Below, in pieces: positions 1-64,000 of a stretch of DNA of 64,000 nt. The position numbers were made by a program, and so were the translations under genes. Below the pieces are notes generated by a model that saw nothing but the letters and a program-made list of their open reading frames with translations, searched no databases and was not told where the DNA came from. This DNA is from Rhodosorus marinus CCMP1338 (taxonomy: Eukaryota; Plantae; Rhodophyta): positions 992,001-1,056,000 of the forward strand of contig JAMWBK010000009.1 of assembly GCA_029953675.1 (NCBI GenBank), read 5' to 3'. Numbering within the stretch: position 1 is the first letter of the stretch; each line of letters opens with the position of its first letter.

Positions 1-2590
1 ACAGCAACCATCAAGGCGCTCCAGCATTATTCGAAGCAGACTTGGAAAACCAACCACTTGCTCACAATGATACTGGGTGGAAGAGGTGGGTGAGCGGAGG
101 GAGGACTTGTGGTTCCCCAGCCAACTTTGTGTAAAGGATGCATCCCCTTCCAAGGCCTTCACCCCTTCCATTCCAGCTTTCGTAGCTGTTCCTCATGCAA
201 GTAGATTCATCCATTCCCACAAGGCAAACACAGCCCTCCTTTTCAGAAACAGGTGGGCAAAGTTCGAAGGAATGTATGAGATACTACAACTGCCAAAATA
301 CCTTTCGTTTTCCGACCTGGATTCCTCCCCAACAGCTGCCGTGTCTCAATCAATAGTTAGTGTGCCGTTACCTCAGTTATCCCCCCCCCCAAAAGACCAT
401 TCCGACTCTTAACGCAGAAGTGGGACATTGCAGAAAAGCCTCTTTGATATCGAATTTTTGTCTTCCAAAACGAGTTTAGAACAAATTAAATTTCATTTTT
501 TTCCAATTATTTCCCAGTCGATCCTAAAAAAGGCACTTTAAATTACCACGTGTCCTACAATCCTGGAAATTCTTATATGTTCTTTCCAAGAAATACGCGT
601 CTGGGACATAGTCTGAATTCCATATTCCTAGAATAGTTCTGGGCGAGTTAATTCAAAACGGTGTGCTTGGCTCTACCAATTATCGTGACCTGCAACCGGT
701 GATCAGCGAATGATTATTAGCAAGTTGTCTCAATGTCAGTCTTACAGTTTTAACTTACCAATCATATATGAAGAAAGTTAAGAATCTGCGTCCGGATTCT
801 TCAGAAAAAGTCAATGATTGGTCAGAAGATTGAAGAGTTGTGATTCCTTCGAAATATGAAATCTCGTGGATTATCTGCGGGATGTGTAATTGGCGGGGAA
901 ATGGAATTGCAAAAATAATTTGCACAATAAATCCGTTCGGCAAAGTACACTCACAGATTCAATGGGTAGACACTCGGCCCCCTTAGACAAGGTGCGTACA
1001 AAACCCTCAATCGCTCCCACCCCCCCCCACCTCTCTTGAATTTTTATGCGACAATAATAAATATGTTTAAATATGAGAAGAAAAATGAATTTGCTCCCGA
1101 AAAGCAACAACGTGCTGGAAGATATTCCTCCAACCCTCTAACCCATACACTTGCACAATCTCCATTTACATTTGCTTTGCGAGATGAGGGGTGTGCGAAG
1201 TGGACTGTTTAGCAATCTTGTAGAAACATCGTCGACACGCTCAAAAGGATAAAAATATAGGAAAATCCCTCGGTCCGCAAAAGAAAAATGGTGGGGCTTC
1301 TAGAGGCCTCCTCCGGGCCATTCATGTTGTCCATCGGATACACTCCTCCATCTCCCCCTTTTACAATTTAACAACATACTTATGATTACCAAATTACTCC
1401 AATCTCTCCTCAGGAGGCCCCCCCGTGCCAAGCCGATCCTACCAAATTATGCTTTTCTTTAAAAACATACAACGAATAGCCGAAAAATAGATATTTTGAT
1501 TAGAAAAAAATGACATCAGTATCTCCATAGGTCAACTCAGTAGAAAAGCGATCTAATGGTTCCCATTGATTGGTCAGAGCATTCCATTCCTGACGGCTTG
1601 TCATCTCGAACTTTCTCCCATCAAAATCCCCTTCTTTGTTTTCAATACTTTTTAAAGGACTGTCCATTGCACCCCTCCCAAAAATAAACTTTATTCAATA
1701 TTCATCACCGCCTCCCCCCCCCCCTTTCCGAAAACAAGAAAGTCCTGTCGCATATCTGACGTCCTGGCTCCTCTGTTACACATCCCTCTCCCTCCCCCCC
1801 TCTCAGAGTGTGTAGCCCACAAGACGGGTGACGCCCACACGAAAAACCTTGGAAAATATTTATATAATTTATATATTTTCATGTCGCGGATAGGTTTCCA
1901 GAAAAGACCTATACAAGTCACCACAGCTGTCATCAAATTTTCTAATTTTGTATTGTCGTCAAGAAGTTTGATTGGTTTGTTGAATTTCTTTAAAACATTA
2001 ACGAATTATGTTTGAGATATTGTAAAGGGGATGGATGGGGCGGAAATTGCAATGTGCGAGGGGTAAGAATATTGGTGTAAATGGTTGATATTGTTTTTGA
2101 GAATATTAGATAGTTTATGAATTAAATGGAATGGGTGCGGATGAGGGGTGAATTTGGGTTGTTGGGGTAAATGGACTGACTGAACAGCAGCTTCGATGGG
2201 GCTGAGCTGGTGTGCTATTTAGGCGTTGGTCAGGGGTTTGTTGAGGGTGGTGAGGGTGCTATTGGGAGAGGGGAGGGATGGTATCTTTTGTTGAGCTGAA
2301 GGCGAATGGTGAACGAGTTCTTTAAGGAGGACGGAAAGAGTCGAGAAACATGAGAACTTTTGAGGTTCTTTAGTTTATCTAACTTCTTACGAATGAATTC
2401 GTAAACTTTGGTGGTGTGAATATTGACTGTTGGGTTTTGTTTGGTTGCTTCGTGGTCTTTTCTGAGCCCGCGGGTGTGAATAGAAGCGCATGGGAAGGAA
2501 ACCGGGACTGTGAATAGTGTGTAACCTTTCCTCGTCGTTTTGTTTGATTGTAGTTTGACGTTCTGTCGTATCTTGTTGTGAATTTGAAAG

Positions 2591-3601
2591 ATGAGTACGT
2601 TGGTGTGGAGAGCGACTGCAGAGTCGTATAAAGGATTGAAGGCCGGTACTGGCCAGAGTGCGACAAACGTCGCTGACAGTTGGGAAAGCATGCAGAGGCC
2701 ATGCAGAGAAAGCACTTCTGGGGTGTATGTACTTCCGGCGCGGAACTCGCGCGAACCCGCTGCAGTGTTCAAACCCAAGGACGAAGAGGTTGGCCGCGGG
2801 CACGGTCGTGTCCTGGCTGACTTTGGAAGAGGAAGCGGTGCCGTGCGAGAGGTTGCAGCTTACGAATTGGATAGAGAGGGTTTTGCTGGTGTTTCGGAGA
2901 CAAGGATGGTCAAATTGTCAGCTGGTGGACTCGAGAAGGAGGGAATGTTACAAGCATTTGTTGAAAATGTTGGTGACTCGGAGGATTATGGGCCTAGCCT
3001 CTTCGGAGTGGAGAATGTCCAGCGCATTGCTGCGTTCGATATTAGGATCATGAACGCGGATCGTCACGCCGGAAATTTGCTGGTTTCGAAGACTGATGGA
3101 GAGTACAAACTGCATCCAATTGACCACGGCTTGTCGATGCCTGACAACGTGCGTACTCTACCATGGCCTGTTTGGATGGACTGGGAGCAAGTGAAGCAAC
3201 CAATGACAGCAGAGGTGAAGGATTATATTATGAATCTGGATCCCCAAAGTGACGCGAAATTGCTCCGCTCGAAATTTGGCAAGGCCATAAGCGACGGTGC
3301 CGTTGATGCCCTCACTTGCGGAACTGTCCTGCTGCAGGTGGGAGCGAGTCTTGGGCTGAGTCTGTTCGACGTGGGCAAGATGATCTTTTCTGTAGACGCT
3401 GAGACACCCGGCTTCATGGAGAGACTCTTGACAAACCCGGTCGTCAGTCACTTAGCAAATGTTCTTGAACAGAGCTGCCAGGTTGAGAGCAGGTGCTCGA
3501 CGATTGTTGAGCTCACACTTGAAAGTGCTTCGCTCTTGGCTGAGATCGATCCGAATAAGGTACATGATCTTGTAGCTCAGATTAATTCCAACGGGAACTG
3601 A
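2591..3601 (+). CDS. Type II phosphatidylinositol 4-kinase (PI4K-gamma-like, PI3/PI4-kinase family), intronless
   Basis: 336-aa ORF with family motifs AVFKPKDEE, GSGAVREVAAYELD, FAGV, IMNADRHAGNLLV (catalytic loop) and IDHGLSMP. The true start could lie slightly upstream. Confidence 0.9.
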   Translation: MSTLVWRATAESYKGLKAGTGQSATNVADSWESMQRPCRESTSGVYVLPARNSREPAAVFKPKDEEVGRGHGRVLADFGRGSGAVREVAAYELDREGFAGVSETRMVKLSAGGLEKEGMLQAFVENVGDSEDYGPSLFGVENVQRIAAFDIRIMNADRHAGNLLVSKTDGEYKLHPIDHGLSMPDNVRTLPWPVWMDWEQVKQPMTAEVKDYIMNLDPQSDAKLLRSKFGKAISDGAVDALTCGTVLLQVGASLGLSLFDVGKMIFSVDAETPGFMERLLTNPVVSHLANVLEQSCQVESRCSTIVELTLESASLLAEIDPNKVHDLVAQINSNGN

Positions 3602-3804
3602 AGTAAAGAAGTCGCAGAAGACTGCACTCGAGAAGGATTTTGTAAGGAACAAATATTCGTCCGGTTGTTGCCACGCAGTTGCCACGCACACAGACATATC
3701 TACTCGTCGAACCCCATGCTCAGAGTTGACATGGGACTGTAGAGACCAATGGATTTTGTTTGCCAAAGAATCAGCTTAAGTGTACAGATTTATTTTGCAA
3801 AGAA

Positions 3805-4739
3805 TTAGGGTGAGTTTCTCCAAAAGGTTTCAGGGGCTCCATATACCACTCGCCGTTTGCGCTTCTGCTCATCCCTCCACAAAGGGTACCTCAACCGCCT
3901 CATTGGTGGTTCGAACTCCACCTGAGGATATCGCTCCCTAGTTTTTATGAGCTTTTCAGGATTTCCCATCCAGGTATGAGAAAGCATCTCCCTAAAGCCT
4001 AGAGTCTTCGTCACGAGCTTATAGTCCTCTACATGGGCAGCAAAATACAACGACGTGAGTCCTCTACCACGAGAAGAATTCGAGTACGCTATATTGGTTT
4101 GTTCTCTGGATGCGACTCGACATACCTATGCTAATCTTCCGAAGATTCTTCAGCATGCGATCCCTGAGATGCATCATCAAGAGCATTCGAAGCTTGCCCT
4201 TGTGCCACTCCCTGTATCGCCTATGCATCACAAGTTTTTCCAGATGCTTGATCCTTACGGTCAACGCAGCAACTAGGAAAGAGAATAAGGTTACGGATCA
4301 GATGCGGTTACTCGTACCCTGACTCCCCGTAATCCTACGTTCGAAAGGTTTACTTGGAATAGGGCCTTGTTGTAGTGAACGTACTGTGGCATTTGAGCGA
4401 ATGATCCCAAAAGGTCTCTGGGTCCTTGAATTGATCAATTGCCTTACGGTACTCCATGAGGTTGAAGGTCCGCTGTGCGCAATACTCCGGCCCAATTACT
4501 TTCTTGGTGATCTCCGAAATCCCGACCTGATCTAGTAGCTGGTTTTGGACTTTGAACTCATTGCAGGTTACATAATCACCTGGAATAGGCCAGACTTTCT
4601 TCTGCCCAACCAAACTGTGTTCTTCTGGTGGAGGCCCCTGCGCGGGCCCGATCGCATTCGGAATTTTGTCCTGCGTATTTGACATCCATCGCTGAGCACC
4701 ACTCCAGGACTTCCTGCATGATAGCACTCGACGAAGCAT
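3805..4739 (-). CDS. MRPS15: Mitochondrial ribosomal protein uS15m (3 exons)
   Basis: ATG at 4739 opens MLRRVLSCRKSWSGAQRWMS (mitochondrial-presequence-like). Joining GT-AG exons gives RKAIDQFK...IAALTVRIKHLEK...MHLRDRMLKNLRKISIEDYKLVTKTLGFR, which matches the S15 core (VALLTxRIxHL...RRKLLxYL...RYxxLIxRLGLR). Confidence 0.78.
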
Positions 4740-5592
4740 CCTAAACTCTCGACAATAGAGGCTTCTAAGAGAAACGTAAAATCGAAAACTTGAAATCCAG
4801 AACTGCCTTGAAATTCTCAGAACCAGAGACCAAAGCAAAACCAGGCACAAGTGAGCCAACTACCTCGACACCCTCTCGCCTGCCCCAGCCGCAACAAGGA
4901 GGCAGATAACCCGAAATATTCAACCCCACCAAACTGCTTTGCTTTTCTCGAACCAGTTTCCAATTGGCTTTATTAACTCATCCAACCCAACCGGACTTCC
5001 CTCCGATACTTCTCAAAACTTTCTTCATCCGTAGCTATATACCTGAAGAAACACGTTTTTACAGATCTCTACCTACGCGCTTTCTTCCCTATCCACATTC
5101 CCCAAGATTACCTCCTACAGACAACCATCTACGGGTACCAACATATTCCCCCAAACCCCCTACAGCCCGCTCTCCGTCCAAGCCCAAAAGGAGAGTCAGC
5201 ACAAGGCCGATCACGTCCTGATCATCAAACCCGACAAGCGATTTCAAGAATCCAGCGGGCTTCGGGCAATCATTACGAGCGCTTTGATCACTCTGAAGGA
5301 GTCTATTACTATATCTCGATCCAAAAATATTAGACCGAATCTGAAGTCAAACCTTGAGGAATAAGACTCCGTTGCTATCGTCCTCGTCCAAGAGGCCAAG
5401 CTAGACCAAAAACCAGCTCTCAATCAAAATAACAATCTATATTGATTATAATGACTGAATACCTATATGGCGACTAAATGTATGTATTGTATATTTGTGG
5501 TAGTATAGACGGTAGCACGTTCTGCTTATTTCCGGAATTAAATTTGAACACTTTGTTTGGTACAGAGCTAAAACTTGTCTTGTCTTGACATA

Positions 5593-6032
5593 GACTACGA
5601 TCTAAAGCCTAGTCGACCTTAAGTAGAGAACGGGCATACTTAAAATAGACGTAAATTAGAATCTAGCCGGTCCATCTAGCTGTAAGAAGTGAGAAATAGA
5701 GCACCGCCCGCCATCTTTTCTGTCGACGAAAATGCAGGGCGAAGCGAATGGTGAGGAGCGTGGGCGGAACGAGATTCCCACTCAAACAAGTCCTTGAGTT
5801 GATTCTTCAATTCTTTCTGGGTCAGGGAGACTCCGCCTGTATGGTACGCGCTGTAGGGGGTGGAACGTCGCAGATCCACCGGCTCAAATCCTTCACTTTA
5901 GTTGGACTACGATCTAAAACCAAGGTCAAGTCGATACTAAGTTCGACTTCAGCAGACACATCAAGTTCTACAAAATAGATGTAGGCTAGAATCTAGCATA
6001 TAAATCTAGCCAGTTAAATACTGAAAAATAGA
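5593..6032. repeat. Degenerate direct repeat, 2 copies (period about 312-330 bp)
   Basis: GACTACGATCTAAA occurs at 5593 and 5905. AAAATAGA-GTA---TAGAATCTAGC...ATCTAGC...AAATAGA occurs at about 5642-5700 and 5972-6032. Confidence 0.8.
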
Positions 6033-6703
6033 CAAACCTCTAGACAGAAATCAAGGAAAAAAGAATGATAAAGGATGATGTGTAGGTGGGCCTAATGGGA
6101 CATCCCTAAAAAAAAATGACATAGAAGGGTCGTCTCCAAATTTGTCCGAGAAAAGAGGTGGAAAAAGCAAAATAGAAGCGCAGAGGGGATAAACTGGAAC
6201 GTAGTTTTCGTTATCAGTTCCTACGGCCTCCAAGCGTTGATCTTGGCCTTCCGGCTGCACGTGTGTGGCGGAAAAGACCCCTGCCACAAATTATAGTATT
6301 TGATGTCTCAAAATAACGATTTCGCTTATTATGTCTTAGAAAATAATAAGCACTACTAGCTTCTAGGCTTTAGAGATATGATGACACGTGTCCGAAACAT
6401 TAGCTTTGTCGTGTAAATCAAGTTCCAATATTCTTGATTAAGAACAATGTGGGATTGGCTTAGTATTTTGAGTTTGGCCATTTTTGTGGAGCATAGTGCC
6501 GAGATTGTGTAAAGCGGCGGAGGTCGTTAGAGGAGTTTGGCAGCGTCAGTTTCGACCTCTGCTGGGACTGCTAGAGCTTATCTGGATATAGACGCTCTGA
6601 TTGCGTATTGCGATAGCGCTATCTCGTTTGTTTTGTTATTGTTTGTTTGTGTTTTGGGCAGCGCTTGTTCCAGCGCCACCTGTTACTTGAGGAGGCCAAA
6701 AGT

Positions 6704-8351
6704 ATGGATAGGAAAAAGGTTTCTGCTTTCCTGGGGGTGCATGGGTTGGCGAGATCGAAAAGATTAGAACGTGTGCGTGCGTGTAGCACGGAAACCAGTG
6801 GATCTACTACGGAGATGCAGCCGGAGAGAACGATTCTAACATCGCTCCCCGAGCTCAAGACTGACAGGAAGCTGAGAGTGCTCTCTGGCGTTCAACCGAC
6901 TGGGACACTGCACCTGGGCAACTACCTCGGAGCCATACAGCAATGGGTTAAGAATCAGGATAAGTTTGACAATTTCTTTACCATAGTAGATCTTCACGCG
7001 ATAACGCTGCCCCATGACCCGAAGGCGTTGCGTCAGAGCTCTATGACCACTGCGGCACTTTACCTGGCATGTGGTGAGAGCTTGTTTCTGTCTGGAAGCT
7101 TACTCTCTTCGCACAACAGTCATGTATTAATTTGTTTTCCTGGTGGTGGCCATGTGCTATTTTAGGTCTGGATCCAAAGACCAGCAGCATCTTCCTCCAA
7201 AGTCACGTTCCTGCACACGCCGAACTCACGTGGTTGCTCAACTGCGCGACTCCGATCGGCTGGCTGGAGAGAATGGTACAGTATAAGGAGAAGGCACGCA
7301 AGGCTGGGGAGAACGTGTCCGTGGGTCTCCTTGACTACCCCGTCCTGATGGCGGCAGATATTCTTCTGTACCAAGCCGATCTGGTACCGGTCGGCGATGA
7401 TCAAAACCAGCATCTTGAGCTGGCACGGAACATCCGCGGACGTTTTAAAAACCTCTATGAGTACGCCCTGTTTTACTACTGGTTATGTTGAACTGAGCAA
7501 CAGACCCCCAAGCTGATCGCGTTCTTGCCACACCCCCACCCCACAGTAAGCGAGGAAAGAGAAGGGTCTTCAAGGAACCCAAGACCCTCCTCCAGAAGGA
7601 CGTAGCTAGAGTCATGGCGTTAGATGACGGAACGAAGAAGATGAGCAAATCCGACGAGAGTGACAACTCCAGAATCAACCTGCTGGATCCTCCAGACGTC
7701 ATCGCTAGGAAGATCAAAAGGTACCACCCCGCTCAGGTGGAAAGAGAAATAGACATCTTGTCCAAGCTTCTGACGCACTGTTCCGTGACATACATAAACT
7801 TCTGACTCTGTCTCTTCTAGATGCAAAACTGATTCGATCGCGGGGCTTCAGTTTGACAATCCCGAACGACCCGAGTGTAATAATCTGCTGACCATTTACC
7901 AGGGAGTAACTGGAATACCGAAGGAGGACATTGCGGCTGAGTTTGCAGATTCTAACTTTGGAACGTACGGAGGAGTTTAAGCTTTTTGTTTCAATCGTTC
8001 GACTTCCTGGACTCAACAGATATTTCGCTCTTCCTCGTGATCTGCAGCATCAAGAAGGTCCTAACTGAAGCACTCGTAGAGAAGCTCACTCCCATTCAGA
8101 CGACGTATGGTGAACTTATGGAAGACCAAACCTATTTGAAACAAGTCCTGAGGAATGGTAAGTTTCCTTAGCGATCTCGGACTGGAGTGTTCACTCTTGC
8201 ATTAAGAGTGCTCGAACTGAGCGATCCGTCCATGCTCCACTATACGATTCCACTTCCAGGTGCGGAGAGGGCAAACAGTGTTGCTTCCGACACTTTGGCA
8301 AAAGCTCAGTCTTCCATGGGCTTCGTTACACTTGATGACATTGCCGAGTAG
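6704..8351 (+). CDS. trpS: Tryptophanyl-tRNA synthetase, bacterial/organellar type (about 6 exons)
   Basis: [20 protein letters not shown] (HIGH), [35 protein letters not shown] and KMSKS motifs across exons. The N-terminal extension resembles a transit peptide. Stop TAG at 8349-8351. Confidence 0.95.
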
Positions 8352-8921
8352 ACGGATGCTTGTCGAATCTAATTTGGTAATTCACCCCATTACCGCGGTA
8401 AAGGTGTCCGCGAGAGCTAAACGAACTGACTCCGATATCGCTTTAGTAGTGACTGGAGTTTGGCTTTGCGAGGTCGCTGCTAGATAAATATAACTTATCG
8501 TTCATGAGGGTATCCGTCAGGCTAGTCTTGAGGAAGCTTGTCCATGCCCGCTCGCGCCGTCTGGCACCAGGGTCTATTGGAGTGCCTCTTGTGACAATCG
8601 AAATGGGGGGGCTCTACCACGAATCAAGCCGCATCCTCAGGTCCCCGAAAAAGCTGCTGCCTTACTGAGTGGTTACCTGGTATGCTATTGGATCCTGATG
8701 TCGCACCTTCGTGTTCCAGCCCAGAGCGGCATGTTGAGTAGTGTGTTTTTGACGACTGAGCCAGCCTTGGTTGCTCACTGTTTGCAACCAAGGAAAAGCG
8801 GCCATTCATGTCTAGTCGATTTAGTAGGGCTCCAAGCGGAATCAGCGATCTCCAACCAAAAAAAGGGGATGGGAGTTAGAAATAGTTCCTAAATTTGATT
8901 CTCGAGGTTAGCAAAGTGGTC

Positions 8922-9950
8922 CTATTTTCGGTTCGCCGCCGCTTCCAGGGAGTTGATGAATGTTACTGGGGAGTTTGCGCAGAGAAGGTTGATGACCTTA
9001 CTCCCGAGAGATGTATCGGCTATTCCGCCGGGGTTGACGTGGCTAAGGACCATAAAGTCCGTCGACTCAGGATCGTCCTCCGCCTGCATCATGACATTTC
9101 CAGCGAGAAGAACTTCCGCTCTTACGAACTGATTTCCAATAGATTGAAAAGGAGCCCATTGGAGAGAACAGTTTAGGGATCGAGTTGTTGTGCTTGTGCA
9201 GCGGGAATGCGTTCCCATGCTGTCCTGATCCGTACCTTGTTAGTTGGCTTCGCGTCCTCATGTACCTCAGGTCGATTCACGACCACGTATCCACTTTGCA
9301 TTGGCCTGTAATGTACCCTAGTAACGAAATCTCTTGCTTTAAGCAGTCCACCTCCAAATCTACCCGTAGCTGCCCAAGAGATTTTGGTGTTCTTCCCAAT
9401 ATATTCGAGATCCTTCAGCTCCTTACAATGCTCGTTGTATTCAGGAACTCTGCTATTGTCCAGGAACAGATCGAACAGCTTGCGCGCAGGAGCCTTGATT
9501 CTCGCCTTGGCCATCACCACGAAGAACTTCTGAGCTCTGCCGGCATCTCCTCCTCCAAAACTGACATCGCTGGACAGTCTTTTTCTCCAGATCACGATCG
9601 ATCCAGTTCTCCTAATCTCCTGCCATCCACCTTCCTCGGCTACCTTAAACATAGTCTTAAGCAGCTCATCGTTCTTCTTTTCCACATCCGGATATTTCAC
9701 AGGCACATTTCCGCCAGCGTTCCCAATGGACGCCAAATCATCCCTCGATCGACTCAAATTCTTTCCCAAGTTTTTCAAAAACGAATCGAACTGTTGAAAC
9801 GCGCCGTCCATCGGGTCTGAAAAACGTCGGATCCTATGGTATCTTTCCAACAGAAGCTACTCAAGATCAGTCGATCCGATTCCCCCTCCATTACACACCG
9901 CATCCCATCCTCAAAAGCCCAATAAGCAATTCGTCCGCGAGAAACATCAT
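8922..9950 (-). CDS. START (StAR-related lipid transfer) domain protein
   Basis: GWQEIRR..IVIWRK, AKARIKAPARKLFDLFLD, KARDFVTRVHYR and RAEVLLAGNVM..TDFMVLSHVNPGG fit a START fold. Intron at about 9230-9135. The first exon (ATG about 9950) is inferred from splice signals. Confidence 0.8.
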
Positions 9951-9989
9951 CTTCTCCAACGCTCAAGCAATGTCTTTTTCCCTGAGCTT

Positions 9990-10680
9990 TTCGCCGCGCA
10001 GGCTAGTCGGCTGACTGCGAATCTTGACTTGGCGTGACGGGTAGTACTGTTGTTTCCTACTCGTTTACAATTCTGAACTCTTTCAACTGGCCTACATCAA
10101 ACCGCTCTGTAGCTGCAACGCTTAGTTTTGTTATGAGAGTACTCTACTAAGCCAGTTGCACAAGTGGGTGCCTGGTCGTGAATCGACCTGAGCTCTGAGG
10201 ACTCATTTCAGGTTTGTCAGCTCGACAGTCTTTCAGCACGAGATAATAGTCTAGGTTTCTCTCCCCCGAAAACCGTTCCATCTTCAGCTTTCCAGTACGC
10301 AAGTCGTTGGAGAAATGTGGTCTTAACCGCTCAAAACCAAAAAAAATTGGAAAGCTTTCCCTGATGGGGATGAGTCGAGTGACTGCGAATCTTGAGGGCA
10401 GAGGCAGCGAGTATTGGAGACGTGCATCAGTACAAACATGTACTACCGCTCTCGCGACTTAATGGATTTGTTTGTAAAACCTTCCAACTGGCCCACGGAA
10501 AACCGCGCCGTAGTTGCAGCAATTGACACCAGCGCACAGTACAGGTCAAGGGCAAAAGTGGGCAACGGCTCGTGAATCCACCTGAGCTCTGAGGATTTGG
10601 TTCAGGCATTTGAGCTCCAGAAGCTTTCAGAACGAGATTCAAGTGCCGCTTTCTGGAACTATCGGTATCCACCGCGTTGT
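9990..10680. repeat. Degenerate tandem duplication, 2 copies (period about 370-400 bp)
   Basis: GACTGCGAATCTTGA at 10013 and 10381; CAACTGGCC at 10084 and 10485; GTGAATC-ACCTGAGCTCTGAGG at 10178 and 10572. Confidence 0.85.
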
Positions 10681-11433
10681 CATCCCTTTGCTCATGAACG
10701 CCTCAGAACTGCTTGAGCTTCTGGGGATCCAGGTCAAGATTGAGGAGTAGTCAAACTTTGCTTGGATCTGAAAATTACCAATGCGCAACAAGTTCTGTGG
10801 GGTTGATGCGGAAGGATAACCGGACTAAAGGTGGCAGTTGCCCATCACGACTCCGGGTTTTTTCCATCTTTCCTAATACCCCGTACCATCAGTGCTAGTC
10901 CGAGCTGAAACAGTCCAGTCATGATGCGATGGTCACCATACGCTAATGAGAAGCAAGTTTGCTCGTTTTTCTTTACCTCCTGTCGGCATCCTAAGAAGTG
11001 GAGTAAGAGTACACGATAGACGGTTGCGCCTTCCCTCAGAGGGAAGTGCTAGGAATCACATGTACGTGAGTGCAAGATCAACAGGCCGTGGCCTAAGACG
11101 TAAAAACCTGCTTGCTCAATGAGAGTCCTCGTTGATCAAGGCTAGAATTGCTCGTGGAATCCTCATAGACGCCACCCAAATTGCGCTCCTTTCCTCATGC
11201 CTTTTTGCGAACAGAGCAACGCGGAGATTCTTGTCCTGACGGCGCTATTTCCCTCGTCAGGTCGACTCGTCGAGGTTGACACCCAAAGAATCAGCTTCTT
11301 GGCCGCTGTACGTGAAAGGCTCGGAAAGGAACCCTCGGCTCGAAGAGCTTCGATTATTCGAGGAAGAAGCTAGAAGACAGGAAAAAGACTCGGTACGCGC
11401 TGTTCGCCTTATTTCGCCAGAAAGTGGATTGGC

Positions 11434-12816
11434 TCAAGTTGTGGCCTTTGACCCTTCGTCGATCACCGGATAGTTCGGCTGCGGATTCGTCTTCCAGATG
11501 CGAATGGTCCCATCATCTGCTCCCGTTGAGTAGGTTTCACCGTCAGGTGCGAAGCGCACAACCATGATCGGTCCGTGGTGACCACGATGGGATTCCAGCT
11601 CCACACCGGTTGCGTAGTCGTACATTCTCACTGACAAGTCTTGACCGCAGAGCACGTACTTTTCCTGTGATGGTTGTAGAGAACAAGATTCCGTTCCTCT
11701 GGGAGCCTGAATTGATAGTTAAACGATAACAAGGGACCATTGGTCAAGCTTGGAACCTCTCAACCCTGAAAGAGGCAAGACATGCGAAGGAAAAAGTTCT
11801 TACTTTGAACTTTTTGATTAATTCCATAGTCCTGACATCCCAGAACTGCACAGATTCATCTGCAAGAGCTAGGGTGAGGAAATCACTATTCCTCCTTAGT
11901 TCACCCGATCGAATCTCTGCTCCACACTCGACTTGTTTAATCTTCTGACCGACCCTAGCGTCCCATTTGGTAAGCTTTCCATCCGTCGATCCCGTGATGA
12001 TGACTTCGCTCTTGTCCCCGTAGAAACGTGCGAATTTAACGGGTCCAACTGGAAGTTCGAACACCGGTGTTTCGGGATCGGAAACATCGTACAAATTCAC
12101 AGTACTGAAGAGCCCCCCAGTGAGCAGCAAGGAAGCGTCCTATGCCAACATACATCAGACGGTTCGAGCGAACAGAAGATTCGGAGGTTAGCGGATGTCC
12201 GATCTCCGAGCAGACCCCCTGGCGACAGTGGATAAGATCAAAGAAATGCGTGCACCTGTACGAACCTTGGAAAGAGCGACGCTTTTGCAAACATGTTTTT
12301 GGGGCAGTCTCTGCCTAATATCTCCAGTTTTCGCATCCCATACTATCGCGCTCTGATCTGCAGATCCCGTCGCGGCTACAAACGTATCATCGCTAAGGCA
12401 TGCACTCCATACTGCACCTCCGTGGCCCTCGAAGGTACCCACCCAATCGCCGGTCACGCCATCGCGCAGCATGGGTTTGCCATCTGACGAAAAAAAAACA
12501 TTGGAAGAGAGACGCGCGGAAGAATCAGATCAGCGTCGAGGAGAAACTGTATTTCTTCCTTCCAAGAACAAGGATACAAAATTCTACCCCAAAAAGAACG
12601 GATCCATGACCGGAAGCTACAACACCCCGCCGCGGGGCTTCGTCTCCAACAAAGATCTCGTCCAATCGTTTGCGCTGAGGGACAATCAAATCACTTACCA
12701 AGACATCCACTGATGAGAAAAACACCTTCATCAGTGGGCTGACTGTATTCAAGCTCAACTACACCCCTCTTATGTCCAGGACAAACCATTGGCATCTGTC
12801 TAACCGTCGCAGCCAT
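11434..12816 (-). CDS. STRAP: Serine-threonine kinase receptor-associated protein (STRAP/unrip), WD40 repeat
   Basis: [60 protein letters not shown] and GHHGPIMVVRFAPDGETYSTGADDGTIRIW are diagnostic of STRAP. Intron 1 is 12484-12698. Confidence 0.92.
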
Positions 12817-12999
12817 AGCGAAGCCCCTCCTCTCAAACAAAAAAAAAACAGTAAAACCCCCCACACAAATAGACAACCCGATCAACACCGATCAAAGATT
12901 TAATCAATCGAAACCTCGTATCCGCTCAAATACCATAAGAACAAGGAAGCTCCTACAGTGCTTCAAGAGAAACAAAAACTTTTCAAGTCGTCACCGCTA

Positions 13000-14110
13000 A
13001 AGAATCCCTGTCTAGTTCACCATTCCAATGAGCAAGGAATTCCGCTCCTTCATCCCGTCCCGAGTAGATGTTGTTTTCGCTTCTGGCGGATCATGCGACA
13101 ATGGTCAGAACGCTACCGGGTTTCTGACTTTTTAGATAACCTGATGAGAAAGCGGAATTGACCTTCAGGATTTACTTCAGTTAAGGGTTAAGTCTCTTCC
13201 AAGCAAAGCCAACGCTTCGCTCCCTCTTCCACCGGTTTTCGTCTCGTCAACGAGTAGATTTTGTTTTCGCTTATCGTGGACAGGCATTGTGGTGAGAATG
13301 CTATTGGGTTTCTGACTCTTGGATAGCGAGATGGGAGAGAGCAAACAGATCTCCTAATTCAGCTTCAGTGAGCGGTGAAGTTGCTTCGAAGCAAAGCAAG
13401 TGCTTCCCTCCCTCTTTCGACCGGTTTTCATCTGGTCTTGAGTAGATTTGGTTTTCGCTTCTCGTCGATCCGGCAATATTGGTGGGAACGTACTGGGCTT
13501 CTGACTTTTGTATAACCTGATGAGAGATCGAAATTGACCTTCAGAGTCTGTTTCAGTCGAACTTCAAATCGCTCTGAATCTGAGCAAATGCTTCCCTCGC
13601 TCTTCCGAGCGGTTTTTATCTCGTCCGCACGATCGAGGTGAGAGTGCAGGTTGGATTTTTGACTGCGGTTATGCTGATGGGAAAGAGGAAGAGACCTCCC
13701 GGGCAACTTCAGGGAACGGCGAATCCGTTTCCACGTAAAGCCAATCCCTCCCTCCCTCTTCCGAACGGTTTTGACCTCGTCTGGATCGGGCAATAGTGTT
13801 GAGAACACTTGCGGTGATGATGATGGGTGAGGGAACAACCTGCAAGCTTCAGTCAACGATGAAGTGGCTTCCAAGTAGAGGAGAGGGGTCCCCTCCCTCT
13901 TCCGAGTATACTAAATTTTCGTATCCCGACGATCAGCCCATAGTGGTGAGAATGCCGCTGGATCTGATGTTGGATACGCTGGTGGGAGAGATTCCGTGGG
14001 GTTCGTAAAACTGGACTCTGTTCAGTTAACGATGATACCATTTCCGAGTAAACTCGAATGCTTTCCTCCCTGCTCAGAACGGTTTGACTTCTGCTTTGCT
14101 CGTCGATAAG
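13000..14110. repeat. Degenerate tandem array, about 6 units, about 188-190 bp period decaying to 140-175 bp
   Basis: GAGTAGAT-TGTTTTCGCTT at 13062, 13252 and 13440. Core CCCTCTTCC-A-CGGTTTT (with variants) at about 13222, 13410, 13598, 13754, 13895 and 14068. Confidence 0.9.
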
Positions 14111-15820
14111 GCAAGAGGTGAGAACGGTGTAGCTTTTGGTGGGAGAGAAGGGTATGAGGGCTGGCCCCGTGACGCCGCTTCTAAGTAAAACACGTCATTT
14201 TTCCCTACCCCTGAGGACGGTTGTTCAGCTTGTCCCAGAAGATCTGCTATGGACTGGGGTACTCGCGCTCAAAGACCCTCTGTCAAATCCGCACCGAATA
14301 CTCCAAGATTAGCTCAGCAGCAACATGAACTGACTCATGGAAGTCCTGCCTGATCTTTCAGCTTCATGGTTTTAAGGTATTGTGTCGCTACGTAGTGGTG
14401 ACCTCTCGAGCTCTGCTGCACTCAACAAGATGATGTTCTCAGTCTAGGCTACTCTGGGGAAAATCGTCTTGGTTAAAAGCTCTGCGTTGTTGTCCAGGAG
14501 AGTGTGCGTCTCTGCGCAGAGACGCACGCTCTCCTGGCGATAAGCGACCTGTAACAATAAGTCAATGTGGATACACCCCCTCGCGCTCCGTTCCAATATC
14601 CATCGAAGCGGACTTGTTTGGGACGGTCAGTCTGTACTAGTAGACGAGGTGAGGGTGAGTTTCTCATCGGCTAGCTACTCTGAAGAAAGAAGAGAATGCC
14701 AAGAAACGCGTAGGGCACCCGCAGAGACTTCAAGACTAGAGTGTACATAAGCCAAACCCTGACTATCCTATCTGTTTTCTAGTACTGTTCAGGTTCTCAC
14801 ATAGTCCAATAGAGTTAAGAAACCTCACTCAAGCGCTGCGGTTTTCGTGTTGCCTAGTTTTCCTGTATTGCAGGAGAAAAACAACCTATATCATATATTT
14901 AGACGTATACATCTATATTTTAAAACATGTCCTATTCTCTAGAATTCGTATTTCTAACCTTTTTTTCATTCCTGAGCGGGAGAAATACAAAGCAAACTCG
15001 AAAAAATTACATTTAAGTGCATTCAGTCCCAAAAAAGTGCATTCTAGATCTTGCTATCAAATGCACAACCTAGGGGGGGGTTAGGGAGTGTCCCAAAATT
15101 ACACTCCATTCTCTCTTTTATCTAAAATATTTTTAGCGGGAGAGTGAAAGCTCGCTCATCATATCTGCAAGAAAACAACATTTCTCTTCACGAATAAAAT
15201 ACTGACACGTCACCCTAACGGATTTTTTTGTCCATATATAATTTTGTAGAAGAAAAAATATTCTTCGGGCTAAACATGCATTGAAAATGGTGAAAAAAAT
15301 AAGGTCCAGCTGGAGCAGAGAAAAATTTAGCGTTGATATGGAGAGGGGGGGGGGGTATAACTTAGTAGAAAAAACTATTTTCCGTTATTTACTTGTAAAA
15401 AGTAAATTTTTAGAGGATCATGAGAATTTTGTTGTACGGGATAGTTCTTGAGATACAGTTGAAGGATAATTTTTTTTGTGGATTCAATTTTTGTTTTGGA
15501 TGGATAACTTCCACCATCTCAGGCACTTGTTTTTTTTTATTTTAGAGGGATTTTGGAAATTGGCAAAATAGAGAGTTTACTGTCCTTTTCCTTGACAGCA
15601 GACTTTAGCGGAGGAGCAATTTCCATTTTTTTGGGGGGGTGGGGGGAGTGTTATGCTGCTGACGACTTAAGAAGGGATTGTGGAGGTTTGTTAGATGTGA
15701 AGAGTTTGGGATGGGTCGGAGAAGGGGAGGGGGGGAGGGGGGAGGAGCTTGGTGGTTGGAGTGGTAGTAGAGGGTTGAATTGAAATCTTGAGGGGTAACG
15801 TGAGAACTCGCGATTTTTGA

Positions 15821-15860
15821 GTGTGCGTGTGTGTGTGTGTGTGTGTGTGCGCGTGTGTGT
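15821..15860 (+). repeat. (GT)n microsatellite
   Basis: Near-perfect GT dinucleotide run of about 40 bp upstream of the CUE-domain gene. Confidence 0.95.
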
Positions 15861-15973
15861 TATTTTAGGGAGGAGGAAAAGGTTGGTGAGAATTCCTTGT
15901 GGGGGTTTGTTTCGATTGTTATAGTAGTTGAGCGGGGATTGCTTGTTAGGATAGGCCTGGCGCTGTTGTGCAG

Positions 15974-17121
15974 ATGAATACGGAAATGGAGCAGAAGGTT
16001 TCTGCCATGGTGGCGATTTTCCCGTCTGTGAGCAGGGATAGGCTTCGAAGTGCATTGGATTCGCAGGGTGGAAACGTAGAGAGTGCAATCAACATGCTGC
16101 TGGCAGAGACTCGTGAGCCGGAGTAAGCAGGACTGCCAGCAAGCGGCGTTTTCGATCATCTTGAATTTGCTCGGACGGCAGGAGAATGATGATGCTTATT
16201 TGGCTGATCAAGGATTTTTTGCATTATTTCCGATTCACAGACCGACCGAGCAACCCGTGAATAGTAGCATAGTTTACGACTCTGGAAATGCTACCTTGGA
16301 TGCTGCTAGAACATTACAGTTAGCTGAGGATGAACGACTTGCGCAGATGCTGCAGGTGTGTCCCGCTTTCATGTTTGACTGTGCCCTAGATTTCCGGACA
16401 CCCCGTAGCCCGTACATGGTCACGGATCTGACTTCGCCTGTGTTTCTTAACGTATTGCAGAGGGAGGAAATTAGCAACGCCAACGGGGCCGGAACTGGAC
16501 TTGGCGATATAAATGTTGGTGTGTGGTCGCTCCCTTCTGCTAACGATGTCCAGTCCGGTATGCATGTTGTGTATGACAACATCAAGTACTACTCAGATGG
16601 TAAGCACTAATGTACAGATGCTGGACGCATGCTTCGCTTGCGGTTCCGTTCAGGATCAGAAAATTAACTCCATTTCGTCAATGTTGCAGCTGCTTACCGT
16701 CGGATGGTGGACTTGTATCAGCAGTATGTTGACGGCGGTGAGGGTAGTGGCGTGGTAAGTACAGCCGCATTTCTGTCGTTAGCCCACGCAAGAAAATTAA
16801 GTTGCTTGTATATGCTCCGTTTCATGCAGAGAGGTGAAAGGCGACCAGACGAATCAATTCAGGATGAGGTCAGAGTGGTTAGATCAGGGATGGCCGACGA
16901 GAGCACAGCAAGTCTCAGGACAGCGCACACGGCGGGATATTCCGGTAAGGAGCGGTACACAGAATTTTATCTGGTGAACGAGGCATTTACTGAGACCGAC
17001 CGTGCTTCTCTTGTTGTTATTTTTACTCAAAAACTCTCCAGTTCCGTCGTCGCGAGCGAATGATGTGGTACCAAGAAGAAGACCAACTGCAACGGTGGAG
17101 GAGAGCTCAAAAGACAAGTAG
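15974..17121 (+). CDS. CUE (ubiquitin-binding) domain protein, multi-exon
   Basis: First exon MEQKVSAMVAIFPSVSRDRLRSALDSQGGNVESAINMLL matches CUE (MFP...L...G-VE-AI--LL). AEDERLAQMLQ follows, typical of CUEDC1-like proteins. Downstream exons are inferred from GT-AG sites. Confidence 0.75.
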
Positions 17122-17340
17122 ACCGGTTCTTTCCCTTTCCTCCGCTGCAATGCGAATGTAAAAAAGGTGCTTTTGTGAACAAAACATGACCAAGATGTAC
17201 CGACTTGTCGCCTTTGTTCACGCCTTAACAAAATCCATCCGGTCAAAAGGCCCCCACCTCGCGAGTCGATGATCAGGACTCTATTGTTGACGCAAGTGAT
17301 CGCGCGGTTCCCTTAGTGTCAGCCTCTCCAGAGCAGAGCT

Positions 17341-18660
17341 CTATTCAGGGGGGGTCAGTAGCTTCATAATATCCGTGATCGAGATTACGCCGCTGGGCGA
17401 CATTGAATTTTCCACAATCCACAATCTGTGAGTTCTCAACGCAACAAGCTTCTCCACGGCCTCTCCAAGGCTTCTGCTTGAACCGACCGTGAAAACCGGG
17501 TAGGTATCCTGGCATGGCAAGAACAACAATAGCAGTGAGACTACCTGAGAATCACACACCTTTCGAGGACGAGGCCCGGTGCTTTTTGCTTACCCGCGCT
17601 TGATTGTCGGAAGAAAATGCCTCCTCCCTCTTGACGTGGCCTAAAAACTTATCCACCTCCAACCAAAAGAAGTGATAATGCCGCTTGCGAAGGATCCACT
17701 TTACATCGGATAGACTCAAGGCACCGATAATTGCACTGAGATCAGCAAGCACGAACGTTCAAAGTTAGTGAGTGGAACCCACACCCCCGAGTTTGTTCAC
17801 GAGCACGAAACACGATTGGAATTCATACTTTCGAGCATTGGTTATTGCAACGCTGGAGATGTTCTTCTGGAGGAGCAGTTTAACGCCTTCGATGACCAAA
17901 CTATCGTGTGCAACTGCGAGGACGGTGCCCTTAACCATTCCCAAGTCCTTCAAGCTGCGACTCATAACACCCTTCAACTTGGGCAGGTTCGCCTGCAGAA
18001 ATCCCAACAGCAGTCCCTGCGAAAGCATACCCTCGAACTCACCGTGTTCAGCAACTACAGCTGTTCTGTGGATGCGGTTGCCGAACTGCCTCACAGGCAT
18101 GGTGAGCGTATCGGATGGTAGTACCGACGAAAACTGTATCCAAACGGATGATGATTAGATTCACTAAATAATAATATGCAGCCAGTGCGATAGCTGATGA
18201 AAGGGATCCCATTGGTTCTCACCGTTCGCTCAACAATAGTGGCAACTGGAACCTTAGGTCCAACAGAATGCAACAGGTCAGACATATTAAGCTCTTGCGG
18301 GCGTTTGTTTTGCGGCAACTTTGCGACCAGGGATTCAACAAGTGTGCGATAAGTGAACACTCCGATCAGTTGTTTCTTCTCCAAGTTTTCCACCGGGGCG
18401 GAAAGAATATTGTTCTTCAGCAGAATCTGCGGGATAAACGACAGCGAGGAATCAGTCCAAACAGTAGGGTAGAGCCATCTGATTCATCAAGGCCCAAGAA
18501 GAAAACCTGTGCAAGCGTCGATTACACTAACCTCGCATGCTCCCTCCACGGACTCATCTGCATTAATCACGATCGCATTCTGCTGCTTGATCAGCTCTCC
18601 ACAAGTCATTGAGCTCCAAAGCTCAGTCTCAGCCCTCACATCATCCTCCGACAACACCAT
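17341..18660 (-). CDS. CBS-domain protein (AMPK-gamma/SNF4/Sds23-like), multi-exon
   Basis: Repeated CBS motifs: INADESVEGACEILLKNNILSAPV, HRTAVVAEHGEFEGMLSQ, SLVIEGVKLLLQKNISSVAI, SLGEAVEKLVALRTHRLWIV..GVISITDIMKLL. Confidence 0.85.
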
Positions 18661-19362
18661 CCTCTCAACGCTTAACCTCGAAACTTGTTAAACCCTGTTT
18701 CGATGTGTAAAATTCGATCCGAACAAGCACCCAAACTCACTTAAGGAAACCCCAAAACCCCCCGGCCGCCTCCTCTTTGATTCCAACTCTTAAGAAGGGT
18801 TTCGAAAACAGACGAAGTCAAATCCTCACATTAACCCCGAGATTTTTACACATCCGCTCCAGATCAGATTCAGAACATATTATATATCCATAGTCCCTTC
18901 TCCTTCCTCTCTAGAAGTCCTGTCCAAATCAAACACATGTCCCACACAACCACTATAACACCTCTAATCCCACTCCCTTTGCCAACCCCCTTGTCAGTTC
19001 TACTTCCCCCAAAACTAAAATTCTATCACCAAGAAAAAACAAACGGGGATTCTCGTTTCACCATCATCAATCTTAAAACAAGAACAACAGTCCTTTTTAA
19101 TGAACCCCATTGAGACTGAATATATCTAAAATAAACTCCTCTTGTGAAGAATTCTAGGCTAAAAGTAGGCCAAGCAGCTCTGGAAACACTTTCGAACCCC
19201 ACCATCTCAACCCCCTTCCCATTCTTTTTCCGAACGACTTAAACCCACTTGAAATCTGTCAATTCATGTATTTGTGGCTTGGAGAGTAATCGTAGAACGG
19301 GTGCAGATACTTCTATTTGCAGTCCAAAGGGTTCCTCAAAAAAAGAATTTTCTGGGGAGGCC

Positions 19363-19439
19363 GGCTATTTTGGAAAAAAAAGAATACATGTACGTACGAA
19401 CTAGACAGCTGTCTAGTAAATTTCTTTTTGAAAATAGTC
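19363..19439. repeat. Imperfect inverted repeat with a perfect 18-bp palindromic core
   Basis: ACTAGACAGCTGTCTAGT at 19400-19417 is self-complementary. The outer arms GGCTATTTTGGAAAAAAAAGAA and TTTCTTTTTGAAAATAGTC are approximate reverse complements. Confidence 0.75.
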
Positions 19440-19838
19440 ATAGTTGATTTTCAATGATTTTTGGGAAAAAGTGCCTGTAGGGCATCTTCAGGGTGACTTC
19501 ATATTTGAACTTATTCGTCGTAATGCTTTGTTTGCAGACTGGAGTTTGAGCGGTTTGAGATCTACGGCGAACTTACTAAGGTTCGAAGTACAGTATAGCA
19601 CACTTCTCACCGATACCGTTCTTGTTTTGTTTTGAGCTCTCTGGCCTGAGCGCCAGCGCAGCCTAGGAATTAGGAGCTGGCCCCCCCTGCCCGGTATGAG
19701 TAGTACGTACAGCGTGAAGCCTGTGTTCTGTTGCGCTTTAATAGGCGAGCAGCAGGGTTTCGCGCGCTGTTTCGTCCGGGACGATCCTACCTGAGATCTC
19801 GATCAGAAACCATCACGGGGTCCTTCGTTCTGTTATTT

Positions 19839-19884
19839 GGAGTTGATGTGTGTAGCAATAGGGAGTTGATGTGTGTAGCAATAG
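19839..19884. repeat. Perfect 23-bp tandem duplication
   Basis: GGAGTTGATGTGTGTAGCAATAG twice, back to back. Confidence 0.95.
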
Positions 19885-20666
19885 GGAGGGGCTGGGACCG
19901 CAACCATACGCTCTTTGAGTGCGTGCTCAAAGAACGTGCTGGGTTCTACGATCGACAACATCGAGTATCGGTCAACTAGTCTCCTCCGCTTCCGTCCTGG
20001 TTTACACAGGATCGATGTGAACCCGGTTACGACTAGGTGCGTTCTGGGCGGGCTCCGGACAGCCAAAATGAAGTAAGTCATCTGACTACATTTTCCTATG
20101 GACTTTCTTCAACGACTCCCTTCACATAGGACAAGGCTCGCTATCCTTCACATCTCCCCAAATGCATAGGTTACCATCCGCGAGCCCACTCACCCCATCG
20201 TTAAAACCAAGGCCGACGTCGGCGAAGATTGATACTTCTCCTCGCATACCAACCCCATGGCTCAGGCCGGCCTTCAAAGAATTTCTTCCCAGGACCCTTG
20301 AACATTGCGTATAGGTCTACAAGCGCTGCTTCCTCCTGCCTCGAGCGTGGTTCTTCTGGTCCCTGACTAGGTTCATCGAAAAACTCAAAGACGAGAACTC
20401 TGTCCCAATCCTCAAGCAATCTTCTAGGAGAGATTCCTTTTCCAAGCGTACGTACCTTGCATTAGCAGCTCTGCTTGTGGATCAGCCAGACCAGCCGTTG
20501 ATTCCGACTTTTTCTTTTTATCGTAGCTAGAGACCCCGCGTCCCTAGGCAGTGATCGAATTTGTGCTGCGCTGCCTTAGGCAGCTGCCCAGCAAAGGTTA
20601 TGGTTGCCCAAACATCCCCTCCCTCTTCGAAGAGATGAAGCGTTCGTTTAAGAGTTCGTCTAGTTA

Positions 20667-20760
20667 AAGGAGAAGAGCGTTGGGGGTCGTCGAGCAATAA
20701 GGAGAAGAGCGTTGTGGATCGTCTTGGCAAAGGAGAAAAGCGCTCGGGAATTGTCCACTC
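20667..20760. repeat. Degenerate 31-32 bp tandem repeat, 3 copies
   Basis: AAGGAGAAGAGCGTTG-GG-TCGTC starts at 20667, 20699 and 20730. Confidence 0.8.
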
Positions 20761-21061
20761 AACGAAATTCGACATTTTCTGGGGACTTTGTAACTAGTTG
20801 TCGTCGGCAATGAAAGGATGAAGACGGTTTTGCTTTTTTCTTCTTGAAGGCGTTTGTGGGTTCTTGAAGTACCTATCGGATTGAGAGCGGGGAAATGCAT
20901 AAGAGAATTAGGAAAGCGGATAGGCGATGGATGAATCAAAGGAATAGAGACGTTTCGGTGGGAGTTTGTTGAGTGGTTGTTTGGGGCCCTGGAGGGATTC
21001 AAGTTGGGAGCTGGATTTTGTTTGTTCGTTTGTTTGTTTGTTTTGGTCGCTGGAAGGAACG

Positions 21062-21672
21062 ATGATTGAAGGACTGGTAAAGCCTTTGAGAAAGCGGTCT
21101 CATACGTTCGATGGCCCAACTCCTGAGGAACTTCCAATTTTCCAGAAGGAAATTCAGCGGCAATTGGAAGATGAGAAGGCGGCGCAACAAGCGGATCGAA
21201 CTGAGAAAGCTTCTGAGGTAAGCGTTCGAAAGCAAGGGAATGCTGATGGGTGATATCCTTTTCCGTTGCCCTGCTTGGAACAGATCCCTGAGACTTCTTG
21301 TTTCTGTTCTGTTTTTTGTTCTAGGGAAAAAACGGCATGGATATGGATCCTCCACCCTCCAAGCCGGAATTGAAAACGAAGGAGGAGAAGGTGGTCGCTA
21401 AGGAGGAGGTTCGAGTTGTTAAGGAGGAGAAAGTTTTGGTACAGGAACTTGCTAGAAAGCCCGAGCCAGAGAACTCAAAGGCGGACGAAGCAATCGAGCC
21501 AGAAAGCCCGGAGGAGGCTAAGCTGAAAGAATTAGAATCAGAACTGAAGAGGCTCCAGGCGAGGAAAAAAGAGCTCTACAAGCAGCTGAAGCAAGTCATT
21601 GAAAGGGATAGGAGCAAGCAGAAGGTGCGGAAGGTACCTGCTGTGACTCCAAGACTAACAGGCAAACCTTGA
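21062..21672 (+). CDS. Hypothetical charged coiled-coil protein (2-3 exons)
   Basis: ATG 21062 opens MIEGLVKPLRKRSHTFDGPTPEEL, then a GTAAGC..CTAG intron, then an exon with EEAKLKELESELKRLQARKKELYKQLK (coiled coil). A short third intron with CTAAC could extend the stop to 21859. Confidence 0.6.
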
Positions 21673-21895
21673 TGCAACGAGATACTCTACACCTGATATA
21701 TTCCAGATAAGACTGGATCCAGCGCTAGAACTGCAGCGCTCCACCTGGACTCTTGTGATACCTGGTGATCTCAGTTTTCTCAGGAGAGAGAGCGCGCGCG
21801 CGATAGAGAGCAAGAGAGATAGAGCGAGAAAGTCCTCTCCTCGAGTGTTATATCGTTGAGCAGCTCCGAAGATCTCAAGCTCCATTTTTTCTGAT

Positions 21896-24362
21896 TTATT
21901 CAATGGATATTGATATGATCTTAATCGGATTAACTGGCCGATCCTTAACTGCCTTAGTCCTCTCTATTGAAACGACAGTGTCCATACCCTTGGTCACCCT
22001 TCCGAATACTGTGTGCTTTCCATCCAGCCACGGCGCCGCCACAGTTGTAATAAAGAATTGACTCCCGTTCGTGTTTGGACCTGCGTTCGCCATACTCAAC
22101 TATGGTTCGAAACCATCCAAAGGACAACAAAAAATTCAAAGAGAAGCGGGTTTTCCGGATCAGCCCTTGTCAGCACGTTACGCAAGTCAAGAGTATGCGC
22201 TCGACGAGCGACTGGGAAGGCGCTATCGCTTTCTCTCAAAACGGACCGGCGAAAAACCTGAGTAAGAAAAAAGAACTTACCACACCAGGTCGATCATGCT
22301 TGAGATGTCGCCTGATCTCATCCTCAAATTCCCCTCCCCATATGCTCTCTCCTCCCGTGCCATCCCCTCGCGGATCACCAGTCTGTATCATGAAGTCCTT
22401 AATAACTCTGTGAAACAGTACGTTGTTGTAGTAGCCGTTCTTAGCATGCTTTGTGAAGTTCTCGACAGTCTTAGGACACTCCTTGGGGAAGAGTTTGAGG
22501 TGGATATCGCCGAGGCTGGTCTGCAGAATAAGGGACTCTGGCAGGCCGGACTCTTTTTCCCCGTCCTGATCATCCTCCTTCCCATCTGCCGCGGTACCAT
22601 CGGCGTTTCTTCGAGGTCGCCTGGCGCCACCAGCGGGAAGGACCTTCTCATTGAACACGTCACGCCCGGTTTCGCCTCCGTCCTCTCCTGGCTCTGACCT
22701 ACTGAAGATGAACAGCCTCTGCCTGTCGAATGAAGTGGCAACAACGGCTGGATCTGCTTCCTCTTGCGCCTGCTCAGCGCCGTTCATCAACGAGACGCCT
22801 CGGCTGGGAGTTCCTTGGAACAGGGCAAGCCTCAAAAACCTCTCCGAACTCTCCCCAAAGCCAAGCCACCGCGCGAGCCGATTCGTAACCAAGTTCAGTA
22901 CCTTTATACCAAGCGGAGTCCCATACAGCAGAAACTTCCCGCTCTCGTCGAAGATCGCGTTAGGAATTGAAACATCTTCCCTCCCTGAGGTCAGAGCCTC
23001 CTCCAGCGACCGCTCACGAGCCATCCGCCTCCCGAAATCTACAGGATCAAGCTTTTTCTGAGAACAAAGGAAGAAGTGGATTGGCGAGCAAGTTCAGAGA
23101 AGATGCCGTTAGACGTACCGGACTGGAAGCAGCAACGCTCACGTCCAAGACAAAAACAAAGCAAAAGTCAGAGACTCAATCTACTAGGAGGACATGTCTA
23201 GCAGTGTCAGTTCAAGCTGTCGTCTACTTTGAGAAGGCTCTAGCTAATGAACGTTGTTGCTGCCCAAAACTGAATCGAACTCTGAAGTTGGAGAAAATCC
23301 ATGCGTTGGGTAACTGCTAGGGGAAAACGATAATCGCGTACCTCTCTGTCCTGTTGTTCATGGGTCCGCGGTAGGGTTTCATCATAGGTCCTAGTGAGCT
23401 TGCCAGTTCCGTACCGAAAGACTCGTATGTGTCTGTCTCTAGACATACAGACGAACAGGTTTCCATCTCTGGAAAATTCTAGGCTCGTCGGGTCCGTGTT
23501 CTTCTTCGCGAGCTCGTACAGGTCTGTGTCGCTTTTGTAGGAAAACTCAACTCCACCTACATGAGACGTGGGGTCCTCTTCCTCCGGGCTCCAGTACTCA
23601 ACCATTCGCTTAGTGTCGATGCTCACAACAGATCTGTGCACAGGGTTGTAGCGCATGAGATGGATAGGTGTACGGTGCGGGAGGTTCTTGATAACTCGAA
23701 AAGGTTTCCCTTCATTCGATCGATACAGATAAACAGTTGGAGATTCATTGTCGGCGACAGCAAGTACTGCAGCCGCCGAATTTTGAGAGTGTATCCATTC
23801 GCAGACTCCAGGAGCGTACTCGGTTGAGACAAAGTTAACCTTGTCAATCAAGCAAGATTTAAACGTTAGAAACCCCGTAGCTTCTTAACGGTATGAAGTC
23901 CTTCAGTTTTGTGGTTGGCGATCTTACCATATCGAAACCAACCACGTCGAAAACCTTCATCGTTTTGTCGCCTTGAGATGAGCTACCAAGCCACAACCCG
24001 TCCCCGCTCACAGCAAGACCAGAAAATGCTCCGACGTGAGCTCTGAACATCTTCACAAACTCAATGCCGTCCGCGATCTTCTTCCAAAACTTCAACTGCC
24101 CATCTACAGATGCCGTGATCACCATATCAGTCCTCGGCGTTATCAACACGTGTGTCACCACATCTCGATGCATGTAGCTCTTCTGGTACATCTCAGCGCT
24201 CGGTAGGGCATCAAGGTACACTTTCTCATTCTTCAAAATCCTGCGTTTCTTCTTCACAGGGCGCCTCCCGCCCACCCCACCATCCGCCTCCCCATCAGGA
24301 GGAGGCGGTGGTGGCGCTGGACCAGTGTCCAGATCCTCCCCATCAGAACTTTCACTGCTCAT
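21896..24362 (-). CDS. PPWD1: Peptidylprolyl isomerase domain and WD repeat-containing protein 1 (CYP71-like)
   Basis: [24 protein letters not shown] and [13 protein letters not shown] (WD40), then the cyclophilin domain [80 protein letters not shown]. Confidence 0.96.
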
Positions 24363-25626
24363 CCTCCTTCGTGAACAAGAAGGATGAAAACCTCTTCGAA
24401 TGGAAAAGCTTCCAAATAAACCCAAAACATATACCCCAGAAAACACAATGAGAGAAAACCGCTTCCTAATCTGCTCAAATGGCTGCTCTTCTTCCTGCTC
24501 AAAAAAGCGTCCAAAAGTCCGAACCTCTTCCTCATGAGATGCCTATAATTCGTAAACTTATTTCTAAAGATTCCAGATCATGAAATGCGTTTATTAATAT
24601 ATTCGTATTATTTTTTTAAAATGATGATGTTCTGGGGGAACGTTTAAACTCTGTGCAGAGTTGATCCTAGAATATGCTCCCAACAGTTGCATCGTGAAGG
24701 CACCTGCGCTGACGGCTGGCGAGGAGAAAAACGAACGTCGTGGTTGCAAAGGTAGACCCTCCAATTGTGCTTCCGAAGGACAGTCCGATACCTCAAAGCA
24801 GACGAGTCGGTGGTGGATAAGGTGACAACGAGGTCGAGGATATCGAGAGAGGAACAGCTACAAATTCGGGGAATTCACCTCCGCGAACTCCATCTCGAAG
24901 TTCGTTTGCGCCACACGGCAGGCGGCTGAGCGGATTGTAATCTGAAGCAGCGGCAGAGTGTTAATAAGACAAATTTCGTTCTTCTTTTGCAATTCTGTAG
25001 TCTACGGAGCGGAATAGCAATTCGCAATTCAGCCTGCCCCACAGGGATCGAGACCTCTTAAGCTATACTTGGGAGTTCTTGGCATCGTGGAAATTTGTGC
25101 GCAAGCTTTCACCTTACAATGCTGAATCCAATGTTCAGGATGCACCCGTTATCTTCAGTCAACTAACTTACTTCAGGGTGGCCGCTTATGGGAAAGTCCG
25201 TTCCAGAGTGATTTCCTATTTTGAGTCTTAGTTTTTGGTCTGTGATTTGTACATGAAGATCTGGATACCGGAACTCCATCGTTTCGCCGGTGTTTCCAGA
25301 ACAGTCTCGTCCATCTGTTCAAATACCTAACCAGAACTTTGCACCGCGTCGTACTCCAGTTTCTGGTTCGTTCCGCTGAATTACATTGCCCACAGCCACC
25401 AGGCCCCCCTTAAAAGGCCTCGGCATCTCCGAACGAGAAGACGCATAACTAAAAAAATTCCGGCTTGCGAAACTGCATGGGAGGTTCTACGTTGCGCAAT
25501 TTTTTCTTCTGGGAAGAGTTGCAGCCGGTCGTTGAAACCGAACTGGAAACGTCTAGTGGCTGGTCAAGCTGACCTGGGTGTATGCGTCTCTGTCCCCCAT
25601 GATTAACTCTAATAAGAAGCTCTCGT

Positions 25627-26350
25627 TCAGCCTCGGGAGTCCCACTTTGATCGCTTTCCTTTTGACGTAATTTTGGAAGTAGGCGGAATTGCCATATTCC
25701 TTCCCTCACCAATCAATCTCTGTTCAGCAGCTAGCGCCTTGTAGTACTCATCCTTTCTAAAGTCTCTTCCTGCAAATGAGCTGTAAGAACCGGGGGAAGA
25801 AAGCTTTGCAAGTCAGCAAGATACTCGACGGGGTCACATGGACGTGTACTTCATTAAGGACGACGTGCGGTCTATCTATCCTACCTCGTCTTTGGCAAAT
25901 TTGTGCCATGCTCGTCGAGTTCGCAATAGGCGACCATTTTCTCGAGTATTGCTGGATTTCGGAAGGCATGATTTCTTCGTACACTATCATTGAAGTCCAC
26001 GCCTTCTTTCAACTTCGAAAGTGCATACTCAACCCATTCTCCTAGCTCTTTTTCTGGTTCCAATACGTTCTCACGCTACATGGTATCCGCGGAGCCGATT
26101 CCAGGGCGCAAAAAACGAACACAATAACAACATCGAATCAGCAACACCAAAGAAAAAAGATACAATACAGCACATAGGGTGGAGTTCCAAAAAGCACCTC
26201 ATTCGTTGTGGAGATAACCTTTATCGACGTCATGTCAATCCCCTCGTAATGTCCTTCATCAAATTCCTCGTCATCGTCCTCACCTTCGCTACCTGGACCA
26301 GTATCCGTACCTCTCTCAGGCTCTACAACTTGTCCGGACTCTTCATCCAT
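25627..26350 (-). CDS. SAP30BP: SAP30-binding protein (HCNGP family)
   Basis: Acidic N-terminus, then KLKEGVDFNDSVRRNHAFRNPAILEKMVAYCELDEHGTNLP and a C-terminal KRSKWD, all hallmark HCNGP motifs. An alternative in-frame ATG lies at 26560. Confidence 0.85.
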
Positions 26351-27225
26351 GGTTTGATTTGTTTTCCTTGTTCTGTTGAAGCTGTTGTCACAGAGCTCCA
26401 CACCCGCCGCACCCTCCTCAAACATTTTCCAACTTCTGAGAGGTAGTTGAAGCCGAGCGTGCGACTTCGATTGAGACTGGGACGATGGCATTCGAACTGG
26501 TTCAAATATTTTTGTAGTCGTGGGAAGCTTATGACTTAATTTGATCTCATTTCTGTTCATGGATTAGTATACTCGTGTCTGAGCTTTCACAACCAGACAC
26601 AGCGAAAGGCTTGTTGACAGCTTCCTCATTCAGTCGATGGCATTACCAGGCAACTATAGGGAATGTTCATCTGCCGCCGGAGGCTCAATTGAGGATGAAG
26701 AGAATGGCCTCCCAGTTAGCTCTGAATAAACGGAGTACGGAGAGTATCTTAAACGATAACTGGAAACACTCTACAGAGAAAACTGCGTTGAGGTGCGAGA
26801 CCCGAGCCTTGGAAGTTAATCCAGCGACGCTGTTTTCTACTTGGGTTTCCAGCTTCTTCCAAATAGCTGCTGGGTTTTTGGAGGAGATGAGAGCTCAGAA
26901 AAAAGAAAAAGGCCGCTGTGTGACTGCTTCTAGGGTAAACAGATGAATTTGTGAACGCACTTTGTGAGGTTGGCAGCGAACTGTTCGTGTACGTATGCCA
27001 TGGCGGCTAAGGTGGGATTCAAACGGATGCGGACGGTCGCAAGTTCGCAAGGATCCGAAAAACACATGTTTGAGGAGTAATTCATTTAATTCTTTTCTGC
27101 TTTTTGGTGGATTTTTCATATCACGTCGCCAATAATTTCTGAAGCTCCGCTCTGTTTCATTTGACTGGTGCTTCTTCTCGTTTTCAGGGGTTTTTGCCTT
27201 TTCTTCGCGACTTTTGCTTTTTCAC

Positions 27226-28501
27226 TTAGCCTTTAAGTGCCTCCGCACCGGAAATAATCTCAATAAGCTCGCTGGTAATGACCGCCTGTCTTTGTCTGTT
27301 GTAGGTCAGGGTTAGCCTTGAGAGCATGTCTTTTGCGTTGTTCGTAGCATTGTCCATAGCGCTCATTCTTGCCGCTTGCTCACTGGTGGAGTTCTCCAGC
27401 ATTGCTGAATAGAGCTGAGTGGCAAGCTGGAATTCGTACAGATCTCTAAAGGCCTGCAGAAAGGATTTCCAGAGCAAGACATGATTAGAAAATTCACCCA
27501 AAGGTTGAGTGCGCGGGTGTTCTCCCAGGTCCGTTTGACTGAACTTACAGCAGCACCGTCGAGATCTGTTTCAAATTCGTACTCGTCGAAACGAGCAGCA
27601 TTCTCCTCCAAGAAGCTGAGCCCGTACACGACTTGCCTTGTGACGATTTGTGAAATTACAGATTTGAACTGGTTGTAGACGATAGTGATTGTGTCAACCG
27701 GACGATTTAAGACCTCCTCGGCAATTACACAGACCTGGAAAGCGAAAGCTCCAGAATCAGTGAACAAATATTGCGAGCCCCTACTACTTTGAAACCCGAC
27801 AACGTCGTATTTGGACATTTGAAATATTGCCATCTATTCTTACCTGAGTGAAGGTTGGCGGAGTCTTGAAAGCATCTTTGAACGAAACAACAATGTCTTT
27901 TGCTGCTACTCTTGTAAGTGCGTCCCTTCCCTTGTCGCCAACGAGCATAATATCTCCCCGCATAGTCTCCGTCCGGTACATGGCTTTGACATCTTTGACA
28001 ACCGAGGAGTTCACACCTCCGCACAACCCTCGATCAGAAGTCATCGGAATAATCAACCTGGGCCAAAAAGGAAAACGGTCGTTAGCGTCAAAGACCGTCC
28101 AACCCCAATCACTTGACAGTCTGCAGCGTGTCATCAAGAAATTGTTGAAGATAATATCGGATAACTCACTTCTTCTTGCTTTCAGGTTCACCCGAACCCG
28201 CGGTAGGGGTCTGCGCTCCCTCTGTTGAATCCTCCAGGTGCTTAAAGAAATCGGCCATTGCCTTTGAAAACGGACGTGCCAACTCCTGCTTTGTCTGAAC
28301 GCCGCGCAATTTCGCGGCTGCAACCATTTTCATGGCCTTGGTAATTTTCGAGATCGAGCTCACAGATCTCATTCTATTCCTCACCGCCTTCAAGTTGGCC
28401 ATCCCCCGATCCTGAACCGTAACCACCTTACCGGGTCCGAACAAAGACCCGTTTCTACCCGCTGCCTTAAACAGGGAGCCACCGCGCATCATCATAGACA
28501 T
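27226..28501 (-). CDS. ATP3: Mitochondrial F1 ATP synthase gamma subunit (4 exons)
   Basis: Presequence, then [44 protein letters not shown] and [40 protein letters not shown]. It lacks the plastid regulatory Cys loop. Confidence 0.97.
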
Positions 28502-29292
28502 CTTTATAGCAACTAAATATTACTGCACCTTAGGCACCCCGCCTAAAAGCCCCCACCGCCCACCACCAACACCGCTCCCTTAAACCCCAGAGAATACTAT
28601 ACACTTCCCCCCCTCCCCGACCCTCCAAAATACAGTTCCCAAACCTGTTCTCAACCGCCTATCGGGGATACGATCTCTGATCGAAACTCACCTCCAAAAC
28701 CCTCTGAATTACACTTCAGATCAATACTAATCGCACCCTAAAGAGCTCGCCCTCCTTACCCCAAAGCTTCCGTCCCCCGTCATAAAAATCTACGAATCCC
28801 AGTCGATCACCATCTCTGCCGCTCATCACCCGACAGCTTCTCAAAGCCAAAGCCGAACGAAAAAGAGACAAACCCGAAATGGATCGATTATTCTTTAACA
28901 AAACCATATTCATGAAAACGATCGAAAAATACATCAAAAACGAAAAAAATAAGGCTTGATGGTAGTCAGGAAAGACTATTCCCTCCCCCCACCCTCATTC
29001 GTTTCATTGTTGACTTTGTGAGAGCTTGCAAAATTCCGAAACCTATCCTACCCGTAGTGGGATAATAAATGCTCTTAATTTCCCAACCACACTCCTCCTT
29101 GAAGATTTTACGTGAGAAGTGGAAGGGGGTAAAAACGGAACAGTTATCCTGGTTGTTCCCTCCCATCGGGATTGTAAGGGGCTGAGTGGATGGTATGGTT
29201 TGGACGTCCTGCTTCTGATCGATGTGATTGGAGAAAATATATTAAAACGTAGTACAAATTTAGATTGTTCGTTTCGAAGTCAGCGATTGAGG

Positions 29293-29533
29293 ATTGGATT
29301 TCTCTATCCAATTGCAGCACTGGATTGGCACGCAGTAACCAGTGATGTATCTTAACAATATTTTGTAGTGTTTTAAATTTTATGATTGGATAATAGGTTG
29401 AGATATAGAGTCTATGAGTCCAATTGGTTCGGCTTTTTAAGCAAGAGCAGCCAATAGCAGGTAAGATATGACGCCAGAGCCTCTTTGACATAGAAGAATA
29501 ACGAATCAATGCTCGAAAGGTTCAAAATATTGG
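29293..29533. promoter_or_regulatory. Cluster of CCAAT/ATTGG boxes upstream of ATP3
   Basis: 8 matches counted by eye: ATTGG at 29293, 29324, 29385, 29423 and 29529; CCAAT at 29308, 29420 and 29451. Function is inferred only. Confidence 0.45.
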
Positions 29534-31832
29534 TTTGAAATGCCAGATCAAGAACATCCTTCCTTTTTCGGATAAGTGGCAAGGGGATTTATTTTGCGTC
29601 TTTGTTGCTTGAGGTTTTGTTCATATGAAAAATAGGGAATATATTTCACTTAAGCTACATTCCAGTGGATCGGGGAAAAGAAGGAGGTATCTCCAAATCT
29701 GGCATCTATTGTCATGATTCTGTACGTATCGATCCTATATTTCAGCAAACTACGACATCTTTAGTAGAGCACAACGTGAACCGCGCTAGATCGGTTAAGT
29801 ATTCCATTGAGGTTAAGTCAATACTCCGATTTCCTCCATCCAGGGGACTCTTAAACTGATCAAGCCCACCATGGATGCAAGCGTTGCTCTGGGGTGACCC
29901 CTTGTCGTTGTGGAGCAACCTCGACACTGAGTGGGGCCCAGCGCTCGCGTTTCGTCGGCTTGCGGTATGGTCCTCAGGTCGAACCTCCCAACTGCACCAC
30001 GGTCACGGCGCTTGTGCCAGACTGAGCCGTTCGGCCAAACTGTTCAGAGAGGAGAAGTATGATCGTCCACAGCAGCAGAAGACTGGCATCGATCCAGCCA
30101 TCTCCAACTCGCGATCCACAAGAAGCTCATTTTCCAAAGATAGTTCCACTGCTCAAAATCCTGCGACACACTTTTTCCTGCTTCCTGAGCTCATTCCTCC
30201 GCGCGTGAATAGAAAAGAAATTTTAACACAGCACTCGAAAAATATCATCAATACCTCAACGATGATTATCTATATTTTTAAAAACAAATAGATTAGTCGA
30301 TTCGGATCCGCTCAGGCAGTTTGGTGAGGTGAACGCTTCTCCCACGCAGTCCAGGAGAGTCACACCTGGAGAACTTGGCGGAACTTCACTTGCCAAGAAA
30401 CTATCGGGAGGCACCTTTGACGTCCTTCATACTCATCAAATGCCTCTCGAGCATCTTCCATCTCGTAGAGGAACCAAACACAAACTGAAAAGCCTCCTGT
30501 CCTCTGCCTTTGGCTGCATCCATTTAGAACCGTCAATGTCAAGATTAATTCCTTAGTTGTCAGAACTCTCCAAGAAATAAAGAATATAGTTCATTTTTAG
30601 AATGAAGTATCTAAATTATGAGTTTTAGATATAAATTATGAGTTTTTCTGTCTGCATCGATCGGTCCTCTTGATGGTTCCCTATAACTGTAGCTGTTACC
30701 CAGCTTTGAGAGGGAGGGAGTGCGATATGTTTCGGACGGGAAGTATAGATGACGAATGCAGGATTTGTGCATGTGTTGATTTAGTGTCTCTACGGTTCGT
30801 GGTTTTGTCATTGGTTATCTGGACTCGTCTTTCTGACACGGATTGTCTGACTGAACTCTTCTTTCAATCCACGGGCGAATCCCATTGGGTTGGCGTTTGG
30901 AGTTTTGGTACAGTTTTGCATTTGAGTTACTGTTTTTGAGGGATCTGAGTGGGATTGTGATAAGCTTCTGTCATGTCTGAATCACAGCTGTCGGATTTGT
31001 TCGATGAATCCATCGAGAATGGATTGAAAAGAATAGGATACGGAGTTCTTTCTGGATTGGGGACTGGATTAGTGCTTGCAAGTATGTTGCTGCACCTCCA
31101 CGCATTGATTTGATGTGGCAACCTCAGGGAGGTCTGCGCCTCGGGTCTCGTTGTTGCGATCGATGAGTTCTGTTCCTTTCTGATTGGCACTTTTTCTTTT
31201 TCCTTAGGATCAAACATTGTTCGCGCAGGGGTGGTTGGACTGTCCGTCGGGGTTGGACTGGGTATGACGTACGCTGAAACACAGAATCGATTCGAAGCAC
31301 TTTCCGCGTCCTCTGAAGACATTCCCAAGGAGGCACCGGCAACCCCTCCTACCGGAACCATCCAGGAAGCGCCCTCGTCGAATGACAGTCCTATGGAAGG
31401 CTCGTAACAGGGCATGACATGTGTTCGTTAATCTAAACCTCTTCAGAAAGATTTCGACTGAGGAACTCCAGAACTTTATGTTCGCGTTAAGTCGCTTCCG
31501 GTCTACGTGGTTTGCCAAACATATAAACTTTTTAATCATACAAAGCCTTTTGAGCACCACGGCTGCCAGCGAAGCTACCTCGCGGTATCTCGGTGGCACT
31601 CTGGTAGTGTAGACTACTTACAGCTCTATTCTGTACAAATCACATACGAAATAAATCAAAAAACCATACACAAAGATAGGCACAGAAACGAATGTCAACA
31701 ACACCGCCGCATTCACAGGAAAAGTAGACTCCAACCTTTCATTGGCTCAGGATGCGTTATACAAGCTGTTTTGCTCCTTGCGAGCTATTCACTCCAGCCC
31801 TCAAAATTGTTTCCCGCAGTGGCTCATCAGTG

Positions 31833-33704
<1,872 letters not shown>

Positions 33705-34599
33705 ATTTTTCGCTTTTTGTCCTGCAGACTACGCGCCGACGACGGCTCCAGAACCACTACTCTACTTCCGTTCCAAACAAAACCCGTTCAAATCCCAAAA
33801 AGAAACCGCACAGTGGACTAGGTCTTCCGTCGGCTTAACCTAGACCAACTCACAAACAAGCACCAAAATAAAACCAGTCCACCCTCCACCGAACAACGGA
33901 TACACCCCAATCTAAAACAGCACTACGTTAGAAACGTCGCCATGTCCTCTACACTTTCACCCACCTTCATGAACCAAGACCACTGCGAACTGAGACTCTT
34001 CCCCCCCAAAAACGAGCATGGTCTTTCAACGTACACCAGCTAGTTTTGCCACTCCCAAAAACCCTTGAAGAAGAAGCATCGGCGTCTCCACAAACATTTA
34101 CCACCCCAGATTCCAACCCTCAACGCAGGACCTCCTCCTAAGAAACCAAAAACCAAACTTATGTGTTGAAACTTTCTCTGTTGAATATCTCTCTTCAAGT
34201 CGATAAAGCGGAAGCTCTTCGGGAAGAAGAAGATTGTAAAACTTTCCCGCTTGAACCGAAGCTCCAGTTCGCGCTGTGCACAGCCCCTTCCAGGCTTAGA
34301 GAAGTCTGCGGCAGCATGTCCCGCGGAGATGGTTCTGCTGCGAACAAGGTCTCTGGTCGCACTGGCAGATGTTTTTTTTTTGAGTTAAGCAAACTTCTCT
34401 CGAGAAGGGCGAGAGGGCAGGCGTTGACTGGAGTTGGGGAGGGTGACTACCACTCGGAACAGAGTGGCTGTGCCCCCGTTTAGGAAGCTCACGTTTGTAT
34501 GGTCCGTCTCGAGATGAAAGATCTTGAGCTGAGCAAGTGCCAGTTGGTTCTGTGCCGGGGGTGCTCTGAGTTGCTACGAAATCCATGTTAAATATTTTA

Positions 34600-36516
34600 T
34601 CAATCGAAGAGCTCGGCGGCAAGTGCTTTGTAGCTCTTTTTAGGCTTTTTCGGTTCGGTTTGGGCCTTGGTTTCAGGTTCCGTTTCGGATTCCTGGCGGA
34701 TAGGAACCGGCTCGGTTGTGTGTTGAGGTGCAGGAGCTTCCCGAGCAGCTGGCTTTTCCTCGTCGCTTGAACTGTTGTCGAAAAGCATTTTCGAAGCGAG
34801 GGACTTCTCCTTTGGTTTTCTGTCGTGGGGTGGCGGCACTGCTGGCAATGGCGGTACGGTTTCGGAACGACTAAGAGCCTTCTCCGCGACGGGTTCGGTC
34901 TCCGCAACCTCCAAAGCTCCTATTGCGTGATCAGCGGCTTGAACCTCAGAGCTTGTGCCAGGATCTCGTGGAAGCACATCCTTCACCTCGCTTGCGGAAG
35001 GAGAGGAATCCTCAGAAGACTCTGACAACTGACGCTGAGGCCGACGTCGTTTCGTTTGCCTGATCTTAGGTTGCACCTGGGTTTGTGTTGCGCGCTTTTT
35101 TCGTGCAGTGGTTCTTCTAGTTCGGCCGGCATCCATTTCTGCGGGCTCTACAGAAGCCCAGTTAGGAAGAGACCTCGGTCCCGGCCCTCCAGAGACGGCA
35201 TCGTCTTTGGTCCGATCCTGCAGTGCGGGAAATCTCGTTTCTTGAATCAGCTTTCGCCGGCTATCAGTTATGGTCGAGCGCGCCGCGAGGATTAGAGCTA
35301 TCACGTGCTTGCATCCTTTCCCTTTCGCTGCCTGAAGGAAGAACGGGCACGTACAAGAAGAAGCTGCCACTGTACCGCTTTCCACTTCAACCGTAACAGG
35401 GTATGCATTGTTGTCGGACCCAGCCGCTGTGCCGGACGCGGTTCTCCTTGAGATTGAAAGATCGGAGATGACAACAGTCTCGGCGTTGGACAGGATCCCA
35501 TACTTCCACCTTACGTGTTTCGCCATTTCTTCCTCCTCCACCAAGCAGACCTCTCCTATTTCATCATCGGAGAGGATCTCAGAAGGTTTGGCGCCTTTCT
35601 CTTCCGCTTGCTTGTCCTGCAAACTGGGAAGTGCAGAAGTCCTCCCGAACATGAGCTTGAACTCATAGTGGAAGATGAACTCGCCGTTCGGTATCTCGCG
35701 GGTAAACTCGGAAGCGTCGGGTGAGACTATTGGAAGTGCCCGTAGGTACCCATTTTCGTCAAACAGGCGGCAGTCTACTGGGCGTGCCCCTAGCGCTCCA
35801 CAGGCTAGGGCGAACGCGCTCTCCTCGCTGGAAATTCCCCCTGGGATACTGAGGAACGAATCAGAGCCGAAGGAGAAATATTGTCCAGGGGGGAGCGAGG
35901 ACAAATTATCCTGGAGTACGTCCCGATCATCCTTAGTGACCAGAGCAACAGAGTGATCAAAGCTCTGAAGGACCTTCCGAACATCACCATCATACCATTG
36001 CCGCCAATCATAAAACAGTATCGTCGGGCCGGAAGATGTGGATGGCTCTGGCAGATACAGCTGCTGGAATTCATCGAAACTCTCCGGCTCAGGTAATTTT
36101 GCTCTGACAGGTTCGACATACCAATTGCAGAGAGCCGTAAGCACATCTGCTTCGCTCTTGTGCTTTCGCAGCGCCAATTGCCACAGACACTGCCGCATCC
36201 CAGTTCGCGGGAGCACAGCCACGCATTCGTTTCGGGCATTAGGTGCGAGGTTGCTCAATGCCTCAAATATTTTAGTTAGGAAGTTCTGGTCTCCATCGCT
36301 GTCGATGATGACGCATCCATGATCGCTCCTTCTAGCTTCAGCCGAGACGAAGCGTGCGAGTTTTCGCAGCCCAGCTTCAGGTTGCTTCGCAAAAAACTGC
36401 TTCGGATCTACAAACCGCCATCCACTATACTTTTTCTTCGCCCATCGTCCCTTTCCAGTACCAGGAGGACCGCACACTAAAACAATGCGGGGTTGCCCTT
36501 CATCAGTTCCAGGCAT
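34600..36516 (-). CDS. Intronless multidomain protein: P-loop (NMP/polynucleotide-kinase-like) + degenerate HAD-like domain + SWIM zinc finger + low-complexity tail
   Basis: 638-aa ORF. IVLVCGPPGTGKG (Walker A), VIIDSDG (Walker-B-like), ILFYDW..FALACGALGARPVDCRLFDE (HAD-like motifs I and IV), and YPVTVE..SCTCPFF..GCKHVIALIL (SWIM CxC..CxH). Confidence 0.85.
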   Translation of the reverse strand: MPGTDEGQPRIVLVCGPPGTGKGRWAKKKYSGWRFVDPKQFFAKQPEAGLRKLARFVSAEARRSDHGCVIIDSDGDQNFLTKIFEALSNLAPNARNECVAVLPRTGMRQCLWQLALRKHKSEADVLTALCNWYVEPVRAKLPEPESFDEFQQLYLPEPSTSSGPTILFYDWRQWYDGDVRKVLQSFDHSVALVTKDDRDVLQDNLSSLPPGQYFSFGSDSFLSIPGGISSEESAFALACGALGARPVDCRLFDENGYLRALPIVSPDASEFTREIPNGEFIFHYEFKLMFGRTSALPSLQDKQAEEKGAKPSEILSDDEIGEVCLVEEEEMAKHVRWKYGILSNAETVVISDLSISRRTASGTAAGSDNNAYPVTVEVESGTVAASSCTCPFFLQAAKGKGCKHVIALILAARSTITDSRRKLIQETRFPALQDRTKDDAVSGGPGPRSLPNWASVEPAEMDAGRTRRTTARKKRATQTQVQPKIRQTKRRRPQRQLSESSEDSSPSASEVKDVLPRDPGTSSEVQAADHAIGALEVAETEPVAEKALSRSETVPPLPAVPPPHDRKPKEKSLASKMLFDNSSSDEEKPAAREAPAPQHTTEPVPIRQESETEPETKAQTEPKKPKKSYKALAAELFD

Positions 36517-36905
36517 CAGCAGTCAAACTGATTGGAATAGACCTCCCAATTCAAGCTGTCTTCTGCCGCATATCATGCACACAACCCCATGGCGACACTA
36601 TCCAGGGCACAGGATTGCTTTCGACCTCCGCCTTCATCGATATCGATCCCACCGGAATCTCACAACCCGCTGAATGGAACTAAACCCTAAGAAGAAATCT
36701 CAATGCAACCCCCCTTAAAAAAAAAGCACAATTCGCGGATTTTGACCATTAGTAGTTAGTACGAGGTACGCGATTTGTGCGTAAATGCTACTGATCAACT
36801 TACTGGGGGCGCTGGTAAACCCACTATGTGGGCAGAAGGCAAATGGGTATTTGGAAGTGTTCACGGGGGAGGTGGTTGAGGTGTTGCGTTCAGTCTGGTA
36901 TTTTG

Positions 36906-37292
36906 CTAACGCCAGGAAGCATCATTGGACGACGCAAATTGGAGTCCTAAAGCTGTCTGTCTGCCAGCGTCACGCGTAGATATTCGACCAGCTGCTGGAG
37001 GTCCACGGCCCGGAAATTGCGCCACTTCGTCCGCGCGTTTGATTCTTAAAGCCGAACGAGCCGCCTCGTCGATGTCCTCGCCCTCTTGCTTTAGGAGGAA
37101 TAGCCGCCTGATATCGTCTCGGAGATCTCGGACGAATCGATGAAATGCTTTTTTGCGAAGACGGGCTTGCCTGAGCGGAATCCCACTTGAGTCATGATAA
37201 CTCAGTAACAAGACCAAACTGAAAGCAGTCAAAGCTAAACTGGAAGGGTGCCGATGAGGAGCAGTGCTGCAGCGCTGCCCGTCATCCAACAT
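36906..37292 (-). CDS. Possible small protein with an N-terminal hydrophobic segment
   Basis: ATG-initiated 128-aa ORF with SSLALTAFSLVLLLSY followed by a basic/acidic helical stretch. No family recognised. Confidence 0.25.
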   Translation of the reverse strand: MLDDGQRCSTAPHRHPSSLALTAFSLVLLLSYHDSSGIPLRQARLRKKAFHRFVRDLRDDIRRLFLLKQEGEDIDEAARSALRIKRADEVAQFPGRGPPAAGRISTRDAGRQTALGLQFASSNDASWR

Positions 37293-38244
37293 CCAGATTT
37301 TTAATCAAAAAATCAGAAAAAGGCGCCTAGCACGGTTTACGTTAGTCGGAATTGGCACAAGCGGCTTTTCAGACGCAAATGCAACGAACTAATGTGCTTG
37401 GTTGTTATTGACATCTGTCATTGATTTGTTCGCTGAGGCTCATTCACAGTAGCCAATCAACTGGACGCAAAGTAGAGGATTTGTTAGACACGTATTAGAT
37501 GCATATTGGCTAGACTGTATCCAGTGATCCAGTGAAACTCGGGCACGCGCAATAGTATAATTGGTTATTTAAAACACGTGTCGCTATATCGGCTCCGAGC
37601 TGGTGTTGAGTCTACCATGATCTGAGGCGATTCCATTCGTAGAATGGCTCCTTTCCTTTCTTTGTCGAGGGGTACAACGGAAGACAATCTCATCACCTAA
37701 ACACCCCTTTCCGGCTATTTTGAAAGATGCTTTTTCTTACGACCAAGAGATTACAGGGGGTTCAGAGTAGAAAGCAAGAATCGTGGAATGCGTCGCCGAC
37801 GGCCGGGAGGTGCGGGACAAGGTACTCCCCCAAAAAAAGAAACAAGGTTTGGAACTCCCAGTTTTTGAAAAACAAACCTTCGGTTTTATGAATAGGCGGA
37901 TGAAACAAAATTTAGAAGGAATCGACGTACTCAGTGACTGTTTTATGTTAAAATATCTCATGGAAATCCCTCCTCCCCCCCCCCCCTCTCTCCCACCTAC
38001 AATTTCTTATGTAAAGTTGTCACTCCGAAAACCTATGAGGTTTCACATCAGTTACTGCAAAAACGAAGACCCTTAATCCAGTAGAACGGAAACGTATGGA
38101 AAAGAACAAGGTTTCATATCTCATTTCCGTCCCTGGTTTCCTAAGCGAAATAGAGCCCCTCTCAAAAAACACTCGCCAAATAACAAAAGCAATTCCAGGA
38201 CAGCTGTCCATATGATTTCGTGGAAATGATATGGGTTGGAAATA

Positions 38245-38720
38245 TATTAATTTTTTGAAGAGGTTAAGCTTATTCGTATTTATGGATGGGAATTTACGAT
38301 AGGGACTAGATTCAGGGTTGGGTTAGAGTGAAAATGGGATTTCATATATGAGGGCCGACGGGGGAAAAGGAAAGAAAGAGGGGGTGGGGGATGGGATTTT
38401 TGTGAAGGGTAGTGGACACCTAATCCCAACACACCCCCCCCCGCCCCCCGACCTGTTTCCTTCAGGTTCTTCTTTAAAACTACCATAGAGGTAGGCCATA
38501 AGAGAGAATACGAAAATATATTAATTATTTGAATAAGTGAAGTTTATTCGTATTTATGGATGGGAATATACGATAGGTATTAGATTGAGGGTGGGTTGTA
38601 GGGAAAAAGGGATTTCATGTCGTGGGCCGACGAGGGAAAAGGGAAAGGGGGGGGAGGGGGTGGGGTTTGAGAGGGGTAGGAGGATTTATCCGAATTTTTT
38701 GAGGGTTTTCGCGGTGGGTG
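38245..38720. repeat. Degenerate direct duplication (period about 274 bp) in the 5' flank of the SERBP1-like gene
   Basis: TATTCGTATTTATGGATGGGAAT-TACGATAGG at about 38271 and 38545, followed in both copies by GGGATTTCAT..GGGCCGACG-GGGAAAAGG. Confidence 0.88.
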
Positions 38721-39092
38721 GCAATAGACCACTTCGGCGGAAAGCGAGGGTTTGACAAAAGCCGCTGGTTTGCAATGGAGGCGTGGACAAGGAGATTGAT
38801 GGGAGTTGAGGAAATGGGACTATATTGGGAAGGGGGGGGGGGGTTGCGGTGGAGGAGGTTGAGTCTGGATCGGTCTAAGGCTTAGTAAGCCCAGGTTGTG
38901 GGTTTTCAGGAATTGTTTCTGTGGAGATAGGCGGGCTTAGGGTCTCGCTGCGTGCATGGGTGGGAAGGTGTGAAGTTTTTTTGTTTTTTTCTGTTGAGGG
39001 GCTTGGGGTTTGGGGCGGTTCCGGGCCGGGGGGCGGGGGGTTAGTTTTGTAGGAGAGTCAAGGGCCGTTGGCTCCTGTTTGAGTTGTTGAAA

Positions 39093-40349
39093 ATGGCTCT
39101 GGTCGGGACGAACAGTTTCGCTCTCCTGCAGGATGACGTGGAGGATGCTGATGAGAATAGTGTGAACAAGGAGGCTTTGGCGACGGAGAAGAAGCCGGCG
39201 TCCGCACCCGCGAAAGACACGAAGCCCGCTGCAAAGGACGAGAAGGCCACGCAGAAGAGGGGCTCCAGTTCAGCAAGAGGTGAGTTCATTGTGCTGGGTC
39301 GCGACTTTTTTTTTCTTGACGTTGTCGCTGCTGCGTTGATGTTGACTTTGTACGCACTGGTTTTTTTCTCGTAACAAAAGGACGTGGAAAGGGTCGTGGC
39401 AACAATGATCGTGCTGATTACGAGCAAGGCCCGCCGATGAAGGTAAGAGCACAAAGAATCGCTATTCCTCGTGCTGTGGTGGGCAGGATATCTTCGTGTA
39501 GTTGCTAATAATTTTTTATCCGTCCTCTTTATCAAATCGTGCAGGGCCAACGTGAGCATAGAAACCCGCGACACTCTGATCGCCGCGACCATCCATCAGG
39601 TGGAATGAGGAGCGCGGCGAAGCGCGAGCATGACCGAAAAAGCGGGACTGGACGCGGCCGTGAGGTTTCTAAGCGTGGAGCTGGCGGGAAATACGTTTTT
39701 GGAAACGATAAAACCGATGCCCGCGCTGCTGAGCAGAGCGCGAACGCAGCCCTTCAATCTGGAGCCGACGAAGAAACTGCGGTAAAGGCAGCACAGCTCG
39801 AGCCAACTCAGGACGAGGCTGACGCTGCAAACCCAGAAGAGCCGGTCGAGGGCGAGGAGGAAATGGAAGGAAAGGTAGCGGAAGAAGAAAAGGACATTAC
39901 TATCGAGGAGTTTGAGAAGATGAAGCTTGAGGTGAGTATATTTGATCGTGACGTAGGGATGATTGTTCGACGGTGCCCGCTAAAACTTCGGATTTTTTTT
40001 GGAGCAGGCTTCCCGAGCTGATGATGATATCTTCGCCGCACCCAAACCACGAAGATTGATTAACAACGGTGACTCGTTGGGAGAAGCACTGAAGAAGGAG
40101 GAAACTCAATCAGCTCAGCCGCAAACCCCCAAGAAAAGCCCAAAGTCGAAGAAGTCACCAGCGGAGGTCAAGAACACCGCCACTGCGGATTTTTTCGCTA
40201 GCCAGAACGCGAAACCCAGTGGTAGACGGGGTGACAGAGACAATCGCAGGGGAAACGACGGAAATCGTGGTGGCTATAGCGGCCGTTCTAGACAAACACC
40301 TGCTCCGAGAGTTGACGATGTTAGTGCGTTCCCCAGTCTGGGGGGTTAG
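39093..40349 (+). CDS. SERBP1: HABP4/PAI-RBP1 (SERBP1/Stm1-like, RGG) mRNA/ribosome-binding protein (4 exons)
   Basis: N-terminal NSFALL.DD, then KREHDRKSGTGRGREVSKRGAGG, EEKDITIEEFEK, an RGG-like tail and terminal DDVSAFPSLG. All are hallmark motifs. Confidence 0.9.
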
Positions 40350-40685
40350 AAACGAACGGACTCTCGGCGCTCAGGGATCGTCTCCCGCAGATCAATGGAA
40401 AGAGGTGCCGCCAATACCTCGAAAGGGTTTATGCCAACGCATGGTCAAGCCAAGGCGTGAGAAATCGGCAGCATTTCAGTGCATGCGCGTAGACTTGTTT
40501 TTGAAGGATTTAAGAGTTTAATAGATTCGGGAGTAGATGATAAAAGAGCAGAAAGTCGTCAAGATGTTCTCTTTCCTTTTTCGGCTTTCAAGTTTTGCTG
40601 AAGAGGAATCTCCGTCCTATTTGTTCAGCTAGATAGATCGAAGACAAAAGCAGCAAGAACGTATCCTTCACTCTTGAGACAAGCT

Positions 40686-40723
40686 TTCTGAAACCAATTC
40701 AAGGTTCTGAAACCAATTCAAGG
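40686..40723. repeat. Perfect 19-bp tandem duplication
   Basis: TTCTGAAACCAATTCAAGG twice. Confidence 0.95.
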
Positions 40724-40911
40724 TCGCCTAACCACACTGGAAGAACTAGGGAAGGTGCAGAAGCTGAAGTGCTGGCGAGCACCCATCCATTTAGGTGTTG
40801 GCATCGACGGGTACATAGCGTAGAGGGCGAGGGTCAGCTCACCCAGAAGCATGGCAACGACGGTTTTGTAGGTGAGTGAGGCGTACTTCTTTTTGGTGCA
40901 GAGGCTTTTTT

Positions 40912-41537
40912 ATGGCTTTGGAGTCACCAGCTGTATCCCTTCTGGTTGGGGTTATCTCGGTGGTAGTTCTCCTTGTGGTAAACTCGCTGGTTAATCACCA
41001 CCTTAGGAGAAGAGCATACCTAAGGATCCAGCACGGGTACATGAGTCGGAATGAAATATATTTTCTTGACCTTCCGAAGCGCGCGAGGAATCTGCTGTTG
41101 GACGAAGCAGACAGACAGCGGTCAGTGAAAACGGAGCCCCCCGGCGGGTTCCCTGCAGGCTACGGTCAGCGAGGTGAGAACGCGTTTCTTTTTGGGCTTG
41201 TGAATATGATGAGTTTCTGATCTTGTCTATTTCAAACCCAGGAACCCCTTACGAGGGTGTAAATTTCCAGTCTGCCGTATTGAACTCCGTGTCTGTCATC
41301 GAGCACCGTGCAAAGGTAGTTGACAGCGCGATAAAGACGAAACCGCCAGAGAAAGCAAGCACTTTCCTGCAACGGATCCAAGCACGGTTTCCTGGTATAA
41401 CAGATGAGTTGATCATCTCTTATCTGAGTATCTACGAAAGGTGCCTTGACCCTGATCTTGAAGTGCCGGTTAGCACAGCGGAATACCAGGAATTTGTGGG
41501 GATCATAGTCGCCATATGCCACGAACTGAAAGACTGA
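40912..41537 (+). CDS. Single-pass membrane protein, NICE-3 (C1orf43)/fungal Dlt1-like (2 exons)
   Basis: N-terminal TM (AVSLLVGVISVVVLLVVNSLV), then DLPKRARNLL..SVKTEP..GYGQRGTPYEGVNFQSAV and LIISYLSIYER..STAEYQEFV, resembling NICE-3/Dlt1 as recalled. Intron GTGAG..CCCAG at about 41173-41240. Confidence 0.6.
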
Positions 41538-41859
41538 GAACCAAGTCACGAGCTTGGATGAAGCTTTTGAATCGAGTACATGCTACCGAGCCTCCCCACA
41601 ATGCGACCCATCTTCCGGACGCTGTTAAGCGGGTGGGCCTAAAGGAGTGAGACAAGCGCCGATGTGCCTTGCAGGATTCGCCGCCCTGCGTGAGCCCATG
41701 ATCTATCTAAATTAATTTCTGCCTAACTGTAATAGGCTCAGTAAAGGGGCTATAAGAACAAACTGTGGAAGACCCTGAGACAATCGCAAAGCCTAACCGC
41801 GTCCTCCTCAGTAGACCGGTTTGAGCTGTTTCGGTTGGTGGCACAACCAGGGGAACCGG

Positions 41860-42640
41860 ATCACAGGCGATGGTAAAGTGGTCCAAAGTTTTCAACAATA
41901 GTAGTTTTGAGCTAGACTATCAAGCGGTCAAAAAACACGATCCCAACAGTCTCTTCCAGTCCGCTTGAATCTGGCTCAGGTAGAGCTTGTGAACGGCCGA
42001 CCATGAAGCTGTTAAACAACGTAAACGAGTTTCTCGATGGAAAAAGTACGAAACTTATGAACAGGACGAGAAGCTATGTCAACATAAGGAGTCTTCGGCC
42101 AGTCTAGTAAGTTGCCAAGACCACGATCCCAACAGTCCTTCCACTCCACATGAACCTGGCTCCGGAAAAGCTCCCTAACGGGCTTTACCGAAGCGGCTGA
42201 ATACGGAAACGGTTTTCTAGACGGTTAGCCGCACAATGGTTTGAACAGGATAAAAGTTACTCTAAAATCTTCAATAGGATTCTTGAGCCAGACTAGTAGG
42301 AGGTCAAAACCATGAGTCCTTCCAGTCCACATGAATCTGGCTCAGGAGGAGCATATAAAACGCCTTCGTTTCGTGAAAGCGGGGTGAAAAAACGGAGGAA
42401 CCGTTTTCTTCTCGATAGTTCAAGTTGCGCAACTCGTAAAACAGGATTGACAAACGATGTCATCACTACTTCAAAATCTTCAATAGAAGAGCTCAAAACC
42501 CCACCACTCCTTCCTGCTCACATGAATCTGGGTCAAGGAAAAGCTCCTGAATGCAAATCCATGAGCGCGATGCAATGACGAAAATAGGTTTACCTCGATG
42601 AGTGAAGTTACGTCAAGCGGGTGAACAGGATGGCAGGGGT
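41860..42640. repeat. Degenerate tandem array, about 4.5 units of 181-191 bp
   Basis: The core CTTCCAGTCC-CATGAATCTGGCTCAGG has TGAA[T/C]C at 41966, 42151, 42332 and 42523. The linker TTGAGC-AGACTA..GTCAAAA and TGAACAGGA also recur. Confidence 0.88.
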
Positions 42641-42880
42641 ATGATAGGATCAGACGAAGCTATTGAGGAGTAAACTAGAGTGAGAGCTGAGGACCGTGAA
42701 TAGTTTGAACTTCACCGGATTGTGAAGGAGGGCTTTGGGAGGGTTTTGTTGTTGTTGTGTTTGGCATGGTGGTGACGTAGTGGGCTTGGCGTGTTTCGCT
42801 TGGTGGGAAGGAGTCTGTTTGGAGTAGTAGTTGTTTTTCGTAGGTTTTGAAAGGAAAGAGAGAGTGTCCGATAAGATGTT

Positions 42881-44215
42881 ATGGGCTCTCCAGCGGTTGA
42901 TCGTACTGAGATTGGTGAGGCTTCTACTCTGATTCCGAGAAGTGGCCCACATGGAGGTGCATATGTTTCAGGGCAATCGTCGCCTATCGTTGAGAGCGTT
43001 GATCAGGTGCGGAGCTCCTCGCTTACGAGTAGAATATCCAGGACTTCTGATCGATATGCCTCAATGGTGATTCGGCGTGAATCCACAGTCTCTTATGGCG
43101 ATGAGGCGTATAGGGTTCCCCTTTCCTTGAAGTACATGCTGGTATTCGCCCTTATCGGAGCCGTGGCAAGAATAAGGTCATGGGGCCCGTTTCCAGTCTT
43201 TTGGTTCAATGCTCTTGGTTTGGTGCCATTGGGAGTGCTACAGAATCACTTCACAAAATCGTTGACGAACGCAAAAGCGACGGGACTGTTCCTCTTCCAC
43301 ACGATCCTACGGAACGCTGTGGAGTTTGCCATTGCTATATCCTCGTTGTACATGGCCAAGTATTCTGTCCTAAAGGCCTTCCTCTTAGGCTCAATCGTTT
43401 GTAACCAGCTTGTGGTTCCTGGAGTTCACTACGTGATGCTGTCCTTCGAAGGGATTGAAGTGGAACCTGATACTGAGCAGCTCATGTCGGAGTCGTCGAT
43501 GCTAATGCTCCTAATTTGTACGAGCTTTGTGGTGCCTACTGCGGTTTCGTTCTCAATGTTTGATCAGAACAGAGTACTCTGGCTTTCGAGAATATGCGCT
43601 TGTTTGCTGCTTGGCCTTTACGAGTGCATCTTGATCTCCGAGATTCCTCGATTGATTAACAGAGATGAGGAGCAGCAAGTGGACTCTGTCAACGACTTCT
43701 TCGAAGACGAGGAAATCTTTTACGACGCAGAAATTGGAGCTAGACCCGCACCCAACGAGATGAGACCGAGTGTTGCGGCGATCTTGTTGATACTGACCAT
43801 GACAGCGATGTGCTTTTCCTGCTCATCTCTGGTGAGCTCCATAGACGGTGCCGCCATGGCTTTAAGATTGCCCGTAGACCTGCTTGCCTTTGCAGCTCTG
43901 CCCTTTCTTGGGAACACGACCGAGTTCGTAAATGTGGGGATTAGCGATGCTGAGACACGAAATTCAATCGAAAATGCCGTAGGATCTGCAATCCTTGTAG
44001 GCCTGCTCATATATCCGTCGATGGTGGTGGTGGCCTGGGTATTCGACAGACCCTTCACGTTTTCCGTTTCCCTCACCGAAGCCGTCTCCGTATTCATGAC
44101 ATGTGCAATTTCGAACTACGTGTATGGAAAGGAGTCTACAATCTGGATCAAGGGCACCGGACTGATAACCGCCTTCCTTGTCTTCTGCGTGGGAGTCGCT
44201 TTTCAGCACATTTGA
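42881..44215 (+). CDS. CAX: Divergent cation/H+ exchanger of the CaCA superfamily (CAX-like), intronless
   Basis: 444 aa with about 10-11 TM segments and an acidic central loop. Alpha-1-like RNAVEF..LLGSIVCN and alpha-2-like LPFLGNTTEF..AVGSA are present. Confidence 0.8.
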   Translation: MGSPAVDRTEIGEASTLIPRSGPHGGAYVSGQSSPIVESVDQVRSSSLTSRISRTSDRYASMVIRRESTVSYGDEAYRVPLSLKYMLVFALIGAVARIRSWGPFPVFWFNALGLVPLGVLQNHFTKSLTNAKATGLFLFHTILRNAVEFAIAISSLYMAKYSVLKAFLLGSIVCNQLVVPGVHYVMLSFEGIEVEPDTEQLMSESSMLMLLICTSFVVPTAVSFSMFDQNRVLWLSRICACLLLGLYECILISEIPRLINRDEEQQVDSVNDFFEDEEIFYDAEIGARPAPNEMRPSVAAILLILTMTAMCFSCSSLVSSIDGAAMALRLPVDLLAFAALPFLGNTTEFVNVGISDAETRNSIENAVGSAILVGLLIYPSMVVVAWVFDRPFTFSVSLTEAVSVFMTCAISNYVYGKESTIWIKGTGLITAFLVFCVGVAFQHI

Positions 44216-44544
44216 CTGACTACACGACGGGCCTTCCGGTGTTATTCTCATTGGCATTTCCTTTTTGTTATTGAGTATGTACTATGTATATAATGAACCA
44301 AAAAATTACTTGGGATTGAAAACAACCTAACCCTCTAGACCTGAGAGGTGATCGCATACAGCGCCAGATATACGTTGTTTCACAATCTCATTTTCATGGA
44401 AAGCTTTGTTCAACGCCAATCCGCGCACAGCGGATTCCCCACTCAACCGGGCCCAGTCGCGCACACCCCAATCCAAAGAGCTGTCCGCTTACCCATCTTT
44501 TGTAGATGGGTAAGCGGACAGCTCCAACACCAAAGGGAGAATCC

Positions 44545-45562
44545 TTAGCCTTCCGAGATAGTTACTGTTTTGTTTGGCTCTTGCTTTACATTCGCGCCAT
44601 CTTCAGGTCCCACTGGAAGCTTTTGCTCGAACAGGCCCATTTGTTCTATGCATTCATCCGGGTCGAGCTTCACGAACTCGCGAAGGGCGACCTCCTCCCT
44701 TTCGTAGCTTCGCGGAAAGCCGGGCTTGTTTTGCGTAAAAGTTTCAATCTCACTGGCGTTGTCCCCTGCCAAGGCGGCCGCTGCTTCAGCCGCAGCTAGC
44801 CTCGCCCGCGCCATTTCGGCTGCATCCTCTGGCGTTAAACGCTCTCCAAGCTGTCCCAGCTTCTGCAGGATCTTGTTACGTTTTTTGTCCTTGGACAACG
44901 CACCGTTCAAAGCCTTTGCAATCTCGGCCTCTTCCTTGTGCACCCAAGATGAATCCAGTTTGGACTGGGCTACCTTCGGTTCCGGGGTTACCGTGTCCAC
45001 TAGAGAACGCTTGCCACAAAGCGAACAGGCACACTTGAGTATTCAAACGTGGTAGATTTATTCTCCTTTGAGAAGCTAAGATTTCCTTACCTGCAACAGC
45101 ATAGAAGCTTTTCAGGAAGTGGTGAGCAAAAGAAGTCGTCCATTCGCCGGTTGCCGATGGTTCATCATCTTCCGCCTTGGTGGACAAGGCTTCAAACTCC
45201 TTTGCCCAAATTTTTTCAGCTCTCTGCGCCACTAGGTCTGCTGGTTCTGTTTCAATAGATCTCTCCATCAGCATAGCTGGCGTTATGGCGGTCTCATTCC
45301 TCTCATCAATCAGAAACGAACGAGTAACTTCCCGGAAGGCTTTAAACTGAAGATCCTCCGGGGCATCTAAGATCGCGTCTGTAGCTATAATATTCCCTCG
45401 CTTCGACCTGCGCAAAAGCCCCTGGAGCTCACCAAACCCACCGCCCTCAACAATCTCGTTAAACTGCTCCTCCTCATCGGCAGCGTCAAAGTCGCCAAAC
45501 TCGTCTTCCCCTTCCCCTTCCATTGTATCATCTGTCGGCAACGCTTCCATTGATCCGGACAT
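44545..45562 (-). CDS. Hypothetical acidic protein with FGDF/FGEL motifs (2 exons)
   Basis: ATG 45562, exon 1 to about 45090 (GTAAGG donor), exon 2 to the stop at 44545. Coherent helical, charged protein; no confident family. Confidence 0.65.
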
Positions 45563-46093
45563 TATCACTCCTGAAGCCCACCGAAAAACAAAGAAACAGA
45601 AAAAGACACTCTTCTCTCCGCTCGCAAAACCAACACCCTCCTCTACCCCCCCCCGGGCAAAAAAACCAGAAAAACAAATCCAATCCCAGGTTTTCCCAGA
45701 CCCAAACGAAAGGAACCTGCTGTACACAACAAAATCTTACCTCAACCTTCCCTCCACCAGCCCCAAACTCAACCTATCCCATATACACCCCAGACACCCA
45801 AACCCTCCCTCCCCCCCTTTTCGCCCCTTAGAAAACTTTCCAACAGACAAGACCAAAAACCTCCTTCAATACCAGCAGAAAAACCCAAAACACCACCACC
45901 CCCTCAGGAAAGCAAAATTTTAATTTCACCTCAACACCATATTAATCGATTAATTGAACAAATTACGAACATCAGCACAAAAAGACAGCACATCAGCTAA
46001 CCCCCATGGCCCCTCTCTCGCCTCTCTCCTTTTTGCTAAATCGCATTCTCAACTCGCCCTCTTGCTTGCTGACATAAGGACGGTGCTAAAATG

Positions 46094-46348
46094 ATTGGTT
46101 GAACCGATCCTAATAGTCGTTTTTATTGGACAATATTTTTTATTTTAATAAATATTCGTACGTATTCACCTAAAATAGAATATTATTGGATACAGTTCAG
46201 ACTCAATATCTTTAAATTATAATAATTGGCTGTATAAAAACTTAGAGCTATTCATTGGATAGTTTCTCATAACATAAGCAAGTTAGAATAGTAGTTTACT
46301 AAGATCATCCATTGGTTATGAGGTTCTAATAAATAGACCTTTTATTGG
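46094..46348. promoter_or_regulatory. Array of seven same-orientation CCAAT boxes (ATTGG) in a divergent promoter
   Basis: ATTGG at 46094, 46125, 46185, 46225, 46254, 46311 and 46344, in AT-rich DNA between head-to-head genes. Confidence 0.6.
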
Positions 46349-46824
46349 ACTAAAATCTCTTAAGTATTTTTTAAAAAAAGATAATTTTAGGATACACGTA
46401 TAAATAATTTTTATTATTCCAGGTTTTTGGGGGTTGGTTTAGAGTGGATCGGAGGCTGTGGAAAAGGCTTTACCGTTGGGGTTGGGAGAGGGGGGAAGGG
46501 GGAGGGTCCATTCGAGATTGGCCGAGTTTGGGGGAGAGAATTTGCAGGAGTGAAGTGAGAAGTTTGGAGGAGGAAGGGGATTGCGGTTTGGTGGTTTTGT
46601 GTGTGTGAGTGTGTTATTTTTTTCGGGTTCAGCAGCCCGTTCTGTGTTTTTGAGTTGGTCTGGTGTCCCTGCATCGGTTGATGAAGGGGATCGACTAGGG
46701 GTGGGGAGTGTAGGGTTTTTCTTTACGCTTCAGAAAGGGGAACATATTTTTAGGTTGGGAGGAGGGGGGGGAGGGGAGGGGCGGGGTTGTACAGTAGATT
46801 GGGAGAGGGGGGGTCTTGATAGTC

Positions 46825-48512
46825 ATGAAACCGCTTCAGGCGATGCTGGCTGCTGGGGGTGCCCTGGCGCTGAGGGCGACGTTGAGGAATCCGGCTCGTA
46901 CTATAAACGAGGAAGATGAGGACCGGGAATTTCCTGGACTTCCGATTGTTCCGACCCTGCTATGTGCCGCTGGCTGGAGTCTGTTTGCGTGGATCGGTCT
47001 CGCGCAGAAAGATGACATGATCACTACTGACGAGCAGGTGGAGATCGCCAGCGATATTAGCGAGGGTGGAAGGACAATTACTATAGTCACGACGGCTTCA
47101 GTGCCTTGGCTCACAGGAACTGCGGTGAACCCAACGATTAGAGCTGTTGAACTCGCAAAACTGGATAATGAGGTTACTTTGGTCCTCCCGTGGCTTCTCC
47201 CGCAAGACCAGCCGAACGTTTTCTCAGGAAAGGTCATGTTCCAGAGCCCTGCTGAACAAGCTCAGTACGTACGCGAGTGGATGAAGGCCTTATATCCTTC
47301 GGCAGAGGACGATGATGAAGAGAATGAGATGTTGTTGCCTGAGATTCGATTCTACGCCGGCGGATATGCAAAGGACGTAGGAGCCGTATTTCCTCTAAGC
47401 GACATCGCGAAGGCGCTTCCGCAGAACACGTTCCGTGACGTGCTTATCCTTGAGGAACCGGAGCACCTTACCTGGTACTATTATGGGGAGCGATTGACGC
47501 ATCAGTACAGATATGTCGTCGGAATCATACACACCAACTATGTCGCCTACGCATTGAATTGGGACTTCCCAGTCGGCCTTGTGAAGGGTCCACTTCTTTG
47601 GTTCTACAACAAATGGTGCACAAGAGCTCATACCCATCGGATCGTAAAACTATCAGATGCCATGCAAAGCTTCCCGCGTGCGATTACTGCCAACGTTCAT
47701 GGCGTACGCGATGCTTTCTTAGACATCGGAAAGTCCACCGAGCATGACTATTCGCACGACTTCTACTTTGTTGGTAAACTTGTGTGGCAGAAGGGCTACA
47801 ATAGGCTGGTTCCATTGCTGAAGAATTACTACAGACAGACTGGGGAGGCACTCCCCATGGAATGGTTTGGAAGCGGAGACGACGCAAGCGCTATTTACGA
47901 GTCAACACAACGCGAGGTCGCGCTCCACAACATTATTTGCCGAGGCCAAGCGGTGGATCATGTGGAGCTGACGAATTTCAAAGCGCTTATAAATGCGTCA
48001 GACAGTGAAGGATTGGCTACAGTGACACTCGAGGCTATAGCCATGGGTAAATTCGTTGTGATCATAGATCACCGCTGCAACCACTTCTTCAGGCAGTTCC
48101 CGAATGCCCTATTCTACAGGAACCAGTCTGAATTTATCGGGGCCGTCCAGTACGCTGCTTCACATCAACCAAACCCGCTGACGGACACGGAGCTAGAGGG
48201 GCTCTCCTGGTCGGGCGCCATGAGCAGGCTCGTCGACGCAGTTCAAACAAATCAAACTCGAGGACCGGTATGCACACGGTTTCCATACACTTTCCTTTTT
48301 GTTCTCACGGAATGTATTCTGAACGATTTTCATGACTTTTCTTTGTGCATTGCAAGGTTGATAACTTCGCGTCGAACGCGCTAGCGAGGATGATGAAAAT
48401 TTCTTCAAGCAAGTTGTTCAGGAACCCGGATTATGCAGAAATTATGGAGGAAGTAAAGCGCGAGCGAGAGGGTCGAGACAGTTTAAGATCCTACCAGGTG
48501 GCAGCTACATAG
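46825..48512 (+). CDS. DGD: Digalactosyldiacylglycerol synthase (GT4, DGD-type)
   Basis: ITIVTTASVPWLTGTAVNP, VTLVLPWL, RFYAGGY, DVLILEEPEHLTWY, VVGIIHTNYVAY, HRIVKLSDA, NVHGV, YFVGKLVWQKGY, EAIAMGKFV. Intron at about 48268-48356. A further spliced exon to 48789 is possible. Confidence 0.95.
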
Positions 48513-48874
48513 GATCGTTTCTTTCCGTCTACTTACCTCACTTTTGCTCTTGATGGGCATGGAAAGCGTGCGAGTTGAGATTCCTAACCCTGAAGGAGAA
48601 AAACCGTGCAAGGTCCCAGCTCGCCGCGAGGTCGAGGCCAAGCACGAAGGAATATCCAATGGTAGCTTTACGTCTCCGGCCAAAGGAGATGGGGGGTGGG
48701 GAGAAGGTTTGGCTCTCAGTGCTAGGCTTTCTGGGACTTCGTCGGAGAACAACTCAAAGAGAGCCCTCCCATTTTTGATTTCGAACTAAAAGCACCACCG
48801 ACTCTAGGTCGCTACTGCACGACCGGACCCCTCAACAATGTCGTACGAATTCGCGCAGTATCCCAAATACAGTG

Positions 48875-49150
48875 TACATGTAATTGGACTTACACAAAAC
48901 TAGTCAACCAACCAAGCATTCAAACCTAAATGATACCTTCGTCCACATTCACAATTGGATGTATACTACAATATAGAATAAACTTTTAATCTATGAAGTA
49001 TTTTTCGACTATTTACGGGAAATTCAAGTCAGCATATCACACATAATTGGACTTACATTAAAAAATATTAACCAATAAATAGCATTGTGTGTTGAAAACA
49101 CTTCCTTCTACGTTCACAATTGGATATAAATTATAGTAAACAATAAATTT
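48875..49150. repeat. Degenerate direct duplication (period about 164 bp)
   Basis: TAATTGGACTTACA at 48881 and 49044; TTCACAATTGGAT at 48948 and 49113. Confidence 0.8.
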
Positions 49151-49671
49151 TGACTGTTCGTTTGTGTGCCGTGGACGGTGTTTCCCGTTCAAGATCGCCG
49201 ATTTGGATACTTTCTTGCTGGGCGACCAGAGATAGCTCCGTTTGAGTAGTTCGGGACGGAGTGGGCTGCGGAGGGTGCGGAGAACGGTACGGACGTTTTA
49301 GGAGGACGCAGTGATGCATTGTTTGCTTGGGGACTTGAAGAATAGGCAACCGATCTTTGAAAGGATTTTCAAGCGCTTCTTCTGAGAACGTGTTTTGTTA
49401 AGGGAAACTTTTTTGGTGTGTTTTTTTTTTTGGGATCGGGTTGAGGAGAGGTGGAATGGAAGTGATCCCTTTGGAGAAAGCTGAGATTTATCCCCCAGGG
49501 TGATAGAAACCTAGGACATTGTGAGGTTGCTACTGAACTTTCAGAAGCGATCAGGTGTTTTTAAACGGATTTGTTTTTTTCGGGGTTGGCTTCTGAAGCG
49601 TCTTGGTGAAGTTTCGAGGGAAGCGTGAGTGGAGATGCTGTGGATAAGGGATCGAGCGACATGTTCATGAG

Positions 49672-52335
49672 ATGGCATGGCGGACTGGGTTTGGAAGGGG
49701 CCTTAGTAGCTTCAGCTGTCTCGGGAGGGTGCGATTTTCTGATTCCCGGAACTTTGATGGTCGCCGGTATCTAGATAATCTATCGAGAACCTTGAGTACT
49801 GTAGCCGAGAGCAAAGCGGGGTTGGAGACTTCCGAGTCCGAGAAGGTGTTGGATGCACTCAGCACCTTCCGAGATTCTCTGAGAGACGGAAGATTGTCGA
49901 TTGCGTTGCAGGGTTTCAGAAATGCTCAGGAGCATGTGAACGTCGAGGACGCGGTAAAGCTCTCTGATGCTCTCTGTGCAGCGGGGAGCAACGAGGATGC
50001 GCTCGAGGTGTACAAAGGAATCGCAACTGCTGGACGAGGGAATGAGCTCCAGGAACGCTTTCTACTGCCGTATGCTCTAGCCCACGCTCGCGCTGGAGAG
50101 GCGGAGGAGGCGTGGGCTCTCATAAAGCAAAACCCAAAGGAGGGACGTGAACTACTGTCGGTTTTAGTGGAACTCGGAGAGAACAGAGCGCTCCAATGTC
50201 TTGCGAATACCCGTCCGGAGTGGTTCCTTGAGGGTTTCAAAGAAATCGGAAAGCCTGGTCGTGAGGATGAGCTCAAAGAGCGCTTTTCGGTGGAGTATGC
50301 AATTGCTCTTCTGCGCATGGGCGAGGTCGAGGAGGCGTGGACTCTCGTGAGTCACGTACCAGAGAAGAGGCACGAGCTCCTGGCGTTTCTGGCTGAATTC
50401 GGGGACACTGCGACACTGCAAACGCTTGGGGAGGCGTGTGCGAAAGAGGTTCGTTCCGAATTATACCTCGCCGTGGCCGTGACCCATGCTGTACATGGCA
50501 GGAGGGACGCTACGGTTGAGGAAATTGTCACTTGGTCGAAATCAAAGGACTCGGCAGCGGAAGAAATCAGGATGTATGTGCAGTCATTCACGCTTGCGGG
50601 AGCTAAGCGCGGAAAACTCACTAAACCTGGTAGGAGCTTGCGGTTTGCAGTCAGTCTCTTCCCCCAGAGCGAGAGGCAGGAGGATTCTCAACGGGCTGGT
50701 GCAGTTGCTCTTGCTGCTCTTGTTATGTTGGAAGGGAAAGCGCTGTTTCGTGAGGCTTTGAAAGAACCGGAAAATGCGACCAAAGATGCGGTACTGGATG
50801 AGTTAAACAGAATTTTACTCAAGCGCCCTACTGACAGCACCGTGCAAAACGCATGGAGACTGTCCAGAGGCATATTCAGGATGGATCTTGAAGATCTCCA
50901 TCGGCATCTTGAGGCGATACGCTGTGGAAAATTCTTCGATGAATATAGGCATAAGACAGCATGGTACTTAGTTCAAGAAGCGAAAGTCTCAATGCTTATC
51001 ATGCCAACGCTGCAAACGTTTAGGGAGCTGTTGCGCATCTGTCGCAACCACAGTCGACGCTTCAACACTGCATCGACGACGGCACGAATGGTAATGAGGG
51101 AGATGGAACTCTTGGAGGTCATTCCGGACGAGGAATGCTACGCTCTCGTGCTTGAAACTCTCGGGAGAAGAGGCGACTGGGTTCGTGCTGTCGATACGTT
51201 AACTGGTTACATCGGGAAGATGCAGTCCCCGGCGATGTTGACTAGAGGCTTCGAGGGCGCTATACAAGCAAACGCGATTGCTGCTAAAAAGGCGGAATGT
51301 CTGTTGCTTTTGGGACGTATGAAGGACTATGGTTTGAAACCCACGAGGAACAGTTACAACTCACTGCTGGTATGCTTGGGCAAATGTCGGGATAGGGCAT
51401 CTCTACTTCGGGTTTTGGAGACCATGTACAGTGGTGGGGATCCGGATATGATGCCAACTAGTAAGACCTTCACGGGCCTTTTATCGGCTCTGTGTGTTGC
51501 GCGAAGGAGAAAACTCGCGGTTAGTATTTTCCACGACTGTGCCGAGCGCATTGCACAACTAAATTCGCCCGTGGTGTACAATTTCATGATCGAGGCATCG
51601 ACGATGACCAAGGACGTACAGTGGGCGGAGGACGTCTACAAGTCAATGAGGGATCACAAGATTACCCCGAACGGGAACACCTATGTAGCCCTCGCCGGGT
51701 TCTACTGTTCTCGACAGGAGATTCCAAGGGCTAGTGAATACCTTGCGAATTGTCTGGAGCAGAAAATGAAGATTGAAGGACATGGCCTTATGCGAATCAT
51801 TGAATGCCTCGCTTTCGGGGGTTTATTTAAGGAAGCGATTGCCATGGCGGAATTTGGCCGGGACTCGCCGTTCCCTGTGGAGCTGTTTTCTCTCGACCTT
51901 AACGACTGGAGGAAGTTGAATCTATGGGTCGCCTTTGTAAGGGGGTGCATGAAGCGCCTACGTTTTCCGGAAGTCGCAAGCGGACCGAGGGCCAGGATAC
52001 AGACTGAGATATCTTACATGAGCACGCGTCCTGAAGTTGCCTTGGAAACACTTTTAGCTGCTGAAGACGGTCTGAAACGGTTGTCAAGTCCGGCACGAAG
52101 GCCTCCAACTTGGCTCTCACTTCGAGTTATGCAGGCAGCACATCACTGCGGATTTCCGGAAATTTGTGCTCGCGTTCGGACGAATTACTTCCTTTCTACT
52201 CGTGAATTCAGGGAGAAATTGAATCTAACCGGCCCTGTGCCTACGACGGCGATGCTTAGGCGCCAACTGCGGGAGAATAAAATACCTGCGCAAAGGCCAA
52301 TCCTGAGGAAGCAGAAAACTAATTCTAACTTGTAG
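49672..52335 (+). CDS. Pentatricopeptide repeat (PPR) protein, probably mitochondrial, intronless
   Basis: 887 aa with an Arg/Ser-rich presequence. 35-aa PPR-like units include PDEECYALVLETLGRRGDW, PTRNSYNSLLVCLGKCRD, PTSKTFTGLLSALC, SPVVYNFMIEAS..QWAEDVYKSMRDHKITPNGNTYVALAGFYC. Confidence 0.9.
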   Translation: MAWRTGFGRGLSSFSCLGRVRFSDSRNFDGRRYLDNLSRTLSTVAESKAGLETSESEKVLDALSTFRDSLRDGRLSIALQGFRNAQEHVNVEDAVKLSDALCAAGSNEDALEVYKGIATAGRGNELQERFLLPYALAHARAGEAEEAWALIKQNPKEGRELLSVLVELGENRALQCLANTRPEWFLEGFKEIGKPGREDELKERFSVEYAIALLRMGEVEEAWTLVSHVPEKRHELLAFLAEFGDTATLQTLGEACAKEVRSELYLAVAVTHAVHGRRDATVEEIVTWSKSKDSAAEEIRMYVQSFTLAGAKRGKLTKPGRSLRFAVSLFPQSERQEDSQRAGAVALAALVMLEGKALFREALKEPENATKDAVLDELNRILLKRPTDSTVQNAWRLSRGIFRMDLEDLHRHLEAIRCGKFFDEYRHKTAWYLVQEAKVSMLIMPTLQTFRELLRICRNHSRRFNTASTTARMVMREMELLEVIPDEECYALVLETLGRRGDWVRAVDTLTGYIGKMQSPAMLTRGFEGAIQANAIAAKKAECLLLLGRMKDYGLKPTRNSYNSLLVCLGKCRDRASLLRVLETMYSGGDPDMMPTSKTFTGLLSALCVARRRKLAVSIFHDCAERIAQLNSPVVYNFMIEASTMTKDVQWAEDVYKSMRDHKITPNGNTYVALAGFYCSRQEIPRASEYLANCLEQKMKIEGHGLMRIIECLAFGGLFKEAIAMAEFGRDSPFPVELFSLDLNDWRKLNLWVAFVRGCMKRLRFPEVASGPRARIQTEISYMSTRPEVALETLLAAEDGLKRLSSPARRPPTWLSLRVMQAAHHCGFPEICARVRTNYFLSTREFREKLNLTGPVPTTAMLRRQLRENKIPAQRPILRKQKTNSNL

Positions 52336-53559
52336 TATCAACATGGTCTAACTTATGTAAAACTGAACAGGCTTGCTTTTAATTATGAATGCAGCGCAAC
52401 TGAGAACATCTGCAAGTGCGAGAATTGCTTCAGGCAAAGGCATAAACCCTTAGTAGCGTAGGAACCTAGCCGATCGCTTGGAACTTCGTCACAAGCGCAC
52501 AGAGCAGTGACTAGTTTGAATGGACGACCAGCCGCGGTTAAGCACGGTCAAAGAGCGAACTTCAAAGACTGTGTTACAGGTCTATCCTGCAAAGCCGGCA
52601 AGCATCTTTGTTCTCACGGAGATGCATGTCCTGGTCAATTCGCAGAAACTCAGTCGGGACTAGAATCGAGAAAGGACGTCAAGGCTAGGGGATACATCCA
52701 TTGCCATCCTACGTCGAGACTTGGCTATCCTCGCTACTTGAGGACAGTTCGGGCCATGCGAATCCAAGTGGACATGCCAATCAATCGCCTTTCTCGTTTG
52801 TTCTCACAGACGATGATGATGACGAACTAACGAGGCGAACGGCTTCGAGAACGCCAGTGACCGCGCATCCGCGTTCGTAAGCCCAAAAAACGAAGAAAAG
52901 GGCGGCAACCAGGTATGCCAGTCGCCTGGCACGCTCATAGAAGCATTCCTCCAGCCAGGGCTCACCGGCCTGGTCTACAAAACCAATTCCTTCCCTTTTT
53001 TGGTACACAAGCCGCTCATCTGCTAGCTCCCCTCGAACATGAGCGCTGTCCGTGCCACCAGCTGCTTAGGACGCTCGAGGAAGCACTCCTTTATCTACAT
53101 CGGGACGGGGGTAGCTCGATTCACAAAAAATTCCCAAGAGTATTCGACTCCCTTCAACACTCAGAATCAACAATGAGCGCGTGGGGTGTGGAAGGGGTAT
53201 TGAACCCCCCAAGACAAAACTAAAAGCAGGTCCACCAGTTCCCTTAGGACGCCTTCATCCAGAGAATAAAAGTTCAACCTACATAACCCAAGTATGCGAT
53301 GTCCTGCAGGAGTTCATGTGAACTCCCGAAAGCCAGAATCCGGATCACGCGTAGATCTGCAACGGTCGTGAGACCAGTTTTAGGGCTTTTGGATAGTGAT
53401 GACGTCGTGGAGTTAAGTTGAGATACCTTCGGCTGGGTGAGGAGGGGGGAAGGGGAAGGAAGGGAGGTTGGAGTAGGAAGTTTCTTTTTGTTCCCTTCAT
53501 TCTGGTGTTGAGCATATTACGTTAGTTAAGTCATCTGTTCTGTGAGTTTTTGATTAGGG

Positions 53560-54900
53560 ATGGAAGGGGAGCAAGGTTTAAGTGTGCTTGAGATATGCAA
53601 ACGCGGTCGTGCGGCTGCTCAGCGTATGCAGACGGCGAGCAGTGAGCTGAAGAACGCTGCTCTGGCGGAGATTGGTAAGGTATTAGAGTCCAGAAAAGGA
53701 GATATTGAGGCCGCAAATGCGGCGGATAAGAGCTATGCGGAGGAGAAGAAGCTGTCGAATACTCTGCAGAAGAGGCTGGACGTCACGGGGCCAAAGTTTG
53801 ACCAGATGATTCTCAATACAGAGGGCGTAGCGAAAATTGAGGATCCGGTGGGGAAGGTGAAGATGGCAACAGAGCTCTCAGATGGACTCGAGTTGTACAG
53901 GATGACTTGCCCGATTGGTGTTATATGCGTTATCTTTGAGGCCCGTCCTGAGGCAGGAGTGCAGATTTCCTCCCTTTGCATTAAGTCTGGAAACGCTCTG
54001 CTTCTCAAAGGTGGAAAAGAGGCTGCAAATTCGAATGAGGTGCTCGTAAACTGCGTTCGCGAAGGACTTGAAGCAGTAGGCTTACCAAAGGACGCGGTCC
54101 AGCTGGTGTCGACCAGGGATCAAATCAACGAGTTGTTGAGCATGGATCAGTACGTCGATTTGATCATCCCTCGCGGCGGTAACGCACTGGTGAAGTACAT
54201 TACGGACAACACTAGAGTCCCTGTCTTGGGACATGCAGACGGCATATGCGCGGTCTACGTGGACAAGGACGCGGACGTCGAGAAGGCGTGCAATCTTGTT
54301 GTGGATTCAAAGGCGCAATACGTTTCTGTTTGTAACGCTGCGGAGACGCTTCTTGTACAGCGTTCAGCGCTGAGTACACACTTGGCACCTATCGTGAAGA
54401 GTCTTTCGGATGCGGGAGTGTCGATTAAGGCAGATCCAGAATCCCTTGCTCTGATTGACTCGAAGAATGTGACGGCCGCTGGTGCAGAAGATTTTGTTAC
54501 CGAATTTCTGGACTATGTCATTGCGCTGAAGGTGGTGGAGTCGGTGGATGAAGCGATCTCGCACATCAACGCCCATGGGTCTCATCACACCGACCTCATC
54601 GTGACAGAGAATACGTCTACAGCGGAGCGCTTCCTGGCAGGAATCGATTCAGCGAACGTCTATCACAACGCCTCCACGCGCTTTGCGGATGGATTCCGCT
54701 ACGGATTTGGAGCGGAAGTTGGAGTATCAACGACTAGAACCCATTCCAGAGGTCCAGTTGGAGTGGATGGCCTCTTAATATATAAGTATCGCCTCTACGG
54801 CAACGGACATACGGTGGGTGGAATGGCTAAGGCTAACACTCCATTCACACACAAGCCAATCGAACCAACTTATCGTCCGCAGAGAAGCAACGAACTCTAG
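53560..54900 (+). CDS. proA: Gamma-glutamyl phosphate reductase (glutamate-5-semialdehyde dehydrogenase), standalone, intronless
   Basis: PIGVICVIFEARPE, KSGNALLLKGGKEA, DLIIPRGG, GHADGIC, VCNAAETLL, HINAHGSHHTD, NASTRFADGFRYGFGAEVGVST..RGPVG. Confidence 0.97.
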   Translation: MEGEQGLSVLEICKRGRAAAQRMQTASSELKNAALAEIGKVLESRKGDIEAANAADKSYAEEKKLSNTLQKRLDVTGPKFDQMILNTEGVAKIEDPVGKVKMATELSDGLELYRMTCPIGVICVIFEARPEAGVQISSLCIKSGNALLLKGGKEAANSNEVLVNCVREGLEAVGLPKDAVQLVSTRDQINELLSMDQYVDLIIPRGGNALVKYITDNTRVPVLGHADGICAVYVDKDADVEKACNLVVDSKAQYVSVCNAAETLLVQRSALSTHLAPIVKSLSDAGVSIKADPESLALIDSKNVTAAGAEDFVTEFLDYVIALKVVESVDEAISHINAHGSHHTDLIVTENTSTAERFLAGIDSANVYHNASTRFADGFRYGFGAEVGVSTTRTHSRGPVGVDGLLIYKYRLYGNGHTVGGMAKANTPFTHKPIEPTYRPQRSNEL

Positions 54901-56441
54901 ACTTATTTTTAATAAAAACTGGAAGGAAACAATGGACGTACCTGAACTTCAGACAGCCCAGTCCGTGCGCTGGTTTCCCGGAGTGCGAACCCCAAAAGGC
55001 ATGCTCAGGACGTGCCGGCGAAGAACAGATCTACAAGCAATTATTGCAGAATCAGGGATTTCTGTACGAGAACTAGCTACTACGACACTTTTCGCGTCCA
55101 CTTTTTCTCCTGTTCAGGATCCTGAGCTATGAGACTCTTGCTCGAGCGCGGGAGATAAGCCACAGCTTAATGTCAATGGCGAACTTGAGGATTGCGAGTA
55201 CTATCCGCACCAGGTCAAAACTGAATCCTTTTTCAGGAAACCATGTCACACAGCGTCCAAGGGCGCGCTCATGATCGTCCAACCTTCGTCGCTACAGAGC
55301 AATCGACTTTTACTTAACAGTTCATCAAAAACCGCGTCAACCCACTCGATCCGTCGTTTACTAAGCAAAACCCGGGGGTCCGACCCGTGGACCGCAATAT
55401 CCAATGAAATCAATAATAAATAGATGAAATCCCAGATATTCTACCAATTAAAAACATACTTACCTCGTGGCGTGTTTTTATTTGTCAAAAAACTGCTCCA
55501 ACTTAATAAAACTTCATCAATTCAGAATTCAATAAACGTATTAATCGAATACTTTTACCCTCTACCCTCAAAACTTTCCAGAAAAACCGCAGTCAGATTT
55601 TCCAATCTATTTCACTCAGAATCCAGGGTGAACTTTCGAATCAGAATATCCACCCCTGGAAAACGAACACATAACTGCCCGCCAAATCATGAATAACGGT
55701 CAATTATTTCTCCTTATTGGTAAATTCATGACGAGTTTTTCACAGGTCCCAACCTCAACAAAAAAAAAGAATATGTATTAAAATAATAATTTCACCATCC
55801 GGACCTTTTTGCGGCAAATTACTTCCATATTAAAACATTCTGAACTTCGTCATCTAATTTACGCGGAATCCATGGGGAGCATTCGTCCCAAAAGGTTTAC
55901 CCCTTGTATAAGAATGTTTCCCACCGGCCAGAATACAAATAATTACAAAATAATTCTCCATAATTACGGAGGTTATAAAAGGATAATTTAAGATGGGGGG
56001 GGGGGGTAAAAGAGGTGAGGTCTCCTCGGACATTTTTGGATATTAGCCCTATGAAACAGGTAAACAATGGGATTTTTGAGGGGGTACTGAGTATTGATGG
56101 TGAAAAGGCCCAATTTGTCGCCATTTTTAGGTTTTTTTTTTTGTATATAAACAAAGTTTGTGTGAGGGGATTGGGAGGGTGAACAGGAGCGTGGACGACT
56201 GAGCGGAGTAACTGTTCTGATGGACTCTGAGCCTTTTGTGTATGTGATACGTTTGTTTTGCTTCTTTTGTGGTTTTTAAGGTTTCAGCTGATGTGGATCA
56301 GGTTCGGGAGGTGCGCTATTAAGGGGGTCGGGTGTTTGACTCAGTTCATCTGAGTTGGAGGTCTCGGAGAGCTATCTTGGGGAGGGTGTTGGGGGGGTGG
56401 GGTGCGGAGGCATTGTCCCTTTTTTTTGTTTTTGAGGAAAA

Positions 56442-57797
56442 ATGAGTTATCTGGATCTGGTTAGTCTGGAGAAACTGGAGATGGCGCCAGCTGGGTTTAA
56501 GCCCACGGTTATCGTGAAGGTCGGCACTTCGTCTATTATGCGGGAGAGACAGGACAATCCTCAGGCGTGGAATGATCCGGTAAGTGTTTTTGTTTGAGTT
56601 ATACTACTCTGTTGGCTTTTTTGGTTCTTGATGGGGATGCGCAAATCCGTGAGTATGGCCAAGATCTGACCAGAGCGACTTTTTGGTACTGTTTTCCAGG
56701 CAACTGCGGCTGGAGAAGGGTTGAATTCCAGTCAGGGTGAACTAGCACTTTCCACGCTCGCTTTAATCGTTGATACTTTGATTGCTTTGAAGCGAGCTGG
56801 TTTCTGGGTGGTTCTTGTGACCTCTGGTGCTGTCGGTGTTGGATGTCGCCGACTCGGGATAAAGACAAGGCCCTCGCGTATTGCTGAAAAGCAGGCGCTT
56901 GCTGCGGTAGGAATGGGAAGGCTGATGCATCACTACGAAGAGCTGTTTGCCATAGCAAACGAATCCACAGCACTGGTGCTCGTCTCACGCTCAGACTTTG
57001 GGAAGAAGAGCAAGTTCATCAACATCCAGAACACTCTTCACGAGCTTTTCAAACTGGGGGTAATCCCGATAATCAATGAGAACGATACAGTAACGTCGAA
57101 CGACTTCAAGTTCGGTGACAACGACAGACTGTCCGCATTGGTGGCCGGAATGGTATTTGCTAGGTACCTCTTCCTGCTTACCGACGTTGACAGACTCTAC
57201 ACGGCGGACCCACGAAACAATCCCTCAGCCAAACCAATTGAAACTGTTGTGGACCTGGAAGAATTGGATCTGAACGTTAACAGCAGTGGCAAGGGGGGTA
57301 CGCAGTGGGGAACCGGAGGGATGGAAACGAAACTAGCAGCAGCAAAATTGGCCACTGCAGGAGGTTCGAAGGTTGTTATAATTCACGGTCGAAAACCTGA
57401 ACGTATCCTTGATTTTGTCCTTGAACGTGAGAATAAGATCGGTACCGTCTTCCTCGGGTCGCGAACGCCCGTTTCGAGCGCGAGAAAACTCTGGATCCTC
57501 CACGGCCTTGTACCGAGTGGAGGCATCGAAATCGACGCGGGTGCGGTCAGAGCGGTGATAAACAAGAAGAGCCTGTTCGCGGTAGGGGTGAGAAAGATTA
57601 CCGGCACGTTCTTTCAAGATGGGGCAATTCGCATTTTCAACAAGGACGGTTCTGAGATTGGTCGTGCGATTACAAACTATGACTCGAGCGATCTCGTGAA
57701 AATTCTTGGATCGAAATCTAATAAGATTGAGGAAATCCTCGGTGAGAGGGCTGGTCCGGAGGAAGTCGTCCATAGGGATAACCTTGTACTATTCTAA
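56442..57797 (+). CDS. proB: Glutamate 5-kinase with C-terminal PUA domain, standalone (2 exons, intron 56580-56699)
   Basis: Exon 1 carries VIVKVGTSS. Exon 2 carries LVTSGAVGVG, QALAAVG, IPIINENDTV..FGDNDRLSALVA, LLTDVDRLYTADP, GTGGMETKL and the PUA region ending VVHRDNLVL. Confidence 0.97.
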
Positions 57798-58240
57798 ATG
57801 AGAAAATAACTGGACCCCAGGCCGCGAAGTGGACGAGTTCCATCGCGGAGCTTCGGAAGTGCTCTCCCCAACTTTGACTACCGTATGTTTTTTTGCGTCG
57901 TTGAGAACTAGAAAGGAAGTTGATGGGTAGCTCTTTACAATAGGAGCGCCAAGACTATGAGAATATACCGAAATGCTGTAACAAACGTATTAAAAATCAA
58001 CTGAATCAGTAGCCCCTGGGTTGGTGCTGAATGCCAAAAGCGCTGTCTACTATGGCTCATAGCGCCGAAGCCGTTCTGCTCGAGTTATAGTCCATACACG
58101 GTGGCATTTGAAGCACGGTTAGGGCTGACGGAGTCGCTTCTCTCACATGTACATATCAACGCTCTGATCCACAAACCATTGTCACCGATCTGTATATATG
58201 CAGGAAACCTCCTGGTCTACGCGTACAAAACCATTAGCAC

Positions 58241-59278
58241 CTAGCCATGATGGCCGTGGCTCTGCCGGAAAACATACTCGAAAACGTAGCCTTCGATGTC
58301 GCATGAGTTCTTACAAGTATAGATGGCCAATGTCCCAAAGTCTATTCCATAGTTGTCCGCCTTAAGGAAATAGAGCAGCTGGGGCATTACTTGAAACTCC
58401 AAGGTTCGTATTCCTCCGCAGCTCTCACAGACAGGGGGACTTTTTAAAAGTTTCCCTTGAGAGAAAGGCCACAAAACTCTGCCTTCACGACCAAAACGGA
58501 CTACTTGCTCAGGGTCTTTGGCGACTTTCGCTTGAAACTCAAGCAAATCTGCATCTGCGGTTTTGAACGAGTCTTCCGGAAGCTCATCCTCCGCAGCATC
58601 CTGGAGAGTTCCTTTGCTGGCGGGCAGAGCGCTGCCTTCTGGAACTGAATCGTCCGCTGTTACCTCGTCCTCCATGACGAGAAGGCTCTCCTCAAACCGC
58701 CATCGTATTCTCGCTTCCTCCTCTGCTCCGTTTTCCAAGCTCCCGCAGTACCTTTTGTGCCCAATACGCCAGTCAAATGTTTGACAGTTTTTGGAACAGT
58801 ACCATGCCTGTGAACACTTAGCGCAGCGCTTGGTCGCACGAAGTCCACAAAGCTGACAAAGGTTACACAGAGCATCGGAATGCTCAGTTGAGTCGGGATC
58901 ATAGACCTCTGGATAATACTTATTCTTCCGCGCAAGTTGAGAGCGAAGAGCGGCAACGCCAGAACAGTCTTTCGTTCTGCAGATAAAAACGAATAGGGCT
59001 CTGTGGAAAGCACTGTGGTTGGAATCCAAGGGGCTATAGACTTGGAGCAGGAACACCATCTCAAATGTGCATACTCTACACCTCAAATCCTCAGCCGATG
59101 GGACATTCTCCGGTTCCAACCACGCGGCTATTCCTCCCACCTTACTCGGAAAATGCTCCCTCCACAGTTCGTGTGGATCTACAGACTTCTCCAGAAACCC
59201 TAAAGTCGTTTGAACGTCATCCCCACCCATGTTATCCACCAGACCCGGCTCCCCTCGCGCACCTTCTCGATCGTCCAT
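58241..59278 (-). CDS. PDCD2: Programmed cell death protein 2 (zf-MYND + PDCD2_C; uS5 chaperone family), intronless
   Basis: SKVGGIAAWL, CRVC..FLLQVYSPL, MYND finger CQLCG..RCAKC..YCSKNCQTFDW..GHKRYC, and C-terminal CESCGG.RTLEFQVMPQLL..IDFGTLAIYTC. Confidence 0.95.
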   Translation of the reverse strand: MDDREGARGEPGLVDNMGGDDVQTTLGFLEKSVDPHELWREHFPSKVGGIAAWLEPENVPSAEDLRCRVCTFEMVFLLQVYSPLDSNHSAFHRALFVFICRTKDCSGVAALRSQLARKNKYYPEVYDPDSTEHSDALCNLCQLCGLRATKRCAKCSQAWYCSKNCQTFDWRIGHKRYCGSLENGAEEEARIRWRFEESLLVMEDEVTADDSVPEGSALPASKGTLQDAAEDELPEDSFKTADADLLEFQAKVAKDPEQVVRFGREGRVLWPFSQGKLLKSPPVCESCGGIRTLEFQVMPQLLYFLKADNYGIDFGTLAIYTCKNSCDIEGYVFEYVFRQSHGHHG

Positions 59279-60878
59279 TGTGCATGAATCACAGTCTGGA
59301 ATAAAAATCCAAGCTCATCACTATTTTCAATAACGGTGCAGATAGGGCATGAAACAAGAACAGCACTGTTCTAACCCTCGTACAGACGCCCACAAAAGTT
59401 TCGTCCATCCCGCACCCGTAAGTCTACTCTTCTCACTCGCGCGGCAGTGACTTTGTCGAGCGCCATCAACAATCAAAAAAAGGAAGAAAACAAAGACATC
59501 AAAAAGTTCTATCATAAAATATTGCAAATAGTACGAACAACTACAATGAAAATTCAAACAAACATGAAGCTTTTCCGCGCTACGGTTAAATTTTAATAAT
59601 ATACTATATAAATCAAATTAAATATAATTTATTTAGTAGCTAGAGTATTATGGACAGTTTTGAACTAAATATTAATTTATTTAAGATAATTATTCTCATT
59701 AATGTATTTTCTATCCGTTAGAACAGGTTAGAATCATCTCCATTAGTGTCTCTTCGTTAATATTTGTTTTCATATAGGAAAAATTGGAAAATAAAATAGA
59801 TAATTTTAGACGTTTGATCGATTCTACTGGAAAATTAGTTTTAAAGGGTTTTATTTTCCTTGAAAATAAATAATTTATTGATGCTTAGGGGCAACGAACC
59901 CGCGGTCGGTTGTGCAGGTAGTAGTCGTTCAATGGATTCCCGTGAGCGATGAAAGCTTTGAAGTTCTTCTATTCTTTGCCATATCTGAGTTGCCATCCTG
60001 GAAATGGCTCAACGGTTCGAATTGGATGCTTGGTTCAGCTGAAGGAACTTGTCCACATCTAGGAAGCCTCTTTCAGACTCATGGATTCCCGCACTCGACA
60101 TGTTACCGCAGCGCCGGAACCGAGTTGAGAAGAGCGCGGGTCTGTCAGCGCGATAATGGCGGTTTCCACCACGATTTTTCTCTCTCTCCTGGAATGAATT
60201 CATGAGGCTGTCTGTTCCCTCAATCCCAAGACGGGGGAGACGATACTGTTGAAGAAACCGAACAGGTGCGAGCGGGCTAATAAAACCGAAGCGTGCTCTT
60301 TCCACTTAAGAGGGAATATCAAGATATCCGGCAGCGTCACCTAGCTTAGACAGTAGGAGCAGTAAACAAGCATTTTCACATGGAGAGTTTTCCGCAAAAA
60401 TCCGAACAAGGATGAAACCTCACATCGAAAGGGAATACCGGAAACAGTCAAACCGAACAGGCCGCGGTAAACCTGGAAGCTTGCTGTAGGATTCAATGCT
60501 ATTTCGCCTTTGTTTGCATTCCTCTCATCTGAATCCAGTTCACGAAAGCCCACAGTTCCGCCCAAACCTCCTCGGCCCAGCTATCGCTTTCAATGGACAA
60601 TGGAATTCAGCATCTCCGAAAAGACCCCTTTTGCATGGAATCGAAACTAAGTACTTTTTATCACAAAACAATTTTTTTTGACGTTGTTGCTTCGTTGTGG
60701 AAAGCAATGTTGTTCGGAAGGTGCCAGGGATGTCTCTTCGAATAGATTACGGTCCATGAGAGGTTCATCTCTCAGGTATAAGATCAAGCATGGATCGTTT
60801 TCAAGGACAAGGTGGTCTCTCAGGTTACTCGCTAGAAAATGCAGGAACACGAACATTTCCTATAAGGTACGAGGAGAA

Positions 60879-61412
60879 ATGAGGACATCTGCGATTGCTT
60901 TTTGCTTTCTTTTGGCTTGTACGTACGCCGAGATCATTGCCAATACGAGATGTTCTGTAGAAGGCACAGATTATGTGGATGAAGGGTCGAACACTTGCGT
61001 ATGTAAGAGCGGATGGACGACATCCATGACGTCGCCGCAGGATCGAGTTTATTGTGATATGTACCTTGGGTCAGAGGGTAGAGATGAACAGGGTGAAAAC
61101 GGGGAGGACCAAAACGGTGTAGAGGCTCCCGGCGATACACCAAATGAGGACCCGTATGTAGAGCAGGACGATGAACTAATCTACGACGACCTAGAGCCCG
61201 GCGAAACCACTACTAACGCGTTTGGTCTTCCAGGTTTCAACTCCATGAGCCCTCTCCTCTCCATTTTCCTCGTGATACTCATCACCTGTGCATGCCTCGG
61301 TTGCTGCTACCAGAAAAACGGTACACTACCTCCCTGTTGCGGATGTTGTCTCATGCTCTGCCCACCACCTAAGGACGATATCGAGCACGGTCACGCGAGA
61401 ACAGCCTCCTGA
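60879..61412 (+). CDS. Type I membrane protein: signal peptide, EGF-like Cys motif, acidic stalk, TM, Cys-rich tail
   Basis: MRTSAIAFCFLLACTYA (signal peptide), C-x14-CVCKSGW-x11-C, a D/E-rich linker, TM LLSIFLVILITCACLG and the tail CCYQKNGTLPPCCGCCLMLC. Confidence 0.75.
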   Translation: MRTSAIAFCFLLACTYAEIIANTRCSVEGTDYVDEGSNTCVCKSGWTTSMTSPQDRVYCDMYLGSEGRDEQGENGEDQNGVEAPGDTPNEDPYVEQDDELIYDDLEPGETTTNAFGLPGFNSMSPLLSIFLVILITCACLGCCYQKNGTLPPCCGCCLMLCPPPKDDIEHGHARTAS

Positions 61413-61513
61413 TACCGTACTTTGCATCTTACCGGTACGAAACATCTTCTTCTTTCTTCAATAAATCCGTCAAAATTTAAATGGACAAAACATATTCCAA
61501 GAAAGGCCAACTA

Positions 61514-61771
61514 TCACGCGCAGTACACGAGCCCGTAGTTGATAACAAACTTTCTTCCGTGATCAGCGGTCCGTGAGCGCATCATATAACCTGGACTGTT
61601 CACCCAAGCCGCGCTCCGTTTCAACCTCCTCGATCCGTGAAAGCGTTTTACGCTGGAGATCCCCTCATCTAGCCACCACTTGACGTTCGGGACCTTGTAG
61701 TTCTGCGCGAGGTATATCCCAAACGCCGCCCCGACGAAGAACGAAAATGTAATCGGAAAGAACGTCGTCAT
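61514..61771 (-). CDS. STMP1: Short transmembrane mitochondrial protein 1 homolog (C7orf73/DUF4535 family)
   Basis: FSFFVGAAFGIYLAQNYKVPNVK matches the family signature G-Y-AQNY--PN. The start (61771 or 61861) and the C-terminal frame are uncertain. Confidence 0.75.
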   Translation of the reverse strand: MTTFFPITFSFFVGAAFGIYLAQNYKVPNVKWWLDEGISSVKRFHGSRRLKRSAAWVNSPGYMMRSRTADHGRKFVINYGLVYCA

Positions 61772-63092
61772 CGAGAAACTCTGCAGCCCACGAAAAAGCC
61801 CAAAGCAGAGACTAGCACTAGCAGTCACCAACCAGTTACGGATAACTCCCCGCCTTCTCATTCATCGATTAAATCCAAGACTTCACACAACGCCGGGGCT
61901 CTCTTTGACCTCCAAGCCTTTCCGGACTGGAAGCTAGGTTGACTCCAACCAGAACTGAACTGAAGTGGTGAACTGCCGCAAACTTCGTTTATTTGGATCT
62001 CTAGAGTAATGAGCTACGCTGCTCATATAAATGGTTCCTCAACGATAGCAAATCCAAGTGGCTCCAGTCTAGTTCGGGACTGGGCACTCGATACGTACGC
62101 GTCTTCCTCTTATCCTGGTAGAGATCCTGCCGTTCAAAAAAAGTCAACGGGTTTGCTCGACTGTAGTGCCAGATACTCCGCTTGATGGATCAATTCTCCC
62201 CCTTCCCTTTGCCTTGTGATCGGCTCTTCTCTATGCGTCAACGAATACTTTTCTGGTGGCTCCGTTCACCGCGGTGGACTGCCTTCTACGGAGGGTCGGA
62301 CTTCCAGTTCCGTGCGTACGTATTTTCTTATCTACTCGCTCTCAAATGCGCTGAAAGAGCACCCACGCTGCTCATTTGAGTTACTTGCCAAAGCAAGCAA
62401 GCGCATCAACGAGTCCTAAGGTTGTTGGTTTGCGGACAAAAAACCCAGCTCTGGTCGTAGACATCGCGGAGGATAGAGTGTCTTGGTTGCTACGATCCTA
62501 GCACGATAGGTCTCTCCTATCAATCTGATCCCATCCTAACAAATGCAATTGATGATCGGCCGAAGCAAAGGAGTAGACAAAACCCCGGAAAGCGAATGAA
62601 GGAGCATATCTGCTTTTAACGAGACGACAAACGCAGCGAGACGGACTGTCACATCCTATTAGAGGCGATTTTCGCCTATTGAATATCACGTAAACCACGC
62701 TGTGGGTAGCGTCCTCTCAGAGTGCTGACGTTGGGGTTTTCGTGTTTGAGCCCATCGCGCGTCAACGTAACACCGCAAATGCGTTCATTCGCTCGTCATG
62801 AATGTCCAATGCCCCAGGAAGTCGCTGTAGTAGCCGTTCTTCCTTTCAAAAAGTTGTATAAGTTCTGATATACACCAATTGCAACCGCAATGATTCGCTT
62901 TCCGAGGTGTACTAGACCATGTCAATGGCCGTTTAGCACAGTTAACTTTTCGGAAAAACGGAGTAGTGTAGGTTGCGTCCTATCGTGTCAAAAGCTTCAA
63001 AACTCGTGCTTACTGGTTTCACGAGATCCTTGAACAGTTCCCTGAAGTCGGACAGGATCCAATCCCAGAGTTTGGGAGGATAAACCTAGGGG

Positions 63093-63905
63093 TCAAATAA
63101 CCGATGCAGTTGCTCGGCTTTGGCCACCCCCTACTCCCCCACCCGCCAAGTACTCAGCTGTTGTTTCAATGCACAAACGATAAGAGGGCGCGTTAAGAAG
63201 CAATTCTGAACGTTTCTTCTTTGCGCTTAACAAGGTAGCCGAGGAGTATATGGAACACTTACTGTCATCTATGGCACCAACTTCATGATCTTTTCCATAA
63301 AAGAAAGTGAACGGAGAAACGAAAATCGAGGGGAACCCAGCGATGAGCAGGAAAATATTGGAAATACCGCTCACGCCTCCGCTGAAACCAGCCGTTATGC
63401 AAAGCGTCCCCATGCTAGCAAGCATCAAAACAAAAGACAAAGGGTACTTGAGTACTTGTGCATGTCAAATGTATCCAATCCAGATCGCGCGGACAGATGA
63501 AACACTTACAAGAATTCGAAAATCGCTCTAAGGCGGGGGCCCTTGAGAAATCCAAAGCTATTCAGCAGCTTTTCTGGCCTTCCAATAGTTCCAAAGAAAA
63601 GCAGTACTCCACAGATTCTGTGATGCCGTAAACGAGACGATGATGGGAGACAATGAGCGACAAACCAAGGGGAAAACTGAACTTTCCAAGCCGAGTGTGG
63701 ACGTGCGGGCTCACATGCTGTAGCAAAATATTGCAAACGAAAGTGGATTTGACAGCGCCGCGGTAATCGTGATGAAGAACGCAATGATCGACACAATACC
63801 TGCTACGATCAGCAGAAGCGCCACCAGCAGGTTCGTCCAGTAAACTACCTTCTCCCACTTCCCACCGCCTCCTCCCCCCAAACCACAGCATCCACCATCA
63901 TCCAT
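63093..63905 (-). CDS. TVP15: Golgi membrane protein TVP15/COPI-associated family, multi-exon
   Basis: Spliced reading gives three to four TM segments and YSIICGVLLFFG...LLNSFGFLKGPRLRAIFEFFMGTLC, matching the FGFL...R--F--F-G family signature. The 3' end is approximate. Confidence 0.65.
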
Positions 63906-64000
63906 TTCCACCTAAATTAAAATCTAAAAAGAAGCCCACAGTTGTGAAGAATCCACCAACAAACCTCCCCAACTCCTTCACATCAGCCAAAACCCAGACA

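What the first reader, a model, noticed from the sequence alone, without database searches (positions are those of the whole stretch)
53560..57797. Adjacent standalone proA and proB: a eukaryotic mini-cluster for proline biosynthesis
Seen: two consecutive same-strand genes, 1.54 kb apart with no recognisable gene between, encode the first two steps of proline synthesis. Each has its own ATG, stop and G/T-rich 5' flank; neither has an obvious transit peptide. Known: plants and animals fuse these activities as P5CS (kinase first), fungi keep PRO1/PRO2 separate, and many bacteria have a proBA operon. Here the order is reversed (A then B), so this is neither a broken P5CS nor a simple copied operon. 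Inference: the kinase resembles cyanobacterial ProB as I recall it (LFLLTDVDRLY-ADP, QWGTGGM, intact PUA), and the reductase has the GHADGIC/PFTH type shared by cyanobacteria and fungi. The pair may be endosymbiont- or HGT-derived and kept together for co-regulation, for example for osmolyte proline. The labile gamma-glutamyl phosphate intermediate favours a stoichiometric complex. This could be an alternative solution to, or a precursor of, gene fusion.
Basis: partly seen in the sequence, partly recalled or inferred. Interest (0 to 1): 0.7.

Follow-up and report, generated by a model that had tools for sequence, protein, structure and literature searches.

The report
Neighbouring proline-synthesis genes in a red alga
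In the red alga Rhodosorus marinus the genes for the first two steps of proline synthesis (proA, proB) lie side by side as ordinary, separately transcribed eukaryotic genes, and they are also close together in Cyanidioschyzon, so the pairing is probably not chance but its purpose is untested.

Summary
The window is Rhodosorus marinus nuclear DNA. proA is one ORF (53560-54900, 446 aa). Both pass NCBI's equivalog cut-offs and keep their catalytic motifs. Nothing recognisable lies between them.

The origin idea is not supported. Both proteins fall in pan-eukaryotic clades that include fungi. The kinase does resemble cyanobacterial ProB, but fungal, green-algal and alveolate ProB do too. The pair is not an operon relic: the spacer is 1.5 kb, proB has an intron, and a transcript from another strain starts about 200 nt upstream of proB. 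It is not a split P5CS either.

One new result bears on linkage. In Cyanidioschyzon merolae 10D and Cyanidiococcus-like contigs, proB and proA lie 5 kb apart, convergent, with two unrelated genes between and no other shared neighbour. They are unlinked in Porphyridium, Galdieria, Agarophyton, Vitrella, Hondaea and a related thraustochytrid-like contig, and Myrmecia. The chance of such a replicate is about 0.005. Linkage is therefore probably non-random (about 0.6), but co-regulation is untested. Interest is modest.

The parts
53428..53481 (+). G/A-rich tract 80-130 nt upstream of the proA ATG, probably 5' UTR or promoter. It is a generic feature of this genome.
   Evidence: Found by the tract scan and read directly. 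Similar tracts lie upstream of 5 of 12 long ORFs in the window.
53560..54900 (+). proA: glutamate-5-semialdehyde dehydrogenase (gamma-glutamyl phosphate reductase). Single exon, 446 aa, no N-terminal extension.
   Evidence: ORF. NCBIfam NF001221 518.7 bits and TIGR00407 484.1 bits, both above cut-off. The best solved structure is yeast PRO2, 1vlu, at 392 bits. The CNAAETLL block (Cys258), which I take to hold the catalytic cysteine, and GHADGIC are conserved. It is 96% identical to the transcript-derived protein P0241 from another R. marinus strain.
54901..56441 (.). 1541-nt spacer with no recognisable gene. It is AT-richer in the middle, with GC 0.35-0.40 over 55500-56100.
   Evidence: No Rfam match at gathering score, no tRNA, no Pfam on its ORFs, no tblastx match, unique in the window and GC profile.
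56238..56441 (+). Transcript-supported 5' UTR of proB. It contains the G-rich tract 56366-56416.
   Evidence: The MMETSP Rhodosorus transcript contig L003 aligns from window 56238 onward and does not reach proA. The G-rich tract was found by the scan.
56442..56579 (+). proB exon 1, 46 codons. It carries the VKVGTSS nucleotide-binding motif.
   Evidence: Sequence and translation and alignment.
56580..56699 (+). proB intron, 120 nt, GTAAGT...CAG, with in-frame stops.
   Evidence: The spliced transcript L003 skips it. The relative from SRR22824290 (L004) has an intron at the same codon position.
56700..57797 (+). proB exon 2, holding the rest of the amino-acid kinase domain and the PUA domain. 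The whole protein is 411 aa, glutamate 5-kinase.
   Evidence: Pfam AA_kinase 4.7e-35 and PUA 2.1e-16. TIGR01027 390.3 bits against a cut-off of 186. E. coli ProB 2j5t scores 235 bits. The motifs NENDTV, GDNDRLSA, LLTDVDRLYTADP and GTGGMETK are conserved.
58241..59278 (-). Context: a convergent PDCD2-like gene (zf-MYND + PDCD2_C) 443 nt downstream of proB.
   Evidence: Pfam. The same neighbour occurs in the MMETSP transcript contig L003 and in the relative's genomic contig L004.
49672..52335 (+). Context: a PPR-repeat protein gene 1.2 kb upstream of proA.
   Evidence: ORF and Pfam PPR_2/PPR_3.

Best explanation
Shown:
- The window is nuclear DNA of the red alga Rhodosorus marinus.
- proA (glutamate-5-semialdehyde dehydrogenase) and proB (glutamate 5-kinase with a PUA domain) are two intact, eukaryote-type genes in tandem, 1541 nt apart.
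- proB has a spliceosomal intron.
- In the transcript contig available from another strain, the proB message starts about 200 nt upstream of its ATG and does not reach proA.
- Both proteins belong to pan-eukaryotic clades, so the pair is neither a transferred operon nor a split P5CS.

Inferred:
- Both enzymes act in the cytosol, because neither has a transit-peptide-length extension.
- ProB phosphorylates glutamate. ProA reduces the labile gamma-glutamyl phosphate with NADPH to glutamate-5-semialdehyde. This cyclises to P5C and is reduced to proline by a P5C reductase encoded elsewhere.
- The adjacency is a eukaryotic gene-order feature that is probably not accidental (my estimate is about 0.6). 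The same two genes, and no other shared neighbour, lie 5 kb apart in Cyanidioschyzon merolae and Cyanidiococcus-like genomes, which sit on the other side of the deepest red-algal split.
- The likeliest benefit is balanced expression from one chromatin neighbourhood, or co-inheritance, of two enzymes that must work stoichiometrically. No shared promoter or polycistronic transcript is involved.
For: Identity of the source: the ProB cluster contains KAJ8902366.1 from R. marinus on the same 1,832,788-bp contig.

Enzyme identity and integrity.

Intron and separate transcript. The intron position is conserved in a relative.

ProB tree (careful, 77 rows):
- Eukaryotes form a clade at 96/89 that includes red algae (100/97) plus Picozoa (98/87). 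Fungi, a green alga and an apicomplexan were identified by name.
- Cyanobacteria are sister to this clade.
- The combined clade has 100/100 support against other bacteria.

ProA tree (careful, 77 rows): eukaryotes plus one small Planctomycetota MAG clade have 100/99 support, and cyanobacteria form a separate 100/99 clade.

Linkage replicate:
- C. merolae 10D, AP006499.2: proB 10001-11740 (+), a peptidyl-tRNA hydrolase gene (+), a lipoate-protein ligase gene (-), proA 16711-18183 (-).
- The same block occurs in metagenomic C. merolae-like contigs and in a Cyanidiococcus-like contig.
- tblastx of the 64-kb window against these loci finds only proA and proB in common.

Chance of finding the partner within +-10 kb in at least one of the seven further lineages examined is about 0.005. 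This is the summed ratio of the span searched (20 kb or less) to genome size, using genome sizes from my own knowledge.

No proC lies in the window or in those loci.
Against: The genes are not linked within +-10 kb, or lie on different contigs, in these lineages:
- Porphyridium purpureum
- Galdieria sulphuraria
- Agarophyton chilense, searched over -7.7/+4.3 kb
- Vitrella
- Hondaea
- a thraustochytrid-like metagenomic contig
- the green alga Myrmecia

All of these were re-checked by tblastn.

Orientation and spacing differ between the two linked lineages. Rhodosorus has a tandem A->B pair. Cyanidioschyzon has convergent B-> <-A with two intervening genes. A single conserved regulatory architecture is therefore excluded.

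The Rhodosorus adjacency was picked post hoc from a genome scan.

No expression, localisation or interaction data were available. The G-rich 5' tracts are generic, so there is no evidence of a shared cis-element.
Confidence: 0.6

Rival explanations
1. Pure chance. Two housekeeping genes happen to be neighbours in Rhodosorus and happen to lie within 5 kb in Cyanidioschyzonaceae. The order has no functional or historical meaning.
For: Most sampled lineages are unlinked. Orientation, spacing and intervening genes differ between the two linked lineages. With several hundred consecutive-enzyme pairs and about 2.4e-4 per pair (8392 genes), roughly 0.1 such adjacency is expected per genome. Cyanidioschyzon has a very compact genome.
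Against: The independent replicate has a chance probability of about 0.005 over the lineages tested. No other gene is shared between the two neighbourhoods, so the replicate is not a by-product of a larger conserved block.
Confidence: 0.35
2. Relic of a transferred bacterial or cyanobacterial operon. On this view both genes arrived together from an endosymbiont or by HGT and have stayed adjacent since.
For: The top non-red-algal hits of ProB are cyanobacteria at 49-52% identity. The proA->proB order with short spacers does exist in Planctomycetota, a spirochaete and archaea (L047, L063, L060, L012, L034). A small Planctomycetota MAG clade groups with eukaryotic ProA. An exclusive red-alga plus cyanobacteria ProB clade is not formally rejected (AU p = 0.058).
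Against: Both genes sit in clades shared with fungi and other plastid-less eukaryotes. The ProB proteins of bacteria with proA->proB order are only 32-39% identical to the window's ProB and fall in a distant clade. In none of the cyanobacterial loci that group with the named cyanobacteria in the ProA tree was proB found within 6 kb of proA; the one exception, L071, groups elsewhere for both genes. The 1541-nt spacer, the intron and a separate transcript start are eukaryotic features. Most red algae are unlinked.
Confidence: 0.03
3. A remnant of, or an intermediate towards, a fused P5CS-type bifunctional gene.
For: The same two activities are fused in plants and animals. Same-strand adjacency is the usual precondition for fusion.
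Against: The order is reductase then kinase, the reverse of P5CS. The P5CS model scores far below its cut-off for both proteins. ProB keeps the PUA domain; the P5CS kinase-domain matches end at about query residue 245, before the PUA region at 269-340. ProB scores 235 bits against E. coli ProB and 96 bits against the P5CS kinase domain. ProA is closest to yeast PRO2. PMC11061531 finds a single origin of P5CS separate from eukaryotic ProA and ProB. The 1.5-kb spacer is full of stops.
Confidence: 0.02

Closest known systems
Standalone eukaryotic ProB/ProA, such as Saccharomyces cerevisiae PRO1 and PRO2 (PRO2 structure 1vlu)
   Same: They are separate monofunctional glutamate 5-kinase (with PUA domain) and glutamate-5-semialdehyde dehydrogenase. 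Both window proteins fall in the same pan-eukaryotic clades as fungal sequences. Yeast PRO2 is the best solved-structure match for ProA.
   Different: In yeast the two genes are on different chromosomes (own knowledge). Here they are immediate neighbours.
Bacterial proBA operon (E. coli b0242-b0243) and the proA-proB arrangement of Planctomycetota, Spirochaetota and some archaea
   Same: They encode the same two enzymes on the same strand. The A-then-B order also occurs in bacteria.
   Different: Bacterial spacers are roughly 10-160 nt in the adjacent pairs, and the genes are presumably co-transcribed. Here the spacer is 1541 nt, proB has an intron and a separate transcript start. The proteins are not the closest relatives of those operon-encoded ones.
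P5CS (delta-1-pyrroline-5-carboxylate synthase) of plants and animals
   Same: It carries out the same two reactions, with the same need to hand over labile gamma-glutamyl phosphate.
   Different: P5CS is one polypeptide with the kinase first. Its kinase-domain matches to ProB stop before the PUA region. It forms a distinct clade (PMC11061531). TIGR01092 is not met by either window protein.
Eukaryotic primary-metabolism gene clusters, such as yeast GAL1-GAL10-GAL7, the DAL cluster, and nitrate-assimilation clusters of algae and fungi (own knowledge; the nitrate case is cited in PMC11061531)
   Same: They are non-homologous genes for consecutive steps of one pathway, physically adjacent in a eukaryotic nuclear genome, each with its own promoter.
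   Different: This case has only two genes. Co-regulation is not shown. Conservation is patchy and the architecture differs between the two lineages that show linkage.

Membership tests
Glutamate-5-semialdehyde dehydrogenase (ProA; NCBIfam NF001221 / TIGR00407) | Whole-protein score above the curated equivalog cut-off | tested here: met
   NF001221 scores 518.7 against 289, and TIGR00407 scores 484.1 against 317.45.
Glutamate-5-semialdehyde dehydrogenase (ProA; NCBIfam NF001221 / TIGR00407) | Catalytic cysteine and core motifs of the family conserved | tested here: met
   Cys258 in CNAAETLL, GHADGIC, EARP and NASTRFADG are invariant or near-invariant in alignments with E. coli, fungal and red-algal ProA. 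That Cys258 is the catalytic residue is my own knowledge of the family.
Glutamate 5-kinase with PUA domain (ProB; TIGR01027) | Score above the curated cut-off, with AA_kinase plus C-terminal PUA architecture | tested here: met
   TIGR01027 scores 390.3 against 186. Pfam AA_kinase gives 4.7e-35 and PUA gives 2.1e-16.
Glutamate 5-kinase with PUA domain (ProB; TIGR01027) | Substrate- and nucleotide-binding motifs intact | tested here: met
   VKVGTSS, TSGAV, NENDTV, GDNDRLSA, LLTDVD and GTGGMETK align with those of E. coli ProB.
P5CS bifunctional enzyme (TIGR01092) | A single polypeptide with the kinase N-terminal and the reductase C-terminal, scoring above the cut-off | tested here: not met
   There are two ORFs separated by 1541 nt containing stops, in reversed order. 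The scores are 424.1 and 129.9 against a cut-off of 796.75.
Prokaryote-type pro operon (transferred) | Short intergenic spacer and one transcript | tested here: not met
   The spacer is 1541 nt. The proB transcript contig from another strain begins at window 56238. proB contains a spliceosomal intron.
Prokaryote-type pro operon (transferred) | Both genes nest within one bacterial donor lineage | tested here: not met
   Both genes fall in pan-eukaryotic clades. An exclusive red-alga plus cyanobacteria ProB clade is disfavoured, though only at AU p = 0.058.
Eukaryotic metabolic gene cluster | Non-homologous genes of one pathway physically adjacent | tested here: met
   Steps 1 and 2 of proline synthesis are adjacent with no detectable gene between them. 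The step-3 gene proC is not nearby.
Eukaryotic metabolic gene cluster | Linkage conserved, or recurring more often than chance, across lineages | tested here: inconclusive
   The genes are linked at 5 kb in Cyanidioschyzon and Cyanidiococcus. They are unlinked in seven other loci representing six lineages. The chance of the replicate is about 0.005. Close relatives in Stylonematophyceae could not be tested because the contigs are too short.
Eukaryotic metabolic gene cluster | Co-regulated expression of the members | not testable with these tools
   No expression data are available here. The only relevant observation is that the G-rich 5' tracts are generic.

The most novel reading that the evidence does not exclude
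The proA-proB linkage is an ancient, selectively maintained two-gene cluster of primary metabolism in red algae. On this reading it dates from before the Cyanidiophytina/Rhodophytina split, or was re-created by selection at least twice. It would be kept because the kinase and reductase must be made in balance to channel gamma-glutamyl phosphate. It would also show that eukaryotic ProA and ProB can travel together. That bears on the argument in PMC11061531 that eukaryote-to-eukaryote co-transfer is unlikely because pathway genes are unlinked.
Probability: 0.3. Interest if true: 0.6.

Novelty: new member of a known kind. Interest (0 to 1): 0.38.

Why it matters
The genes themselves are ordinary and already deposited. 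What is new is the gene order. Two consecutive enzymes of a core amino-acid pathway are neighbours in one red alga and lie within 5 kb in a very distant one, with nothing else conserved around them. If the linkage proves to be selected, it would be a minimal and experimentally tractable example of primary-metabolism gene clustering in a eukaryote, because C. merolae can be transformed. It would also be a natural comparison for the alternative solution to the same biochemical problem, which is fusion into P5CS. If it is chance, the locus is simply a correctly annotated pair of housekeeping genes.

Tried and rejected
- Cyanobacterial or endosymbiotic origin of the pair. This was suggested by the raw hit list for ProB. 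I rejected it as a red-alga-specific event once the unnamed long representatives were identified as fungi, a green alga, Picozoa and an apicomplexan and a careful tree was built. The first quick tree and its AU test were uninformative, because the constrained tree scored better than the free search. I replaced them with the careful tree.
- Planctomycete proA->proB operon as donor. The ProB proteins of those loci are only 35-39% identical to the window's and fall in a distant clade.
- A hidden gene or RNA in the spacer. Rfam, tRNA, Pfam, tblastx and self-BLAST all found nothing.
- A shared regulatory motif. The G-rich 5' tracts are common upstream of other genes.
- Synteny in the closest available relative (Logan SRR22824290, 69-74% identity). 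The proA contig ends 510 nt after the stop, the proB contig starts 41 nt before the ATG, and there is no overlap. This gave no answer.
- A metagenome scan for further eukaryotic linked loci. Apart from one unlinked thraustochytrid-like contig, it returned bacterial-type loci: only those carry proB near proA, and the other high-identity hits have 60-69% GC.
- A wider conserved block between Rhodosorus and Cyanidioschyzon. There is none.
- proC nearby. It is absent.
- A literature search for prior reports of the linkage. None was found in the library.
- Presence or absence of a P5CS gene elsewhere in the R. marinus genome. This could not be checked with the tools.


Full report
**What is there**

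The window is nuclear DNA of the red alga Rhodosorus marinus (Stylonematophyceae). The ProA protein is the representative of a cluster on a 1,832,788-bp contig. The ProB cluster contains KAJ8902366.1 (NDN08_006773, R. marinus) on a contig of the same length. The published CCMP1338 assembly has 31.19 Mb and 8392 genes (PMC10250338).

proA is a single ORF, 53560..54900 (+), 446 aa.

proB starts at the ATG at 56442, which is 1541 nt after the proA stop, and ends at 57797. It is interrupted by a 120-nt intron (56580..56699, GTAAGT...CAG) that contains in-frame stops. Three results confirm the splice:
- A transcript contig of another R. marinus strain (L003, 87.6% nucleotide identity) aligns to 56238-56586 and then 56695-59377.
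- The spliced product has the same length, 411 aa, as the deposited protein.
- A more distant relative has an intron at the same codon (L004).

**Identity and integrity**

- ProA scores 518.7 bits on NCBIfam NF001221 (cut-off 289). ProB scores 390.3 bits on TIGR01027 (cut-off 186). Neither reaches the P5CS model cut-off (424 and 130 bits against 796.75).
- Pfam finds Aldedh in ProA, and AA_kinase plus PUA in ProB.
- The closest solved structures are yeast PRO2 for ProA (392 bits, against about 342 for P5CS). For ProB it is E. coli ProB (235 bits, against 96 for the P5CS kinase domain).
- The catalytic and binding motifs are conserved.
- ProA starts exactly where bacterial ProA starts. ProB has only about 15 extra N-terminal residues. 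I therefore infer a cytosolic location. This is inference, not a test.

**The spacer and transcription**

The 1541-nt spacer has no Rfam match at gathering score, no tRNA, no Pfam-matching ORF, no tblastx match to other red-algal loci and no repeat elsewhere in the window.

The transcript contig L003 begins about 200 nt upstream of the proB ATG. At its other end it runs into the convergent PDCD2-like gene. It does not extend to proA. This argues for separate transcription units.

They also occur upstream of three other long ORFs in the window, making 5 of 12 in total. They are therefore not evidence for a shared regulatory element. In proB the tract lies inside the transcript-supported 5' UTR.

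**Origin**

After the red algae (51-55% identity), about 100 of the top 120 hits are at cyanobacterial level (49-52%), and more than 40 of them are named cyanobacteria.

A search of 50%-identity representatives brought in many longer proteins. By name these are Picozoa, a green alga, chytrid and kickxellomycete fungi, and an apicomplexan.

In a careful ML tree (77 rows):
- All eukaryotes form one clade (96/89).
- Red algae (100/97) are sister to Picozoa (98/87), as in organismal phylogeny.
- Cyanobacteria (100/97) are sister to the whole eukaryotic clade (100/100 against other bacteria).

Forcing red algae and cyanobacteria into an exclusive clade costs 12.5 lnL units (AU p = 0.058). This is disfavoured but not formally rejected.

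For ProA, the top 120 hits contain red algae, Rhodelphis, ichthyosporeans, Glomeromycota, a chytrid, a thraustochytrid, chromerids and some Planctomycetota MAGs, but no cyanobacteria. A scan of bacterial and archaeal genomes gave cyanobacterial ProA at 47-50% identity and one Planctomycetota lineage at 55%.

The careful ProA tree gives a eukaryotic clade with 100/99 support and the small Planctomycetota MAG clade inside it. True cyanobacteria form a separate 100/99 clade. With one acidobacterium, that clade is only weakly (85/75) the nearest neighbour of the eukaryotic clade.

Both genes are thus ordinary eukaryotic ProA and ProB. This agrees with PMC11061531, which found eukaryotic ProA and ProB monophyletic and inferred both in LECA.

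**Not an operon relic**

Adjacent proA->proB pairs do exist in Planctomycetota, a spirochaete and archaea (for example L047, L063, L060, L012 and L034; also many metagenomic loci). Their ProB proteins are only 32-39% identical to the window's and lie in a distant clade.

**Synteny**

Unlinked within +-10 kb, or as far as the contig reaches:
- Porphyridium purpureum. proA and proB are on contigs of 5.7 and 2.3 Mb.
- Galdieria sulphuraria. The genes are on different contigs.
- Agarophyton chilense.
- Vitrella.
- Hondaea.
- A thraustochytrid-like metagenomic contig.
- The green alga Myrmecia bisecta.

All of these were re-checked by tblastn.

Linked: in the Cyanidioschyzon merolae 10D reference (AP006499.2, L176) the order is proB (+), a peptidyl-tRNA hydrolase gene (+), a lipoate-protein ligase gene (-), proA (-). 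There are 4971 nt between the two pro genes. The same block is present in C. merolae-like metagenomic contigs and in a Cyanidiococcus-like contig. In that contig the downstream Aldedh gene is 53% identical to the window's ProA.

tblastx of the whole 64-kb window against these loci finds only proA and proB in common.

Within Stylonematophyceae, the proB-PDCD2 adjacency is conserved. The proA side could not be tested because the contigs are too short.

**How much is chance**

For a pre-named pair, adjacency in an 8392-gene genome has a probability of about 2.4e-4. With hundreds of consecutive-enzyme pairs, roughly 0.1 such case per genome is expected, so the Rhodosorus observation alone proves nothing.

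The Cyanidioschyzonaceae result is an independent test of a stated prediction. I summed the span searched (20 kb or less) over genome size across the seven further lineages examined, using genome sizes from my own knowledge. This gives about 0.005.

I therefore consider non-random linkage more likely than not, at about 0.6. The linkage could be ancestral and selectively retained, or re-created by selection. It has clearly been lost or never existed in several lineages. It has no fixed architecture, so a shared promoter or a polycistronic transcript is excluded as the mechanism.

**Mechanism (inferred from established enzymology)**

1. ProB phosphorylates glutamate.
2. ProA reduces gamma-glutamyl phosphate with NADPH to glutamate-5-semialdehyde.
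3. This product cyclises to P5C.
4. A P5C reductase encoded elsewhere completes proline. No proC was found in the window.

The instability of the intermediate makes balanced production of the two enzymes advantageous. This is a plausible, untested reason for keeping the genes in one chromosomal neighbourhood.

**Verdict**

- Standalone genes, not a split P5CS, not an operon: correct.
- An endosymbiont- or HGT-derived pair: not supported.
- Selected linkage: gains one independent, moderately significant replicate.
- Co-regulation: untested.

No report of this linkage was found in the searchable literature. Novelty: a new member of the known class of eukaryotic primary-metabolism gene pairs or clusters. 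Interest is modest.

Noticed in passing
L176 (C. merolae 10D AP006499.2) 10001-18183; L089, L090, L091, L175: In Cyanidioschyzon merolae and Cyanidiococcus-like genomes, proB and proA lie about 5 kb apart and convergent. A peptidyl-tRNA hydrolase gene and a lipoate-protein ligase gene lie between them. The block Pex19-ORMDL-proB-PTH-LplA-proA is conserved among these cyanidiophytes.
   Followed up: yes
L008 and proteins P0035, P0040, P0051, P0053: A small clade of Planctomycetota MAGs (UBA1662-like) has ProA nested within, or sister to, the eukaryotic ProA clade (100/99). Other Planctomycetota lie elsewhere in the tree. This could be a eukaryote-to-bacterium transfer or the bacterial sister of eukaryotic ProA. 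L008 has no proB within 6 kb.
   Followed up: partly
L047, L063, L060, L012, L034, L045, L042, L013 and many of L093-L172: The proA-then-proB order is common in Planctomycetota, a spirochaete, archaea and many metagenomic bacteria carrying this ProA subtype. This is the reverse of the E. coli proBA order.
   Followed up: partly
Trees: Cyanobacteria are the nearest sampled bacterial neighbours of the pan-eukaryotic ProB clade (100/100). They are also, weakly, the nearest neighbours of the pan-eukaryotic ProA clade (85/75, together with one acidobacterium). Both eukaryotic clades include fungi. Bacterial sampling was biased towards best hits, so this deep relationship is unresolved.
   Followed up: partly
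window 56520-56760; alignment A3 columns 70-100: Rhodosorus and Porphyridium ProB carry an insertion of about 20 or more residues just after the GTSS motif, relative to cyanobacterial and E. coli ProB. The proB intron lies inside this insertion. Its position is conserved in the SRR22824290 relative (L004 intron 184-374).
   Followed up: partly
P0249, P0130, P0129, P0131 (579-650 aa); L176 10001-11740: Cyanidioschyzon-type ProB gene models have an N-terminal extension of roughly 150-240 residues that Rhodosorus, Galdieria and cyanobacteria lack. It could be a targeting or regulatory extension, or an over-extended gene model. The Cyanidiococcus models range from 406 to 671 aa.
   Followed up: no
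window 57798-58240; L003 1456-1920; L004 1467-1960: proB and the PDCD2-like gene are convergent and only 443 nt apart. The MMETSP assembly merges both into one 3048-nt contig, which suggests overlapping or abutting 3' UTRs. This adjacency is conserved in a relative with 74% ProB identity.
   Followed up: partly
window: G-rich tracts at 2227-2283, 46470-46813, 53428-53481, 56160-56416; C-rich tract at 45735-45833: G-rich tracts of 30-70 nt lie within 400 nt upstream of 5 of 12 long ORFs, on the coding strand. This looks like a general 5' UTR or promoter feature of this genome.
   Followed up: partly
window 55300-56100: The middle of the proA-proB spacer is AT-rich (GC 0.35-0.40 against about 0.48 for the window) and unique in the window. 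R. marinus is reported to be rich in nuclear copies of mitochondrial DNA (PMC10250338). I could not test whether this stretch is one.
   Followed up: no
P0124 and P0126 (Galdieria phlegrea); Galdieria phlegrea has two ProB paralogues. One groups with G. sulphuraria and the other with G. yellowstonensis.
   Followed up: no
L071 ('Cyanobacteria bacterium OH_PDB_112'): This MAG has a proB-proA pair with a 9-nt spacer. Both of its proteins group away from the other cyanobacteria in the trees. It is probably a non-photosynthetic relative or a mis-binned contig.
   Followed up: no
L173 4151-9395 and window 49672-52335: In both Vitrella and Rhodosorus the gene immediately upstream of proA is a PPR-repeat protein, on opposite strand in Vitrella. 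tblastx gave no evidence of orthology, so this is probably coincidence.
   Followed up: no
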